A stretch of 64,000 nucleotides of DNA from a virus (taxonomy: Duplodnaviria; Heunggongvirae; Uroviricota; Caudoviricetes), in IMG/VR virus record IMGVR_UViG_3300043418_000226; one strand, written 5' to 3'. The position numbers and the translations under genes were made by a program. Shown here one piece after another: positions 1 to 64,000 of the stretch. Numbering within the stretch: the first letter of the stretch is position 1; every line of letters begins with the position of its first letter. The notes below the pieces were generated by a model, which saw only the letters and a list, made by a program, of their open reading frames with translations, ran no database searches and had not been told where the DNA came from.

Positions 1-813
1 ACTATATCAATTTTATTCAGTGCCGAGCAACAACCTGAAAAAGTACCAATATGGTTAGTGGGTGATCAAAATAAAAAATTCATTGAGTATCCATTAATAA
101 GGAAAGATGGAAGTTGGACGTGGGGATTATCATTTAATAACTCAAGAGCGGTTTCAATGATTTTGTTTAATAGAAACAATGGATTTAATTATAATTTTGC
201 CAAAAGGTCTGAAAATCTATGGACTTGGGTAACTCTTTCATACAAACAAGAAACAAAAGAGGTTTATTTTTATTTAAATGATGAATTAGTTTGTCAGATG
301 AACGGCGTAAAGAATAAACAACCATTCCCAATAAATGATGAATTAAGAACTCATGATGCTGTTAAACCATTTCTAATCGGGTTTTGTAATCACATGAACA
401 CCCATTATAAGGGTAAAATTGCCGAAATTAAACTACATGGTAAGTTTTTTGACGACATTAATAAGGTATTCGGTAGTAAGGATGAAGTGTTATTGGATAT
501 TGATTTTACAAAAGATTTGGAAGGGGAGAATAAAAATGTTACCTTTACCCAGGAAACCATAGAAGTAATTGAAAACATCATTCCATTTAGGAAAGAAGGA
601 CGTTTTGAATGTCTACCTCACATTGATGAGGGATTTATCGGTGGAAATTGGGCTAAGGGTGAAACTACAGCCAAGAATGAAAAAAGATTTGTTACTGAAA
701 TGCAACAAAGAAAAATAGATTACAAAAACGATGGGATGAATACATTAAAGTACACTTTAGCTAGTACCGAAATGTATACTGATAATTGTATGTTCATAAA
801 CGTAACAGTATAA
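1..813 (+). CDS. 5'-truncated glycosyltransferase (GT7/galactosyltransferase-like C-terminus) with LamG/ConA-like domain
   Basis: Frame is open from base 1. LamG-like segment (WTWVTLSY..VYFYLND..IGF..YKGKIAEIKL) followed by a GT7-like tail (GRFECLPH..KNEKRF..NDGMNTLKY). Confidence 0.55.
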   Translation, partial: TISILFSAEQQPEKVPIWLVGDQNKKFIEYPLIRKDGSWTWGLSFNNSRAVSMILFNRNNGFNYNFAKRSENLWTWVTLSYKQETKEVYFYLNDELVCQMNGVKNKQPFPINDELRTHDAVKPFLIGFCNHMNTHYKGKIAEIKLHGKFFDDINKVFGSKDEVLLDIDFTKDLEGENKNVTFTQETIEVIENIIPFRKEGRFECLPHIDEGFIGGNWAKGETTAKNEKRFVTEMQQRKIDYKNDGMNTLKYTLASTEMYTDNCMFINVTV

Positions 814-814
814 T

Positions 815-2200
815 ATGAGTCGACTACAAGGAATAAAAAATGAATTAGATGGGGTTGGTTGTGGATTTTGTTTAGCAAAGTGGACACAAGTTACAATGCA
901 TTTACATAACGGAATGACACATTCTTGTCACCACCCGTCACCACATAAAATACCCCTACAAGAAATAAAAGATAACCCAACAGCACTTCATAATACCAAT
1001 TTCAAAAAAGAAATTCGTAAGGAGATGTTGACCGGTAAAAAACCCGAAGAGTGTAACTATTGTTGGAATGTTGAAAAATCATCCGATTCATTTTCAGATA
1101 GGGTTTTTAAAAGTTCTGAATCGTGGTCACAACCCCATTTAGAAGAAATCAAAGGGTTAGATTGGAAAGCCAATTACAACCCAAAATATGTTGAAGTTAG
1201 TTTTTCAAATACATGTAATTTCAAATGTTCATATTGTAGTCCGATGTTCTCATCTAAATGGATGGAAGAAATCGAAAAACACGGGGCTTACCCCACATCA
1301 ACTAAATTCAACGATTTGAGTTGGGTAAAACAAACCAATCAATTACCGTATAAACATTCAGAAGAAAATCCTTATGTCGAATCTTTTTGGAAATGGTGGC
1401 CAAGTCTTTACAATGACTTACATACGTTTAGAATAACCGGTGGAGAACCATTACTATCTAAAGATACGTGGAAAATATTAGATTTCATTGAAACAACAGA
1501 AACACCTAATCGAAAATTAAACATTTCAATCAATTCAAATTTAGGTGTACCAAAAAATCTTATCGTTAGATTTGTTGAACAAGTTAAAAAGATTATCGAA
1601 AACGATAGGGTTTCCGAGTTCATCATATTCACATCTTGTGAATCATTTGGTAAACAAGCAGAGTATATTCGTAATGGTTTAGATTACGAATTATTCTTAG
1701 AAAACGTCGAATATATCTTATCAGAGTTACCAAAAGTTACAATCAACGTAATGGCAACGTTTAACGCTTTATCGGTGTTTGGTTATGGTGAATTGTTAGA
1801 TAAGATTTTTGAATTAAAACAAAAATACCGTAACGACGAAAGATATTGGGTGTCGGCAATACAAATTGACACATCGTACTTACGTTGGCCGCAACATCTT
1901 TCAGTTAAAATATTAGAAGATGAACATAAAGAATTAATCCTTGAAGCGGCAAAGAAAGCGTTTTATTATTCTACACCAGAATTTACGAGAGATAATTATG
2001 GGTTTTCAGATGTTGAGGTACAAAAACTAAAAAGATTATATGATTATGCCATTTCTGAAGATGATTTTAATGTAAAAACAAATAGAAAAGATTTTATTTC
2101 ATTTGTTGATGAACATGATAAAAGAAGAGGGACCGATTTCCTAAAAACATTCCCACAATTAGAAAATTTATACAACAATGTTAAGAATAACAGAAGGTAA
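815..2200 (+). CDS. Radical SAM protein with N-terminal Cys-rich (twitch/SPASM-like) domain
   Basis: CNFKCSYC, ITGGEP; N-terminal CLAKW..SCHH..ECNYCW. Confidence 0.9.
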   Translation: MSRLQGIKNELDGVGCGFCLAKWTQVTMHLHNGMTHSCHHPSPHKIPLQEIKDNPTALHNTNFKKEIRKEMLTGKKPEECNYCWNVEKSSDSFSDRVFKSSESWSQPHLEEIKGLDWKANYNPKYVEVSFSNTCNFKCSYCSPMFSSKWMEEIEKHGAYPTSTKFNDLSWVKQTNQLPYKHSEENPYVESFWKWWPSLYNDLHTFRITGGEPLLSKDTWKILDFIETTETPNRKLNISINSNLGVPKNLIVRFVEQVKKIIENDRVSEFIIFTSCESFGKQAEYIRNGLDYELFLENVEYILSELPKVTINVMATFNALSVFGYGELLDKIFELKQKYRNDERYWVSAIQIDTSYLRWPQHLSVKILEDEHKELILEAAKKAFYYSTPEFTRDNYGFSDVEVQKLKRLYDYAISEDDFNVKTNRKDFISFVDEHDKRRGTDFLKTFPQLENLYNNVKNNRR

Positions 2201-2759
2201 TCCATGGGTAATGTGGCCCGATAGTTTGGTTGAAAATTTCATACCTGACCCCGCTAATAAAATTTTAGATTACGACGGTAATTTTGATTTTAAGGTAACA
2301 TTTGAATTACCAAAATTAGTTAAACAAAAGTCAACATTGTTTTCTAAATTACCATCTTACTTTGGGGTCGACATTGAAGAGTACGGTTTAACACTTATAG
2401 TAACGGAAAACGATATACAATCAAAATATAGATTCGGGGAATATACGTGGAAAGTAGGTGAAATCTACGAGTTAACCATTCAAAAAAGAGACGGGACAAT
2501 ATTGTTATTAATTAATAATGTAACAATAATAAAACATTATATTGAAACAACGCTATGTTCGGACAGTGTCTCACATATAATCTTTGGGTCGGGTAATTTT
2601 CCTAAAAATAACTTCAACTTAAACTACATTGATGTAATTTTACACCAATTTGAAATAATAAAAGAAGGAACCGTAATGTCTTTACATAAATTTGAAACCT
2701 TTATCCATGGTAAAAGTTTTGATGAAACAGGTAATTGTAATTTCATTCATAAAATATAG
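2178..2759 (+). CDS. Hypothetical protein, possible LamG-like beta-sandwich
   Basis: Beta-rich ORF, translationally coupled within the operon. Confidence 0.5.
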   Translation: MLRITEGNPWVMWPDSLVENFIPDPANKILDYDGNFDFKVTFELPKLVKQKSTLFSKLPSYFGVDIEEYGLTLIVTENDIQSKYRFGEYTWKVGEIYELTIQKRDGTILLLINNVTIIKHYIETTLCSDSVSHIIFGSGNFPKNNFNLNYIDVILHQFEIIKEGTVMSLHKFETFIHGKSFDETGNCNFIHKI

Positions 2760-2813
2760 TGATTTTCTATGTTTAATAAGAATAAAAACGTATATTAAAA
2801 TAAATTAAAGACA

Positions 2814-4382
2814 ATGGGTATATTCGCAAAGAAAGAAAACGAAAGTTACGTTGGATACCGTGATAGGGCGGTTAATTCTATTTCACCATCATTTTGTGGT
2901 GCTAAGTGGTATAACGCAACAATATGGTTAGGTAATGGTACGACAGCAAGTTGTCATCACCCACCGGCACATAAAATCCCATTGGAAGAAGTTGCAATGA
3001 GTTACAAAGCAATTCACAACACTCAATACAAAAAACTAATTAGAAAACAAATGCTCGAAGGTGAAAGACCTAAAGAGTGTGAGTACTGTTGGAAAATTGA
3101 GGACATGGGTCCCGATAAAGTATCCGATAGAGTTTATAAATCGGTAATCTATACAGATGAGGAATTGGTCGAAGCCAAGACTAAATGCGGTTGGACTGAA
3201 GATGTTGATTTGAAGACATTGGAGATTGCCTTTGACCCTAATTGTAATTTTGCATGTTCATATTGTAATTCGTCATTTTCTACAACTTGGCAAAATGACA
3301 TCAAGAAAAATGGGCCGTACCAAAACTTAGTTAGTGATGGGGCAGCGGCATTTCAACACGATGGGTCACATTCAATGCCGTATGGTAAGAAAAATCAAGA
3401 TAATCCATATGTTGATGCATTTTGGAAATGGTGGGAAGGTGAACTACAATTTAGTCTTAGGGAGTTAAGAGTAACCGGTGGTGAACCCACAATGTCACAA
3501 GATTTTTGGAAACTAATGAAATGGTGGGAGAATAATAAAGATTGTGAAGTAGATTTTGCCGTTAATTCAAATTTAGGTCAAAAAGATGAGTTATTTGAAG
3601 AACTATTGAAAGCTTCACATAACATTAAGAGTTTTCACCTTTATACAAGTTGTGAAGCGGTTGGTTCACAGGCCGAGTATATTAGAGACGGATTGAAATG
3701 GGAAAAATGGGTTAGTAATGTTGAAAGAATGTTAAAGGAAGGAAATGTCAAGTCAATTAATTGTATGATGACAATTAATGCACTTTCATTGTTCTCAATT
3801 ACCGAATTCATGGATGAAATGTTAAGAATTAAACGACAATATAAAACGTCTTCACCTAACTGTTCGTTTAATATTCTCCGTTTCCCATCATTTCAATCAA
3901 TTGTAACTTTACCAAAAGATATTAGAGAAGAACGTGCAAATCACATTGAGGAATGGATTAATAAAAATTACGATGGAGGGGCGAATTTCTTCTTAGATTG
4001 GGAAAGAGATGGAATGTTGAGATTAGTGTCTTATATTCGAGAAGTAAACACAGGACATAGCCATACCTCTTCATTGGAAACAAGAGAAAGAGATTGGAAA
4101 TCATTCTACACTCAATATGACATTAGAAGAAATAAGAATTTTGTTGAGACTTTCCCAATGTTAAAAGAATGGTGGGACTCGATTCCTGAAACTAATATCA
4201 CACCACTTAAACAAGTTGTTGATGGTGATGATGCTAAATCAAATCGTTACGTTAGTGATGTAATGGAAACAGCTAAGAAAGAAGGGTGGGTTTTAAATCC
4301 ACAATGGGCGAATCCTGGTGCACAAGATTACATAGAAACGGACCAACAAGATGATATGTTAAAATACATTAATGAAAAGTAA
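2814..4382 (+). CDS. Radical SAM protein (twitch/SPASM-like N-terminus)
   Basis: CNFACSYC, VTGGEP; CGAKW..SCHH..ECEYCW. Confidence 0.9.
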   Translation: MGIFAKKENESYVGYRDRAVNSISPSFCGAKWYNATIWLGNGTTASCHHPPAHKIPLEEVAMSYKAIHNTQYKKLIRKQMLEGERPKECEYCWKIEDMGPDKVSDRVYKSVIYTDEELVEAKTKCGWTEDVDLKTLEIAFDPNCNFACSYCNSSFSTTWQNDIKKNGPYQNLVSDGAAAFQHDGSHSMPYGKKNQDNPYVDAFWKWWEGELQFSLRELRVTGGEPTMSQDFWKLMKWWENNKDCEVDFAVNSNLGQKDELFEELLKASHNIKSFHLYTSCEAVGSQAEYIRDGLKWEKWVSNVERMLKEGNVKSINCMMTINALSLFSITEFMDEMLRIKRQYKTSSPNCSFNILRFPSFQSIVTLPKDIREERANHIEEWINKNYDGGANFFLDWERDGMLRLVSYIREVNTGHSHTSSLETRERDWKSFYTQYDIRRNKNFVETFPMLKEWWDSIPETNITPLKQVVDGDDAKSNRYVSDVMETAKKEGWVLNPQWANPGAQDYIETDQQDDMLKYINEK

Positions 4383-5617
4383 TGTCACAAGAAAATATAA
4401 ATAAATTTCCTATTAACACAGATACTTCATGTCAATTCAAATGGACATGGAGTACTTTGTTTTTATCGGTAGGCACATCTTCGAGTTGTCATAGATGTAA
4501 AGGATGGGACGTGTCGGAATATATGCACGATTTTCACAATCACCCCGGTAAGATTAAAGACCGTGAGAAAATGTTAAATGGAGAGTGGCCAGGTAATGGG
4601 TGTGAATATTGTAAAAAGGTTGAAGATGTTGGTGGAGTAAGTGAACGACAATCATACGTTAACGAAAGTCTATTGTCACCAAAAGAACTATCAACAAACC
4701 CAACTCAAACAAATGTTACTCCAAGAATATTAGAGGTTTACTTCACAAACGTGTGTAACCAAAAGTGTGTATACTGTTCACCGTTTTTTAGTTCGTTACT
4801 ACAAAATGAGATTGATAAGTTTGGACCAATTGAAGTTGGTTACAGTTATGATGGGTTCAAACCAAGAGGAGATTACGAGAGAATAAAAAGTGAGTTTTGG
4901 GTTTGGATGGATAAAAATTCAACAGACCTATTTCAATTCCAAATTTTAGGTGGTGAACCAATGTATCAACCAGAGTTCGAAGAATGTTTAACTTTTTTTG
5001 AGGAACGAACACATCCGAACTTGAATTGGAAAATCTTTAGTAATCTCAAACACGACACCAATAAATTTAAAGAAAAAATTACTCGTATATCAAACTTAAT
5101 CGAATCGGGTAAATTAAAATCTTTTGAGATTGTGTGTAGTATGGATTGTTGGGGACCTGAAGCGGAATTTAGTAGGTATGGTATGTCTTTAGTGGAGTGG
5201 GAAAGAAATTTTAATGTCCTATTAAACTCGGAACAAGTAAACATTTCAGTTCACTCAACTATCACACCAATTACATTACCAACCATGTGGGAGTTCTATG
5301 GAAAAATAGTAGAATGGAACAAAATAAAGAGAGTTGATTTCGGTTGGAACACAGTTAAAGAACCAATATTCATGAATCCTGAAATTATCGGGTCACACGC
5401 AACTGAATACTTGGATAAATTACTAAACGTGGTTCCAAGTAGTGATAATAGAAAGGTTTACTTGGAAGGAATTAGAGAACAAATAATAAATCATGACGTG
5501 GATTACGTTAGACTTAAAAGATTGTGTGTGTACTTGGATAAAATCGACCAAAGAAGAGGTACCGATTGGAAACAACTATACCCATGGTTAAATAACATAC
5601 TTAAAAATGAAAATTAA
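4382..5617 (+). CDS. Radical SAM protein (twitch/SPASM-like N-terminus)
   Basis: CNQKCVYC, LGGEP; CQFKW..SCHRC..GCEYC. Confidence 0.9.
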   Translation: MSQENINKFPINTDTSCQFKWTWSTLFLSVGTSSSCHRCKGWDVSEYMHDFHNHPGKIKDREKMLNGEWPGNGCEYCKKVEDVGGVSERQSYVNESLLSPKELSTNPTQTNVTPRILEVYFTNVCNQKCVYCSPFFSSLLQNEIDKFGPIEVGYSYDGFKPRGDYERIKSEFWVWMDKNSTDLFQFQILGGEPMYQPEFEECLTFFEERTHPNLNWKIFSNLKHDTNKFKEKITRISNLIESGKLKSFEIVCSMDCWGPEAEFSRYGMSLVEWERNFNVLLNSEQVNISVHSTITPITLPTMWEFYGKIVEWNKIKRVDFGWNTVKEPIFMNPEIIGSHATEYLDKLLNVVPSSDNRKVYLEGIREQIINHDVDYVRLKRLCVYLDKIDQRRGTDWKQLYPWLNNILKNEN

Positions 5618-6950
5618 ACCATCTGAAGGTAATAAAACATTCTGTATGGCACCTTGGACACATACATATCTGTCACCACAAAGTGAAAGACGTATGTGTT
5701 GTGCCAGTAGAGAGAAAGCAACTTGGGCTACACAATATATTGATTCTGAAAGTGCTGACAAAGGTTCTAATTACAATCCCGCAACTTTAGAAGAACATTG
5801 GAATAGTCCGTACATGATGGACATTCGTAAACGATTAATGGCAGGAGAAGAAATCTCTCAATGTGATGTTTGTAACCAAAAATTACTGAATATTCACATC
5901 TATAGAGATTATTTCACTAAAACATTATTCCCACATAAGATTGATGAGGTTTTTGAAAAAACAAATGATGAGGGGTACACTGAAATGAAACCAATATCGT
6001 TTGACTATAGAATCTCGAACCTATGTAATTTCAAATGTAGAATGTGTGGTGACCAATTATCATCTAGTTGGGAAGCGGAGAGAAGAACAATGGGACATTA
6101 CGATGGTACCGGTGATTTTTGGGCACTTAAACAAAACAAATCAACCATTGAAAATTTCCAAAAAGAGGTTGCCGAAAAAGAATTATGGGAAGCGGTTTAT
6201 GACGGTAGAATTGAAGAGATTTATTGGGTCGGTGGTGAACCTCTAATGTGGGACATTCATTGGGATATTATGAAATACTTAGTTGATACTGGTAAATCTA
6301 AAAACGTTATTGTGAGGTATAATACCAACCTAAGTAGAGTTAGATACAAAAACCACTACTTATTTGATTATTTACCCCACTTTAAGAGTGTACAAATTTG
6401 TGCAAGTATCGATGGTGTTGGTGACATTGTTGAATACGTTAGACATGGTGTAAAATGGAACGATTGGTTACAAAACTTTAAAGAGGGTATATTCCTAAAC
6501 AAACAATATGGTGAATATGGAATAGCATTCGATTTAACTGTAACGTCACCTGGTCTTTTCTCGATGAAGGATATGATTGATATTACATTAGGGATGGATG
6601 TACACACATTAATTAAAACAACTTTCTCATTTGATAGTAGTATTGTTATGTCACCAATGATGATACCAAGACACATATTGAACCCAATACTTGATGATAT
6701 TATTGATTATGCCAAATCAAAAAACAATCGAAAGATTGATAATTACGTTACGTGTTTTGAGGATATAAAAAGTAAACAAACATTCCAAGAACAATATCCC
6801 GATTGGGAGAAAGGATTAATTGAAGGTAAGAAGAGATTAATGATGGTTGACCTTCACAGAAGTAATGTTGGTAAAATCGAAGAGATATTCTCAAGGAATT
6901 CCGAATTATTAGAATGGTGGAACGGTATTAAAGTAAATAATTTATTATGA
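5607..6950 (+). CDS. Radical SAM protein (twitch/SPASM-like N-terminus)
   Basis: CNFKCRMC, VGGEP; CMAPW..MCC..QCDVC. Confidence 0.9.
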   Translation: MKIKPSEGNKTFCMAPWTHTYLSPQSERRMCCASREKATWATQYIDSESADKGSNYNPATLEEHWNSPYMMDIRKRLMAGEEISQCDVCNQKLLNIHIYRDYFTKTLFPHKIDEVFEKTNDEGYTEMKPISFDYRISNLCNFKCRMCGDQLSSSWEAERRTMGHYDGTGDFWALKQNKSTIENFQKEVAEKELWEAVYDGRIEEIYWVGGEPLMWDIHWDIMKYLVDTGKSKNVIVRYNTNLSRVRYKNHYLFDYLPHFKSVQICASIDGVGDIVEYVRHGVKWNDWLQNFKEGIFLNKQYGEYGIAFDLTVTSPGLFSMKDMIDITLGMDVHTLIKTTFSFDSSIVMSPMMIPRHILNPILDDIIDYAKSKNNRKIDNYVTCFEDIKSKQTFQEQYPDWEKGLIEGKKRLMMVDLHRSNVGKIEEIFSRNSELLEWWNGIKVNNLL

Positions 6951-8158
6951 TAGAACAAGAATTTGATGATAAAGCATTTTGTATATTACCATTTATACAT
7001 CTTGCCACACACCCCATAGGAACAGTAACACCTTGTTGTGTAACCGATATGGAAAATGATATGAGTACATCAAAAAAGAATGGACTTAATATGTTCTTAA
7101 ATAAAGATTCATTATCAGATATTACTAATTCGGATGGTTTTAAAACTGTCAGAAAAAAAATGTTAAACGGAGAATTTCCATTAGAATGTAAAACTTGTTA
7201 TTTCTGTGAAAAGAATAACATATACAGTAAAAGAATGGAAAGTAATTTAAAGTTTAAACATTTGATTGATGGTGCAATTAAAAATACTAACAAAGATGGT
7301 GAACTTAAAAAATTAAATTACAAATATATTGAATTAAGGTTAGGTACCGTATGTAATTTGAAATGTATAACTTGTAATCCATTTAGTAGTAATAGGTGGA
7401 ATGAGGATGTTAGCGCATTTAAAGAAACTGAGTTCGAAAAAAGTTATTTTAAATGTGATATTAGGACTGAATGGTTTAGAGACATCAAATTTTACGACGA
7501 GTTATTGACTCAATGTGATGAATTGGAAGAAGTTTGGATTAACGGTGGTGAACCTACATTAATTAAAGAGCATGGGTACTTTTTAGAAAAACTAATTGAA
7601 AGTGGTAAATCCAAAGATATTAATCTACATTATAGTCTTAATATGACTGACGTTCCAGATAAATTTATTGAAATATGGAAGAAGTTTAAACACGTAAGAA
7701 TTCATTTATCTATCGATGATTTAAATGAAAGGAATGACTATATTCGGTACGGATCAAAGTGGAATAACATAATGGATAATTTTAATAAAATAATTGAATA
7801 TAAGGATGTCTTTAGAATCGAGGTTTGCCAAACGGTGAGTGCATATAATGTCTTCAATATTGACAACTTTAAAAAGATGTGTTTAGATTATGACGTAATT
7901 GTTGCACATAACTACGTTAACCACCCTGGATTCCAACACGTATCCGTTATACCTTCTGAAATGAAAAATGAGATATTGAATAACATAAAATATCTTAGAG
8001 ATGATGAGAAAAATCGACTTATAACAGAGTTAACGAAACAAAGTAATCCCGAAGATTTGGATAAATTTATAAAGTTTACCTATATATTAGATAATAAGAG
8101 AGGTGTAAAAATAACAGATATTTTACACGAATGGAAAAAATACATTAACTATGAGTAA
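6947..8158 (+). CDS. Radical SAM protein (twitch/SPASM-like N-terminus)
   Basis: CNLKCITC, NGGEP; CILPF..PCC..ECKTC. Confidence 0.9.
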   Translation: MIEQEFDDKAFCILPFIHLATHPIGTVTPCCVTDMENDMSTSKKNGLNMFLNKDSLSDITNSDGFKTVRKKMLNGEFPLECKTCYFCEKNNIYSKRMESNLKFKHLIDGAIKNTNKDGELKKLNYKYIELRLGTVCNLKCITCNPFSSNRWNEDVSAFKETEFEKSYFKCDIRTEWFRDIKFYDELLTQCDELEEVWINGGEPTLIKEHGYFLEKLIESGKSKDINLHYSLNMTDVPDKFIEIWKKFKHVRIHLSIDDLNERNDYIRYGSKWNNIMDNFNKIIEYKDVFRIEVCQTVSAYNVFNIDNFKKMCLDYDVIVAHNYVNHPGFQHVSVIPSEMKNEILNNIKYLRDDEKNRLITELTKQSNPEDLDKFIKFTYILDNKRGVKITDILHEWKKYINYE

Positions 8159-8921
8159 GTTATGGGTATTCGGTGATTCATGTTCATCGAGTTTAACGGA
8201 ATTAAGACATAATCATATGATTGAGGATTTTGTCCAAAAATTCAATGATGGGAAAGATTATGACATTTGGTACGAAATAGTTGGCAAAGAATTGGGAATA
8301 GATGTTGAGACATTTGGAAAATCTGGATCTTGTAACTATGCCATATTTGAAAGAATATGCCAAAATTTTGATATAATTAATGAGAATGATATCGTGATAA
8401 TCAATTGGACAGTTGTGGAAAGATTTAGAGTGGCTATGGGTAATAGAATTACCGATTATGTTACAATATTGGCAACATACATGACTGAAGAACACGGGAA
8501 GTGGATCTATGATTCAACAAAAAAAATGTTAGATAAGGCGGATGTTACAATAGAAAGTGCCATAGAAATAGGGTTCAATCGTTACAAATTTAACCCATTG
8601 TTCCAAAATGAAATTAACTCTTGGTCGTACTTAATTTATTCTTTTTTTAAAAGTAAAAATATAAAGGTTGTTTTTTGGGGGTTAACACTTACCCAACCAT
8701 ATTATTTTATGGAGGCTTATCAACCTATTATGGAAAAAAAAGGTCTTATTCATCATGAAACAAACGGTGAGATTAAAGATTGGCACTTCGGTGTTAGTGG
8801 GAATAAACTATTTGCGGATTATGTAATTGAGAAAATAAAATCTGAAAATTTTGATTTATTAAAAGACCATTTTTTTATTACATCACCACATCCACATCCA
8901 ATAAAAAAAAGAAATATATAA
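8151..8921 (+). CDS. SGNH/GDSL-like hydrolase or acyltransferase
   Basis: N-terminal WVFGDS, central GSCN, C-terminal DWH..GN. Confidence 0.6.
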   Translation: MSKLWVFGDSCSSSLTELRHNHMIEDFVQKFNDGKDYDIWYEIVGKELGIDVETFGKSGSCNYAIFERICQNFDIINENDIVIINWTVVERFRVAMGNRITDYVTILATYMTEEHGKWIYDSTKKMLDKADVTIESAIEIGFNRYKFNPLFQNEINSWSYLIYSFFKSKNIKVVFWGLTLTQPYYFMEAYQPIMEKKGLIHHETNGEIKDWHFGVSGNKLFADYVIEKIKSENFDLLKDHFFITSPHPHPIKKRNI

Positions 8922-8924
8922 TAA

Positions 8925-10079
8925 ATGAGTAAAATTTTTTGTTCTGCACCATTCGTACATCTCCATATAGATAAAAATGGGGATGTATTACCATGCTGTG
9001 GCGCTCAGGATAGAATTAATACATTGTTTGGAAATATTAATAATGAATCAATTGAAGAAATATATGATGGTGAGGTTATTAAAAAATTTAGAAGTAATTT
9101 ACTAAATGACATTCCGTCCTTGGCTTGTGAAGGTTGTTATCAAATAGAAAAAAATGGAGGAGAATCCTACCGTAAATGGTTTAACAAAACATATCCGGTT
9201 AATACTAACGAAATCAACATAAAGTATATTGATATTCGATTCTCTAATTTTTGTAACTTTAAATGTAGAATGTGTGATGGTGAATCGTCTAGTTCGTTAA
9301 AAAGTGAAGAAATAAAGTTAAATAACGTAACTTATACGAGTCCAATAATTGAAATCGATAAAAATAAAGTCTTTGATTTTTTCATAACTAACATGGATAA
9401 TGTTGATAAGATATATTTTGCCGGTGGAGAACCATTAATCATGGACGACCACTATAAATTATTGGAATTGTTAATTCAAAACGATAAAACAAACGTCACA
9501 CTTTCATATAACACAAATCTATCGACATTACAATACAAAGGTAAAGGTGTTGTAGATATGTGGAACAAATTTAAGAATGTGGAAATCTATGCAAGTTTAG
9601 ATGGAATACATGAAATTGGGGAATACATACGGGACGGATTAAATTACAAAAAATTTGAAAATAATTTCTTTATAATAAGAAATAATTGTCCCGATGTGAG
9701 AGTGAGTATTAACATCTGTGTTAACATATTTAACATATTCCATTTATTTAAAATGTTACCATATGTCTATGAACAAAAAATATTAGACCCGAATAATTTT
9801 ACAATTAACATACTAACAACACCATACTATCAGAACATTACTGTTTTACCAAATGACCTAAAAAATAAATGGGCCGATGAATTCAAACTATTTAAGGACA
9901 TTTATTTAAGTGCCGATTACCGTAACATTATTCACCAATTAGAGATAATTATGAACCATCTCCAATTGAAAGATGAGTCAGAACATCTCAATCAATTTTA
10001 TGATGAGGTAAAAAAATACGACATAATAAGGAATCGAGACTTTTTTAAGTTGTACGATAATCTAATCCCAATAAAATAA
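8925..10079 (+). CDS. Radical SAM protein (twitch/SPASM-like N-terminus)
   Basis: CNFKCRMC, AGGEP; CSAPF..PCC..ACEGC. Confidence 0.9.
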   Translation: MSKIFCSAPFVHLHIDKNGDVLPCCGAQDRINTLFGNINNESIEEIYDGEVIKKFRSNLLNDIPSLACEGCYQIEKNGGESYRKWFNKTYPVNTNEINIKYIDIRFSNFCNFKCRMCDGESSSSLKSEEIKLNNVTYTSPIIEIDKNKVFDFFITNMDNVDKIYFAGGEPLIMDDHYKLLELLIQNDKTNVTLSYNTNLSTLQYKGKGVVDMWNKFKNVEIYASLDGIHEIGEYIRDGLNYKKFENNFFIIRNNCPDVRVSINICVNIFNIFHLFKMLPYVYEQKILDPNNFTINILTTPYYQNITVLPNDLKNKWADEFKLFKDIYLSADYRNIIHQLEIIMNHLQLKDESEHLNQFYDEVKKYDIIRNRDFFKLYDNLIPIK

Positions 10080-11056
10080 TGGATTTTATACAAACATATT
10101 ACCCATATGAAATCATTACGGATACTAAGGAGAAATTGAAAACCGTATTAAAGTTTTCCCTACTATCTTCCTATTTAGGTAAAGAACATTACCCAAAAAC
10201 AATATTATATACCAATAGTGGTATGGTTAATATCTTTAAAAAGTATATTCCATTTTATGACATTATTAACACTGAAGTTTTAGATAATAATCAACACAAT
10301 TTTAAACAAAATCCCGAATACTATGCAATACCGAAACTATACACTTACAGTAATAGTAACTTACCATTTATTCATGTGGATTTAGACACGTTTATTTTTG
10401 ATAAACCAAATAAAATACAAGATGAAAGTGACGATGCTCACAATGGTGTATTTGTTGGTCATTTTGATTTTTATTTCAGTAAGGAATTGCATTTAAATGA
10501 GTTGAAGGGGTATGAGGAATATTACAAACCCATTTTAGACAATGTTAAATCAAATAACATTTGGACATCTGACATATTAAATGAGATATCACTTAATAGA
10601 ACAATAAATGCAAATATTTTCGGTGGATATAATCATCAATTAATTTTACATACATATAAAAAAATTGTAAATAATTTTGAGGAAAATCAAGACTTCTATA
10701 AAACACAAAAATACGTAAGTTTATTTTTGGAGCAAATGATGTTTTATCCGGTATCTAAAATTATTAATAGTTGCAATGTTATTAACCAACTTTCACAGGA
10801 AGGAATTTACTTTAATCATAAAATTGAATCTGAAACAATCATATTACATAACCATAATAGAAAAATTGATAACGTTATTTTTAAAAGAAATGATAATGAA
10901 GGAATTAAAAATTATTTAATTAAAAATGAATTCGGAGGAGTTTTCCACTATGGAAATTATAAAGACACTGAACTTTATAAAGATGCAATTTTTGAATACA
11001 TTGAAAGACATGAAATATTAGGACAGTTATATAAAAAAATAGAAAATGAACTCTAA
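10079..11056 (+). CDS. Putative GT-A fold glycosyltransferase-like protein (DUF6734-like)
   Basis: YAIPKLY..PFIHVDLD (DxD motif). Confidence 0.5.
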   Translation: MDFIQTYYPYEIITDTKEKLKTVLKFSLLSSYLGKEHYPKTILYTNSGMVNIFKKYIPFYDIINTEVLDNNQHNFKQNPEYYAIPKLYTYSNSNLPFIHVDLDTFIFDKPNKIQDESDDAHNGVFVGHFDFYFSKELHLNELKGYEEYYKPILDNVKSNNIWTSDILNEISLNRTINANIFGGYNHQLILHTYKKIVNNFEENQDFYKTQKYVSLFLEQMMFYPVSKIINSCNVINQLSQEGIYFNHKIESETIILHNHNRKIDNVIFKRNDNEGIKNYLIKNEFGGVFHYGNYKDTELYKDAIFEYIERHEILGQLYKKIENEL

Positions 11057-12245
11057 CATTAATAAAGACACATTTTGCGTATTGGCACATAGAGGTTTAC
11101 ACATAGATAATAAGATGAATGTAAAACCATGTTGTGTTTTTACTAATTTTGATGAACCGGTTATATATGGTCAAGACAAAACCATATTGGAATCCATTAA
11201 CACAAATCAATTTAAAGATTTAAGGGATAAATTAAATAAAGGAGAATACCATAAAGGATGTTCAAATTGTTTTAATGGTAGAACAAACTACAGGACCGAC
11301 ATTAACCAATTATTTGAAACTCAAAGTGATATATTGGATGAATACACTAAATTTTTAAACTTGGAAACTAGTGAGGTTAATTATATTGATATGAGAATTT
11401 CAAATAAATGTAATTTTAAGTGTATTATGTGTTGTGATATGTATTCTTCGGCATGGGAGGTTGACCTTAAGAAAATTTATTCGGGATATTCATCAGTAAG
11501 TAACGTCGAATTAAGTAAAAATTGGCAAAATCATTTTAAAGAAATTACAAAAAAAATAAAATTTATTTATTTTTCAGGTGGAGAACCATTTATTATGGAT
11601 GAAACGTTTGAATTAATAGATTTACTCGGTGAGGATTCAAAAGAAACGTCAATTTTTGTTAATACGAATTTATCAACATTAACATATAAAGATAGATTTG
11701 TATTAGATTATTTTAAGAACTTTAAAAGAGTGATTTTTCACATATCATGTGATGGATTTGGAGATATCGGGGAATATATTCGTTTTGGATTTAAAACCGA
11801 TAAAATTAAGAACAATATTACTAAATTGATAAAATTTATAGGTGAACATAAACATATTGATTATGATATTACTTATTCAATTTCGATTATAAACGTGGAT
11901 AATTTATTTGAATTTTTGGATACATTAAAAACTGAATTAAAAATAGACGATTCAAAAGTTAATTTTCAAATGGTGGGGTCACCGTATAATTTAAGTGTGG
12001 CATCTCTAAATTTGACAGAAAAAAATCGAATAACTGAGGAAATATCAAATAAGATGTTAAATTATAGTAATGAAACCATCGGTAGACTAAAAAGATTTCT
12101 CCAAACGGTCAATACCACAACGAGTGTCGATTTTTTCGATGATAACTTGGACCCACATCTCATTAAGAAGGTAGATAACCTAAGAGGTAACGACATTGGT
12201 AAGTTTGTATCAATTGACAATTTAAAACATTTAAGGATAAATTAA
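11046..12245 (+). CDS. Radical SAM protein (twitch/SPASM-like N-terminus)
   Basis: CNFKCIMC, SGGEP; CVLA..PCC..GCSNC. Confidence 0.9.
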   Translation: MNSNINKDTFCVLAHRGLHIDNKMNVKPCCVFTNFDEPVIYGQDKTILESINTNQFKDLRDKLNKGEYHKGCSNCFNGRTNYRTDINQLFETQSDILDEYTKFLNLETSEVNYIDMRISNKCNFKCIMCCDMYSSAWEVDLKKIYSGYSSVSNVELSKNWQNHFKEITKKIKFIYFSGGEPFIMDETFELIDLLGEDSKETSIFVNTNLSTLTYKDRFVLDYFKNFKRVIFHISCDGFGDIGEYIRFGFKTDKIKNNITKLIKFIGEHKHIDYDITYSISIINVDNLFEFLDTLKTELKIDDSKVNFQMVGSPYNLSVASLNLTEKNRITEEISNKMLNYSNETIGRLKRFLQTVNTTTSVDFFDDNLDPHLIKKVDNLRGNDIGKFVSIDNLKHLRIN

Positions 12246-12255
12246 GATAAAACAA

Positions 12256-12263
12256 TATTTATA
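12256..12263 (+). promoter_or_regulatory. Putative phage late-type promoter motif TATTTATA
   Basis: Same octamer recurs upstream of genes at 34164, 46531, 47851, 50636, 54036 and on the minus strand at 31453-31460. Confidence 0.55.
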
Positions 12264-12279
12264 TAAAAACAAAAAAAAC

Positions 12280-12486
12280 ATGATATATCAAATCAACGGT
12301 CTAAAACACACTGAAGCAGGTGTTGACGAATTGGAATTATTAAGTAACACTTTCGTAACTAAAGAAGAAGCTTTCCAATACGTGAAGGATAATTTAAAGT
12401 TAACCACATTAAGTGACGACAAAGATGTTATCGTATTGGATAATGGTATAGAAGAATATCATTATTTTGAAATAATTACAATCTAA
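12280..12486 (+). CDS. Small acidic hypothetical protein
   Basis: 68 aa ORF with its own TATTTATA motif and A-rich leader. Confidence 0.6.
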   Translation: MIYQINGLKHTEAGVDELELLSNTFVTKEEAFQYVKDNLKLTTLSDDKDVIVLDNGIEEYHYFEIITI

Positions 12487-12539
12487 TAGTAATTTTACAT
12501 TTTTTATTCGTATATTTAGTATATAGGTATATGTTATAA

Positions 12540-14216
12540 ATGCGTAAAAAAAATTACATTATTGGGATATCGGCGTACTATCACGACTCATCGGCATGTT
12601 TATTCATCGACGGTGAGTTGGTGTTCGCTTGTGAAGAGGAAAAATTTACAGGTATCAAACATGATAAATCCTTCCCATCTAAAACAATTGATTATATCTT
12701 TAAAAGATATAAAATATCTAAAAAAGATATTGAAACAGTTTGTTACTACGAAGATCCACAATTAAAATTGAAACGGGTTTTAAAAAACATTAAACCACAA
12801 TTATTTAAGAGCCCAATTTATTCTATTAAATCGTATTTTAATATTAAGAATAACATTAAAGATTTAAATAAAAAACTGTCTTTAGTTTCAAACAATACAC
12901 ACTATTCTACACACCACGAATCGCACATTTATTATTCATTTTATAGTTCTAAATTTGAGAATGCGGTGTGCTTATCAGTTGATGGTGTTGGGGAACTTGA
13001 AACACTTTCGATTGGTATTGCCGACTCTACCGGTATTAACTACGTACCACATACTAACTATCCACACTCGTTAGGTCTTTTTTATTCGGCAATGACATCA
13101 TTCTTAGGATTTAAACCTAATGAAGGTGAATATAAAATGATGGGACTTGCATCATACGGAGACCCAAACAAATACATTGAAAAGGTTAGAAAATTAATCA
13201 TATATAAAAACTCAAAATTAGAGTGTAATTTAGATTACTTTACATGGAATACGTCTAATAAAATCATGTTCAACGATAATTTAATCGATTTATTGAATAT
13301 GTTACCGAGACTATCCGAAGAAATTATTGAACAATGTCATATGGATTTGGCAGCTGCAGTACAAAAAAAATATGAGGAGATTTTGTTTGACATATTAAAT
13401 TCTTTACAAATTATAACGGATAAAACAAATTTATGTTTAAGTGGCGGTTGTGCTTATAATGGAACCGCCAACGGTAAAATAATTGAAAATACCCAATTTA
13501 AACATATATGGGTTCCACCGGCACCATCAGACGCAGGTTCCGCGATAGGCAGTTGTGTTCATTACATGGTTAAAAATAAAAATTTTAAAGGTAAAATTAA
13601 TAGAAACCCATACATTGGACCCCAATATGGTTATAACGATATTCAATCGGCAATAAAAAATACTCGACATATTAAATTTAAATCGGAAGACACGATAAAA
13701 AGATATATTGCCAAAAAAATAAATGAAGGTAAAGTAGTCGGGTGGTTTCAAGGACACTGTGAGTTTGGTTCAAGAGCTTTGGGTAATCGTTCAATATTGG
13801 CAAATCCTACTCTTGACGGAATGAAAGATAAAATAAACCAAGTAATTAAAAAAAGAGAAGGGTTTAGACCGTTTGCTCCGATGGTCATAAAGGAAAAACA
13901 AAACAATTATTTTGAAATGGTAGATGACATTCCTTATATGAATCAAGTGGTTAAAGTTAAAGAAGAATATATAGACATATTAAAAGCGGTGACCCATGTG
14001 GATGGAAGTGCCAGAGTCCAAACAGTCTATAAAAATACTGAAATGGGTAGATTATTGCTTGAATTTGAAAAAATTAGCGGTTACCCCATCCTACTTAACA
14101 CATCATTTAATATAAAAGATAAAACAATGGTACTAACACCAAAAAACGCCGTTGAAACTTTTTTCGATACTGAAATTGATATATTAGTGATTGAAAATTA
14201 CATAATATTTAAATAA
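12540..14216 (+). CDS. Carbamoyltransferase (NodU/CmcH/TobZ family)
   Basis: YYHDSSA..EEKFTGIKHD, HHESH, DGVGE, EFGSRALGNRSILA, RPFAP, THVDGSARVQ, LNTSFN. Confidence 0.95.
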   Translation: MRKKNYIIGISAYYHDSSACLFIDGELVFACEEEKFTGIKHDKSFPSKTIDYIFKRYKISKKDIETVCYYEDPQLKLKRVLKNIKPQLFKSPIYSIKSYFNIKNNIKDLNKKLSLVSNNTHYSTHHESHIYYSFYSSKFENAVCLSVDGVGELETLSIGIADSTGINYVPHTNYPHSLGLFYSAMTSFLGFKPNEGEYKMMGLASYGDPNKYIEKVRKLIIYKNSKLECNLDYFTWNTSNKIMFNDNLIDLLNMLPRLSEEIIEQCHMDLAAAVQKKYEEILFDILNSLQIITDKTNLCLSGGCAYNGTANGKIIENTQFKHIWVPPAPSDAGSAIGSCVHYMVKNKNFKGKINRNPYIGPQYGYNDIQSAIKNTRHIKFKSEDTIKRYIAKKINEGKVVGWFQGHCEFGSRALGNRSILANPTLDGMKDKINQVIKKREGFRPFAPMVIKEKQNNYFEMVDDIPYMNQVVKVKEEYIDILKAVTHVDGSARVQTVYKNTEMGRLLLEFEKISGYPILLNTSFNIKDKTMVLTPKNAVETFFDTEIDILVIENYIIFK

Positions 14217-14224
14217 AACTTAAT

Positions 14225-14341
14225 ATGAAAAAATTAATAAATTGGATTTTTAGTAAGATATCCGATTATAAACGCAAAAAACGTATGAAAAGAAAAATTA
14301 TTGAACTTAAAAAAAGAGACCCATTCACCTACAATCATTAA
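14225..14341 (+). CDS. Small basic protein (38 aa, ends KKRDPFTYNH); not in ORF track
   Basis: Read by hand: MKKLINWIFSKISDYKRKKRMKRKIIELKKRDPFTYNH, directly after the carbamoyltransferase. Confidence 0.6.
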   Translation: MKKLINWIFSKISDYKRKKRMKRKIIELKKRDPFTYNH

Positions 14342-14377
14342 TTTGACTTTTTAAATAATTTTTAGTATATTATTACT

Positions 14378-14821
14378 ATGATTATATGGTTAACTGGTCA
14401 ACCCGGTTCGGGAAAAACTACATTGGCAAAATGGTTAGAATCTTCATATCCAAATAAAGGGGTTATTGTCGATGGAGATGATATTAGAGAAATTTTTAAT
14501 AACAAAGATTACTCAGAAGTTGGTAGACGTGAAAATATTGATTTAGCACAAAAAATATCAAAATTTATTCATAATAAGGGTAATGTGGCAATTGTCTCGT
14601 TAGTTTCACCGTATAAAAACCAAAGAGACGAATTTAAATTAGAAATGGGTAAAGACTTAATTGAAGTTTACGTCCATACAACCGATATTAGAGGTAGGGA
14701 AAACTTCCATGTCAAAAATTATCAACCTCCCACCGAATTCTTCATTGATATTGACACCACCAATAGACCTGAATTTGAAACGGTTCAAGAACTTAAATTA
14801 AAATTAAAATTATATGAGTAA
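14378..14821 (+). CDS. cysC: Adenylyl-sulfate (APS) kinase
   Basis: WLTGQPGSGKTT, VDGDDIR, GRRENI, SLVSPY. Confidence 0.85.
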   Translation: MIIWLTGQPGSGKTTLAKWLESSYPNKGVIVDGDDIREIFNNKDYSEVGRRENIDLAQKISKFIHNKGNVAIVSLVSPYKNQRDEFKLEMGKDLIEVYVHTTDIRGRENFHVKNYQPPTEFFIDIDTTNRPEFETVQELKLKLKLYE

Positions 14822-15194
14822 AAAATATGCAATGTACGTGGGTAGGTGGCAAAATTTTCACGCTGGTCATGAATGGTTAATTAATCAACAATTAGAAAAT
14901 GGAAAAAATGTTTGGGTTGCAATTAGAGACGTTGACGTGGATGAAAATAATCCCAAAACCGCACATCAAGTTATGATTGATTTAATGAACGAACCATTTT
15001 TTACTCGAAATTGGGATAGGGTACTCGTCTCAATTATTCCCGATATTGAAAGTATTAATTATGGTAGAGGCGTGGGGTATGATGTAATTTATCATGAACC
15101 ACCAATGGATATTGCATCAATAAGTGGTACGGCGATAAGAACGGGACACATGACAGCGGACGGTAAAATTACCTACGACGAAAATAAAGGATAA
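14814..15194 (+). CDS. HxGH nucleotidyltransferase, probable minimal ATP sulfurylase
   Basis: GRWQNFHAGH, YGRGVGY, ISGTAIR; adjacent to cysC. Confidence 0.65.
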   Translation: MSKKYAMYVGRWQNFHAGHEWLINQQLENGKNVWVAIRDVDVDENNPKTAHQVMIDLMNEPFFTRNWDRVLVSIIPDIESINYGRGVGYDVIYHEPPMDIASISGTAIRTGHMTADGKITYDENKG

Positions 15195-15418
15195 TGATGG
15201 TACAAAAAAAACGACACATTGCTAAAACAATTTCATATCGAATAGTTAGTACTATGATTGGATTTTTATTAATGTGGTGGATAAGTGGTTCAGTAAAAGT
15301 CGGTACCGCGTTCGGTGTTGCTGAGTTAGTTTACAAACCAATACAGTATTACATACATGAAAGAATTTGGTATAAGTGGATTAAGTTTGGATTAAATAAA
15401 AATGATAAAGGTAACTAA
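15194..15418 (+). CDS. DUF2061-like small membrane protein
   Basis: AKTISYR..YYIHERIW. Confidence 0.7.
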   Translation: MMVQKKRHIAKTISYRIVSTMIGFLLMWWISGSVKVGTAFGVAELVYKPIQYYIHERIWYKWIKFGLNKNDKGN

Positions 15419-15863
15419 CAAATTTTTAACGGATAATCAAACACAAAGTCTCATATCATTGTGGGATAATAATTTATGTTTCGAAGTTAAGGATGAAATA
15501 TATAGATTTAAAGGTATCGATTTATTACCCATATTACATCAGTTAGATTTACCAAATTTTTTAAAAATGAGGCAAATTTATAATGCATTTAGATTACAAT
15601 TAGTTGACGAAACTATAGAACAGGTTGATTATTTTCACTCACATACTGACCCATATTCTTTTGTTATATTTTTAAATCATAATTTTACTGGTGGAGAATT
15701 AACATTCGATAACGGGACGAAAATACAACCAACCGCCGGTAATATGATATATTTTAGCGGAAATGAAAAACATCGTGTAGAAAAAACAAAGGGTAAAAGA
15801 TTCACATTAATCTCATTTCTTAATCAGGATTTATACTCTGAAGTTAAAAAAACAATAATATGA
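15402..15863 (+). CDS. 2OG-Fe(II) oxygenase (prolyl-hydroxylase-like)
   Basis: HSH, FLNHNFTGGEL, HRV..GKRFTL. Confidence 0.8.
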   Translation: MIKVTNKFLTDNQTQSLISLWDNNLCFEVKDEIYRFKGIDLLPILHQLDLPNFLKMRQIYNAFRLQLVDETIEQVDYFHSHTDPYSFVIFLNHNFTGGELTFDNGTKIQPTAGNMIYFSGNEKHRVEKTKGKRFTLISFLNQDLYSEVKKTII

Positions 15864-16336
15864 TTGTAATATTTGAAAACTTTTTAAAAGATGGTGAAAC
15901 TAATCAACTTGTTTCATTATGGAATGAAACTGAAAGAAACTATTCAAATGTAGGTGCACATTTTTATTTTAATAACCTTATTCCAATAAAAGATAATATT
16001 GAAATAAAAGATTATTTTTTTAAAGACCACATTTTTGAAGCGTTAAGATTACAAAAATATGACGATACAATAATTCAAAATATTAGTTACCACCGCCACT
16101 ATAATCCATATAATTTAGTAATTTATTTGAATGACAATTTTCATGGGGGAACTTTGGAATTCACAAATGGAGTAACCGTAACACCAAAAAAGGGAATGTT
16201 AGTTTACTTTAATGAAAATGAAATGCATAGAGTTAACGACCACCAAGGAGTTAGATGGTCGTTAGTTGCATCATCTAAAAAAGATTTTCTAAATAAAATA
16301 ATCTCATCTCAACCATCTGTATATAAATATATATGA
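15860..16336 (+). CDS. 2OG-Fe(II) oxygenase
   Basis: HRH, YLNDNFHGGTL, HRV..GVRWSL. Confidence 0.8.
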   Translation: MIVIFENFLKDGETNQLVSLWNETERNYSNVGAHFYFNNLIPIKDNIEIKDYFFKDHIFEALRLQKYDDTIIQNISYHRHYNPYNLVIYLNDNFHGGTLEFTNGVTVTPKKGMLVYFNENEMHRVNDHQGVRWSLVASSKKDFLNKIISSQPSVYKYI

Positions 16337-17064
16337 AATTAATATGGACGTTAAATTTTAATATCGAATCTAACGATGTTATTAGGGAAAATCGAAAAAT
16401 ATTGATTAATTTTTATGTTAAATCTATAACAACTGCCAAACAATTGGGGTACGTTACAATAATATACACAAACGAATCAAATAGACATGTATTCGATTCT
16501 TTAGTCGATGAATTTATACCGTTGGAATCTTATTGTGACTCAATACTATTTGATAGTTTTAAAATAAAGGTATTGGAAGAGAGAACTGATGATTTTTACC
16601 TAATTGATGGTGATTTAATTTTAAATTCTGTCTTACCTGTATTTGACGTGGACGTTACTTTTGATTCATATGAAATTAGTCATTGGAAAATGGCATATGG
16701 GGATTCAATTAATGAATTAATGGGGTTAGGTATAAATGAAATTTTTCCCGATTTCAGTTCAAAAACAATTAAAATACTTGGTTGCGGATTATTACGCATA
16801 CCTAACCTAAAAAATAGGTTAGATTATGTTGATAATTGGAAAAAATTCAGTATCTTTATTAATAACAATATTACACAAATAAAAAACAATCCGACCGCAG
16901 TTGGTGCTCAATATTTATTAACGATGTTAATTAAGAATAACGGGTTAAGTGTTAAACCATTATCTGAGGTTTTAGGTCAACAAAACGAGTTTTATAAACA
17001 TTATATTGGACAATCTAAATATAACATCAACGACTCGAACGGTCACTCTAAAAAATTATTTTGA
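16333..17064 (+). CDS. Putative GT-A fold protein (DUF6734-like)
   Basis: FKIKVL..FYLIDGDL; resembles 10079..11056. Confidence 0.45.
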   Translation: MKLIWTLNFNIESNDVIRENRKILINFYVKSITTAKQLGYVTIIYTNESNRHVFDSLVDEFIPLESYCDSILFDSFKIKVLEERTDDFYLIDGDLILNSVLPVFDVDVTFDSYEISHWKMAYGDSINELMGLGINEIFPDFSSKTIKILGCGLLRIPNLKNRLDYVDNWKKFSIFINNNITQIKNNPTAVGAQYLLTMLIKNNGLSVKPLSEVLGQQNEFYKHYIGQSKYNINDSNGHSKKLF

Positions 17065-17107
17065 TATTTATCATAAGACATTAAAAGACAACAATTAAAA
17101 AAAACAT

Positions 17108-18973
17108 ATGAAAGGTACATTTTTTTCTTCCGATTTTATCAGGGATTCCAATGGAGAATTAAGATTATTGGAAATAAACACAGACACAACCACCGGGTAT
17201 AATTCAACATTAGCATACTTTGATTATAGTAATTTTATTAACATTTTAAGTGAGAATAACATTACTGATGTTTGTATCATATATAAAATGGCATTACAAG
17301 GTAAGGTTGTTGATCATTTATGTGGTGTTCTTGAAACATCAGCACCCTTTATTACCAATATTGAAAAAATTGTTGTTCCGGCGGATTCTATTTTCCCATC
17401 AAATCCTGAAGATTCGGACACCAAATTTATTTTAAGATTTGCATACGATGAAACCGCAATCTTGGACTCGGAATATGCTAAAGGAACTTTAAATTTATTA
17501 AAGTTATTTTCAGATAATAATGACAATGAATCTATTATAAATTATTATCATTCGTCCCCTATTAATGGTACGTATAATACATTATTGAATGATAATTTAA
17601 CAAATCCTAACAATATACCGGATGTGATTGTTAAACCCGTAGTAGTTGACCATAAGGCGTTCCCATTATATAAAATAGGTAAATCTAATCTAACACCAAC
17701 TGAAAGGTACGGTGAATTTATTTCGGACGTTGCAACAACAAATAACATAATACAACAATATCACATTTCCCAATCACAAATTGAACAGAACATTGTTACC
17801 TCAGTTAGAGTTTTTAAAATTGTTTACGGTCCTTACTTAGAATTGTGTGATGTAGCGGAATACGAGGCCGAGGCGGTGTTCAATCTACCAACGTCAATCG
17901 AGGTCGACGACACCAAAATTAGTAACCAACTTAGTTTAAAACATTACTATGAGTTTGCGACTAACTTTATTAAAAATGAAAAACACGGATTATTAGGTGA
18001 AGAAATGGTTGTTAGTTTAAGTGGAGATGAAATACCAATCTCAACAATGGTTGAGGGAGATTCATACCCATCTTACTTTGTTGAAGGTTCACCGAACACC
18101 GATGACGACGACATATTAAACCAATGGAGTTTTTCTGGCAGTGAGTTACCAAGCGGGTCATATCAAACAACGTCAGTTTTAATTCATTTATATGAGTGGC
18201 AACCATTTGCCAATGAAATCACTAAAATTTCATTCCCAAATGACGAATACATTAGAATTGGTGGAGCAAACAGATTATTGGCTTACGATTCAATAACGAA
18301 CTCAATTAAATACATACCATGTAATTTCTTGACAACAAATCATTCTATATTCGACTCAACTGGTAATTTAGTACCAATTGTTAACGTTGAATATGAAATT
18401 TTAGAAACAACTGAAACTTTCTATTCTCCGAATATGGAGGATGTCGATACATTCTTAATCGGTGGATCTAAAATCATTAGATTGGTTTCCCATAACCCAA
18501 TTAGGGGTGTATCATGTTTCATTGCAGGTACTACCGTAACGATGGGGGACGAGTCAATAAAAAATATTGAAGATGTTATTATTGGAGATGAGGTTATGTC
18601 ATTTAATGAGATAACTAAAGAAGTTGAAGTTAAAAAAGTGACAAATGTTAAAACACCACTACATAATGATTTGGTAACGTACACTTTAAGTGACGGAAGA
18701 ACAATCACAAGTACATTTGACCACCCATACTATGTAAACTCGACAGAATTGGCGTCATTCGACCCTAAATTAACAATTGAAAGATATGATTTGGGAAGAG
18801 AAATCCATGAGATTAAAATTGGAGATACAATTCAAAATTTAACCGATTTGACTTTAACAACTATAGTTGATATTAAGGGAAAAATCACAAATGAGACTCA
18901 AACATATATCATAACGGTTGAGGATAACCATAATTTCTATGCAAATGGAATCTTAGTTCATAATAAAGTATAA
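17108..18973 (+). CDS. Circularly permuted ATP-grasp-like domain fused to two tandem Hint (intein-like) domains
   Basis: SDFIRD..LLEINTD, VIVKP and IIQQY in the N-terminal half; Hint1 G294..SHN463; linker PIRGVS; Hint2 CFIAGT..TFDHP..HNFYANGILVHN619, then KV-stop. Confidence 0.8.
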   Translation: MKGTFFSSDFIRDSNGELRLLEINTDTTTGYNSTLAYFDYSNFINILSENNITDVCIIYKMALQGKVVDHLCGVLETSAPFITNIEKIVVPADSIFPSNPEDSDTKFILRFAYDETAILDSEYAKGTLNLLKLFSDNNDNESIINYYHSSPINGTYNTLLNDNLTNPNNIPDVIVKPVVVDHKAFPLYKIGKSNLTPTERYGEFISDVATTNNIIQQYHISQSQIEQNIVTSVRVFKIVYGPYLELCDVAEYEAEAVFNLPTSIEVDDTKISNQLSLKHYYEFATNFIKNEKHGLLGEEMVVSLSGDEIPISTMVEGDSYPSYFVEGSPNTDDDDILNQWSFSGSELPSGSYQTTSVLIHLYEWQPFANEITKISFPNDEYIRIGGANRLLAYDSITNSIKYIPCNFLTTNHSIFDSTGNLVPIVNVEYEILETTETFYSPNMEDVDTFLIGGSKIIRLVSHNPIRGVSCFIAGTTVTMGDESIKNIEDVIIGDEVMSFNEITKEVEVKKVTNVKTPLHNDLVTYTLSDGRTITSTFDHPYYVNSTELASFDPKLTIERYDLGREIHEIKIGDTIQNLTDLTLTTIVDIKGKITNETQTYIITVEDNHNFYANGILVHNKV

Positions 18974-18976
18974 AAG

Positions 18977-19117
18977 ATGTCAGTAACAGTATATAAGTCG
19001 ATTAAAATCGAAGACGCTAAATTAAAAACAGTAACCCCCATAAATTCTACCGATAAGGCTAAAGTTAATTTAGTCGTTGGTAAGTTTATCCAATATCTAA
19101 AGGCCGCACATTCATAA
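18977..19117 (+). CDS. Small hypothetical protein (46 aa); not in ORF track
   Basis: MSVTVYKSIKIEDAKLKTVTPINSTDKAKVNLVVGKFIQYLKAAHS; fills the gap between the Hint gene and the oxygenase with 3-4 nt spacers. Confidence 0.65.
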   Translation: MSVTVYKSIKIEDAKLKTVTPINSTDKAKVNLVVGKFIQYLKAAHS

Positions 19118-19121
19118 TTGT

Positions 19122-19679
19122 ATGGTTTTATTTGAGAAAGTAATATTAACTGAGGATGATTGCGCAAATATTGTTAAATCCATCCATGAGTGGACCACTG
19201 CCGGTTTATACTCTCAAAAAGGAGATAGTTACGTTACTGTGGTTAATTCACATAAACGAAACACATTGGCTTCGTTTATTTCTCTCAAAAATCAAAGTAT
19301 TTTACATTCCAAAATTAACGGGGCACTTAATGAAATTGGGTATAAATTTATTACCGATAATATCGATGGTAATATATTAAAATACGAAAAAGATTGTTTT
19401 ATTTATAAACATCACGACTTACCAATTGAAGGAGTTAAACGAATTTTTTGTGTTATCGTCCAATTAAACGATTCCACAAAATACATCGGTGGAGATTTCA
19501 AATATTACCCCAACAACAATGAATTCAAGATGGGTAGAACTATTGGAAATTGTTTAATCTTTAAACCGGAGTTATTACACGAAGTCACATTAGTCGAACA
19601 AGGTGAAAGATATTCATTAGTTGTATGGGTTAACTACGAAGACATCGAAAAATTATCAACAAAACGAAGTTTAATATAA
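19122..19679 (+). CDS. 2OG-Fe(II) oxygenase
   Basis: KHHD, VQLND..YIGGDF, LHEV..GERYSLVVW. Confidence 0.85.
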   Translation: MVLFEKVILTEDDCANIVKSIHEWTTAGLYSQKGDSYVTVVNSHKRNTLASFISLKNQSILHSKINGALNEIGYKFITDNIDGNILKYEKDCFIYKHHDLPIEGVKRIFCVIVQLNDSTKYIGGDFKYYPNNNEFKMGRTIGNCLIFKPELLHEVTLVEQGERYSLVVWVNYEDIEKLSTKRSLI

Positions 19680-20270
19680 ATGAAAACCATTTTAATTGCC
19701 AATCCAAGAACTGGGTCAACATCAATTTCATTTTATGTTCAAGAATTAAAAGGAAATCGACAAGTTTTCATTGAACCATTTTACGAACATAGAGACATAT
19801 CATATAAAGAAGTTTTATCATACGATAATAGTTTCACTAAACAAATCTATAACCAATTACCAAAGGAGTATAACAATATGAAACGTGAAGACTTCTATGA
19901 AATGGTGTTTAAGGATTTTGATAAGGTCGTTTTTTTAGATAGAAGAAACATTACCAAACAATCCGAGAGTTATTCTTCAGCATTGGTTAGGGATGAGTGG
20001 TACGGTAAATACATGTACGACCCAAGTACGGCAAGTAAACATTTAGAGATAACACAAAGAATTTTATCCGAAATTAAACATGAAATGCAAATTCTGTCTA
20101 ACATTAAAAATATGACAATTCATTACTATGAAGACATATACTTTAATGAAGAATATATGGTTAATTTCTTAAAAGAAATCAATTGTGAATTTAATGAACC
20201 CCTATATAAAAAATACTTGGATAGGTCGAACACATATAGAAGTGGTAAAATAGATAAAACAATAATTTAA
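19680..20270 (+). CDS. Sulfotransferase-like protein
   Basis: PAPS-binding-like ANPRTGST, EPF, LDRRN..QSES, YYEDI. Confidence 0.7.
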   Translation: MKTILIANPRTGSTSISFYVQELKGNRQVFIEPFYEHRDISYKEVLSYDNSFTKQIYNQLPKEYNNMKREDFYEMVFKDFDKVVFLDRRNITKQSESYSSALVRDEWYGKYMYDPSTASKHLEITQRILSEIKHEMQILSNIKNMTIHYYEDIYFNEEYMVNFLKEINCEFNEPLYKKYLDRSNTYRSGKIDKTII

Positions 20271-20322
20271 ATGTAATTGATATTTTAAATTATTTTTAAT
20301 ATATTATAGTAATATAAAAAAA

Positions 20323-20781
20323 ATGGAAAAGATAACGTTAAAATTAGGTGAAGTTCTACAATTAGAAAGTGAAATTAATGGGTTTAATAATCAAGAAACG
20401 GGCGAACAAGTCTATAAAGGATTTTTAAAACAAAACCTCTCAATCATTTTAAAATACGAATTAAGTGAATTGGGTGAAACTTTAAGTAAGGAAAGAAAAA
20501 AAGTTGAATTATTACGTGACGAGTTAATTCAAAAATATGGAGAACCATCTGATAAAGGTGGAATTGTTGTTAAAATGTACGATGAGGTTAAAGATGACGA
20601 AGGTCATACAATATCAATGAAGTTTAATGAAAAATATTTAGAATTCGATAAAGAGTACGGCACACTACTTGACCAAGAAAAGGAAATCGAATATCCTGAA
20701 ATAACAAAGGAAGATTTAAAAAAGGCGGGAGATACAAAAGACGATTATCAAATACTTTTCAAACTAATAAAGAAAAATTAA
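20323..20781 (+). CDS. Hypothetical acidic coiled-coil phage protein
   Basis: 152 aa ORF with upstream AT-rich promoter-like gap. Confidence 0.6.
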   Translation: MEKITLKLGEVLQLESEINGFNNQETGEQVYKGFLKQNLSIILKYELSELGETLSKERKKVELLRDELIQKYGEPSDKGGIVVKMYDEVKDDEGHTISMKFNEKYLEFDKEYGTLLDQEKEIEYPEITKEDLKKAGDTKDDYQILFKLIKKN

Positions 20782-20782
20782 T

Positions 20783-20818
20783 AATAAAAAAGACACTTAT
20801 TTAAGTGTCTTTTTTATT
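20783..20818. terminator. Bidirectional intrinsic terminator between convergent operons
   Basis: Inverted repeat aataaaaaagacactta / taagtgtcttttttatt. Confidence 0.7.
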
Positions 20819-21903
20819 TCTATCTTCATGTTACCAATTTCATATTCACCTGGCTCATAATACGGTATTGATAATCTAATTTTATGTAGTGTGTAAATGT
20901 CGTCAGTTGTAAATGGACTAATCTCATATATTACCACGTCAACATCGTCAGTAAGGACAAATTTGGAACGTAAATCATATCGTGTATTCTTTTGTTCATT
21001 TTTAATATATTCGTCAGGAATCGTCCCTAAATCAATTTTATCAAAAAATGGCTCCATATCAAACAATCTGGTGTTGTTACGAGACACTAATCCCATTGAA
21101 AACGTATTGTAAGTGAACTTCTCATCTTCCCAATATCTCTGTTCTTGGAATGCCTTAAACGGGACACCCCATTTTCTAACAAAGTTTCTATTTGAAGAAA
21201 CTTCATATAACATTCTGTTCTTTTTATACTCATCACTGAATCTTGATGTTTGAGAAACAAAGTGATATGTGATGGCACATTCAGTCGTTTTAAGAACATA
21301 ACCTTTAAGTTTTGCTCTAACTAAAAAATCGTCATCTTCACAAAATGCGGGAACAAATGAAAATCCGTCAAATCCCCCGACATCATCAAACATTTTTTTA
21401 TAACCACTCATAAAGAAAACTGCACCATCATATAACTGACACTTATCTTTATTTTCTTCGACATACTGTTCAAATAGTGGTTGATTAAAATCGTGGAATG
21501 ATGAACCTAAATCTAATAATACTTTTCCGGGTCTTTTATGACCCTTAAAAACGGGAGGTTCAATTGTAGTATATGAAAGAACCATATTCTCTTCTAATAA
21601 GTTTTCAATGTTCTCTAAGAAATGTTTTCCAATGACCATATCATTATGGATTAGAACTAATTTCTCAGTATCAACCAATTTGATTCCGGCATTATAATTT
21701 TCAGAAAAGGTTAATCTATCATCGTCATGTATGTATGAAAGATTATCATCGTCTAAAGATTCTAACCATTCTTTGGTGCCATCGGATGATCCACCACTAC
21801 TAATAACAAGAGGGGCATCGGGATATACCAAACGAAGACGACTATAACAGTCTTTTGTTAAGTCTAATTTATTAAAAACTGCAAGTACAAAACTAATATT
21901 CAT
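20797..21903 (-). CDS. Glycosyltransferase family 2
   Basis: ISFVLAVFN, LIHNDM, GGFD..FCEDDDF. Confidence 0.85.
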   Translation of the reverse strand: MNISFVLAVFNKLDLTKDCYSRLRLVYPDAPLVISSGGSSDGTKEWLESLDDDNLSYIHDDDRLTFSENYNAGIKLVDTEKLVLIHNDMVIGKHFLENIENLLEENMVLSYTTIEPPVFKGHKRPGKVLLDLGSSFHDFNQPLFEQYVEENKDKCQLYDGAVFFMSGYKKMFDDVGGFDGFSFVPAFCEDDDFLVRAKLKGYVLKTTECAITYHFVSQTSRFSDEYKKNRMLYEVSSNRNFVRKWGVPFKAFQEQRYWEDEKFTYNTFSMGLVSRNNTRLFDMEPFFDKIDLGTIPDEYIKNEQKNTRYDLRSKFVLTDDVDVVIYEISPFTTDDIYTLHKIRLSIPYYEPGEYEIGNMKIEIKKTLK

Positions 21904-21908
21904 ATTTT

Positions 21909-22673
21909 CTATTTGTAAATTTTTGAAAACAATGGAATGTTCTCAAGTATATTATCACATTTCATTACCTCGTAAGTTATTGTCTTATCATACCCCAATT
22001 TTTTAATAATGTCAGAAAAATCTAAATGAAATTCAGTCTCTTCAATTGTTCGTAATTTAGGTTCCGATACGTGTATGTGATTAATATAATCAAAATAAGT
22101 TATAAGTTCAATGTTTGGGTCTTCTTTCTCCAATAATGAGTTATGGGTATCAATCATCGTCCTAATGTTTTTAAGACCGTTAGAATCAATAAAATTAACA
22201 ATTTCAGAAACCGTATGAAAGAATTCACCCCCATACGAAGACGTGTTAGGTTCAATTAATACCTTGATTCCCGTATCGACCAACATTTCATCAACGGATT
22301 TAAAAATATGGGTTAAAGAATCTTTCCAATTACCATTCTTTTTTCTAAGACCCGGTGACCCAAATACTAAAATTTTAATACCTAATATTTTCGAATAGTC
22401 AATTAACTTTTGAAAATGGGAAATAATAACATCCACATCGTTGATGTCGTTACATTTAACATTATAAAATAAAGACTGTGCAGAATATGAAGTAATCCCA
22501 AAAGATTCAATATATTTTTTATACTCGATAATACTATCAGTTGTTAATTCTGACCAATCTTTTATTTTTGTAAACACTGTTTCAATTTGATTAATATTAT
22601 TCTCTTTTAGTGTTTTAAATGTAATTTCGGAATCTTGAAAATCCCAAGCAAAGTTACTTAATGCTAAGTTCAT
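21909..22673 (-). CDS. Sugar phosphate isomerase/epimerase (xylose-isomerase-like TIM barrel)
   Basis: LALSNFAW, VFGSPGLR, IEPN, DTHN, HIHVSEP, TYE. Confidence 0.8.
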   Translation of the reverse strand: MNLALSNFAWDFQDSEITFKTLKENNINQIETVFTKIKDWSELTTDSIIEYKKYIESFGITSYSAQSLFYNVKCNDINDVDVIISHFQKLIDYSKILGIKILVFGSPGLRKKNGNWKDSLTHIFKSVDEMLVDTGIKVLIEPNTSSYGGEFFHTVSEIVNFIDSNGLKNIRTMIDTHNSLLEKEDPNIELITYFDYINHIHVSEPKLRTIEETEFHLDFSDIIKKLGYDKTITYEVMKCDNILENIPLFSKIYK

Positions 22674-23415
22674 GTATTAAATTTTTAATCTCCTCTAAAA
22701 CAGATTCTTTAGATGAGATATACTCATTATGTTTGGTGGTATAATCGTACTTTACTTTAATGTCGGAATGGGAGACTTTATCCACATATTGAGGGAATAA
22801 TTTTACTATTTCCATTGTATCGATTGGTTCAGTGAATAGATTGAAAACCGTTTCATTTGGATAGAGAGTTGAATATTTTTCAACATCACTCATAAGGTTT
22901 TCCAAATTATACCATTGGAAACTTGAATTGCCGTTTATTTGTTCGACATTATTCCCATTAATTAAATCAAACAAAACGTTTTTCTTAATGTGTTTGTTGA
23001 ATAGTGCCGGTAATCTAAAAATTTTTAAATCATCAGTTTTAACCAATTCTCTAATCATTAATTCAAAAAGATAACGATTATTACCATAACTTAATTTACT
23101 TACGTTTGGTGAATAATCCTCATTTGATTTTAATGGAGAATCGTTATAAACATCGATAGTTGAAATAAGTGTGATTTTAGAGTAATGATTTCTAGCAATT
23201 CGATTTACCAATTGATTGATATTAGATAAATCATTTCCTAAGTTTTTATTTATCATCCATTTTGTTGCCGGTAAACAAGTTAAAAATAATTCATCTCCGT
23301 CTTTTGAATGTTCAAAAAAATTACCAATGTTAGTTGTGTTATATTTTTGGTCAAAATCAACTGTTTCACAAACTGTTTTACCAACTAACCCTGTGTTTCC
23401 TATTATAATTTTCAT
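22654..23415 (-). CDS. NAD-dependent epimerase/dehydratase-like protein
   Basis: IIGNTGLVG, ISTIDVY, YGNNR, RLPALF. Confidence 0.75.
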   Translation of the reverse strand: MKIIIGNTGLVGKTVCETVDFDQKYNTTNIGNFFEHSKDGDELFLTCLPATKWMINKNLGNDLSNINQLVNRIARNHYSKITLISTIDVYNDSPLKSNEDYSPNVSKLSYGNNRYLFELMIRELVKTDDLKIFRLPALFNKHIKKNVLFDLINGNNVEQINGNSSFQWYNLENLMSDVEKYSTLYPNETVFNLFTEPIDTMEIVKLFPQYVDKVSHSDIKVKYDYTTKHNEYISSKESVLEEIKNLIHELSIK

Positions 23416-24443
23416 CGTACTAATTTTAGTTTTACGTTTTTAGATTCGACTAACATGTAGTCTTTTAAATATTTTTGTAATAACCTTTCAGGGTATGAGC
23501 AATTAAAGTAATATAGAGAATCAAGATGTCCATCATAACCGTTAAGTTTATAACCATCATCAGTTTTTGTTAAGTTCTCAGTATGTATTTTTGCCGACTC
23601 TAAATTGGTTTCTTTGAAAGATACATTTAATTTATCATATTCATGATATAATGAACAATATTTTTTCATTGATTTCACACTGCCATAAGCAAATAAGTCA
23701 CATATTACGTTTGTATGTTCAAATACATGGACTTTTTTAAGTTTATGTTTATAATACATGTTATTACAAGCCCAACAAGAAGTGGCATAATCTATGTGTT
23801 CGTGATTGTTATCACTATTAGGTACGAATATGATATCATGGTTATTTATGTCATCAATAACCATAGGTGTCAAATTAAATTCATTTAAATCAGAATCAAA
23901 CCTAAATCTCATAACTAAATCGTAATCAGTTTTGGTTTTTTTAATATAATTCTCCAATAGATTGTACGTTTTATTTATGGAATATAATTGAGATTTAATA
24001 AATTTTTCGGGAGATGAAAAATTAAAATATCCTTTTACGTCATCTAAACCGTCAATGTAATCTTTATTATTTTCAATCTCGAACCCTTTAACGTTAGGTA
24101 ATTTATCTATTTCCTGTTGTACTAATTTTTCATTGACCACGGCGTCTAAATTAGTTTCCGTTCCCTTTAAACCCAAATTATCCCACGTATGAACAAAAAT
24201 GTCAATGTCGTATAGTTTAGAAATTCTGGACACACCCTCAAGAATTGAGTTTTTCCTAATGTGACCAGTTAATAATATTGCAATTTTTTTAACTTCAGAA
24301 ATTTTTATAATTCTTTCATTACAATTTGCAATTTCAATTTCGAATGGTTCGTATCTTTTATTTCTATGTAACACCCATTCATTTTCTTTAACACCTCTTC
24401 CCAGATATTTTTCAAATAAAAATTCTAATTCATCTCTTGTCAT
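23412..24443 (-). CDS. Putative glycosyltransferase-like protein
   Basis: KIAILLTGHIR, IFVHTWD, YDLVMRFRFD, DLFAYG, PERLL. Confidence 0.55.
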   Translation of the reverse strand: MTRDELEFLFEKYLGRGVKENEWVLHRNKRYEPFEIEIANCNERIIKISEVKKIAILLTGHIRKNSILEGVSRISKLYDIDIFVHTWDNLGLKGTETNLDAVVNEKLVQQEIDKLPNVKGFEIENNKDYIDGLDDVKGYFNFSSPEKFIKSQLYSINKTYNLLENYIKKTKTDYDLVMRFRFDSDLNEFNLTPMVIDDINNHDIIFVPNSDNNHEHIDYATSCWACNNMYYKHKLKKVHVFEHTNVICDLFAYGSVKSMKKYCSLYHEYDKLNVSFKETNLESAKIHTENLTKTDDGYKLNGYDGHLDSLYYFNCSYPERLLQKYLKDYMLVESKNVKLKLVR

Positions 24444-25426
24444 AAATTATAGTCTTGTTTTAACGTATTTTCTATAATGTATATTCCCTGTATTTTACCA
24501 GTGAAACAATTTATCACATTACCACTCTTTGTGATTACCGGATATCTCTCATCTGACTTACTCACTATTTTAGATTTAGTGGATAAAAAATATGAATCAT
24601 ATTTAAAGAATGTCAAGAATTCAGGAAAATAATGTTTTACTTTTTTCTCAATTAACTTAATTTTTTTATCGATTAGTTCCTGAGTAATGGTGCCCCTGTA
24701 TTCATTTAACTTATTAATTGTTTTGAATTTTCTCAACGGAGTATGTTCAACATCGGTTAACGTAAATTTACCTTTTTGATATGGATATATTGAAAAGAAT
24801 TCACCGTCAACCATTGTTAGTGCGTCAAATTCAGTTTCTTTTATTTTTTCATAAATTAACGATATTGTCAATTCAAAGAAACTATTTTGATTGTGTAAAT
24901 CTTTAATGTGATTATTGGTTGCATTTATAACCAAATCGTATTCTTTTGAAATCTTTTTAAGTTTATGAGGTGTAATTGTTTCATTCACCACGAGATTCTT
25001 TAATTCTTTATTAAAAAATTCATGTGCTAATTTAAAATTAATGTACCTCTCGTCAGTATTAAGACACCCCTCAACATCCACGAATGAAACGTCACTGTGT
25101 TCTTTATTATAATCCCTAAAAATTTCCACGTAAGTTCCAAAATCAATAATGGATTTAGAATATGGGACACAATAAAGATTATTTTTCACCTCTTCGGTCA
25201 TGAATCCGTAATCGTCCATAAATTGAGTAAACGTATTTTTACTCATTAGTCTTGTCTTATAATTTCGAGCGTAATGAAAACCACTATGTAATCTGTTTTG
25301 ATTATTAAATGATGTTTCTTTAAATAATTCGGTGTTTTTCTCGTAAATGACAACTTCGTGATTACCTTTTAACTTATTAGCCAAATGGCAACCTACCCAT
25401 CCCCCACCGATAATGGCAATTTTCAT
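24440..25426 (-). CDS. FAD-dependent oxidoreductase
   Basis: MKIAIIGGGWVG, NQNRLHSGFHY, TGKI; start moved to the coupled ATG at 25426. Confidence 0.8.
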   Translation of the reverse strand: MKIAIIGGGWVGCHLANKLKGNHEVVIYEKNTELFKETSFNNQNRLHSGFHYARNYKTRLMSKNTFTQFMDDYGFMTEEVKNNLYCVPYSKSIIDFGTYVEIFRDYNKEHSDVSFVDVEGCLNTDERYINFKLAHEFFNKELKNLVVNETITPHKLKKISKEYDLVINATNNHIKDLHNQNSFFELTISLIYEKIKETEFDALTMVDGEFFSIYPYQKGKFTLTDVEHTPLRKFKTINKLNEYRGTITQELIDKKIKLIEKKVKHYFPEFLTFFKYDSYFLSTKSKIVSKSDERYPVITKSGNVINCFTGKIQGIYIIENTLKQDYNL

Positions 25427-26088
25427 TAAATTGTTCTTTTTAAAATTTGGCTTTGACCCCAATTTGATTTATTTTTATATAGGTCCAATGATGGGTAATA
25501 TTCGGTTCTTCTTTGTGTGTCGGTATTAAACCAATTATCGTTATCCACTACTCTCCAATCATCATTATTATTATAAATAACGGGCATAGGATTTGTCATC
25601 CACATAATATAATCTTCATTTGGTACTCCCCAATTTTTCCAATAGGTCATTGACTCCTCAGAATAATCGGTGTTCTTAATTGAAACGATTTTATCTTTAA
25701 CACTCATTAAATAACTATATTTATATGTTCCCATCGTCATTGCCGGTTTAGACTTTAATGCCAATTTAACTGGTCTATCTTGTGGAATATTATAAAGTAA
25801 TTCTTTAAATTTAGGACCTAATTTACATGTGTCATGAATTAGAAACCAATATTCTGATGATAACTGTTTCTCTACAATTTCAATCAATGGACTATATTCA
25901 TATGAGTTATGGTCCAAGTAATGAAAGTGAATACCATCTTCTGTTTTTTCATAACGATATTGTTTAAATCCCGCATTGAAAACGTGTATATCGTTAGGGT
26001 CAATTCCTCTTTCTATTAATGAAGGAATCACAATCGGTAACGTCGATTTATAAAAATTTATATTTGTTGCAATTGCTATTTTTATCAT
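25426..26088 (-). CDS. Hypothetical, glycosyltransferase-like
   Basis: HNSYEY, WFLIHDT; lies in the GT operon. Confidence 0.5.
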   Translation of the reverse strand: MIKIAIATNINFYKSTLPIVIPSLIERGIDPNDIHVFNAGFKQYRYEKTEDGIHFHYLDHNSYEYSPLIEIVEKQLSSEYWFLIHDTCKLGPKFKELLYNIPQDRPVKLALKSKPAMTMGTYKYSYLMSVKDKIVSIKNTDYSEESMTYWKNWGVPNEDYIMWMTNPMPVIYNNNDDWRVVDNDNWFNTDTQRRTEYYPSLDLYKNKSNWGQSQILKRTI

Positions 26089-26093
26089 ATTTT

Positions 26094-26657
26094 TTAATTA
26101 TGTATTGTTAAAATTTTATCTATTTTACATGTCCTTATATTATTGACCATCATACATTCACCCGCAAACAGACCATCACAGTGAGGATGTTCCACATAGT
26201 TAATGCCAACTTCTTTAGCGATAGTTGTTCTAACCGCAAACATACCCCAATCAATTTGACTTTGTCCAGGGTACCCTTCCAACACATTGTAATCGATATG
26301 GTTATGAATTGCACTGTATCTTATGAAATCATATAAATTACTTAATTTTAAAATTTCACCAACAGTGTTAGGTGTGTAATAATCTTGAATAGATGTCTGA
26401 ATAACGAATTCAGTATCAACTAAATTATCTAACGCATCTTTTCTGTTATAATGACCCCAAAAACCTTTAGGATGTTCCGAAGAAACTAACGTTATTCTGT
26501 CGTCATTAAATAAATTAACCACCCCCTCAATGAATTCATTTTTACCATCACAATAAACTATACATTTCCATCTTGTATCTTTTTGAAGTATTAAAGAAGT
26601 TAAAAATTGATATGACTCATATTTTTCTTGATGTGCGGTTGCAACGAATGTTATCAT
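26094..26657 (-). CDS. Short GT2 glycosyltransferase
   Basis: Paralog of the next gene: WGHYNR, QDYY, IDWG, DGLF, C-terminal HN. Confidence 0.7.
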   Translation of the reverse strand: MITFVATAHQEKYESYQFLTSLILQKDTRWKCIVYCDGKNEFIEGVVNLFNDDRITLVSSEHPKGFWGHYNRKDALDNLVDTEFVIQTSIQDYYTPNTVGEILKLSNLYDFIRYSAIHNHIDYNVLEGYPGQSQIDWGMFAVRTTIAKEVGINYVEHPHCDGLFAGECMMVNNIRTCKIDKILTIHN

Positions 26658-26660
26658 ATA

Positions 26661-27242
26661 TTAGTTGTGAACGTACAATGGTTTAGGTACATATTGTACT
26701 TTTCCGTCAGGAAATTTTTGAAGATAGGTTTCAACAAAAAGACCGTCGGCTTGTTCTACTTTAGGGTCCAACCTCATTTGATTTGCGTTTTTACGTCTAA
26801 CCATAAAGTTACCAATATCAATTGATCCCCACTTTGGTTGACATTTAATGTAGTGATATTGGTAATTCGTCCAATTATGAATCATATCACAATACACAAA
26901 ATGTGTTTTTGGTGTTACGGCATCTAAAAAATGGTCAACAAAAACCGGAGTATAATAGTTATCTTCTCCCGTCATAATTACCCAATCTTCTTTGGCGTGT
27001 TCCAACCCGTAATTCCTCGGGGTATGGCCCCAATCGTTATATCTTTCGGGAAGTATTGTAAATTTAATTCGTTCATCACCCTCAAAGTAATTCATTATTT
27101 TGTCTAATGTTCCTTCAGGTGGACAATCGGCAACAACGTGGATAAACCATTTGTCACTTCTTTGTGCCATGATTGAATTAATTGTACACATTAAGAAATC
27201 CGTTCTATTGTAAGTTGGGATTATAAATTCTATTTTACTCAT
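26661..27242 (-). CDS. Short GT2 glycosyltransferase
   Basis: IIPTYNR, WGHTPRNYG, EDNYY, ADGLF, YVHN. Confidence 0.8.
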   Translation of the reverse strand: MSKIEFIIPTYNRTDFLMCTINSIMAQRSDKWFIHVVADCPPEGTLDKIMNYFEGDERIKFTILPERYNDWGHTPRNYGLEHAKEDWVIMTGEDNYYTPVFVDHFLDAVTPKTHFVYCDMIHNWTNYQYHYIKCQPKWGSIDIGNFMVRRKNANQMRLDPKVEQADGLFVETYLQKFPDGKVQYVPKPLYVHN

Positions 27243-27862
27243 ATCTTATTATATAAATCGTTTTGTTTTTCTTGTTTTGTTATTGTTTTATGATGTTGAA
27301 TACAATATAACTCATTATCATTTGGTAGTGAAGAGAATTTTTGACCACCAATTATTCTTTCGTGAACTTTTCCATACCAAGTCATATTTTTTCTATAAAT
27401 TCTGCCCTGATAATCCGGATAGTTAATATGATTTTTTTCGTTTACAATCCATCCCCATTTATCTATATGTTCTTGAGTAATACCCTCAACAGTATTAATT
27501 CTTGGAACAAAAATTAAGTCCACATCGGGATTTAATTCTAAAATCTCATATAAATTCTCAATTATATATTCACTAATCATTTCATCCGCGTCAATTTGAA
27601 ATATATAATCACCCGAACAATACTCATTAAGTTTGTTCTTCCATTCGGCAAAGTTATTTTCAAAGTCAAGACCTCTCCATGTCTGCACGTTTGGTAATTT
27701 GTTGTAAGGTAATAAGAAATCTAACACATCCGGATTACCATTTTTCTCATCATAAAGAATTACTATCTCGTCCTTCGGTCTTTTGTTCTCCAATAAAAAC
27801 GGAACCAATCTCTTGATTTCCTCCATCTCGTTGCAAACTGTTATTGCGAAACTTATCTTCAT
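27239..27862 (-). CDS. GT2 glycosyltransferase
   Basis: ISFAITVCNE, FQIDADE, PDYQGRI, KVHE. Confidence 0.85.
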   Translation of the reverse strand: MKISFAITVCNEMEEIKRLVPFLLENKRPKDEIVILYDEKNGNPDVLDFLLPYNKLPNVQTWRGLDFENNFAEWKNKLNEYCSGDYIFQIDADEMISEYIIENLYEILELNPDVDLIFVPRINTVEGITQEHIDKWGWIVNEKNHINYPDYQGRIYRKNMTWYGKVHERIIGGQKFSSLPNDNELYCIQHHKTITKQEKQNDLYNKI

Positions 27863-27949
27863 ATCTTTTTTTATTTTCATTTATTGTTAATTCTTCACAT
27901 TTCCAACACCATCCATCGGTTAGAACGTCCCACATATGTCTGTCACATT

Positions 27950-28159
27950 TCATGCTCTCATCCCTTCATTTGCATCCCTAAATAATTGGGTTAATATTTC
28001 ATTATCAATCTCACGAACAATCTGATTAGATAATAGATTGGTTAATTCACTCTCAACGTCAATTCCGTGACTACTAAATAAATTATTTTCAATTGCTGGA
28101 GACCAATTCGCCACCATGGTCGGACCAACATATCCTGTTAAAAATTTGAAATTTCTCAT
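27950..28159 (-). CDS. Mini-protein resembling an internal segment of T4-like major capsid protein gp23
   Basis: ANWSPAIENNL..HGIDVESELTNLLSNQIVREIDNEIL resembles the gp23 motif A.(W/Y)..E..QDL...HG.DAEAEL..IL..EI..EI.REI. Confidence 0.6.
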   Translation of the reverse strand: MRNFKFLTGYVGPTMVANWSPAIENNLFSSHGIDVESELTNLLSNQIVREIDNEILTQLFRDANEGMRA

Positions 28160-28386
28160 TGTCTTTCTCTTGCGAATATTTTAAATGTCTTACCATTATG
28201 AGTAAACGTAATATCACCACCTGTAGATGGTTGAATTCTAAGACTTAATTCTTGACTACCATTTGCAAATGAAATGGGTTCCTCATTGTCAAACTGAAAA
28301 CAGAATTCATTATTTACGTGTCTATTGTTGTTTGTTAATGTTAAGGTGTTATTAACTTCCTTTTTACTAAAGAATTTAAAGTCCAT
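28156..28386 (-). CDS. Hypothetical protein
   Basis: Coupled ORF, N-terminus MDFKFF. Confidence 0.6.
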   Translation of the reverse strand: MDFKFFSKKEVNNTLTLTNNNRHVNNEFCFQFDNEEPISFANGSQELSLRIQPSTGGDITFTHNGKTFKIFARERQ

Positions 28387-29636
28387 TACTTTATTTTATT
28401 TAACTTTGGTAAAACCAATTTAGTTTCTTTAGGTACAGTTACGTACGGTTCAAGGATTGATTTAAATTTACTCTTCATCCCACCCATTGAAAAGTTTTGA
28501 CTATTCTCAATACGTAATTCTTCAGATTTTTCTAAAAAAGTATCGTAGTCTTTTTGAACTAATCTTAATACTTCGGCGAATTCATTATAGTTGGCGGTAA
28601 ACCATTTAGAACCTTTAATGACAAATGTATCAATGGCACTTTCATGAACTTCAGTCAATGTACCACCAACCATTATTGCCTTATCTAACGGTAAAAAATC
28701 TTTGTGTCCCGACCAATTAGATGCGATAATTGGTTTCCCCGTCATGGAGAATTCAAGAAGAGGTCTACCGAAACCCTCACCTTTGGTAATTGAAACCATT
28801 GATTTAATTTTAGGGTGATTATATAATTCATTCATTTCGGTATTGGATAAATCCCCAAACAATAAATAAACGGACGGAGAATCCTTAATTTCACCAACGA
28901 TAGATTCAATTTTAATTCTAAAATTTTCACGCTCTTTAATTGAGAATCCAGCCGATGATGTTTTTAGAATTAAAGCCGGTTTATTTTCCCGACCTTTAAA
29001 CGATTCAACAAAACTTTTCACTAACATACCAACATCTTTTCTATCTTGACCTAAATCACCCTTTAACCAATGACCAACAAATAGATAAGCAAAATCTTCT
29101 TTAATATCTAAATCAATTCCTTTATATTCATTGTTATAGATTGTTAAATCAACACCTTCAAATAAAACCTCAACAGGTTTTTCTATTTTAAATTGTTTGA
29201 TTAATTTACCGGTGTTATTTTCTAATTCGTTATAAACTGTTGACAATAAAACGTCTCTTGAAAATTTAGATGTGGTAATAATTAAATCCATTCGGTTACA
29301 TCCATCTACCCAATCTTTGGGCGCTGCCGTGGTTTCGATACCTGCGGTAATACCGATATTAAATTTTCCAACTCTTTGAAACTCATTCGGTACTGTAACT
29401 TGAATGTAGATGTCCGGTTGAACGGATAATTGAGTAATAATATTACCCTCAATCCATTTATGAAATAAATTATCATCTTCTAAAGCGGTTAATGGAGTAG
29501 AACCCCAATTACAACTATCAATTTTGATATCAAACATATCCATTTCGTACAGTGCTTGTAATAAATCTCTTGAGTGTGCACCATATCCACTTCTTGTTTT
29601 AACTGGTCCTCTAAATAATAAATTTGGTTTACTCAT
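28386..29636 (-). CDS. Glycosyltransferase family 4 (GT-B)
   Basis: SGYG..SR, KGEGFGRPLLE, SNWSGHKDF. Confidence 0.85.
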   Translation of the reverse strand: MSKPNLLFRGPVKTRSGYGAHSRDLLQALYEMDMFDIKIDSCNWGSTPLTALEDDNLFHKWIEGNIITQLSVQPDIYIQVTVPNEFQRVGKFNIGITAGIETTAAPKDWVDGCNRMDLIITTSKFSRDVLLSTVYNELENNTGKLIKQFKIEKPVEVLFEGVDLTIYNNEYKGIDLDIKEDFAYLFVGHWLKGDLGQDRKDVGMLVKSFVESFKGRENKPALILKTSSAGFSIKERENFRIKIESIVGEIKDSPSVYLLFGDLSNTEMNELYNHPKIKSMVSITKGEGFGRPLLEFSMTGKPIIASNWSGHKDFLPLDKAIMVGGTLTEVHESAIDTFVIKGSKWFTANYNEFAEVLRLVQKDYDTFLEKSEELRIENSQNFSMGGMKSKFKSILEPYVTVPKETKLVLPKLNKIK

Positions 29637-29637
29637 A

Positions 29638-31002
29638 TTAAATTATTTTATATAAATCGAATTTTTTTCTTGGTGAAAAGTTTTCAAAAGCGGTGTCAAT
29701 ACCCTCAATCATTTTCTCACACATTATTTTATTTGATAGGTTTTTAATCATAAACTCCCTACCTTTTTTACCGTTCTCTTTTCTTTTTTTCTTAGGTAAT
29801 TTATACATTGACATAATAGCTTTGGCAACATCATCGTTGTTAACTCTATCATCAAAAATATACGGTGTTGGTACCGAACCGTTAAGATTAATTGCAGATG
29901 ACCAAACAGGAATTACCCAATCCCCTTCTTTTACCAAGTGCATTGATTTTTCTTTATGATGTAAAGAACCGATAGAAATGTAATCATCTTCAGTGAAATT
30001 AAAACCACATTGGTCCTGTAGACCACCGGTTACGTTTACAATGATTGGAGTACCTGACATTAAACTTTCTGCGGTCGTTAGACCAAACCCCTCGTTGTTT
30101 GCAATGTTAATTGCACAATCAACCATATTGTACAATTCGTTTAACATATTCTGTTCTAATTTTATGTTGGTAAATTTAACATCATAATCAGGACATAGGT
30201 CATTTTTAACGGCAATTAAATCCGTACCATTCTCATCAATTGGGGTTGTGTGCATTAACAAAAGACATTTTTTCGATTTTTCTTTTGGTAATTGGTCACA
30301 GAATAATTTAAACGAATAAATTACATCACTTGGTTGTTTCCTTCTTATGTTTCTATTATTATAGAACATAATAAAGTCATATTTTTTATCACCAATAATC
30401 GATTTAACCACATCTGAATTTACTGAGTCTAAAGGTTTAAAAACTTCAGGATTAATCCCATGAGGTACATAACTAATTTGCCAATCCTCTAAAGGTTTAA
30501 AAGTTGGTTTATCCGTTCTTTTACCTACACGATGTACAATTCCGTATGTTTGTTTTGAGATACAACCCAACCAATCACAACTTTCATAGTAATTTCTATT
30601 ATATTGTGGATCGGGTAAATCATCCCATATGTGGTAAAATAACAAAGGAACTTGTTGTCTAATTTCATGCTCATTGTCATATAACCATTGCCAATAATGT
30701 GGGTCGGTAAAATGAAGAATTGCATCTGGTTTCTCTTCTTTAATTAATTTTCTAAGAATTGTCATGTCACCATAACCATTATAAGGAATAATTTTTAAAT
30801 TGGCATCTTTCACACCGGTTCTTTCCCTAACGTCCTCGTTAACGTCAACTATACTACCCAATTCAGGATGGTTTAGAGATGCTCCCAATTGTACCCAATC
30901 ATATTTATGTATCGTTCCTAATACAAATTCTCTGGACATTGTTGCAATTCCCGATGTCATTCTTAAATCGTCGGATAAAAGTAATATTTTCTTTTTACTC
31001 AT
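29638..31002 (-). CDS. Glycosyltransferase family 4 (GT-B)
   Basis: VPHGI, NRNIRRK, NEGFGLTTAES..GTP. Confidence 0.85.
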   Translation of the reverse strand: MSKKKILLLSDDLRMTSGIATMSREFVLGTIHKYDWVQLGASLNHPELGSIVDVNEDVRERTGVKDANLKIIPYNGYGDMTILRKLIKEEKPDAILHFTDPHYWQWLYDNEHEIRQQVPLLFYHIWDDLPDPQYNRNYYESCDWLGCISKQTYGIVHRVGKRTDKPTFKPLEDWQISYVPHGINPEVFKPLDSVNSDVVKSIIGDKKYDFIMFYNNRNIRRKQPSDVIYSFKLFCDQLPKEKSKKCLLLMHTTPIDENGTDLIAVKNDLCPDYDVKFTNIKLEQNMLNELYNMVDCAINIANNEGFGLTTAESLMSGTPIIVNVTGGLQDQCGFNFTEDDYISIGSLHHKEKSMHLVKEGDWVIPVWSSAINLNGSVPTPYIFDDRVNNDDVAKAIMSMYKLPKKKRKENGKKGREFMIKNLSNKIMCEKMIEGIDTAFENFSPRKKFDLYKII

Positions 31003-31003
31003 A

Positions 31004-31201
31004 TTAATATTTGGAACCGCTAACCGCTAAGTTCGTGTAATCATTTATCATCTTTTTAAAAGAATCGTCTTTGTTGTATAAGTCCAATGACCTGTTAACT
31101 AATTTTTGTAAATTAACATTATTGTTAATGGCGTTGACCTTAAATTTTTTGTAAACATCATCTAATACGTTTACACTTGTTAATTTAGTTTCTACTTTCA
31201 T
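31004..31201 (-). CDS. Small ribbon-helix-helix-like DNA-binding protein
   Basis: KLTSVNV..DVYKKFK..NLQKLVNRSLDLY pattern at the head of the operon. Confidence 0.5.
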   Translation of the reverse strand: MKVETKLTSVNVLDDVYKKFKVNAINNNVNLQKLVNRSLDLYNKDDSFKKMINDYTNLAVSGSKY

Positions 31202-31240
31202 AATTTATATACATACATACATTTGTATATATGTGTAATA

Positions 31241-31285
31241 TAAAAAATAACGAGCAAAATGTCAAATAATGCTCGTTATTTTTTA
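31241..31285. terminator. 16-bp inverted repeat (terminator or operator)
   Basis: taaaaaataacgagca-N13-tgctcgttatttttta. Confidence 0.6.
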
Positions 31286-31289
31286 ACTC

Positions 31290-31436
31290 CTATTGGTTAT
31301 CCGTACCTTCGTGCTCAACAGTTGGAGGTGCCGGTTGAGTCGGTTGAGGGGTTGATGGTGTTTCATTTACAGTTATTGTTAATGGAACAGTTTGAACAGG
31401 TTGTTCTTGATTTCTTTTTTTGCAGCCACATGACAT
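31290..31436 (-). CDS. Small MSCGC-initiated Pro/Thr/Gln-rich peptide (48 aa); not in ORF track
   Basis: MSCGCKKRNQEQPVQTVPLTITVNETPSTPQPTQPAPPTVEHEGTDNQ; minus-strand TATTTATA at 31453-31460 upstream and a hairpin downstream. Confidence 0.65.
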   Translation of the reverse strand: MSCGCKKRNQEQPVQTVPLTITVNETPSTPQPTQPAPPTVEHEGTDNQ

Positions 31437-31526
31437 AATTTTAAGGTTTTTTTATAAATATTTTGGTTTATTGATTTTTATTTCTTATACTTTTTAAAAA
31501 CATACATAATTTAATTAAAAAAACAA

Positions 31527-32267
31527 ATGGAAAAAGACTTTAAACCCGTAAAAAGTGTATACGAAAGTAATTTCGACGCTATAACAAACATCATGGCGTT
31601 ATATAAAATCGAAAGGTTCGATTTAGATTGTACATATTCTAAGGGTAACTTTTGGAAGGACCTACCGTCACCGGTTAATAAATCAGACATTTATCCCGTA
31701 AATGAAACGGTTGTTAAGGCTAGTTCGGAAGACCTACCGTTTGATGATAATTCAATGAAAAGTATTATGTATGACCCACCTTTCGTTATTGCCGGTAAAT
31801 CTTATCGTGATAATAAAGAAGGTAGTTCAATCATCGCAAAACGATTCGAAGGTTATGAGTCATATCCTCAATTGAAAAACAATTACTTCAACACATTAAA
31901 AGAACTTTATCGTGTATGTGATAAGGGTGGATTTGTTGTGTTCAAGTGTCAAGATACGGTATCGGGCGGTAGAAATCACTTCTCTCACGTTATGGTAATG
32001 AACATGGCGTTAGAATTGGGGTTCTACCCAAGAGATTTATTTATCTTAACTTCTAAGATGAGAATAAATAGTTTTGGTACAAAATGGACAAAACAAGAAC
32101 ACGCTCGTAAATACCATTCTTACTTTTGGGTATTTGAAAAAGTTAAACCAAAAGTGAAATACGATTTCTCAAAGATGGAACCGTACAATAAAGAAACAAC
32201 AATAAATTACGCAAGTGATTTAGAAAAATCTATTGAACAGGATTCTGAGGAGTTCCCAAATACATAG
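31527..32267 (+). CDS. DNA methyltransferase (amino-MTase-like)
   Basis: DCTYSKGNFW, YDPPF, ELYRV..GG.VVFKCQD. Confidence 0.7.
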   Translation: MEKDFKPVKSVYESNFDAITNIMALYKIERFDLDCTYSKGNFWKDLPSPVNKSDIYPVNETVVKASSEDLPFDDNSMKSIMYDPPFVIAGKSYRDNKEGSSIIAKRFEGYESYPQLKNNYFNTLKELYRVCDKGGFVVFKCQDTVSGGRNHFSHVMVMNMALELGFYPRDLFILTSKMRINSFGTKWTKQEHARKYHSYFWVFEKVKPKVKYDFSKMEPYNKETTINYASDLEKSIEQDSEEFPNT

Positions 32268-32592
32268 ACACTTTATCACCAATTTTCCAATTGGTGGACG
32301 TACCGGCAGGGAATTCGATAACGTGGTCACCGATACCCGTATATCTAGGTAAATTAAGTTTATTCCCTGCTGGTGGACAGTCAGGATGTATTCGACTAAT
32401 ACGATTATTAGAAACAAAAACAATGTCAAGTGGTATTAAACAGTCCTTCATCCAAAATGAATGATGACCTTTTCCCATTTTAAAAACCATACAACCGTTC
32501 AAAGATTCTCTACCCATCATTCCTCTACGAATTTCTTCTGGTTCTGATAGGTACTCTGCCGGAAATGTTTTACTGTTAATGTGTACTGACAT
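32230..32592 (-). CDS. DUF192 family protein
   Basis: RGMMGR, FWMKDCLIPLDIVF, VIEFPAG. Confidence 0.85.
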   Translation of the reverse strand: MSVHINSKTFPAEYLSEPEEIRRGMMGRESLNGCMVFKMGKGHHSFWMKDCLIPLDIVFVSNNRISRIHPDCPPAGNKLNLPRYTGIGDHVIEFPAGTSTNWKIGDKVSMYLGTPQNPVQ

Positions 32593-32603
32593 ATTAATAA
32601 TTA

Positions 32604-32635
32604 TTTGGTTTTTTGGAAATAATTTAATATCTTTG
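32604..32635 (+). promoter_or_regulatory. Bacteroidota-type sigma-A promoter (-33 TTTG / -7 TAnnTTTG)
   Basis: TTTG at 32604, 20-nt spacer, TATCTTTG at 32628. Confidence 0.7.
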
Positions 32636-32649
32636 TAAAAACAATTATC

Positions 32650-32820
32650 ATGAATTTAAGAAAGTTAGTATATGTGATGATGATTATCACAGGAATTATG
32701 ATTGAAAAGTATGGACTTAAGACTAACAATCCTAATCTGGAGATGTACTTTGGATTTGGGATGATATCTTTAGGTTCGTTGAACATTGTCTTAGAATTTT
32801 TTAAGAAACGTAAAAAGTAA
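32650..32820 (+). CDS. Small membrane protein (56 aa); not in ORF track
   Basis: MNLRKLVYVMMIITG..FGFGMISLGSLNIVLEFFKKRKK directly after the promoter. Confidence 0.6.
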   Translation: MNLRKLVYVMMIITGIMIEKYGLKTNNPNLEMYFGFGMISLGSLNIVLEFFKKRKK

Positions 32821-32824
32821 CGTT

Positions 32825-33130
32825 ATGGCTAGAAGTTTAGATGGGTTAGAAAATGACATGCAAAACTATCAAAAGGTAAAAGATTTAGTGTTGGCTAAAT
32901 TAGTGGACGAAGGGTTAGTTGACCGTGACGACGCTAAAGAATTCAGCGATAGATGTCAAGTGTTAGTTTATAAAGGTAATTGGTTCTCAAAATGGTTCGA
33001 TAAGAACGTAAAAACCGAAGACCCAAATGCGGATAAGTCGGAATACTACATGAGAATTGTGGAATTGAATGAAAGAGAAGATGAGGTCGATAGATTAATG
33101 AGAAGAACAACAGGAAACTACGATGAATAA
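32825..33130 (+). CDS. Hypothetical protein
   Basis: ORF in a coupled + strand run. Confidence 0.6.
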   Translation: MARSLDGLENDMQNYQKVKDLVLAKLVDEGLVDRDDAKEFSDRCQVLVYKGNWFSKWFDKNVKTEDPNADKSEYYMRIVELNEREDEVDRLMRRTTGNYDE

Positions 33131-33329
33131 AAAATACTATTGGGATTTTTTCATATATAATAAAAAACTACATTGGTTTTTAATACCAACTGTGGTTTTC
33201 TATTATCGAAAAAATGAAGATTTACATGTAACTGATTCATTACGTACGTTCGGTTTAACAATAAGATTCCTAACTTATATGATAGGAATTCAAATAGAAC
33301 AAGAATTCGATGAGAAATCTAATTTGTAG
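33123..33329 (+). CDS. Hypothetical protein
   Basis: Coupled ORF. Confidence 0.5.
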   Translation: MNKKYYWDFFIYNKKLHWFLIPTVVFYYRKNEDLHVTDSLRTFGLTIRFLTYMIGIQIEQEFDEKSNL

Positions 33330-33507
33330 AGTACGAGGACACAAATATTCATATAACTTTGGTTGGATGCCAACGAAATGTTATTGTAAAAGATGTGGAA
33401 TGAAATGGAAGACAGAAAATAATCCTGAATACATTCCGGGTAAATCAAATCCAATCGAAACCGATATCTTTATTTGGGTGGAGGATAAAAAAGAAACTAA
33501 TGAGTGA
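33310..33507 (+). CDS. Small Zn-finger-like phage protein (DUF1660-like)
   Basis: LIC...GHKY...CKRCG. Confidence 0.55.
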   Translation: MRNLICRVRGHKYSYNFGWMPTKCYCKRCGMKWKTENNPEYIPGKSNPIETDIFIWVEDKKETNE

Positions 33508-33754
33508 AGAAAAAATTGAAAAATTAGAAAGTGAAATCGTCGAGTTAAAATTTGATTTGAAGAAGTCTAAAGATAAAGAAATGATTTATTTGGATATTTT
33601 ATCAAACATTGACAATTCACTAAAAATATTATTCAAACGTGAAGAAGAAAATAAAAGGTTTAACTTGGGTGACAATATTGATTTTAGGGAATCAGTGGTT
33701 AACCTAAAAACGGCGATGAATGAATATAAACGTGTTTTTAAATTAAGATTATGA
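33500..33754 (+). CDS. Hypothetical coiled-coil protein
   Basis: Coupled ORF. Confidence 0.55.
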   Translation: MSEEKIEKLESEIVELKFDLKKSKDKEMIYLDILSNIDNSLKILFKREEENKRFNLGDNIDFRESVVNLKTAMNEYKRVFKLRL

Positions 33755-33815
33755 AAATAATTTCATTCCTAATTGGGTTAATTTTAGATAAATTTAAAAG
33801 AAAAAAGAAAAGTAA

Positions 33816-34145
33816 ATGGGAGTTATAAATAAACTAGATAAACAATATACCGACTTACTCCAAGACATTCTTGACAACGGAGTAACAAAACAAGACAGAA
33901 CCGGAACCGGTACAATTTCAGTATTCGGAAGACAAATACGTCATAACATGAAAGATGGTTTCCCATTACTTACAACTAAGAAAATGGCATGGAAAACTAT
34001 GGTAGTTGAACTATTATGGTTTCTAAGAGGCGATACCAACATTAAATTTTTAATTGATAATAATTGTCATATTTGGGATGGGGACGCTTACCAAGCGTAC
34101 CTAAGAGAATGTGAAAAATTAAAAAAAGATGGGGAAAATATGTAA
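33816..34145 (+). CDS. thyA: Thymidylate synthase, N-terminal fragment
   Basis: [41 protein letters not shown]. Confidence 0.9.
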
Positions 34146-34183
34146 TTTTTATATCCATCACCATATTTATATAAAAAAAGAAT

Positions 34184-34906
34184 ATGGGAACAAAATACTA
34201 TTTGTATATTAAGACAAGTCCGTTAGGGTTGAGATACCTTGGTAAAACAACAAAAGACCCAATTACCTATTTAGGTAGTGGTAAGATTTGGAAACGACAC
34301 ATTAAAAAACATAATTTAACCATTGATGATATTGAAACAGAAATTGTATTTGAAACAAATAATGTTGATGAGTTAATTAAAAAAGGTATAGAATTAAGTA
34401 ATTTATATGATATTGTTGAATCAAAGGAATGGGCTAATTTAAGAGAAGAGGCTGGCGATGGTGGAGATACTAGTAAGTTTATTGATTTTTCAAACCCATC
34501 TTTCCACAACCCAAATAGAAGTAAACATTTGAATATTTGGTTAAATGAAGTGACAGAAGAAGAGAGAAAAAAAATTTTAAGAGATAGAATTAGTAAAGTG
34601 GATTTTGAAGAAAGAGATAAAAAAACAAAAGAAAATACAGATTGGGATAGTTGGCGAGAATCCATCAAAAATAGGAAAACTGACTATTCTAAATTCCTAA
34701 ACAAAGTACACGAAAAGAATAAGAAACCTGTTTTACAATTTGATTTAGATAATAATTTTATGCGAGAATTTGATAGTGCTGCGTCCGCATCTAAATCATT
34801 AGGTTACAATAATGGTGGGAACATAACAAATTGTTGTAAGGGTAGGTGTAAATCTACTTTAGGGTATAAATGGAAATATAAAAATATAGAAAATGAAAGC
34901 AAATAA
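34184..34906 (+). mobile_element. GIY-YIG-like homing endonuclease with C-terminal NUMOD1/IENR1 domain, inserted in thyA
   Basis: YLYIK..RYLGKT..YLGSG; KPVLQFDLD..EFDSA..NITNCC..GYKWKY; own TATTTATA at 34164. Confidence 0.8.
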
Positions 34907-35921
34907 AAATGATTTACACGAAAGCGGCAGACCACTTACAAAAGAGGAGTTTACCAACAAAATCAAAACAGATGATGAGTTTGCTAATAAGTGGGGTGAG
35001 TTAGGTCCAATCTATGGTAAGCAGTGGAGAAATTGGAGAGGTCAAGATGGTATGATTGGTGAAAAGGATGAAAACGGAACAAGAATTATTACGTGGAATC
35101 AAATAGACCAAATCCAAAACCTAATCAACGACCTTAAAACAAACCCAGACTCAAGACGATTAATGGTTAATGCTTGGAATTGTTCGGAACTGGACCAAAT
35201 GGTTCTTCCACCTTGTCACTATGGGTTTCAAGTTTATACAAGAGAGTTGAGTTTAGAAGAACGTATAGAATTAGCTTTTAAATCAATTGAAACTACAGAT
35301 GGAAACAGTGCTGCTTTACTTTGGGAGTTATCTTGTCAAGGGAAAAAAGAATCTGAGATAGTAGAATCATTGAACAATTCACCAAGAAATATCCCAACCA
35401 GAGCAATCTCTTTAATGTGGAACCAAAGATCGGTAGATACATTCTTAGGTTTACCATTCAACATTGCTTCTTATGGATTGTTATTAGAAATTATAGCTCA
35501 AGAAGTAAACATGGTTCCGGATGAATTGATTGGAAATTTAGGTGATGTTCACTTGTATTCAAACCATATCGAAGCGGCTAAAGAACAAATTGGTAGAAAA
35601 TACACTCCTGAAGAAAGAATCAATATGTTAAAAGATGCGATGAGTTGGCGTTTATATAATAAGGCGGTTAATGAATTAGTACCGTTTGGTGGAGGGATGA
35701 GTGAATATTATGATTTACATAAAATCCCAACAAGGACAAGAGAACCGTTTCCATTACCAACCGTTAGAATAACTCATAGACAATGGTACCAACACGAAAA
35801 AGTTAAAGAACATTTGGGTGAAAAATCTTTAAATGAAAAATTACTTTCACTTAGGTTAGATTGTTTCGAATTAATCGATTATCAATCACATTCTGGAATT
35901 AAAGCACCTTTATCGAATTAA
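34893..35921 (+). CDS. thyA: Thymidylate synthase, C-terminal catalytic fragment
   Basis: GELGPIYGKQWR, PDSRRLMVNAWN, LPPCH, QRSVDTFLGLPFNIASY, GDVHLYSNH. Confidence 0.9.
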   Translation: MKANKNDLHESGRPLTKEEFTNKIKTDDEFANKWGELGPIYGKQWRNWRGQDGMIGEKDENGTRIITWNQIDQIQNLINDLKTNPDSRRLMVNAWNCSELDQMVLPPCHYGFQVYTRELSLEERIELAFKSIETTDGNSAALLWELSCQGKKESEIVESLNNSPRNIPTRAISLMWNQRSVDTFLGLPFNIASYGLLLEIIAQEVNMVPDELIGNLGDVHLYSNHIEAAKEQIGRKYTPEERINMLKDAMSWRLYNKAVNELVPFGGGMSEYYDLHKIPTRTREPFPLPTVRITHRQWYQHEKVKEHLGEKSLNEKLLSLRLDCFELIDYQSHSGIKAPLSN

Positions 35922-35922
35922 C

Positions 35923-36111
35923 ATGAAGAGTCCACTTTCAGGAAAAGAAATGAAGTTAGTTTCAGAACTTAGAACACTAACAATAAAGGGAAAAGAATAC
36001 GAAGTTATTCAATACTACTATCTATGTGAATTATCAAATGAAGGATTCACAACGACAGAATTAGACGAGGAAAATTTAAAAGAAATACAAAAAACAACAC
36101 AAAATGAGTAA
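35923..36111 (+). CDS. Small hypothetical (degenerate Zn-ribbon-like)
   Basis: SPLSGKEM..YYLCELSNEGF. Confidence 0.5.
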   Translation: MKSPLSGKEMKLVSELRTLTIKGKEYEVIQYYYLCELSNEGFTTTELDEENLKEIQKTTQNE

Positions 36112-37183
36112 ACAATTTTTGAAAGAATACCTAAATGCGTATTCACCGGTTGCACAAGAAACAGAAGGACAAAACGTATGGATTAATTACGTTAAACAAT
36201 TTACTAACAATGTAAATTTAGATGCGTACGGAACAGCATATGCAATCTTAAAAGGTTCACAACCTAATTTATCACATCGACTTGGGGAACCTTACAAAGT
36301 GGTGTTAGAGGCACATTGTGATGAGATTGCTTGGATAGTTTCATACATTGAAAAAGACGGGTTCGTACGTGTTAAAACACATGGAGGTTCTGACAATATG
36401 ATTGCACCATCAAAGACAGTTATGGTTCACACACATAACGGAACTAAGGTACCTGGTTTATTTGGTTCACCGGCAATTCATGTTAGAGAAAAAAGAACTG
36501 AGATGGGTTCAGAAGTTCATGAACTATGGTTAGACTTAGGTGTTGATTCGGACGAGAAAGTAAAAGAACTTGGAATTGAAGTTGGTAATGTTGTTACGTT
36601 CGACACTCAATTCAGTGAGTTAGGTGACTACTACGTTGGTCGTTCATTGGATAACAAAATAGGTGGTTACATCATCGCAGAAACTTTACGTAATTTAGAA
36701 AATGTTAAATTACCTTTTGACTTGTACGTTGTTAACTCGGTTCAAGAAGAAGTTGGTTTATATGGTGCAAGAATGATTGCCAAGAAATTACAAGCGGATA
36801 TTGCGTTGGTACATGACGTTTGTCATAACACTAATCACCCTAAGATGAATAAATCTAAAGATGGGGACATTAAAGGTGGTGAAGGTCCGTGTTTAGAATA
36901 CACCGCACAAAATCATAGAAAAATCATTAACAAATTCAAAGAGGTTGCTAATCATAGTGAAATTCCATTACAAAATACGATTGGTTCATATGGTAACGAT
37001 ACTATGTCATTCTTCTTAGAGAATACACCAACAGCAATTTTAGCGTCACCATTAAAATACATGCACACCACAGTTGAAATGGTACATAAAAAAGATGTCG
37101 AGAACGCGATTACTCTTTTCACAAATGTGTTAACGTCAATCACACCTGAGTGGATTGAGGATGTAAAAAATCCTAAAATTTAA
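36104..37183 (+). CDS. M42 family metallo-aminopeptidase
   Basis: EAHCDEI, SLDNKIG, VQEEVG, YMHTTVE. Confidence 0.9.
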   Translation: MSKQFLKEYLNAYSPVAQETEGQNVWINYVKQFTNNVNLDAYGTAYAILKGSQPNLSHRLGEPYKVVLEAHCDEIAWIVSYIEKDGFVRVKTHGGSDNMIAPSKTVMVHTHNGTKVPGLFGSPAIHVREKRTEMGSEVHELWLDLGVDSDEKVKELGIEVGNVVTFDTQFSELGDYYVGRSLDNKIGGYIIAETLRNLENVKLPFDLYVVNSVQEEVGLYGARMIAKKLQADIALVHDVCHNTNHPKMNKSKDGDIKGGEGPCLEYTAQNHRKIINKFKEVANHSEIPLQNTIGSYGNDTMSFFLENTPTAILASPLKYMHTTVEMVHKKDVENAITLFTNVLTSITPEWIEDVKNPKI

Positions 37184-37189
37184 AACATT

Positions 37190-37570
37190 ATGAAAGCAAT
37201 ATTGGCCATAAATACTAAAGGGTACATTGGATTAAAAGGTGAGTTACCTTGGAAATGTACTGAAGATTTAAATCACTTCAAAAAAGAAACAATGGGGGGT
37301 AAATTATTGGTAGGTTATAGAACCGCACAAACATTACCTAAATTACCTGGTCGGGAAGTGATTGTTTACGATAAATTTAGTGACGAGGACTATACTAATG
37401 TTGATTGGTGTATCGGTGGTAAGTCCACATATGAGAAGTTCTGTCATTTATTTACTGAACTTCATGTCTCAATGATTGACGATGATACCATTGGAGATGT
37501 TATGAGTCCAGATTTAAGAAACTTAAACCCCGACTGTGTCATTTTTGAATATTACTTTAAAAAAGATTAA
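37190..37570 (+). CDS. folA: Dihydrofolate reductase
   Basis: IGLKGELPW..EDLNHFKKET..LPGR, IGG. Confidence 0.85.
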   Translation: MKAILAINTKGYIGLKGELPWKCTEDLNHFKKETMGGKLLVGYRTAQTLPKLPGREVIVYDKFSDEDYTNVDWCIGGKSTYEKFCHLFTELHVSMIDDDTIGDVMSPDLRNLNPDCVIFEYYFKKD

Positions 37571-37572
37571 CT

Positions 37573-37887
37573 ATGTCAAAACCAAAGATAAAAAAAATCG
37601 TTAAAGAATATAAAGAAGCCACCAACTTAGAAATTTGGGAAGGGTTAAGAGATAATTTTGTTTTTGGATTTTTAGGTGCAACATTAGTTGTCTTTATAGC
37701 AACCAGAACTGACATTGCAGTTTTTTTAGGTTATTTGGTCTACTATTTTTATATGGGTCGAATAGTTAATAGACCAAAATATGTAACTGATTTGGGGAAA
37801 TTAATAGTTTTTCCAATTCCTTCGGCTCTTGGTGCGTATACGGGTTATAAACTATCTTACATAATTTTACTATCTATAACACATTAA
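37573..37887 (+). CDS. Small membrane protein
   Basis: Three hydrophobic segments. Confidence 0.6.
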   Translation: MSKPKIKKIVKEYKEATNLEIWEGLRDNFVFGFLGATLVVFIATRTDIAVFLGYLVYYFYMGRIVNRPKYVTDLGKLIVFPIPSALGAYTGYKLSYIILLSITH

Positions 37888-37890
37888 AAT

Positions 37891-38109
37891 ATGAAACGTT
37901 TAATAAGAAAATTTATATCATTTTTTATTAAGAAACCTGATAGACTTTTAACTTGGTCCACCGAAGATTTTGAGTGGGCTAAAAGATGGTGTAAGTGCCA
38001 AGATCACCCATATTCGAAAAATTTAACATTATGGGAATATGTATATAATACACAAGATGATTCTTGTTGGACACTTAACAACGTCAATAATTATTTAGAA
38101 TTAAAATAA
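37891..38109 (+). CDS. Hypothetical protein
   Basis: Coupled ORF. Confidence 0.5.
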   Translation: MKRLIRKFISFFIKKPDRLLTWSTEDFEWAKRWCKCQDHPYSKNLTLWEYVYNTQDDSCWTLNNVNNYLELK

Positions 38110-38114
38110 AGAAT

Positions 38115-38654
38115 ATGATTAAATTAATGGACATGATTAACGAAAGCGAAAAACCAAAATATGAATTTGGTTGTGTCATGTTGTACTTTGATTTTCCTGA
38201 AATGGAATCGATGCACAGTAAAATAAACCAAGATGATATCTACACAAGTGAAGGTGGTTTTGGATTAGAAGATGAACCACACACTACATTATTATTTGGG
38301 TTACACAAAGAAGTAACCGATGAACAAATAAAAGATGTGTTAGGTAGACATACATTTGGCGACTGTCAATTACATAACGCATCGTTATTTGAAAATCCTG
38401 ACTACGATGTTTTAAAATTTGATGTTAAAGGTAAAGGTTTACATGAATGTAATTCAGATTTAACCAAACATCCACACACAACAAGTTTTCCTGATTATCA
38501 TCCACACCTTACTATAGGTTATTTAAAACCCGGTACAGGTAAGAAACATACCGAATTATTTAATGGATTAGAATACACTTTAAAACCACGATATGCAATG
38601 TATTCAAAACCCGATGGAACCAAATCAAAATTGGAGATAGGGGTTAGTGAATGA
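38115..38654 (+). CDS. 2H phosphoesterase, T4 57B/Acb1-like
   Basis: Two HxT motifs: EPHTTLLFGLH and DYHPHLTIGYLK. Confidence 0.75.
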   Translation: MIKLMDMINESEKPKYEFGCVMLYFDFPEMESMHSKINQDDIYTSEGGFGLEDEPHTTLLFGLHKEVTDEQIKDVLGRHTFGDCQLHNASLFENPDYDVLKFDVKGKGLHECNSDLTKHPHTTSFPDYHPHLTIGYLKPGTGKKHTELFNGLEYTLKPRYAMYSKPDGTKSKLEIGVSE

Positions 38655-39082
38655 AAAGGTTAATGTTGATGGTGTTACTAATAACATCACTTAACTCATA
38701 CGGTCAATATGTTGCCGATTCCACAATGAATGGTTTTATAAAGGAATGGATAGGTAAACCATATAGATTAGGAGGAAATACTAAAAGAGGAATCGATTGT
38801 TCCCAATTTAGTAAAAGATTCTACAGAGATGTGTTCAATCTCGAATTAGTGGGCGTGTGTTATAAACAATGGAACCAGACCAAACGAATCTTAAGAGATA
38901 GTTTAACAATTGGAGATGTTTTATTCTTTAGAAGTAAATCAAGTCCAAGTGGATGGCACTGTGGTGTCTACATTGGAGAAAGAAAATTTGTTCACGCAGC
39001 TAATCGCTTAGAAGGTGTTAAAATTAGTTCAATAGATGAACTAAAATATATAAAAAGGTATAGGGGTGCTGGTAGGTTATAA
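38651..39082 (+). CDS. NlpC/P60 peptidoglycan endopeptidase with signal peptide
   Basis: GKPYRLGG..GIDCS..GDVLFF..HCGVYIG..FVHA. Confidence 0.9.
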   Translation: MKRLMLMVLLITSLNSYGQYVADSTMNGFIKEWIGKPYRLGGNTKRGIDCSQFSKRFYRDVFNLELVGVCYKQWNQTKRILRDSLTIGDVLFFRSKSSPSGWHCGVYIGERKFVHAANRLEGVKISSIDELKYIKRYRGAGRL

Positions 39083-39214
39083 TTATCTACCTTGACCTCT
39101 ATATTTTTTTGGTTTCTCATCTTTTGGTCCGTAATTCTTTTTAGCCTTACCACTGGTTTTTTTACCAAATATAACTTTTACTGAACTTGAAGAGGAAGTT
39201 TTTGCCTTTGCCAT
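39083..39214 (-). CDS. Small basic peptide ending KKYRGQGR (43 aa); not in ORF track
   Basis: MAKAKTSSSSSVKVIFGKKTSGKAKKNYGPKDEKPKKYRGQGR; TACTTATA upstream on the minus strand. Confidence 0.7.
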   Translation of the reverse strand: MAKAKTSSSSSVKVIFGKKTSGKAKKNYGPKDEKPKKYRGQGR

Positions 39215-39288
39215 AATATTTTTTTTTATTATAAGTATTATGAACTTTTATTTTGTATATTTGCATCAGAACTTAATAAATTATAACG

Positions 39289-41166
39289 ATGGAAGAAATA
39301 TTATCACAGAGATTTAACTACGCTCAAATTGTTCCATATCGAAACTATTGTCGACTTGACGAAAAAAATCCACAATTTAACGGGACTACATTTAATTCAG
39401 ATTTAGATGATTTAGATTTAGATTTAGACTCAACTGATATTACAGATAAAAAAATAAGTGGACATAATTGGGGAAGATTTTCTATCGAGACACAAAGAAT
39501 CGGTAGAATTATGTCATTACCCCAAAAAAGAGGTAATAGAAAAACTTGTTTTTTTTATGATGGTTCAGATATAACAGAGAATTTCCAATTAAACTACGTG
39601 TTTAAAAAGGGAACACACAATTTTGACACAACTAAAGACCAACAAATTAAAAGACACTACGGTAATCCATTTAGTTCAATAAATGTTAATACAATGGAAA
39701 GGTCAATAAGAAGACATGGTGATAAAGTCACCATTAAAATTTATAACCAAACCAAAAATCGAGGATTTAATTCTAAGTTCTTTAAAAAGAGTTTTTCCGT
39801 ACATTCATTGACTATCAATACGGTAACCGGTAATGTGACGGCACTATCAATGTCTAACAGTGCTAAACGAAAAATACAATCATTTAGAACGAACTCATTT
39901 GGGTCCATTAATGAAATATTAAAGAACATCGGTCTAATTGATAGTCGTGGTGGATACATCGATAAAACCTCAAGAGTGTACCCTGAATATCTTAAAATGT
40001 TTGATACGGATATTTTCCTAAAAACGATTTATGAAACCCTTGAGTTACCGGGAGATGATATTGAAGATATTGAAGAATCATTGATTCAAAAATTTGTTGA
40101 AAAAAAGAAAATAAAGGTATCAAACAATTATCGATATTGGATTGAAAACTTTTATCCAACTGAGAAGTTCCTTAAAAAGAATGATAGGAAATTAATTGCG
40201 TCAATTTTAGATATGTTTAAGATTAAATCTAAAGTTACAATTAAAATAATGCACGAAAATAATTTTGTGGACATTTTCTCATTAGCGGAACTTTGTTATT
40301 TCCTCGGAGATAATTTTTCAAAGTATGTTGGAAATATTAACACAAATTTATTCAGTAATAATTCACCAGAAGAAGGTGTTTATCCCGCAAGTTATAAAAG
40401 TACATTTCATGTCGGTAAAAAAGATAATTTTGAAATTAGTGATGTTGAAAAAGAGAACATTGTTAAAATTATAAATGAGTCTAACATGAGGATAAACCCT
40501 AAGTTTATTGGTGAATTAAATGACCACTTTAATATGATAAAAAAGTTACGTCATTATTCACCTGATTTACGTATGAACGCAAGGACTCAAATGGAATTTC
40601 ATCATGAACATTTGGAATTAAGTAAGATGATGAGTTTCATTAAGAAGGGGTGGGTTATTGAATATAAATTTTCAGATAAAATGGTCGATGCCATTGAAAA
40701 ACCCGTTACCGTTCAAATAGACCTAACAGAATACGATAAAGATAATCAACCAATCGGTCCAGTTAAGTCCGATAATATCACATTTTATCCTTACATATTG
40801 AAACGTGAGGAAGAGTATGATGAAGAGGGCAGAACAATGCACCATTGTGTTGCGAGTTATTCAGATAAAGATAGATCCATAATAGTTTCGTTAAGAACTA
40901 AGGATTTATCGGATAGAGTTACTTGTGAGTTTGATTGTCAAACTGGTAATATGATACAGGCGAGACATTTTTGTAATAAACGTCCACCTGGAGACATGGA
41001 ATTGGCAATATCGGAACTACAGGATAGGGCGAAATACTATGCTAGAATTGGACTGTTACATTCTTTAGAAAAGAAAAAGGTACCCGTTAAAATTAACGGT
41101 ATTGAGATTATACCTGAAGTTAAGGAACCGAGAAGATTCCAAGATGAATTTAACTTATTTATTTAA
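39289..41166 (+). CDS. PcfJ-domain protein
   Basis: C-terminal EEGRTMHHCVASY..RVTCEF..QARHFCN; TATATTTG promoter at 39256. Confidence 0.7.
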   Translation: MEEILSQRFNYAQIVPYRNYCRLDEKNPQFNGTTFNSDLDDLDLDLDSTDITDKKISGHNWGRFSIETQRIGRIMSLPQKRGNRKTCFFYDGSDITENFQLNYVFKKGTHNFDTTKDQQIKRHYGNPFSSINVNTMERSIRRHGDKVTIKIYNQTKNRGFNSKFFKKSFSVHSLTINTVTGNVTALSMSNSAKRKIQSFRTNSFGSINEILKNIGLIDSRGGYIDKTSRVYPEYLKMFDTDIFLKTIYETLELPGDDIEDIEESLIQKFVEKKKIKVSNNYRYWIENFYPTEKFLKKNDRKLIASILDMFKIKSKVTIKIMHENNFVDIFSLAELCYFLGDNFSKYVGNINTNLFSNNSPEEGVYPASYKSTFHVGKKDNFEISDVEKENIVKIINESNMRINPKFIGELNDHFNMIKKLRHYSPDLRMNARTQMEFHHEHLELSKMMSFIKKGWVIEYKFSDKMVDAIEKPVTVQIDLTEYDKDNQPIGPVKSDNITFYPYILKREEEYDEEGRTMHHCVASYSDKDRSIIVSLRTKDLSDRVTCEFDCQTGNMIQARHFCNKRPPGDMELAISELQDRAKYYARIGLLHSLEKKKVPVKINGIEIIPEVKEPRRFQDEFNLFI

Positions 41167-41201
41167 CTACACAATTCAAATAAATCCATATATATTTCTA
41201 T

Positions 41202-42596
41202 ATGGATTTATTATTTAAACACAATCAAGAAAAAGTAGACAGAAAAAGTGGGTCAAGGTCGTATTGTGATTTGAAAGTATTTTACGATGGGACAAATATA
41301 AATTACATGGGAGTATTTGACTTCGATTACCAAAGGTACGGAGTTAAGAGACATGTTATTTTCGAACACGCACTTACTGTTGACACTGTTACTGGTAATA
41401 TTAATGTTGTATATAGATTGATAAATGATGAATTAACAAATGATTCATTATTCAGGTCGATGGTTAAGAATAAAAAAAACGATTTTAGTTTATTTGCTGA
41501 CTTAACACATACCGGATTTTTAAAGGGTGAAAAACGTGCAGGTTTTTGGGGAGTACGATACGGAAGAGCAACTGATAAGATTGTGACTATCATTCAAGAC
41601 ATCCTCAAACCAAAATTTAAAAATGAATTCCATTCACAAAGAGATTATATTAAAAAATATGATGTAAATCCATTATACGATATGATTGTCGATTTCCATT
41701 TAGACCGTAAAGGAATAAAAGGACACGATGGAATTTATCAAGACATCCAAGGATCGTACCCAAATAAAAAGTGGTTAGTAAAAAATGATTATAAGTTCTT
41801 ACCTGCAATATTAGATTCCTATGGGATTAAATCAAAATACCTAATTGGAAAATTAAATAAAAGATACGATAAGACAATCCAACTTGATACATTAAACTAT
41901 ATTTGTAAACTGTTTGGTGAAAACTATCTTGATTATTTAAAACAAATAAAATGGGAAGACCACTGTTTTGACGGTACACCAAATAGAAAAATACACACAT
42001 TAAGAAACGAATCTGAAAAAAGAAGTATGGTCCAAACCATTAATAAATGGGAAAAGGATACTCTTAAATCGGATTCATTAATTTACTCAGTTAATAGACT
42101 TCTATCAATCAGAGAGTCATTAAAAGATATAGACATTGACTTAAAATTCAAATGTAAAAATGATTCTGAGTTCGATAACTTAATGGAAGTTTGGGTAGGG
42201 ACAAGACTATACTATTCAAGAGGATACAAATTAATGTATGGTTTACCTAAAGAATTTATAGACGAAATTGAGGAAGATATTATTGTTGACGGAGAACTAT
42301 TCAAACCTAAAATGATTTTAACTGACGAATCATTTAGAGTAGAAGGGTTTAATATGAAGAACTGTATGTCTAAACAATTTCCACATGGGGTAATTTACTT
42401 ATATGTTGCATTGGAAAACAAAAGAACGAGGATTAATTTACAATTCAGGAAAGGACTTTTAATTCAATCATATGGTAAGGCGAATACACCGGTCATTCCG
42501 TTCTTCACCAAGGCAGTTGAAGTGTTAAGTGATAGGTTTAGAAAACATCCGCACATTTCATGGAAGAAGGAAAAATATGACATTTTAAAAGATTAA
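41202..42596 (+). CDS. PcfJ-domain protein (paralog)
   Basis: VEGFNMKNCMS..QSYGKAN; shares YP.KK(F/W)L.KND.K..AILD..IKSK with the upstream gene. Confidence 0.65.
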   Translation: MDLLFKHNQEKVDRKSGSRSYCDLKVFYDGTNINYMGVFDFDYQRYGVKRHVIFEHALTVDTVTGNINVVYRLINDELTNDSLFRSMVKNKKNDFSLFADLTHTGFLKGEKRAGFWGVRYGRATDKIVTIIQDILKPKFKNEFHSQRDYIKKYDVNPLYDMIVDFHLDRKGIKGHDGIYQDIQGSYPNKKWLVKNDYKFLPAILDSYGIKSKYLIGKLNKRYDKTIQLDTLNYICKLFGENYLDYLKQIKWEDHCFDGTPNRKIHTLRNESEKRSMVQTINKWEKDTLKSDSLIYSVNRLLSIRESLKDIDIDLKFKCKNDSEFDNLMEVWVGTRLYYSRGYKLMYGLPKEFIDEIEEDIIVDGELFKPKMILTDESFRVEGFNMKNCMSKQFPHGVIYLYVALENKRTRINLQFRKGLLIQSYGKANTPVIPFFTKAVEVLSDRFRKHPHISWKKEKYDILKD

Positions 42597-42629
42597 TAAT
42601 CAGTCACTTATTTTTATTTTAAAAAATAA

Positions 42630-42661
42630 TTTGGTACTATGATTTAAATTATGTATTTTTG
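42630..42661 (+). promoter_or_regulatory. Bacteroidota-type promoter
   Basis: TTTG-N20-TATTTTTG. Confidence 0.65.
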
Positions 42662-42682
42662 TTTAGAATTAAAAACAAAGCA

Positions 42683-42850
42683 ATGATACAACCAAAAGAA
42701 TCAAAATCAAACAGTCACTTCTGGATTAGTCTCGTTAAGTCGGGTCTTAGATTTGGAGCGTGTTTCACTCTTTATTACTTAAATTTTACAGGAGCAGCAT
42801 TACTACTCGGACTTGCGGAAGTCTTAGGTGTTGCCGAAGAAATCTTTTAA
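42683..42850 (+). CDS. Small membrane protein
   Basis: HFWISLVKSGLR..AEVLGVAEEIF; start reassigned downstream of the promoter. Confidence 0.6.
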   Translation: MIQPKESKSNSHFWISLVKSGLRFGACFTLYYLNFTGAALLLGLAEVLGVAEEIF

Positions 42851-42859
42851 ACATTAAAA

Positions 42860-43144
42860 ATGACTACCGAAAGAAAACTTAAAGTTATTATAACGTTACT
42901 CGTTATAGGTCAAATTACCGGAATTTTCCTATTGTTTACAAATGAACGTATCCATAGAATACAAATGGAACAATTGAAAACGGAAAAGTCCAAACAGTTA
43001 AATGAGATGTATTTCCTTTATGATGAATTATTCATTGAGAAATCTGAAAATGGAAGACATGAATTAACAAGAGAAGAAGTTCTCAACAAATACCCCAAAG
43101 TGAAAACCGAATACGAACATTATTACGAACACGAAACAGAATAA
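42860..43144 (+). CDS. Hypothetical membrane-anchored protein
   Basis: N-terminal hydrophobic helix. Confidence 0.55.
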   Translation: MTTERKLKVIITLLVIGQITGIFLLFTNERIHRIQMEQLKTEKSKQLNEMYFLYDELFIEKSENGRHELTREEVLNKYPKVKTEYEHYYEHETE

Positions 43145-43444
43145 ATGATAAAAGATATACACATCGGAGGTTCCGATTACGTCAATATTAAAACCAGTAC
43201 TGTGGTTAAATTAAGGGAAGACTTCACAATAATGTCTGAAGAAGGACCAATTACAATATCGGTGGATATTAATGCAGATTTTGTTGGGATACCTCAGAAG
43301 TATCATGAAATTTTCCTTAACGTACTTACATCAAAGTACTTAAATAAAGTTTCTTACGGTGATAATCAATTCTCACAATGTAAACCTGTGACAAAAAGGA
43401 AGTGGTTTCAATTTTGGAAATCAAAATACTTCTCACAACAATAA
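43145..43444 (+). CDS. Hypothetical protein
   Basis: C-terminal KRKWFQFWK motif. Confidence 0.55.
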   Translation: MIKDIHIGGSDYVNIKTSTVVKLREDFTIMSEEGPITISVDINADFVGIPQKYHEIFLNVLTSKYLNKVSYGDNQFSQCKPVTKRKWFQFWKSKYFSQQ

Positions 43445-43463
43445 ACAATTTAAATAAAATATT

Positions 43464-43739
43464 ATGCCAGACTTTAGTGTAGACGATTTGGATATCGATC
43501 CAGATGAATTTTTAGATGCATGTAGCGTTCGAGAAATAAAAGAAGTAATTGAATGGTTAGTCGACAATAACCACATTTCAAAATCAACAATTGAAAGTGT
43601 TGGTAACAATGCCTTAAATATTAACGACATTATGTTTCAAGAAAATTTGGATGCAATTTCCAAATCAAAATTGTTACTTTCAATTGAAGAGGAAGAAGTT
43701 ATCAATAGGATTGGGGAAAAATTTAAATACCTTTATTAA
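43464..43739 (+). CDS. Hypothetical acidic protein
   Basis: Coupled ORF. Confidence 0.55.
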   Translation: MPDFSVDDLDIDPDEFLDACSVREIKEVIEWLVDNNHISKSTIESVGNNALNINDIMFQENLDAISKSKLLLSIEEEEVINRIGEKFKYLY

Positions 43740-44353
43740 TGAAGGTTCTTGAATTATTTGCCGGTAGTAGGTCCGTAGGTAAAATTGCCGAACAGTTGGG
43801 TATGGAAGTATTCTCATCTGATTTAACTCCGTTTGATGGTATCCATTACGCGGTTAGTATATTGGATTTTGATGTCACTAAAGTACCTTTCCAACCGGAC
43901 ATTATTTGGGCTTCACCACCTTGTACTGGGTTTAGTGTCGCGGCACTTGGACATCATTGGACAGGTGGTAAAGGAGCGTACATTCCAAAGACAGACACGG
44001 CTCGTTTAGGTATTGAGTTAGCTAAGAAAACAATTGAGGTCATCAATCATTTTCAACCAAAGTATTGGTTCATTGAAAATCCAAGAGGAGTTCTTCGTAA
44101 GATGGATTTCATGGAGGACTTCAAAAGAAATACCGTTACGTATTGTCAATATGGTGACGATAGAATGAAACCAACTGACATATGGACAAACAGTGAAGTA
44201 TGGGTTCCAAGACCAATGTGTAAAAATGGTTCACCATGTCACGTTGCGGCACCGAGAGGTTCTAAAACGGGAACACAAGGACGTTCAAACGCATATGAGA
44301 GAAGTAAAATTCCCGAAGACTTATGTTTTGAAATTTTAAAAAGTTGTGTGTAA
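43739..44353 (+). CDS. Short C5-cytosine DNA methyltransferase-like protein
   Basis: ELFAG (motif I), ASPPC (IV), IENP (VI). Confidence 0.8.
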   Translation: MKVLELFAGSRSVGKIAEQLGMEVFSSDLTPFDGIHYAVSILDFDVTKVPFQPDIIWASPPCTGFSVAALGHHWTGGKGAYIPKTDTARLGIELAKKTIEVINHFQPKYWFIENPRGVLRKMDFMEDFKRNTVTYCQYGDDRMKPTDIWTNSEVWVPRPMCKNGSPCHVAAPRGSKTGTQGRSNAYERSKIPEDLCFEILKSCV

Positions 44354-44700
44354 TGAGAAGTTTTAAATTCTACAAACAAGACGATAGATGGTACGTTGAT
44401 TTACCCGAATGGGAAGGTGAACAATGGGAACTTGAAATGGTAATGGGTGCCGATACGTTTCTTGACATTTTAGCTCAAGGTGAAGATGAGGTGTATGTTA
44501 CAATGTCAACCGAACCGTTCGAAAATTGTGAGACACTTCAGTTTATAGAATTGGGTAGACTTGAGGGACCTGAACTTGGAGAAGGGTCTTGGTATTTTTT
44601 AAACGAATATCAAGGAAATAGTTTTACTTTATCGCTTTGGTTATGTCACGTGACCACCTTTGTTTTCGGGGAATACCCCAATAGAATCTATTTCAAATAA
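44353..44700 (+). CDS. Hypothetical protein (DUF6717-like)
   Basis: WYVDLP..LEMVMGADTFLD..WLC.VT.FVFG.YP. Confidence 0.55.
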   Translation: MRSFKFYKQDDRWYVDLPEWEGEQWELEMVMGADTFLDILAQGEDEVYVTMSTEPFENCETLQFIELGRLEGPELGEGSWYFLNEYQGNSFTLSLWLCHVTTFVFGEYPNRIYFK

Positions 44701-44717
44701 AATATAAATTATTTTAG

Positions 44718-44742
44718 AAAAGGTGGGATTATTTCCACCTTT
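44718..44742. terminator. Hairpin, probable terminator
   Basis: aaaggtgg-loop-ccaccttt. Confidence 0.5.
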
Positions 44743-44774
44743 CTTAGTATATATGTATATCAAAAATACATATA

Positions 44775-45173
44775 ATGCCGGAAGAATTTGTACCTTATCA
44801 CCAACATCTATTAGTTAAGTGTTGGGTTACTAACCCCCCTAAAAAGGAGGAACAATTAAACAAATGGTTTATTCACTTAGTTAACACGGTGGGTATGAAA
44901 GTCGTTGGTGGACCAACCAGTGTTTACGTATCTGACCCAGGTAATGAAGGATTAACGGGAACGGTTACTTTAGCCACCTCACATTCTTCTGTACACATTT
45001 GGGATAACCTTGAATTACCCATGGTACAATTTGACATCTACAGTTGTAAATGTTTCGACTTGGAACAAGTAATGAAGTGTTTTGAACTTTGGGGAATTGT
45101 AAATGCCGAATGGGTTATGATTGACAGAAACAACAAACCAACAATCATATCTGAAGGTGTTTGGGTTGCTTAA
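44775..45173 (+). CDS. speD: S-adenosylmethionine decarboxylase proenzyme
   Basis: GLTGTVTLATSHSSVHIW..FDIYSC. Confidence 0.8.
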   Translation: MPEEFVPYHQHLLVKCWVTNPPKKEEQLNKWFIHLVNTVGMKVVGGPTSVYVSDPGNEGLTGTVTLATSHSSVHIWDNLELPMVQFDIYSCKCFDLEQVMKCFELWGIVNAEWVMIDRNNKPTIISEGVWVA

Positions 45174-45205
45174 TTTGATTTTTTAAATTAAATTACCTAT
45201 ATTTG
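45174..45205 (+). promoter_or_regulatory. Bacteroidota-type promoter
   Basis: TTTG-N20-TATATTTG. Confidence 0.7.
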
Positions 45206-45209
45206 TCTA

Positions 45210-45755
45210 ATGAAGATAATTTTTTTAGATATAGACGGTGTTTTAGCCACACATTTGGAATATTCGAGACCGAGACATAAGTTTCAGGACAAATATGACG
45301 TTGCAAGAACTTTAAGGGTTCCATACCCATTCAATGCAAAATGTGTTGAAATTTTCAATGAAATATTAGAAAAAACAGGTGCAGAAATCGTATTGAGTTC
45401 TGATTGGAGAATGCATTGGAACTTGGAAGAGTTAGGTGAAATATTTAGACTTAATGGTGTTATTAAGTCACCAATTGATGTTACCCACCAATACAAACGT
45501 AAAATGTCGTCATCATTGGAAGATGATAGAGGACATCAGATTCTAACTTGGATTGAGAAAAATAAACCCGATACTTGGATTGCAATTGATGATTTAAAAT
45601 TATGGTCATTTGAACCCGAATATTTGGATAAGTTTTTTTTAACGAGGGACCAAGAAGGATTGAAACAATTAAGTCTTAAAGGTAAAATCATTAAAAAATT
45701 AAACCATGAGCAGGAGCAAGAGAAAACCGATAATCAAAGACCGACCGAGGAATAA
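45210..45755 (+). CDS. HAD phosphatase (RNA-repair 'Swiss army knife' type)
   Basis: FLDIDGVL, VLSSDWR, RG.QI..W, IAIDD. Confidence 0.8.
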   Translation: MKIIFLDIDGVLATHLEYSRPRHKFQDKYDVARTLRVPYPFNAKCVEIFNEILEKTGAEIVLSSDWRMHWNLEELGEIFRLNGVIKSPIDVTHQYKRKMSSSLEDDRGHQILTWIEKNKPDTWIAIDDLKLWSFEPEYLDKFFLTRDQEGLKQLSLKGKIIKKLNHEQEQEKTDNQRPTEE

Positions 45756-45966
45756 AAAGAAATCCACACTGTATTGGAGAATAGTTCGTAGAGTTATTAA
45801 CGGTAGAGTGAGAACATTAAAAGACAACCCGACCGAAGAACAACTTCCCGAACCAAAAGAAATTGTTAATGATTATGATTACTGTGATTGGATAAGTGAC
45901 TTTAGAGACCCATTTTGGACTCAATTTAGGGACAAAGAATACATAGAGAAAAAGAAGAGAAAATAG
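45706..45966 (+). CDS. Small basic protein
   Basis: MSRSKRKP..NDYDYCDW. Confidence 0.6.
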   Translation: MSRSKRKPIIKDRPRNKKKSTLYWRIVRRVINGRVRTLKDNPTEEQLPEPKEIVNDYDYCDWISDFRDPFWTQFRDKEYIEKKKRK

Positions 45967-45968
45967 AT

Positions 45969-46130
45969 ATGGGACGTTACATTACATTTGGGATTATATT
46001 TTTTATTTTAATCATTGTAGTATGGAGATGGGTAACCGCGATTGATTATATGGACAAAAACCACCCTGATTATAAAGGAGATGATTTATTTGGTGAATTC
46101 ACTGACGAAGATAAAGACCACTTAATATGA
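45969..46130 (+). CDS. Small membrane protein (53 aa); not in ORF track
   Basis: MGRYITFGIIFFILIIVVWRWVTAIDYMDKNHPDYKGDDLF.. Confidence 0.55.
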   Translation: MGRYITFGIIFFILIIVVWRWVTAIDYMDKNHPDYKGDDLFGEFTDEDKDHLI

Positions 46131-46522
46131 AAGAAAGTAAAAAACCTGACATGGTTGTTTGGGACGATAACCGTGGTTATTATCAAAATCAATTAACTTA
46201 TGGGTCCAATCACAGTGCTCCTGCAATTAAATTAGACGATGTGACAGGTTGGAAACAATCCCAAATACTTTCGGCAAATAAACAATTTAACACAAAATAC
46301 GAAGAACTCAAGGAAGAATTTAGAAAACTTGTTGAGGAGGTTAATATTAGTGAGATGTTATATTCGGCTAAATGTAACTTCCTACCAATTGTTGGGGAAA
46401 CCTATCATTTATATGAAGGTAAAGATGGTTTATTTTTGTCATTAATTGAACCCAATAGTTGGAATCAAAAATATGTTGGTTCATATAAACTGAATTCAAC
46501 ACAAAAATGGACAAAAGTATAA
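46127..46522 (+). CDS. DUF2452-like protein
   Basis: YSAKCNF.P.VGETYHLY..FLSLIEP..W. Confidence 0.65.
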   Translation: MKESKKPDMVVWDDNRGYYQNQLTYGSNHSAPAIKLDDVTGWKQSQILSANKQFNTKYEELKEEFRKLVEEVNISEMLYSAKCNFLPIVGETYHLYEGKDGLFLSLIEPNSWNQKYVGSYKLNSTQKWTKV

Positions 46523-46543
46523 TATTTGTATATTTATAGGAGT

Positions 46544-47842
46544 ATGAAACAGACATTAAAAGAAGATTTAGAGAGAATCCACACCCTTACGTACGGTAAA
46601 CCGTTAACCGAGGGTACGTTTATGGATAAAATATTAAAATCGATAGGAATAAATAAAGACGAGAAGAAAGCGGACGTAGTTAGTGCAGATGTTGAAGAAT
46701 TCTTTAAAACTCTCGAAAATGCCTCAACAGGTAATGGAATTACTCAACAAGAAAAAGGTTCAATGAATTTCCAAAAAGAAGTTGAATCGATGCAAATTGG
46801 TTTAGAATTACTTGGATATGAATTACCAACCTATGGGGTTGATGGACTTTTTGGTCCCGAAACGGCAAGGGCGGTTAGTAAATTTAAGAAAGATCACCTA
46901 ACAATAAACGAAGCGGCATCTGAAATTAGTTCTACCGCAAGTGAATTAGGTTATTCAATCAAGGGTGGACAATTAAATAGTGGTGGTGAGGTAACTGATA
47001 ACATAAGTGGTATTGTTGCCGACATACTAAAAGAATTTAAATCGACTAACCCGAAAACAAAGGTTACAGTAACGGCAGGTAACGATACTTTTCATAAGAA
47101 ATTAGGATATAAAAGTAAACACGTTGAGGGTAATGCAATTGACGTTACGTTAACACCTTATAACAATAACACGTCAAATGCGTTTATTGAGGTATTAAAC
47201 AAATACAAACAACAAAACCCTAACTTTAGTTTTATGGATGAATATAAACATCCATCATCATCTGCAACCGGAGGACATTTCCATTTACAATACGGTAAAG
47301 GAGGTTCAACAGGCACCTCAACTGCGTTAGTAAGTGCGGAACCTGCAATGTTAATTAAGTTAATTGAATTACTTAAACAAAAAGGAGTTAAATCTGAAGA
47401 TTTGAAAGCACACACCAATGTCGGTGCAATTGCTAAATACGCAGGTTCAAACGATGATGATTTTTATAAAGCGATTCTTGAAGGTTTAGCGGCACCAATA
47501 TCCAAAGAAAATATGAAATTTATTTATGGTTGGAGACAAGCTGAGGGTAAGTCGGGTAACTATAACCCATTCAACACCACATGGAAAATGCCAAATTCGA
47601 CATCAGTAAATTCACACGGTGTTCAATCATATGCCAGTGCACAAGATGGTTTAGTGGCCACACTTAAAACTTTAAAAATGGGTAGATATAGTTGTATAAC
47701 TGAAGGTCTTAGAAGAGACATCGGAGCAGATAACATAGCACAATGTGAGTCTTTGAAAACATGGGGAACAGGTGATTTAGTTGTTAAAGTGTTAACAGCA
47801 TATAACTCAGGTGCACAACCAAAGGTACCGGCATTAGCATAA
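46544..47842 (+). CDS. Multidomain peptidoglycan hydrolase (PG-binding + M15-like Zn peptidase + lysozyme-like)
   Basis: GVDGLFGPETARAV; SKH..GNAIDV..GGHFH; WRQAEG..YNPFNTT; TATTTATA at 46531. Confidence 0.7.
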   Translation: MKQTLKEDLERIHTLTYGKPLTEGTFMDKILKSIGINKDEKKADVVSADVEEFFKTLENASTGNGITQQEKGSMNFQKEVESMQIGLELLGYELPTYGVDGLFGPETARAVSKFKKDHLTINEAASEISSTASELGYSIKGGQLNSGGEVTDNISGIVADILKEFKSTNPKTKVTVTAGNDTFHKKLGYKSKHVEGNAIDVTLTPYNNNTSNAFIEVLNKYKQQNPNFSFMDEYKHPSSSATGGHFHLQYGKGGSTGTSTALVSAEPAMLIKLIELLKQKGVKSEDLKAHTNVGAIAKYAGSNDDDFYKAILEGLAAPISKENMKFIYGWRQAEGKSGNYNPFNTTWKMPNSTSVNSHGVQSYASAQDGLVATLKTLKMGRYSCITEGLRRDIGADNIAQCESLKTWGTGDLVVKVLTAYNSGAQPKVPALA

Positions 47843-47889
47843 ATCTTATCTATTTATAGAGTAACAAAAAACATTAAAAAAATCACAAA

Positions 47890-49152
47890 ATGGAACATAT
47901 ATCAAAAACAAATAAAATCTCATTATTAGAATCATTAGACATTAATGAGATGCCAGCTTACGTTCCCGGTAAAATGGAGAAAAAACCATGGGAAGACGAT
48001 GAAGAAGGTACAGATAAAGGAAAAAAGGAAAAACTATCAAAGGCAAAACCAGGTTGGTTAGGTCAAGTTGACCCAAGAGACCCGAATCGTCCGGCTCCTG
48101 ATTTTTATTTGTATAACCCAACAAAAACTGAAGAAGGTGTTAAGACAGGTATTGTAACGTTAGGTGAAGCCGAAGCGGAACAATTTATCCAAACACATGG
48201 TAAGTTTATGGAATGGTTAAATAAAACCACAAACAATAGAGTTCACTTACTTAACATTTCAAAAACACATTACGACCCTGCGAAAGGTAACACACCTAAA
48301 GCAAAGGAATTACAATCATTAATTGGTAACTACGGTGAAACTGAAGGTAAACCAATTAGTGTTAAAGAAAAAATATTAAGAGGAGGTATCAACCCAATAT
48401 TAAGAAAATATTTGGCAACACCTGAAGTTAATGAACATTTAAAACAATCAGGTTACCCACCAATCAATATGCCGGACCAATTCTACAAGAATCAAAAGGC
48501 GGCAATTGATAGATATAGTAAAGTTTCAAATGAAGAAGTAAATTGGGGTGGTCATAACTACGCATTTTATAATAGTGTACCTGATTTTGCTAAGGCATCT
48601 CAAGAATTATTATTTGGTGACGATGTAAGTGTACCAGTTGAGGTGACTCACATGCCACGTCAGTTTAATCCAAGAGCAAACTGGAGTCCATTGAGACCAA
48701 CTCAAAAAATGGATGTCAACTATAAAGAAAATCCATTGACACCAATCTTAAAATTACCTAAGAGAGGTTTTAGAGAAGAAGATAGAGACGTTGCAGTTTC
48801 AAACAGTATCAATGTTAAGGGTGTAGAATCGGATGGTGAAAACGGAACTAAAGTTTATACTTGGACAGTTCAATTCTCAACAGGTTTAGGTAAGAAATTA
48901 CAAGACGATGTTAGATTGAATGATAATGGTTTAATCGAAGATAAAAACTTCACAGCAACTGAACGTACAGAACCGATGGAGAGTGTTGAAGGACCAGACG
49001 GTTCAATCGCATCAAACCCAATTGTAATGGATTCACTTAAAAAGGCGTTAGAAAGTGTTAACTCACAAATTATGTCAATCGACCCTGAAGAGGAATTAAT
49101 TCCAAGAACTCGTGTTGATAGAAACGACTTAACAAGAAAAGTAGATCAATAG
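47890..49152 (+). CDS. Hypothetical, possibly virion/late protein
   Basis: TATTTATA at 47851; N-terminal LLE/INE motifs. Confidence 0.6.
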   Translation: MEHISKTNKISLLESLDINEMPAYVPGKMEKKPWEDDEEGTDKGKKEKLSKAKPGWLGQVDPRDPNRPAPDFYLYNPTKTEEGVKTGIVTLGEAEAEQFIQTHGKFMEWLNKTTNNRVHLLNISKTHYDPAKGNTPKAKELQSLIGNYGETEGKPISVKEKILRGGINPILRKYLATPEVNEHLKQSGYPPINMPDQFYKNQKAAIDRYSKVSNEEVNWGGHNYAFYNSVPDFAKASQELLFGDDVSVPVEVTHMPRQFNPRANWSPLRPTQKMDVNYKENPLTPILKLPKRGFREEDRDVAVSNSINVKGVESDGENGTKVYTWTVQFSTGLGKKLQDDVRLNDNGLIEDKNFTATERTEPMESVEGPDGSIASNPIVMDSLKKALESVNSQIMSIDPEEELIPRTRVDRNDLTRKVDQ

Positions 49153-49202
49153 TTGTCCCCCTCTATGGATAGTATCCTTAGACCGACACGAAAGTGTTTC
49201 AG

Positions 49203-49231
49203 AATCCTCACAGAAATGTGGGGATTTTTTT
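49203..49231 (+). terminator. Intrinsic terminator (GAAA loop)
   Basis: aatcctcaca-gaaa-tgtggggatt + T tract; near-identical copy at 50881. Confidence 0.8.
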
Positions 49232-49259
49232 GTTTATTAAAATATAATGTGTATCTTTG
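49229..49259 (+). promoter_or_regulatory. Bacteroidota-type promoter
   Basis: TTTG-N19-TATCTTTG. Confidence 0.65.
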
Positions 49260-49280
49260 TAGAAATTAAAACACTGTAAG

Positions 49281-49937
49281 ATGTTAAAGATAGAAAATAC
49301 AAGAAAAGTGTGGGTAACATCGGACACACATTTTGCTCACGGTAACATTTGCCGTGGAACAACTAATTGGAGATTACCTAACGGCGACATTCCCGAAGAC
49401 CAAACAAGAGACTTTCTTACCTTAGATAAGATGAACGATACAATTGTCAACAACATCAATGAAGTTGTTGGTCAAGATGACGTGTTAATTCATTTTGGTG
49501 ACTGGTCATTTGGTGGGTTCGAAAATATTCAAACATTGAGAGACAGAATTATTTGTCAGGAGATTCATTTAATATTAGGTAATCACGACCATCACATCGA
49601 TAGAAATAGAGAGAACTGTCAAAGTCTATTCAGTAGTGTCCAATGGTTCCTACAATTGAACTACATGGGTGAAACGATAGAATGTATGCATTTCCCTATA
49701 AGTTCTTGGAATGGTCTTAATAAGGGTCGCATTCACTTACATGGACACCAACACTTACCACATCACAGAAAGATTACCAATGGTAGACGTATGGACGTTG
49801 GTATGGACGGTCACCCTGAGTTTAGACCTTACGATTTACACCGTGAGATTATAAACCCAATGAAAAAGTTAGCAATAGGTTCGGAAATGGGAAGTCACGA
49901 CCATCACCTTGATGATATTAAAGGAATTGTTGGTTAA
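49281..49937 (+). CDS. Calcineurin-like metallophosphoesterase
   Basis: SDTHF, HFGD, LGNHD, HLHGHQH, DVGMD. Confidence 0.9.
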   Translation: MLKIENTRKVWVTSDTHFAHGNICRGTTNWRLPNGDIPEDQTRDFLTLDKMNDTIVNNINEVVGQDDVLIHFGDWSFGGFENIQTLRDRIICQEIHLILGNHDHHIDRNRENCQSLFSSVQWFLQLNYMGETIECMHFPISSWNGLNKGRIHLHGHQHLPHHRKITNGRRMDVGMDGHPEFRPYDLHREIINPMKKLAIGSEMGSHDHHLDDIKGIVG

Positions 49938-49988
49938 TATTTGGTAATGTCGAATTTTTTAATTATATTATAACAAATAAAGAAACGT

Positions 49989-50426
49989 ATGAACATTAAA
50001 CAAGCACTTAAACAAAAGAATAAACTTGTAGGTTTAATCTCTGAGGAGTTTAACAAAGCGGCAAAGTATAACGTTGTCGACGAAGGAAATCCACGTCCAT
50101 ATTCTGCAACTGAATCTATTGCTAAATGGATGACTTTGACGGATGAGTTAGTTGAATTAAAAACAAAGATTCATAAGGCAAATCAACCAATGTATAGTCG
50201 TATCTTCAGATTAGCTGAGTGTAAAAACCAAGTTAAGTATTTGAAGAGTTTAGATTGTACTTCAGGTAAAGTGGCCAATCGTTGGGATTCAACAGAACCA
50301 ACAGTTAAACATGCCGAAATCAATATTATTGAAAGAGATAATATGGTTAAGACATTGGAATCTCAAATTGAATTTATTCAAGATGAATTAGACCAATGGA
50401 ACCATAATACCACTATTGAGGATTAA
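49989..50426 (+). CDS. Coiled-coil protein, DIP1984-like
   Basis: MNIKQALK.K..LKTKIHKAN..IQDELDQWNHNT pattern. Confidence 0.55.
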   Translation: MNIKQALKQKNKLVGLISEEFNKAAKYNVVDEGNPRPYSATESIAKWMTLTDELVELKTKIHKANQPMYSRIFRLAECKNQVKYLKSLDCTSGKVANRWDSTEPTVKHAEINIIERDNMVKTLESQIEFIQDELDQWNHNTTIED

Positions 50427-50432
50427 GGACTT

Positions 50433-50618
50433 GGTTGGGGGACGAGTGATTTTAGATAATCAAATACCTATGGTATTTAACTACATGATATATGTTGTGT
50501 TCTGATAACTTGATGAAGATTTCGAATTCAAACTTAAATTTTCATATAGTCAACATTACGTTAACGTCAACACATAAAATTCTTTTACGATTATTTTAAA
50601 AGAACTCTGAACCCAACC
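50433..50618 (+). ncRNA. Candidate structured non-coding RNA
   Basis: Ends pair over ~23 bp: ggttggg/cccaacc, gagt/actc, tandem GA/GA, ttttagataatc/gattattttaaaa; internal hairpin aaatacc-tat-ggtattt; T tract follows. Confidence 0.55.
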
Positions 50619-50657
50619 TTTTTATACTTTCAGTGTATTTATATATAAATTAAGAAA

Positions 50658-50861
50658 ATGGCAAACGTAGTTAAAATAAAACAATCAGATATCGTAGACA
50701 TGGCGGTTAACATTATTAAAGAAAACGCTAACATGATGGGTAATAATCAAGAAATTGACGAACAAGCTAACGAAATTGGTATTTTAATTGGTAAAGGTGA
50801 AGATGGGTTCTATTATGCCTATAACCCTGAAACAGGAGACGTATTGGGAAGAACTAAATAA
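50658..50861 (+). CDS. Small late protein
   Basis: TATTTATA at 50636; KIKQSDIVDM..IIKE leader; own terminator. Confidence 0.65.
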   Translation: MANVVKIKQSDIVDMAVNIIKENANMMGNNQEIDEQANEIGILIGKGEDGFYYAYNPETGDVLGRTK

Positions 50862-50880
50862 AAACACACACTATATAATT

Positions 50881-50907
50881 AACCTCACAGAAATGTGGGG
50901 TTTTTTT
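50881..50907 (+). terminator. Intrinsic terminator (repeat of the 49203 element)
   Basis: aacctcaca-gaaa-tgtggggtt + T tract. Confidence 0.8.
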
Positions 50908-50917
50908 ATGCTTTTTT

Positions 50918-50949
50918 TTTGGTTAATAAAAATATTATGATTATCTTTG
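50918..50949 (+). promoter_or_regulatory. Bacteroidota-type promoter
   Basis: TTTG-N20-TATCTTTG. Confidence 0.7.
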
Positions 50950-50953
50950 TCAG

Positions 50954-51424
50954 ATGAAAAGTGAATATAAGATTTATTGTGACATGGACGGAGTCCTTGT
51001 TGACTTTGATAAGGGTTATAAAGATTTAACCGGTGTCGAATTAGATGGTGAACATCGTAGTGATGATCACTTTTGGGACCCCATTAATGATGCGGGATAC
51101 GATTTTTGGATTAACCTTCCGTGGGCATCGGATGGTAAAAGATTATGGAAGTATATTGAAAAATACAGTCCTGAGTTATTGTCCGCACCTTCGAGACAAA
51201 CAGAATCGAGAGTGGCAAAAAATGATTGGGTTAACAGGGAATTACCTGGTACTCATTTAATTTTAAGAAGTGCAAAACATAAGAAAGACTTCGCAGCACC
51301 TAACGCAATATTAATTGACGACCGTCTGGATAACATCCAAGGTTGGAGAGATGCTGGCGGTATCGGAATTCACCATATTAATACTAAACACACAATTGAC
51401 CAATTAAAATCATTAGGACTATGA
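50954..51424 (+). CDS. 5'(3')-deoxyribonucleotidase (HAD, NT5C-like)
   Basis: YCDMDGVLVDF, LSAP, LIDD..W..AGGIGI. Confidence 0.85.
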   Translation: MKSEYKIYCDMDGVLVDFDKGYKDLTGVELDGEHRSDDHFWDPINDAGYDFWINLPWASDGKRLWKYIEKYSPELLSAPSRQTESRVAKNDWVNRELPGTHLILRSAKHKKDFAAPNAILIDDRLDNIQGWRDAGGIGIHHINTKHTIDQLKSLGL

Positions 51425-51681
51425 AAAAATTATTATTTGCAATCATCTGTATCGGATTCGTAAGTTGCACAGACAATCAAATGGCACGTAACTTTGGTGG
51501 TACTGAAATTATTAATTTAGAACCGGGTAAACGATTAGTTAACATTACATGGAAAGGTAATGATAATGCGAGTTTATGGATTCTAACAAAACAAGATACC
51601 ACGGCACCATCAACTTACTCATTTAAAGAGAAGTCAGGTTTTGGAAATATTGAAGGTGAAGTAATCATTAAGGAACAATAA
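51421..51681 (+). CDS. Putative lipoprotein
   Basis: Signal peptide with FVSC lipobox. Confidence 0.65.
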   Translation: MKKLLFAIICIGFVSCTDNQMARNFGGTEIINLEPGKRLVNITWKGNDNASLWILTKQDTTAPSTYSFKEKSGFGNIEGEVIIKEQ

Positions 51682-51682
51682 G

Positions 51683-52543
51683 ATGAAAAAATTAATTAGA
51701 AAGGGTGTATTTGAAACTAACAGTTCATCTTCCCACTCAATTGCAATTGCAACTGAAGACAAGGAGTTTGTATTAGACACAATTTATCCTGACCAAAATG
51801 GTATCGTTACAATTCAAGGTGACGAATATGGTTGGGAATGGTTTAAACATAATGATTCAGAGACTAAAGCATCATATGCTGCACAATCGTTCGCTAATGA
51901 TGATGACCAATTGGATGTTTTGAGAGAAGTTATTATGGAACAAACAGGAGCCAACGATGTTATATTCGAAGGACTTGATGACGGTTATATTGACCACGAT
52001 TCATATGGTACAGCACCGAGAAGTAAGTACGAGTTAAAGAACTTTATCTTCAATAAGAACTCTTGGTTGTTCGGAGGTAACGATAATAGTTCACCTGACC
52101 CAACGTTCTATCACGTACCTGAAATTCGTGATGGTAAAATGATTCAACCGGTATACAAGTTTGAATTATCAATTGAAGGATTAGAAAGAACAACTAAGTT
52201 CTTAACTGAACCATCTGAAGAAGAATTGGGAGATGCAATATCAACCATTCTTGACGATTCACTTTTAACTGAAGGTGGCGATTTTATTACTGACAACAGT
52301 ATCATGTGGCAAATCAGTCGAAGTAAAGATTATTATAAGTTATCTTATAATATAACACAAGATTACACAACTAATGAGGTTATCTTCATTAAGGAATCAT
52401 TTAACACGTATTCGTTGAATAAAGAATATGAAAAGGAAATGGAAGGAATGAATTGGAACGATAAAAGTATTTTTATCTCAAATAAAATTCTCGAAATTCC
52501 TGGAGTAACAAAGAAAGTTAAATTCACATTAAAAGAAATCTAA
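51683..52543 (+). CDS. 'FETNSSS' motif protein
   Basis: IRKGVFETNSSSSHSI; GYIDHDS; GNDN. Confidence 0.7.
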   Translation: MKKLIRKGVFETNSSSSHSIAIATEDKEFVLDTIYPDQNGIVTIQGDEYGWEWFKHNDSETKASYAAQSFANDDDQLDVLREVIMEQTGANDVIFEGLDDGYIDHDSYGTAPRSKYELKNFIFNKNSWLFGGNDNSSPDPTFYHVPEIRDGKMIQPVYKFELSIEGLERTTKFLTEPSEEELGDAISTILDDSLLTEGGDFITDNSIMWQISRSKDYYKLSYNITQDYTTNEVIFIKESFNTYSLNKEYEKEMEGMNWNDKSIFISNKILEIPGVTKKVKFTLKEI

Positions 52544-53145
52544 TGTCAGAAAAAACTATCATATTAGAGAAAGATGCGGAAGGATTAATCGAGTTGGTTA
52601 ACCTTGAGGCATGGAAAGTTAATGAACAAAAATATTTCATTAAAAAAGAGAAAGCAATTGAGTTTGTTATCACACATAAAAAATGTGAGTGTGGTGAATT
52701 AATGGACAAATATCGTTCATTGTGTCATCATTGTCAAACTGTTGAGTGGAATAAACAATCCGATGGACGTTATCTAAAGATGCCATTCAAAGAATGGGAC
52801 GGTAAAACCTATTTGGTTATACATGATGGAGACGATTTCTTCAGTGATGAAAGTGAGATTGAAGATTACCTCGCAGTAAACGAAATTAAACTTGAGGATT
52901 TGAAGTTATGTATTTGTGAACCAAATCATTTACCTCAAATAAATTACGACGAATTATGTGATGACATCATGCCTGAGAATGAAGATGACCTTAACAAATT
53001 ATGTCCAGAGGTATTAAAGAAGATTGATGAGTTAAATGAATTCATTAGTAATCAAAAACCAATCAGTTGGACTGAAGGAATTTATCGAACGACGGTAAAA
53101 CTTGGGAATAAAGAAGACATCACAGACAAAGATTTATTTAGTTAA
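52543..53145 (+). CDS. Hypothetical protein with Zn ribbon
   Basis: CECG..CHHC. Confidence 0.6.
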   Translation: MSEKTIILEKDAEGLIELVNLEAWKVNEQKYFIKKEKAIEFVITHKKCECGELMDKYRSLCHHCQTVEWNKQSDGRYLKMPFKEWDGKTYLVIHDGDDFFSDESEIEDYLAVNEIKLEDLKLCICEPNHLPQINYDELCDDIMPENEDDLNKLCPEVLKKIDELNEFISNQKPISWTEGIYRTTVKLGNKEDITDKDLFS

Positions 53146-53156
53146 AAACAAATAAG

Positions 53157-54035
53157 ATGATAAAATATCAAAACGGAAATAGTACGGTTGAACTTAGTAA
53201 AGATGGTACCAGAGTTATTACATTTGAAGATACACTTCAATTAGAATATCCTTTGAATATCGACATTCGTGTTAGTACTGCGTGTTCGTTAGGTTTTAAT
53301 CCTAACACAAACAAGGCAACGTGTGAATTTTGTCATGAATCTGCAAGAACTGATGGTACTGAATGTGACTATCAAGGATTAATTGATAAGTTACAAGGAT
53401 TACCTAAAGGAATTGAATTAGCCATCGGTGGGAATAAACTCACCGTCGGTTTAATTGGTTTCATTATGTGGGCAAAAAGGGAAGGTTATATCTGTAACTT
53501 AACTGTTAACCACTTACACATCAATCGAGAATCAGATACATTAAAGATGTTACTTGAAAATGATTTATTGGGTGGATTAGGTATCTCATATAGAAAAGGT
53601 TACCCGTTAAATTTTGACGAGTATTTTCTTAATCACCCTAACGTTGTTGCACATGTAATCGCCGGTATAGATGATGTGGATGATGTTGTGGCGTCCCCAT
53701 TCAAAAAAGTGTTGGTATTGGGATATAAAACATTTGGATTCGGAGTTGATTACTACGATGATGAAGTTAAAGACGGTATTCAAAAATGGTATTGGTGGAT
53801 TAAGAAAGTCATCGACTCTAAGGATGTTGTATCATTTGACAACTTAGCACTCGAACAACTTAACATTAAGAGATTCTTACCCGATGAACAATGGGAAGAA
53901 TTCAACCAAAATGAGCACAGCCTTTATATCAACGCAGTTGAAGGTTACTTATCCCCATCAAGTCGATGTCACGATAAAACAAATTGGGAAGATATAACAA
54001 TAAAAGATTATTTTTTAGAGAAAGAAAAATCGTAG
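53157..54035 (+). CDS. Radical SAM protein with expanded CX12CX2C motif
   Basis: PLNIDIRVSTAC-SLGFNPNTNKAT-CEFCHES; ELAIGG. Confidence 0.75.
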   Translation: MIKYQNGNSTVELSKDGTRVITFEDTLQLEYPLNIDIRVSTACSLGFNPNTNKATCEFCHESARTDGTECDYQGLIDKLQGLPKGIELAIGGNKLTVGLIGFIMWAKREGYICNLTVNHLHINRESDTLKMLLENDLLGGLGISYRKGYPLNFDEYFLNHPNVVAHVIAGIDDVDDVVASPFKKVLVLGYKTFGFGVDYYDDEVKDGIQKWYWWIKKVIDSKDVVSFDNLALEQLNIKRFLPDEQWEEFNQNEHSLYINAVEGYLSPSSRCHDKTNWEDITIKDYFLEKEKS

Positions 54036-54082
54036 TATTTATAATCAGGAAGAATATTCTGATAAATAAATAAAAAAATACG

Positions 54083-54922
54083 ATGATAATCTATAGAATA
54101 AAGTCAAAAATAAATAATAAATGTTACATCGGGGTATGTAAAAATTTTTATATTAGAAAAAGAACACATTTACAACATCTAAATAAAAATAATCATCATT
54201 CCATCAAGTTACAACGAGCGTGGAATAAGTATGGGTCAGATAATTTTATTTTTGAAATATTAGAATCTGACATCGATGAAAATGTAATTTTTAAAAAAGA
54301 AATTGAGTTTATAAAAAATTATAATACGTTTAAAACCGGTTATAATTGCACAATTGGGGGCGAAGGTACGTTAGGTCGGTTTGGTTCAAAACACCACAAT
54401 TCAAAATATTATCACATCTATAATATTCATGGTGATTATGTAACAAAAAAATTAATGTTAAAGGGAATACAGGATTTTACAGGAAAAACATTTAGAATAT
54501 CAAATAAAGGATTTAGCATTTCTGGCGAATATGTTATTACTAAAAAATATGAAGGTAAAAAATTTACAAAACATCACAAAATTTTCAAATACAATTTAAA
54601 TGGAGACATGGTAAATTCTTATTTATCAACCAGTTTTATAAAAGATTTTGACATTGATGATGTATATAAAAGTATTCGTACAAACACCGCGATAAACGGT
54701 ATTTTTTGGAAAACAAATAGGACCGAACAACAAAAAAAACAATTTAACAATTACAAAGTAAAAATTGGTATGTACACTAAAGAAGGCATTTTTGAACAAT
54801 CATTTGAATCTGTTACCGACGCTTATGATTTTCTATCTATCCCAATAAACGGTAACATTAGTAAATGTTTAAAAAATAAACAAAAAACCGCATATGGACA
54901 TATTTGGTTATTTGATAAATAA
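54083..54922 (+). mobile_element. Free-standing GIY-YIG homing endonuclease with NUMOD1-like repeats
   Basis: IIYRI..NNKCYIG..R...H; LQRAWNKYG; GYN; C-terminal ISKCL..QKTAYGHIW; TATTTATA at 54036. Confidence 0.85.
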
Positions 54923-54931
54923 TCCAATTTA

Positions 54932-54963
54932 TTTGGTATTCCTCTTTTTTTAGTTTACATTTG
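54932..54963 (+). promoter_or_regulatory. Bacteroidota-type promoter
   Basis: TTTG-N20-TACATTTG. Confidence 0.7.
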
Positions 54964-54983
54964 TCTAATAAAATACATTTAAT

Positions 54984-55175
54984 ATGTCAAAAAATAGTTC
55001 AAGCTCCAATGGGGTTGGTTTTTTCGGACTTCTTTTCCTATTATTTTTAGGGTTGAAGTTAACAAATAATATTGATTGGTCATGGTGGTGGGTAACCGCA
55101 CCGTTATGGGGTGGATTTGTTTTAACAATACTGGTTGTATTTGTTTTACTTATCATAAAAGAGATGATGTCATGA
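54984..55175 (+). CDS. Small membrane protein
   Basis: GLKLT..IDWSWWWVTAPLW. Confidence 0.7.
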   Translation: MSKNSSSSNGVGFFGLLFLLFLGLKLTNNIDWSWWWVTAPLWGGFVLTILVVFVLLIIKEMMS

Positions 55176-55843
55176 TTTATATTTCTATAGATATTGAAAC
55201 CACGGGTCTTGACTCGGAAAAAAATAAAGTAATTTCAGTTGCGGCTGTAATTGAAGATACTGAAAAGAAATTACCATTTGAAGAATGTCCTAAGTTTAAT
55301 GTGGCGGTTCTTCAAAATGAATTGATTGGTTCGGCAAGAGCCATCACAATTAATAAACAATTAATTTCAGAAATTGCAGACTATCAGGACGCAAATGATG
55401 AGACTAGAATGTTAATTGACACTGAAAGTGATTACAAATTCATTAGAGAAGATGATGTTGCCAAAGAATTCTATTGGTTCTTAGAACAGAATGGTTTTGG
55501 CGGCCCTATTTTCGATAATAGTGGAGGTTATAGTATCATCAAAGATGGTAAAATTAAAACGATGATTAACGGGGCAACTAAACCCATAACAATTAATGTT
55601 GCCGGTAAGAACTTTGCAACATTCGATAAGTTATTCTTGGAACAATTACCTTGGTGGAAGAAACTAATTAAGATTCGTCAAAGAGTTTTAGACCCGGCGA
55701 TTCTTGTGGTTGATTGGAAAAACGATACGTCGTTACCTAACTTGAAACAGTGTAAGGAACGAACAGGTGTTGAAGGTATAGTTACCCATAACGCATTAGA
55801 AGATGCGTGGGACGTTATCGAAGTAATGAGAAAATTTTATTAA
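55172..55843 (+). CDS. DEDDh 3'-5' exonuclease
   Basis: SIDIETTGL, GKNFATFD, HNALEDA; start reassigned to the coupled ATG. Confidence 0.85.
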   Translation: MIYISIDIETTGLDSEKNKVISVAAVIEDTEKKLPFEECPKFNVAVLQNELIGSARAITINKQLISEIADYQDANDETRMLIDTESDYKFIREDDVAKEFYWFLEQNGFGGPIFDNSGGYSIIKDGKIKTMINGATKPITINVAGKNFATFDKLFLEQLPWWKKLIKIRQRVLDPAILVVDWKNDTSLPNLKQCKERTGVEGIVTHNALEDAWDVIEVMRKFY

Positions 55844-56023
55844 TATTATATGTTAAAACACATTTTAGGTTCTGCACTTTACGTAGTGATTATTTTGTCC
55901 GTTCTCGGACATGTGCCAACTACAAATCATGAGAGGTCGATATTCATTGCGTTCCTCTTATTGATGAATCTTATGTTGTGGTTAATATCGAAAGAGGAAA
56001 ACAAACTTAAAAAATAATGTGTC

Positions 56024-56680
56024 GTGATAAACAATATTGAATTAATAAAACCATTATTGAATTTTGAACAAAGTGGGGATTTTTATATGTTATACGTTTT
56101 TAAACGTAAGAAAGACCAACCAGAAGGGGAAAGAGATAATCATCAATCAGTGAGAACAATAAAGACCTATTGTATAGAGAGTATTGACCATCTAGAAAGG
56201 AGGTTTGATGAAATCATTCAGTTATGTGAAATGTTTAAAGCACGAGCATATATCCATGTTCAGAAACAAAATCATTTTGATGTGTCTTTGAACATGATGG
56301 TTTCATTGGCACAACGTATTCAAAACGGACAACATAGTCAAAAAGGTTTATTCGATTCAGTTGTTGGTCAAATTAAAACCAACGAGAAGAGGTGGATAAT
56401 TGACGTGGACGATATGATGGAAGCAAGTCCAATGATGATGGCACATATCGAATATGAATGTAAACCATATACTGAAGTTGATTTTGACGCTGCCGGTCTT
56501 CCAACAGGTTATAAGGTTGGACCAAAGATTGAAGCAATCATTCCAACTAAGAACGGTCATCACCTAATCACTAAGAAATTTGATGTGATGAAGTTTAAGG
56601 AATTGTATCCTGATTTGGACATTCAAAAGAAAAACCCAACTTTATTGTATTATCCAAACTCATTAGAAAATGTTTCCTGA
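56024..56680 (+). CDS. Conserved phage protein, possible AEP/primase-like fold
   Basis: WIIDVD and PTKNGHHLI resemble AEP motifs I and II. Confidence 0.45.
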   Translation: MINNIELIKPLLNFEQSGDFYMLYVFKRKKDQPEGERDNHQSVRTIKTYCIESIDHLERRFDEIIQLCEMFKARAYIHVQKQNHFDVSLNMMVSLAQRIQNGQHSQKGLFDSVVGQIKTNEKRWIIDVDDMMEASPMMMAHIEYECKPYTEVDFDAAGLPTGYKVGPKIEAIIPTKNGHHLITKKFDVMKFKELYPDLDIQKKNPTLLYYPNSLENVS

Positions 56681-56939
56681 ATTAAACATTCCCGAAGATA
56701 AACAATCGAACAATCAAGTTTCGTTAATTATAGACCCATTTGTCCAAGATTCACTTAAAAGTGTTTCCATAAATTATAACAAAAGTTCATTTGACAATTC
56801 AACATATTGGTATGCTAGACTTTCATTTGAAAATGGTGCAACAAAAGGTGAACAGAGAATCGACAATTGTCCCACCTTTGAGGAAATTGTTGTTAAAGTA
56901 AAACAAATTTTAGATGAGGTTAAAAATAAAACAATATGA
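56670..56939 (+). CDS. Hypothetical protein
   Basis: Coupled ORF. Confidence 0.5.
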   Translation: MFPELNIPEDKQSNNQVSLIIDPFVQDSLKSVSINYNKSSFDNSTYWYARLSFENGATKGEQRIDNCPTFEEIVVKVKQILDEVKNKTI

Positions 56940-57073
56940 ATAAATTCATAAACAACATAAGTTGGGAAAGAGTAATCGATATCGTGTTAATTGCTGCGAT
57001 TTGTTTCTTATCGTATAATGATAAAGATGGTTGGGGTTGGTTAATATTATTATTGATATTAAAGAATTAAATT

Positions 57074-57760
57074 ATGGGAAGTAAGAGAACATTTGTCACC
57101 ACAGATACACATGGTGAATTAGAAAAATTAAAGAACTGTCTCGAACAGGCGAACTTTGATTACGAGGTAGATGAATTGATACATATTGGCGACGTTGTAG
57201 ACAGAGGTCCCGACAGTTATGGTGTGGTAGAATTACTATTATCAATTAAGAATCTAATTTCAATTAGGGGAAATCACGATGAGTGGATGTTAATGTTTAT
57301 TAACACTGGAGAACATCCGGCAATCGGATATTTCAAAGAAACGTTAGCGTCATATCACAAAGGAACGGGACCAACATTAAACATTCCCGATACACATAAA
57401 AAGTTTTTCAGTAATCAAATCAATTATTATATTGATTCGAATAATAGATTGTTTGTACATGCGGGTATTAACCCACTTGAATTTATTCACGAACAATACG
57501 AAGAGGATTTCTATTGGGATAGAGAAATGATTAAATATGCCGTTCGTGTTGAATCGGGTAAACGAATGATGGACGTAAATGGATTTAAACAAATCTTCAT
57601 TGGTCACACACCAACGTTAAATTTCAAATGGCACCCTGAAAATGATAAACCAATCTATGTCGCTCAGGTAATTGATTGTGACACCGGAGCATGTTTCGGA
57701 GGTAAATTATCATTAATTGATATCACAACGGATGAACATATATTATACCAATCAGAATGA
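57074..57760 (+). CDS. Ser/Thr phosphatase-like metallophosphoesterase
   Basis: DTHG, GDVVDRGP, RGNHD, VHAG, GHTP, DTGA. Confidence 0.9.
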   Translation: MGSKRTFVTTDTHGELEKLKNCLEQANFDYEVDELIHIGDVVDRGPDSYGVVELLLSIKNLISIRGNHDEWMLMFINTGEHPAIGYFKETLASYHKGTGPTLNIPDTHKKFFSNQINYYIDSNNRLFVHAGINPLEFIHEQYEEDFYWDREMIKYAVRVESGKRMMDVNGFKQIFIGHTPTLNFKWHPENDKPIYVAQVIDCDTGACFGGKLSLIDITTDEHILYQSE

Positions 57761-58251
57761 AAGTAATTTTTTTAGATATAGACGGTGTTTTAAATGTAAT
57801 CCCACAAGGTTATGACGACTTCGGTGGGATTTTTCATTCCAACTTTGTTGATAACCTTCGTAGGATTATCGATGAGACAGGAGCACAGATAGTGGTTTCA
57901 AGTAGTTGGAGATTTAGTGGGTTAACCAAAATAAAAGATATGTGGTATGTCCGCAATTTACCTGGTAAAGTAATCGATATCACAGTTGATACTCGGGATT
58001 TAATTAGACAAGGTAAATTTAAGTTTCACGATGAAATTATGAGAGGTCATGAAATCCAAGAATGGATAGATAAGACACCTGAATTAGAAAATTATCTTAT
58101 CTTAGATGATGACAATGATTTCCTACCAAACCAACTTAATAATTTTGTTAGAACGGCTAACAATCAGGACCATCCAGATTGTATTGACATCGGATATGGG
58201 TTAACAAATATCTGTACGGAAATGGCAATTGAAATATTAAATAAAAAATAA
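57757..58251 (+). CDS. HAD phosphatase (RNA-repair type)
   Basis: FLDIDGVLN, VSSSWR, RGHEI, ILDDD. Confidence 0.8.
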   Translation: MKVIFLDIDGVLNVIPQGYDDFGGIFHSNFVDNLRRIIDETGAQIVVSSSWRFSGLTKIKDMWYVRNLPGKVIDITVDTRDLIRQGKFKFHDEIMRGHEIQEWIDKTPELENYLILDDDNDFLPNQLNNFVRTANNQDHPDCIDIGYGLTNICTEMAIEILNKK

Positions 58252-58315
58252 TACAAATAATATTTGTACATTAGGTAAAATTGTTTTACTTTTACCGACA
58301 TAAAAGATTTACACT

Positions 58316-59065
58316 ATGGTTTTTACATTTTACGAGGTAGGAGGGAAAATACGTGACGAAATTCTTGGATTAGAATCTAAGGATGTTGATTATGTTGCAG
58401 TACCACACGAAACATTATTAGAACAACACACAGAAGCAGAGGATATGTTTAACGTCTTGGTTGATTATTTGACTAGAGAAGGGTTTACCATTTTCCTTAT
58501 AACTGCAAATTGTTTCACCGTTAGGGCAATGTTTCCTAAAGGACATAAGTACACGGGTGTTGCGGACTTCGTAATGGCCCGTAAAGAGATTGGGTATGTC
58601 GAAGGTACAAGAACACCTATCGTTAAACCAGGGTCATTATATGACGATTTAGAACGTAGAGATTTTACCTTAAATGCGTTGGCTAAAGGTGAGGACGGAG
58701 TTATAATTGACTACTTCAATGGACAATTGGATTTAGAGAGAGGAATACTTAGAACTCCATTAGATGCAAACGTAACAATGATGGACGACCCATTGAGAAT
58801 TCTGAGAGCATTACGTTTTTCAATTACTAAAGGGTTTGACATTCATCCGGATATCTACCAAGCAATGGAACAACCAAACATACTTAAGAAATTAGAATTG
58901 ACGGTTAGTGGTGAGAGAATTAGGGAAGAATTAATTAAAATGTTTAAACACGATACTGTCAAAACACTTAGACGTTTGGACGATATTGATGAAAATGTTG
59001 TTAATGGGTTTCATGAAATAATTTTTAATAATGGATTGTGGTTAAAACCAACATTTGAACAATAA
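58316..59065 (+). CDS. cca: tRNA nucleotidyltransferase (CCA-adding / poly(A) polymerase family)
   Basis: VGG.IRD..DVD, DLERRDFTLNALA, DDPLRILRALRF, ERIREEL. Confidence 0.85.
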   Translation: MVFTFYEVGGKIRDEILGLESKDVDYVAVPHETLLEQHTEAEDMFNVLVDYLTREGFTIFLITANCFTVRAMFPKGHKYTGVADFVMARKEIGYVEGTRTPIVKPGSLYDDLERRDFTLNALAKGEDGVIIDYFNGQLDLERGILRTPLDANVTMMDDPLRILRALRFSITKGFDIHPDIYQAMEQPNILKKLELTVSGERIREELIKMFKHDTVKTLRRLDDIDENVVNGFHEIIFNNGLWLKPTFEQ

Positions 59066-59259
59066 TGACACAGGACCAATTCAATAGAGCGGAACAAATC
59101 TTAGAACAAATATCTAAGTTGAAAAGATTAAGAGGACGAATACTCAACACACACAAAAAACATAAGAACGATGTGGAGATGATGGAAGTGATGAACGATT
59201 GTTTAAGTGCTGTAGATGTATTAATTGAAATTGACGAAAAAAAATTTAAAGATTTATAA
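59065..59259 (+). CDS. Hypothetical protein
   Basis: Coupled ORF. Confidence 0.5.
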   Translation: MTQDQFNRAEQILEQISKLKRLRGRILNTHKKHKNDVEMMEVMNDCLSAVDVLIEIDEKKFKDL

Positions 59260-59260
59260 C

Positions 59261-61171
59261 ATGAGTAAATTCACCCCTAGCAAATATCAAAAAGATATTT
59301 TTAATTTTATTAAAAATGGTACAGAGAATGCTATAATTTCTGCCGTTGCTGGTAGTGGTAAGACTACAACTTTAGTTAAAGCACTTGAACAGATTCCGTC
59401 TAATAAGACGGTGCTGTTCTTGGCGTTTAATAAAAGTATTGCCGATGAATTAAAAGTGAGGGTTCCACAAACAAGTAACATTACGGTTAAGACTGTACAT
59501 GGTTTTGGATATTCTGTTTTAAGGAATCAATTCGAAGTGGAAATCGATAATAAAAAATACGGTAAGATGTTGAAGGACATTATATCGTTCCACACAAATA
59601 AAACCAAGTCGTCAATTGAGAAATACAAATTCGATAAAACACATTTAGGTTACATTTCTAAAATGGCATCGGCAGTTAAAACTGATGAAGGTGACAATAA
59701 AGATTTCTTCGGTGACGTTATTAACTTAACTAACTTAGGGAGATTACATTTGATTGACACAGAAATTAAATTAAATGGTATCGAGAAACTAAATGAATTA
59801 GCGAGAATACATTCAGTTGGAAATGAGGATGGTGAGAGTGAAGTTGCATGGTACCTAATCAAATTAGGTTCAACTTATGTAAGCGAAATTGATTACACTG
59901 ACATGGTGTACTTACCAAACGTTCTTCATGTTCTTCAAACTGAAGTTTACGATTTTGTTTTCATCGATGAGTGTCAAGATTTGAATACATGTCAAAGACA
60001 TTTGATGGAGAAAGCAATCAAACCTGAGACAGGTAGATTCATTGCCGTTGGTGACCCTAAACAGGCCATCTATGGTTTCGCAGGTGCCGACTACGAATCA
60101 TTTAAAAAGTTATGTGACATTCCAAACACAATACAATTACCATTGTCGGTTACATATCGTTGTGGTACCAGTATTATTGATATGATTAAACACATTAATC
60201 CATTCATTAAGACGGTCACTAAGGCAAGGGCGGGTGAAGTAATTCATCAGTTCTCATATAAGAATATTGAAGACGGAGACATGGTTCTTTGTCGACAAAC
60301 GTTTCCGGTTGTGTCATTGTGTATTAAACTTTTGAGTGAAGGTAAACGAGCTTACATTGTTGGTTCGGATATTGGTTTATCATTAATAAAAATGATTGGA
60401 GATTGTCAAAGAGTTTCCGAGGAGTTTAATATGACAAATGTATTCTCAAGATTATACAATGAGAAATCAAAGATAATCGAGAAATTAATGAAGAACCATA
60501 ACATCTCAAAATCAGAGGCGTTAGAAGATTCATTTGTTATTATGTACAATGAGAAGATACAAGTAATCGAAGCACTATCAAAAGATATTACTGACCCGAA
60601 TGAGGTCATTGCAAAAATTCATGGTATATTCTCCGACACTAAAAAGGTTGGGATTTGTTTAAGTACAATTCACAAGTCTAAAGGTCTCGAATCTGATAGG
60701 GTATTCATTTTACAACGTGAGTTAATGCCATCAAAGTACGCAACTCTACCATGGCAAATGGAACAGGAAGATAACCTTATGTACGTTGCATACACAAGAG
60801 CAAAGAACACATTAGGTTTCATTAGTGACTACGACGCTTGGAAGACACATAAGTCTGAAAGTGAGAATGTAGTTCCGGTTATGGAAAGTAAACATATCGG
60901 TGCAGTTGGTATGAAAATGAATTTGAAACTTACGGTTTTAAACATTAAGAAGATAGACGGACAGTACGGTGAGACGTTGATATACGAAATGAAAGACGAT
61001 AAGAATAATATCTTCTCAAAGTTCGGTGAGATTAATCCAAGATTCCTAAGTGAAGGTAATGAGAAAGAAGTTAAAGTAGGTTCATCATTAAACTTTTATG
61101 GTATTATATCCGGTCATTCGGAATTCAGAGGAACTAAAAACACTAAAATCGGGAGAATATCTCAACACTAA
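59261..61171 (+). CDS. UvrD/Rep-like SF1 helicase with C-terminal OB-like extension
   Basis: AVAGSGKTT, IDECQD, VGDPKQAIYGF, STIHKSKGLE, YVAYTRAK. Confidence 0.9.
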   Translation: MSKFTPSKYQKDIFNFIKNGTENAIISAVAGSGKTTTLVKALEQIPSNKTVLFLAFNKSIADELKVRVPQTSNITVKTVHGFGYSVLRNQFEVEIDNKKYGKMLKDIISFHTNKTKSSIEKYKFDKTHLGYISKMASAVKTDEGDNKDFFGDVINLTNLGRLHLIDTEIKLNGIEKLNELARIHSVGNEDGESEVAWYLIKLGSTYVSEIDYTDMVYLPNVLHVLQTEVYDFVFIDECQDLNTCQRHLMEKAIKPETGRFIAVGDPKQAIYGFAGADYESFKKLCDIPNTIQLPLSVTYRCGTSIIDMIKHINPFIKTVTKARAGEVIHQFSYKNIEDGDMVLCRQTFPVVSLCIKLLSEGKRAYIVGSDIGLSLIKMIGDCQRVSEEFNMTNVFSRLYNEKSKIIEKLMKNHNISKSEALEDSFVIMYNEKIQVIEALSKDITDPNEVIAKIHGIFSDTKKVGICLSTIHKSKGLESDRVFILQRELMPSKYATLPWQMEQEDNLMYVAYTRAKNTLGFISDYDAWKTHKSESENVVPVMESKHIGAVGMKMNLKLTVLNIKKIDGQYGETLIYEMKDDKNNIFSKFGEINPRFLSEGNEKEVKVGSSLNFYGIISGHSEFRGTKNTKIGRISQH

Positions 61172-61174
61172 ATT

Positions 61175-61498
61175 ATGGATAAAGAATATATTTTATGTGC
61201 AGCAATTTGGTGTAAAGAAATTCCATTGAAAAAAGTTATACCTGGAGTTTTACCAGTAAACTGTGACAGAGGAATTGTAGTGACAGGTCACAGACATGGT
61301 CAGTGTATATGGACAATTGGTTGTTTAACTGGTTTACGTGCAGTTACATTTGCTGAAGATGGAATTGGAGAAAATGAACAAGGATTCTTAACAAATAAAA
61401 ATAGATTTGTTAGTAGATCCGAAGGTGCGGACATTGCATTTGCCGCAGGACAAATAGAAAATCAAAAAGAAACGTTATATAGTGAGGATTTATATTAA
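61175..61498 (+). CDS. Conserved phage hypothetical protein
   Basis: CAAIW..GHRH..QGFLT..RFVSR..LYSEDLY. Confidence 0.65.
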   Translation: MDKEYILCAAIWCKEIPLKKVIPGVLPVNCDRGIVVTGHRHGQCIWTIGCLTGLRAVTFAEDGIGENEQGFLTNKNRFVSRSEGADIAFAAGQIENQKETLYSEDLY

Positions 61499-61530
61499 AT
61501 AATCCCTATATTTGCCTAAATTATATTAAA

Positions 61531-62037
61531 ATGAGTAATAGAACATATAGAATGTACGGGTTAGTCCCTTACAACATTAGTCCAATCCAACAAGGTATCC
61601 AATTCGGACATGCTGTAGTTGAATATGGTTTGCAATTTGGTACCATTCCGGAATACCAAAAATGGGCTAAACAAGACAAAACCTTTATCATCTTGAATGG
61701 TGGTACAACCAACACAAGATTCAATATTGAAGATGGGTTACCATTTGGTTCATTAAATAATCACCTATTGACTCTTGTATTAAATAAGACACAAGTTGCA
61801 ACTTTCTTTGAACCAGATTTAGGTGACCAATTAACTGCCATTGTTTTTTTAGTTGACGATAGAGTTTTTGATAAGAAAAATTGGCCAGATTATGAAGGAC
61901 CATATCTTGACGACATGAATTCAATTCCTGTTACTTCATTCTATAATGAATGGTTGAATAAATTCTCAACTATTAGGTCTGAAGCTGAGAACATTTTATT
62001 TTTGAGAGATTATTTGAAACAATTTAGATTCGCATAA
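61531..62037 (+). CDS. Peptidyl-tRNA hydrolase type 2-like
   Basis: QQGIQFGHAV..TFIILN..FFEPDLGDQLTAI; TATATTTG promoter at 61507. Confidence 0.65.
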   Translation: MSNRTYRMYGLVPYNISPIQQGIQFGHAVVEYGLQFGTIPEYQKWAKQDKTFIILNGGTTNTRFNIEDGLPFGSLNNHLLTLVLNKTQVATFFEPDLGDQLTAIVFLVDDRVFDKKNWPDYEGPYLDDMNSIPVTSFYNEWLNKFSTIRSEAENILFLRDYLKQFRFA

Positions 62038-62038
62038 G

Positions 62039-62365
62039 ATGAATTTTTTTAATAAACCAAAACCGATGTCGACACTATCTCGAATAGAGAAGTTAAACGA
62101 ATACAAAAAGAAAAGAAACGTGTACTATTATGAATTGATTAAATCAATCATGGACGGTGCTGTTAGTCAATGTACTAGTGTCGTTCTTTTGGAACCAATT
62201 AAAAATCATTATCCACATTATTCATATAATGGTGTTATGATTTATTATGATGAAGATATACATAAAATGTTATTAGAAGATGATATCGCAGCATATGCGG
62301 ATTCAAGTAATCACATTGTTGTAACGGTGGACCCACAAAGAGTTTCACAATTTAAAAAGAAATAA
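62039..62365 (+). CDS. Hypothetical protein
   Basis: Coupled ORF. Confidence 0.5.
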   Translation: MNFFNKPKPMSTLSRIEKLNEYKKKRNVYYYELIKSIMDGAVSQCTSVVLLEPIKNHYPHYSYNGVMIYYDEDIHKMLLEDDIAAYADSSNHIVVTVDPQRVSQFKKK

Positions 62366-62366
62366 G

Positions 62367-62513
62367 ATGAGTAATTTAAAAATTAATATTAGATTTCTTA
62401 AATGGCATTTTCAGGTAACAACCGAATGGAAATGTTCATGGACATATAACGATTACCATAAAAATTTGGACCATGGATGGTTCGACATTTGTGAATTTAA
62501 ACCATTTAAATAA
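62367..62513 (+). CDS. Small hypothetical protein (48 aa); not in ORF track
   Basis: MSNLKINIRFLKWHFQV..FDICEFKPFK, fills the gap exactly. Confidence 0.5.
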   Translation: MSNLKINIRFLKWHFQVTTEWKCSWTYNDYHKNLDHGWFDICEFKPFK

Positions 62514-62514
62514 G

Positions 62515-63324
62515 ATGAAAGACGCATTAGGAGATAGAATGAAAAATTTCTATGAGGACAGAACAAGATTTAAATTAGCGAGAAGAACTAATACAATAAT
62601 TCGTATTGACGGTAAGGCATTTCACACATATACTAAAGGTTTACCAAGACCATTCGATTCTGGTTTAATTGAGGATATGAATAACACTACTGCTTACCTT
62701 TGTAAAAACATACAAGGTGTTAAGTTTGGTTATGTTCAATCAGATGAGATTAGTTTATTGTTAACAGATTATGATACTCAGGATACGCACTCATGGTTTG
62801 ACAGTAACCTACAGAAAATGTGTAGTGTTGCATCATCTATGGCAACATCAGAGTTTAATCGACTAAGATTGATTAGAAAATGTATGGGTGGAGACATTGA
62901 GGGTTACGTTGATGCAATCGATTTGTCAGAATTCAAAATGGCAGAATTTGATGCACGTGTATTCCAAATACCATCGTCAATTGAAGTGGAAAACTATTTT
63001 ATTTGGAGACAACAAGATGCCACACGTAATAGTATTTCATCAGTCGCTCAAAGTCTATATTCACCTAAACAATTGAATGGTGTTAAGACAGATAAGATGC
63101 AAGAAATGATTTTCCAAAAGGGAATCAATTGGAATGACTATTCGTATCGTGAAAAACGAGGAACCGTTATTACTAAAGTAAAGGAAACAACCACAACACC
63201 ACTTCCTAATATTAGTGGTGAAGTAACGTACACAAGAAACAAATGGAAAGCAGTGGAAACACCAATCTTTTCACAAGATAGAGAATTTATTAAATCAATC
63301 ATGACAAATGAAAGTAATCAGTAA
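62515..63324 (+). CDS. thg1: tRNA(His) guanylyltransferase Thg1-like (3'-5' polymerase)
   Basis: RMKNFYE, RIDGKAFHTYT, YVQSDEISL, FDARV, YFIWRQQDATRNSI. Confidence 0.9.
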   Translation: MKDALGDRMKNFYEDRTRFKLARRTNTIIRIDGKAFHTYTKGLPRPFDSGLIEDMNNTTAYLCKNIQGVKFGYVQSDEISLLLTDYDTQDTHSWFDSNLQKMCSVASSMATSEFNRLRLIRKCMGGDIEGYVDAIDLSEFKMAEFDARVFQIPSSIEVENYFIWRQQDATRNSISSVAQSLYSPKQLNGVKTDKMQEMIFQKGINWNDYSYREKRGTVITKVKETTTTPLPNISGEVTYTRNKWKAVETPIFSQDREFIKSIMTNESNQ

Positions 63325-63529
63325 CACAAAAACAGAAAAATACGAAGAACTTGTAGTAGAAGATACTTGGTTCTTATTTTTTAAACGTAGGTCGACTTAC
63401 AGAAGATATACGGAAAAGGATGGTGCAAAACGAACATCCACATTCCAATATTACGGAGACAACAATTTCCGTGAGTTAGGTATGTTTGAACATTATCTTA
63501 TTGCCGATTTATTCAGAGTAATATTATAA
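63308..63529 (+). CDS. Hypothetical protein
   Basis: Coupled ORF. Confidence 0.5.
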   Translation: MKVISNTKTEKYEELVVEDTWFLFFKRRSTYRRYTEKDGAKRTSTFQYYGDNNFRELGMFEHYLIADLFRVIL

Positions 63530-63532
63530 AAG

Positions 63533-64000
63533 ATGGAAAGAAAATTAGCAACACTCAAAACAATTGAAAACATTTTACCAATCGAAGGTGCGGATAAAAT
63601 TGAACTGGCAGTTGTTGGTGGATGGAAAGTAGTCGTAGGTAAAGACGTTGGTCACAAAGTAGGTGACATGGTTGTTTACTGTGAAGTAGATTCATTCTTA
63701 CCTATTAAAGAAGAGTTTGAATTCTTACGTAAGAGTTCTTACAAAAAAATGGGAGACTTAGAAGGATTCCGTTTAAAAACTATTAAACTTCGTGGACAAC
63801 TTTCACAAGGATTAATCTTACCTTTAGTTGAAACGTTCGGTGATTTTTCATGGACAGCATACGAAGGGTTAGATGTTACGGAACGTTTAGGTATTATTAA
63901 ATATGAACCACCAATCCCCGCTGAACTTGCAGGTCAAGTTATCGGAGGGTTCCCATCGTTCATTAGAAAGACAGATGAGGAAAGAATTCAAAACCTATCC
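63533..64000 (+). CDS. RNA ligase (DRB0094/Rnl2-like family), 3'-truncated by window end
   Basis: MERKLA..PIEGADKIELA.V.GW.VVV..VYCEVDSFLP..KLRGQLSQGL..FPSFIRKTDEERIQN. Confidence 0.85.
   Translation, partial: MERKLATLKTIENILPIEGADKIELAVVGGWKVVVGKDVGHKVGDMVVYCEVDSFLPIKEEFEFLRKSSYKKMGDLEGFRLKTIKLRGQLSQGLILPLVETFGDFSWTAYEGLDVTERLGIIKYEPPIPAELAGQVIGGFPSFIRKTDEERIQNLS

What the first reader, a model, noticed from the sequence alone, without database searches (positions are those of the whole stretch)
17108..18973. ATP-grasp ligase fused to twin Hint domains that bracket the hexapeptide PIRGVS: a self-excising peptide system
Seen: the N-terminal ~290 aa carry circularly permuted ATP-grasp-like motifs (DF..D...LLEINT at the start, VIVKP and IIQQY later). 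Hint1 (17987-18496) begins with Gly instead of Cys and lacks the block-B TxxH, but keeps block F and the terminal His-Asn. Hint2 (18515-18964) has Cys1, TFDH and VHN, but is followed only by Lys-Val-stop, so there is no +1 nucleophile. Established intein chemistry predicts that Hint1 can only cleave at its C-terminus, and that Hint2 can form an N-terminal thioester or cleave but cannot splice normally. Together they would excise PIRGVS (18497-18514) with a free N-terminal Pro and an activated C-terminus. This mirrors the engineered two-intein (TWIN) cyclisation scheme. Inference: a natural precursor-in-enzyme RiPP or protein-tagging device, in which the peptide is cyclised or ligated to a target by the thioester or the fused ATP-grasp. 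The flanking 2OG oxygenases (Pro/Arg hydroxylation) and sulfotransferase could tailor it further. The gene has its own late-type promoter at 17065.
Basis: partly seen in the sequence, partly recalled or inferred. Interest (0 to 1): 0.92.

Follow-up and report, generated by a model that had tools for sequence, protein, structure and literature searches.

The report
Phage ATP-grasp ligase with Hint tail
An uncultured ~319 kb phage encodes an ATP-using ligase-like enzyme fused to one half-disabled and one intact self-cutting (Hint) domain. It always comes with a 46-residue partner protein and usually with hydroxylases, a design I found in no paper. The hexapeptide between the two Hints is a variable linker, not a conserved product.

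Summary
ORF 17108-18973 (621 aa) has three parts:
- a circularly permuted ATP-grasp-like domain (aa 1-293);
- a degenerate Hint (294-463: Gly1, no TxxH, ends His-Asn);
- an intact A-type BIL Hint (470-619: Cys1, TFDH, VHN, then Lys-Val-stop).

The reading "self-excising PIRGVS peptide" is only partly supported.
- In about 290 relatives the spacer runs from 0 to 14 residues with no fixed sequence.
- Canonical Hints number 0-3 and were gained or lost at least 16 times.
- Hint-free relatives end "HN + short Lys-containing tail". ILAGKV in one of them compares with PIRGVS|KV here.
- So Hint2 looks like an optional self-removing insert in a short tail.

New here:
- A 43-53 aa ORF (window 18977-19117) follows the gene in 84 of 84 loci, and it is predicted to clamp the ATP-grasp domain and Hint1 (ipSAE 0.86; best control 0.02).
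- A 2OG-Fe(II) oxygenase lies within 6 kb in 55 of 59 loci.
- The four large flanking genes share a K-x-[ST]-[IL]-[IL] C-terminal tail.

Best reading: a two-subunit, self-processing ligase at the core of an undescribed virus-only tailoring module. Its substrate is unknown. This scan found the same family before on other DNA.

The parts
17108..17986 (+). N-terminal domain (aa 1-293): circularly permuted ATP-grasp-like ligase domain. It starts at the strand that carries D9...E22-x-N24. K176 (VKP) and K189 are invariant.
   Evidence: AF2 pLDDT 84. Foldseek and VIA-align top hits are glutathione synthetase, YgiC/YjfC and GspS. Motif match to GspS 316-335. Invariant residues.
17987..18496 (+). Hint1 (aa 294-463): degenerate Hint. 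It has Gly294 in place of Cys1 and no block-B TxxH. It keeps the block-F acidic residue (E444) and the terminal H462-N463, and carries a conserved insert LPxGSYxTSS.
   Evidence: Invariant G294, H462 and N463.
18497..18514 (+). Spacer PIRGVS (aa 464-469): the first part of a short variable tail.
   Evidence: Length 0-14 aa and no conserved sequence across about 290 relatives.
18515..18964 (+). Hint2 (aa 470-619): intact A-type BIL-like mini-Hint with Cys470, T536-x-x-H539 and V-H618-N619. It has no endonuclease domain.
18965..18973 (+). Lys620-Val621 and the stop codon. A Lys directly after the last Hint's His-Asn is invariant in the Hint-bearing forms aligned (K620).
18977..19117 (+). 46-aa partner protein (P0270), which starts 3 nt after the stop of the large gene. 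Tyr6 is invariant, Lys7 and His45 are nearly invariant, and the C-terminus is an amphipathic helix.
   Evidence: A homolog follows the large gene in 84 of 84 loci, and also after Hint-free forms. Predicted complex ipSAE 0.86 against best control 0.02.
19122..19679 (+). 2OG-Fe(II) oxygenase (185 aa) ending in TKRSLI. It is the gene that most often follows the partner ORF.
   Evidence: Pfam 2OG-FeII_Oxy_3 5.5e-10. It is the next gene in 38 of 59 loci. Tail.
15402..16336 (+). Two further 2OG-Fe(II) oxygenases (15402-15863, ending VKKTII; 15860-16336, ending VYKYI).
   Evidence: They belong to the same cluster as 19122.
16333..17064 (+). 243-aa protein of no known family ending in SKKLF. It is the upstream neighbour in 18 of 59 loci.
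19680..20270 (+). 196-aa protein of no known family ending in IDKTII.
   Evidence: (19 of 59 loci).

Best explanation
The gene encodes the large subunit of a two-subunit, self-processing ATP-grasp-type amide ligase. The ligase sits at the core of a virus-only tailoring module.

Shown by computation:
- aa 1-293 have the fold and the Mg/ATP motifs of the circularly permuted ATP-grasp ligases (glutathione synthetase, GspS, YgiC/YjfC). Those enzymes join an amine to the C-terminal carboxylate of a peptide.
- aa 294-463 form a Hint that has lost its N-terminal chemistry but keeps its terminal His-Asn.
- A 46-aa protein encoded 3 nt downstream is predicted to clamp the two domains. Its helix lies on the most conserved segment of the ATP-grasp domain, and its Tyr-Lys strand pairs with a Hint1 strand.

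Inferred:
- Hint1 is a permanent part of the enzyme.
- Asn463 can cyclise and cut off whatever lies downstream.
- Downstream is a short, variable, Lys-containing tail, here PIRGVS...KV.
- Hint2 is an optional A-type BIL cassette inserted just before that Lys. It removes itself through a Cys470 thioester and Asn619 cyclisation, with or without rejoining the flanks as shown for A-type BILs. That leaves the same product as the Hint-free relatives.
- The mature ligase then acts together with the neighbouring 2OG-Fe(II) oxygenases and other enzymes that share a K-x-[ST]-[IL]-[IL] tail. The substrate, peptide or protein, is unidentified.

PIRGVS is a linker, not the product.
For: - Fold and motifs of the N-domain. 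D9, E22, N24, K176 and K189 are invariant.
- Hint1 fold and residues.
- Hint2 residues.
- Canonical Hints number 0-3. On a tree of 139 N-domains there are at least 16 gains or losses, against a mean of 31 for shuffled labels.
- Tails with the Hints removed line up with the Hint-free tails: ILAGKV against PIRGVS|KV, and HNK against HN|Hint|K.
- The terminal Hint stays at 55-61% identity to Hint2 whether the host N-domain/Hint1 are 63/74% or 43/31% identical. It is decoupled from its host.
- The partner ORF is present in 84 of 84 loci and after Hint-free forms.
- Predicted complex: ipSAE 0.86 (three runs: 0.84-0.87), best of 3 controls 0.02, partner pLDDT at least 87, at least 93% of contacts shared between runs. 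In the tool's calibration, 58 of 80 solved complexes and 2 of 110 mismatched pairs reached the mark.
- A 2OG oxygenase lies within 6 kb in 55 of 59 loci and is the next gene in 38 of 59.
- The shared tail occurs on 26% of neighbouring ORFs against 1.8% of spurious ones. In this window it occurs only on the four ORFs flanking the gene.
Against: - No biochemistry exists. Cleavage, ATP use and the substrate are all inferred.
- No sequence-profile link to any ATP-grasp family was found. The structural Z of 8.7 is near the tool's background for hard models.
- The domain lacks the N-terminal 140-310 residues of its structural relatives.
- If Hint2 were a mere passenger, the near-universal presence of at least one canonical Hint in the marine 618-aa clade needs another explanation. 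So does the strict K/R after every His-Asn.
- The flat 55-61% identity could reflect constraint rather than mobility.
- The invariant Asn463 is hard to explain where the tail is a single Lys.
- The complex model is a prediction made with my own alignments.
Confidence: 0.5

Rival explanations
1. Enzyme-borne scaffold tail. The ligase modifies its own C-terminal Lys-ending tail in cis, either at the C-terminal carboxylate (as GS/GspS-type enzymes do on peptides) or at the Lys side chain. The tagged oxygenases and other enzymes then tailor it. The Hint(s) finally release the decorated fragment by Asn cyclisation. This resembles scaffold-peptide or carrier-protein biosynthesis, with the Hint as a built-in release step.
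For: - In nearly every form a Lys sits at or within a few residues of the C-terminus, after a His-Asn.
- Distant relatives carry a 25-80 aa Cys-rich peptide, nearly always with a Lys within the last three residues, directly after Hint1's His-Asn.
- Asn463 is invariant.
- The structural relatives act on peptide C-terminal carboxylates.
- Tailoring enzymes are conserved next door.
Against: - In the largest clades the tail shrinks to LGS|K or a single K, and its last residue varies (K, KV, KL, KQ, KF).
- Nothing places the tail in the active site.
- It does not explain why Cys1 of the canonical Hints is conserved.
Confidence: 0.2
2. BUBL-like thioester conjugation. The Cys470 thioester is resolved not by water but by an amine, for example a Lys of a host or virion protein, or Lys7 of the partner. 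That would attach ATP-grasp-Hint1 to a target covalently.
For: - The nearest solved relatives of both Hints are the BIL2 domain of the Tetrahymena BUBL1 locus and the C. thermocellum BIL.
- The Hint at the C-terminal end of a cargo is the Hedgehog arrangement.
- The partner has a nearly invariant Lys7.
Against: - Hint-free relatives keep everything else, so thioester chemistry cannot be the core function.
- Lys7 is modelled on Hint1 strand 426-436, not at residue 469/470.
Confidence: 0.1
3. Hint1 C-cleavage plus the Hint2 thioester excise PIRGVS as an activated or cyclised hexapeptide, the natural product of the system, in the manner of TWIN or SICLOPPS.
For: - The catalytic residues needed are present and invariant.
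- The spacer is hypervariable between fixed junctions.
- Two-residue X-Pro spacers in other clades could in principle give diketopiperazines; this is inference only.
Against: - Spacer length runs from 0 to 14 residues and is zero in whole clades.
- The closest relatives (61-66% identity) already differ in length and sequence.
- Hint2 is dispensable in evolution.
- Nothing in the spacer resembles a recognition or core motif.
Confidence: 0.07
4. Hint2 is an ordinary intein, or the protein is a polymorphic-toxin-type PT-HINT precursor.
For: Pfam Intein_splicing and PT-HINT both hit Hint2.
Against: - The +1 residue is Lys, not Cys, Ser or Thr, and only Lys-Val follow.
- There is no endonuclease domain.
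- No toxin domain lies downstream.
- The host site is a variable tail, not a conserved active site.
Confidence: 0.02

Closest known systems
A-type bacterial intein-like (BIL) domains: C. thermocellum BIL (PDB 2lwy) and BIL2 of the Tetrahymena BUBL1 locus (6y75, 6tmm)
   Same: - Mini-Hint of about 150 aa with Cys1, TxxH and a C-terminal His-Asn.
- No +1 nucleophile and no endonuclease.
- Sits in a variable region and occurs in tandem copies.
- These are the best sequence and fold matches for both Hints. The features agree with those reviewed in PMC7765530.
   Different: - Here the domains sit at the extreme C-terminus of a viral enzyme, with only Lys(-Val) after them.
- The cargo between two Hints is 0-14 residues rather than a ubiquitin-like domain.
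- The first Hint has lost Cys1 and block B and appears to be a fixed structural part of the enzyme.
Circularly permuted ATP-grasp ligases: eukaryotic glutathione synthetase (3kaj, 5oeu, 2hgs), E. coli GspS synthetase domain (2io7), YgiC/YjfC (7uka, 7uk6) and the fungal E-64 ligase Cp1B (9cjn; PMC12568646)
   Same: - Same fold and the same order of elements: D...ExN strand first, VKP lysine later.
- Alignments are colinear.
- D9, E22 and N24 match GspS D318, E330 and N332 by motif.
- The E-64 pathway also pairs such a ligase with an Fe/2OG oxygenase (abstract).
   Different: - No detectable sequence-profile similarity.
- The N-terminal 140-310 residues of those enzymes are missing.
- A separate 46-aa subunit and a Hint domain pack on the domain instead.
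- Substrates are unknown.
Pretoxin-HINT modules of polymorphic toxins, and Hedgehog HhC
   Same: A Hint is used to cut a precursor at a defined point. Distant relatives of this family place a Cys-rich peptide right after the His-Asn.
   Different: There is no toxin domain or sterol-recognition region. In this gene only 8 non-Hint residues lie after Hint1.
Engineered two-intein cyclisation (TWIN, SICLOPPS); from my own knowledge, not tested here
   Same: A C-cleaving Hint lies upstream and a thioester-forming Hint downstream of a short peptide.
   Different: The natural spacer is not conserved and can be absent, so peptide production is unlikely to be what selection maintains.

Membership tests
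ATP-grasp superfamily, permuted GS/GspS/YgiC type | ATP-grasp fold with the permuted order of elements | tested here: met
   Foldseek E 9e-7 to 3kaj, and the listed hits with E up to 0.016 (ranks 1-49) all belong to this clade. VIA-align Z 8.7-6.8 over 199-225 residues, colinear from model residue 1. The Z is close to the tool's background, so this rests on the agreement of two methods plus the motif.
ATP-grasp superfamily, permuted GS/GspS/YgiC type | Mg-binding D...E-x-N motif and ATP-binding lysines | tested here: met
   D9, E22, N24, K176 (VKP) and K189 are invariant in 48-55 relatives. The motif aligns with GspS 316-335 and with VKP at K533. The assignment of roles rests on my knowledge of GspS and Ddl.
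ATP-grasp superfamily, permuted GS/GspS/YgiC type | Sequence-profile membership (Pfam GSP_synth, GSH_synth_ATP or another ATP-grasp model) | tested here: not met
   No Pfam or NCBIfam hit on aa 1-293. The profile finds nothing in the PDB. hhalign against E. coli GspS gives probability 0.2%.
ATP-grasp superfamily, permuted GS/GspS/YgiC type | N-terminal substrate-binding or pre-ATP-grasp region | tested here: not met
   Model residue 1 aligns to residue 146 of 5oeu and 311 of 2io7. All relatives start at MKGTFF.
ATP-grasp superfamily, permuted GS/GspS/YgiC type | ATP-dependent carboxylate-amine ligation | not testable with these tools
   Needs an enzyme assay.
Hint superfamily (Hint1, aa 294-463) | Hint fold | tested here: met
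   AF2 pLDDT 90. Foldseek hits 6y75 (E 1e-8, TM 0.70/0.80), 2lwy, inteins and 1at0. Profile against 6y75 gives 2.5e-7.
Hint superfamily (Hint1, aa 294-463) | N-terminal Cys/Ser nucleophile and block-B TxxH | tested here: not met
   Gly294 is invariant. Block B falls in a gap of the Hint1/Hint2 profile alignment.
Hint superfamily (Hint1, aa 294-463) | C-terminal His-Asn | tested here: met
   N463 is invariant and H462 nearly so in 55 relatives. Both are kept in distant and Hint-free forms.
A-type BIL domain (Hint2, aa 470-619) | Cys1, TxxH and terminal His-Asn, with no +1 nucleophile and no endonuclease | tested here: met
   C470, T536, H539, H618 and N619 are invariant. The +1 residue is Lys and the domain is 150 aa. 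Best PDB sequence hits are BILs.
A-type BIL domain (Hint2, aa 470-619) | Autocatalytic N- and C-terminal cleavage or splicing | not testable with these tools
   Needs expression, SDS-PAGE and MS.
Canonical intein | +1 Cys/Ser/Thr, and insertion in a conserved site of a host protein | tested here: not met
   The +1 residue is Lys620. The insertion point is a variable tail 0-14 residues after Hint1.
   The spacer is 0-14 aa and absent in whole clades.
BUBL-type BIL-cargo-BIL conjugation unit | A folded ubiquitin-like cargo between two BILs | tested here: not met
   Six residues lie between the Hints here.
PT-HINT polymorphic toxin | A toxin domain C-terminal to the Hint | tested here: not met
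   Only Lys-Val follow Hint2.

The most novel reading that the evidence does not exclude
The protein is an enzyme that builds a product on its own C-terminal Lys-ending tail.
- The permuted ATP-grasp domain, completed by the 46-aa subunit, would acylate or extend the tail in cis.
- The neighbouring enzymes that share a K-x-[ST]-[IL]-[IL] docking tail would decorate it. These include 2OG oxygenases and, in other loci, carbamoyl-, methyl- and glycosyltransferases and radical SAM enzymes.
- Hint-catalysed Asn cyclisation would then release the finished Lys-derived peptide or small molecule.

This would be a virus-encoded scaffold biosynthesis with a built-in, protease-free release step.
Probability: 0.2. 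Interest if true: 0.85.

Novelty: new variant of a known kind. Interest (0 to 1): 0.62.

Why it matters
ATP-grasp ligases and Hint/BIL domains are each well known. I found no paper or family model that describes them fused, paired with an obligate mini-subunit, or surrounded by enzymes that share a C-terminal tag.

The family is large and seems confined to big uncultured aquatic phages. The N-domain has 236 clusters at 50% identity, and the IMG/VR scan found 105 viral loci encoding a relative.

If the ligase is active, this is an unexplored viral post-translational or small-molecule pathway. It would also be a natural case of one-sided Hint chemistry (Asn cyclisation only) kept for hundreds of lineages. 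That could serve protein engineers as a traceless C-terminal release module.

It also gives a clean natural series of Hint-free, one-, two- and three-Hint alleles for studying how BIL cassettes spread.

Tried and rejected
- megablast and tblastn of the gene against 50,697 cultured-phage records found no N-domain or Hint1 homolog. The only hits were helicase inteins of Vibrio phages matching Hint2 at 24-30% identity.
- Pfam, PHROGs, NCBIfam and PADLOC gave nothing for aa 1-293 or for the 46-aa protein.
- The N-domain profile found no hit among PDB sequences. hhalign against E. coli GspS gave no signal. The ESM Atlas search by features gave no usable hit; its search by structure returned viral clusters of the same family plus one GSP_synth cluster at TM 0.43.
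- No whole genome is held for this window.
- The promoter at 17065 is not supported.
- There is no second copy of any of the three domains in the window.
- Class-2-intein-like splicing of Hint1 using Cys470 as the +1 nucleophile was considered and rejected. It is possible only in the HN|C clades, not here, where six residues intervene.
- I considered the small ORF as a graspetide-type precursor and rejected it. It has few acidic residues, and the ligase is not of the RimK/microviridin type. The model places it as a subunit on the face of the sheet opposite the D9/E22/N24 side chains.
- Literature searches for ATP-grasp with Hint or intein-like domains found no description of this design.
Full report
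**What is at the coordinates.** ORF 17108..18973 (+) encodes 621 aa. The identical protein lies on a 318,764-bp JGI metagenome contig and on a Logan contig. The window has about 30% G+C. Its helicase is at most 40% identical to any cultured phage, the nearest being the Bacteroides DAC phages. No cultured phage record holds a relative of the N-domain or Hint1.

**The two Hints are real.**
- Hint2 passes the Pfam thresholds for Intein_splicing and PT-HINT and for TIGR01443. It matches the BIL structures 2lwy and 6tmm/6y75 by sequence.
- Hint1 gives no Pfam hit. A profile of 55 homologs finds 6y75 at 2.5e-7. hhalign against the Hint2 profile gives 91.7%.
- The AF2 model of Hint1 (pLDDT 90) has BUBL BIL2, the C. 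thermocellum BIL, many inteins and Hedgehog as its top Foldseek hits.
- Across relatives, G294, H462, N463, C470, T536, H539, H618, N619 and K620 are invariant.
- Hint1 has no block-B TxxH (gap). It keeps an acidic block-F residue and the terminal His-Asn. From established intein chemistry it should be able only to cyclise Asn463, which is C-terminal cleavage. That step is inference.

**The N-domain.**
- The AF2 model of aa 1-293 has pLDDT 84 and pTM 0.81.
- Foldseek's listed hits with E up to 0.016 (ranks 1-49) and VIA-align's top 11 are eukaryote-type glutathione synthetases, YgiC/YjfC, GspS, trypanothione synthetase, two related putative synthetases and the E-64 ligase Cp1B. This is the circularly permuted branch of the ATP-grasp fold.
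- The alignments are colinear and start at model residue 1, which corresponds to residue 146 of 5oeu and 311 of 2io7.
- At the sequence level, residues 6-27 match E. coli GspS 316-335 motif for motif (D-F, D, G, K/R, E-x-N-x-D). VKP (K176) matches VKP (K533).
- D9, E22, N24, K176 and K189 are invariant.
- No profile method links the domain to any ATP-grasp family, and Z 8.7 is not far above background. I therefore call it ATP-grasp-like with good but not conclusive support.
- It lacks the N-terminal region of its structural relatives.

**The family and the spacer.**
- The word-indexed search gave 1128 proteins. The exhaustive search with the N-domain gave 236 clusters at 50% identity, and in full-length relatives the domain starts at residue 1. 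IMG/VR gave 105 loci. Atlas clusters of the family are 100% viral.
- Members come in classes of about 460-490, 600-650, 730-790 and 900-930 aa. These carry 0, 1, 2 and 3 canonical Hints after Hint1.
- The Hint1-to-Hint2 spacer is 0 to 14 residues long. Examples are nothing at all, AP, PL, LGS, ALS, LIGGS, LGISGG, PIRGVS and KIYSGGS.
- Relatives at 61-66% identity already differ in spacer length and sequence.
- Removing every canonical Hint in silico leaves tails such as PIRGVS|KV, LGS|K, |K and AP|RY|KGGGF|K. Hint-free relatives end HN-ILAGKV, HN-K, HN-AKSY or HN-PAPPPKL.
- More distant relatives carry a 25-80 aa Cys-rich peptide, nearly always with a Lys within its last three residues, directly after the His-Asn.
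- On a FastTree of 139 N-domains, presence of canonical Hints changes at least 16 times (shuffled labels: mean 31). Copy number changes 38 times (shuffled: 64).
- The terminal Hint of distant members is as similar to Hint2 (55-61%) as that of the closest members, while Hint1 identity falls from 74% to about 30%.
- Together these facts say that the canonical Hints are labile add-ons inserted in a short Lys-containing tail. PIRGVS is part of that tail.

- Three nucleotides after the stop begins a 46-codon ORF (18977-19117).
- A homolog of 43-53 aa follows the large gene in 84 of 84 loci examined, at -1 to +99 nt. It also follows the Hint-free forms.
- Tyr6 is invariant; Lys7 and His45 are nearly so.
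- ESMFold2 complex prediction with my alignments scored ipSAE 0.86 (runs 0.87, 0.84, 0.86) against 0.02 for the best of three controls. Partner pLDDT was at least 87, and at least 93% of contacts were shared between runs. In the tool's calibration, 58 of 80 solved complexes and 2 of 110 mismatched pairs reached the mark. This supports binding but does not show it.
- The C-terminal helix lies on residues 8-37, 118-142 and 233-258 of the N-domain. That includes the most conserved segment, which was disordered in the monomer model. The Tyr-Lys strand pairs with Hint1 residues 426-436.
- The protein therefore looks like a small subunit that ties the ligase domain to Hint1.

**Neighbourhood.**
- A 2OG-Fe(II) oxygenase family (Pfam 2OG-FeII_Oxy_3) lies within 6 kb in 55 of 59 non-redundant loci. 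It is the very next gene after the partner ORF in 38 of 59.
- In this window its only three copies flank the gene.
Several unrelated neighbour families end in K-x-[ST/K]-[IL]-[IL]. This holds for 26% of same-strand ORFs of at least 100 aa in the loci, against 1.8% of spurious opposite-strand ORFs.
- In this window my pattern hits exactly four ORFs: 15402, 16333, 19122 and 19680. These are the large genes on either side of the ligase. It hits none of the ORFs listed between 31 and 64 kb.

**How it most likely works.** I commit to a two-subunit, self-processing ligase (confidence 0.5).
- The mature enzyme would be aa 1-463 plus the 46-aa subunit.
- Hint2 is a BIL cassette that removes itself from the tail. 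A-type BILs cleave at both ends and, according to Dassa 2004 as cited in PMC7765530, can act without a +1 nucleophile.
- The enzyme works with the tagged oxygenases on a substrate that I cannot name.

The main rivals are as follows.
- The enzyme modifies its own Lys-ending tail, and Hint cleavage releases the product (0.2). This best explains the invariant Asn463, the nearly universal Lys and the Cys-rich tails of distant relatives. It fits poorly with tails of a single Lys.
- BUBL-like transfer of the thioester to a target amine (0.1).
- An ordinary intein or a PT-HINT toxin (0.02).

**Known relatives and novelty.** The parts are known: A-type BIL domains and permuted ATP-grasp ligases. The combination I found in no paper or family library searched. 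That combination is ligase, one-sided Hint and Lys tail, with optional BIL inserts, an obligate mini-subunit and tagged tailoring enzymes. I rate it a new variant of known kinds.

This scan met the same family before on other DNA. Earlier follow-up notes reached much the same architecture-level reading. I re-derived the points used here from my own calls.

**Limits.** Everything about catalysis is inferred. The ATP-grasp assignment rests on predicted structure plus a short motif. The complex is a prediction. The tail pattern was scored with a loose regular expression of my own.

Noticed in passing
window 15402-15863, 16333-17064, 19122-19679, 19680-20270; weaker at 8151-8921, 15860-16336, 25426-26088 and 29638-31002: Unrelated enzymes flanking the ligase end in K-x-[ST]-[IL]-[IL]-type tails (VKKTII, SKKLF, TKRSLI, IDKTII). 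None of the ORFs listed between 31 and 64 kb does. The same tails recur on several neighbour families in other loci (26% of same-strand neighbouring ORFs against 1.8% of spurious ones). They could be a docking, targeting or degradation tag, and they resemble a class-I PDZ-type C-terminal ligand.
   Followed up: partly
window 815-12245: A run of radical-SAM-like genes lies upstream of the island. PHROG radical SAM hits fall on 815-2200 and 2814-4382.
   Followed up: no
window 12540-15194: A carbamoyltransferase (Pfam 6e-63), an APS-kinase-like P-loop protein (8e-20) and a weak cytidylyltransferase-like ORF lie directly upstream of the oxygenases. A carbamoyltransferase also neighbours the ligase in 19 of 59 loci.
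   Followed up: partly
P0132, P0136, P0145, P0164, P0170 and P0180; loci L041, L047, L051, L058 and L080: Some family members replace the last canonical Hint with a different Hint-like domain without a terminal His-Asn. These end ...SGLGDN...RQxxxLxKHL or ...RQAVFQ. The ...KHL ending resembles the C-terminus of the small partner protein (...FKAKHL).
   Followed up: no
P0233-P0269 (distant relatives, 490-680 aa): These have the ATP-grasp domain, Hint1 and, directly after the His-Asn, a 25-80 aa Cys-rich peptide. In nearly all of them that peptide has a Lys within its last three residues (for example ...CPGGPRGFK).
   Followed up: partly
window 59225-61171: The helicase's nearest cultured relatives are the Bacteroides phages DAC16-23 (40% identity) and a Chryseobacterium phage. 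This is a weak hint that the host may be a member of the Bacteroidota.
   Followed up: no
L003 and L005 (relatives' loci): Other phages that carry the module also hold Kyano_Gp96, HSP20, peptide deformylase, UvdE and faint SET-domain genes near it. These are typical of large marine T4-like phages.
   Followed up: no
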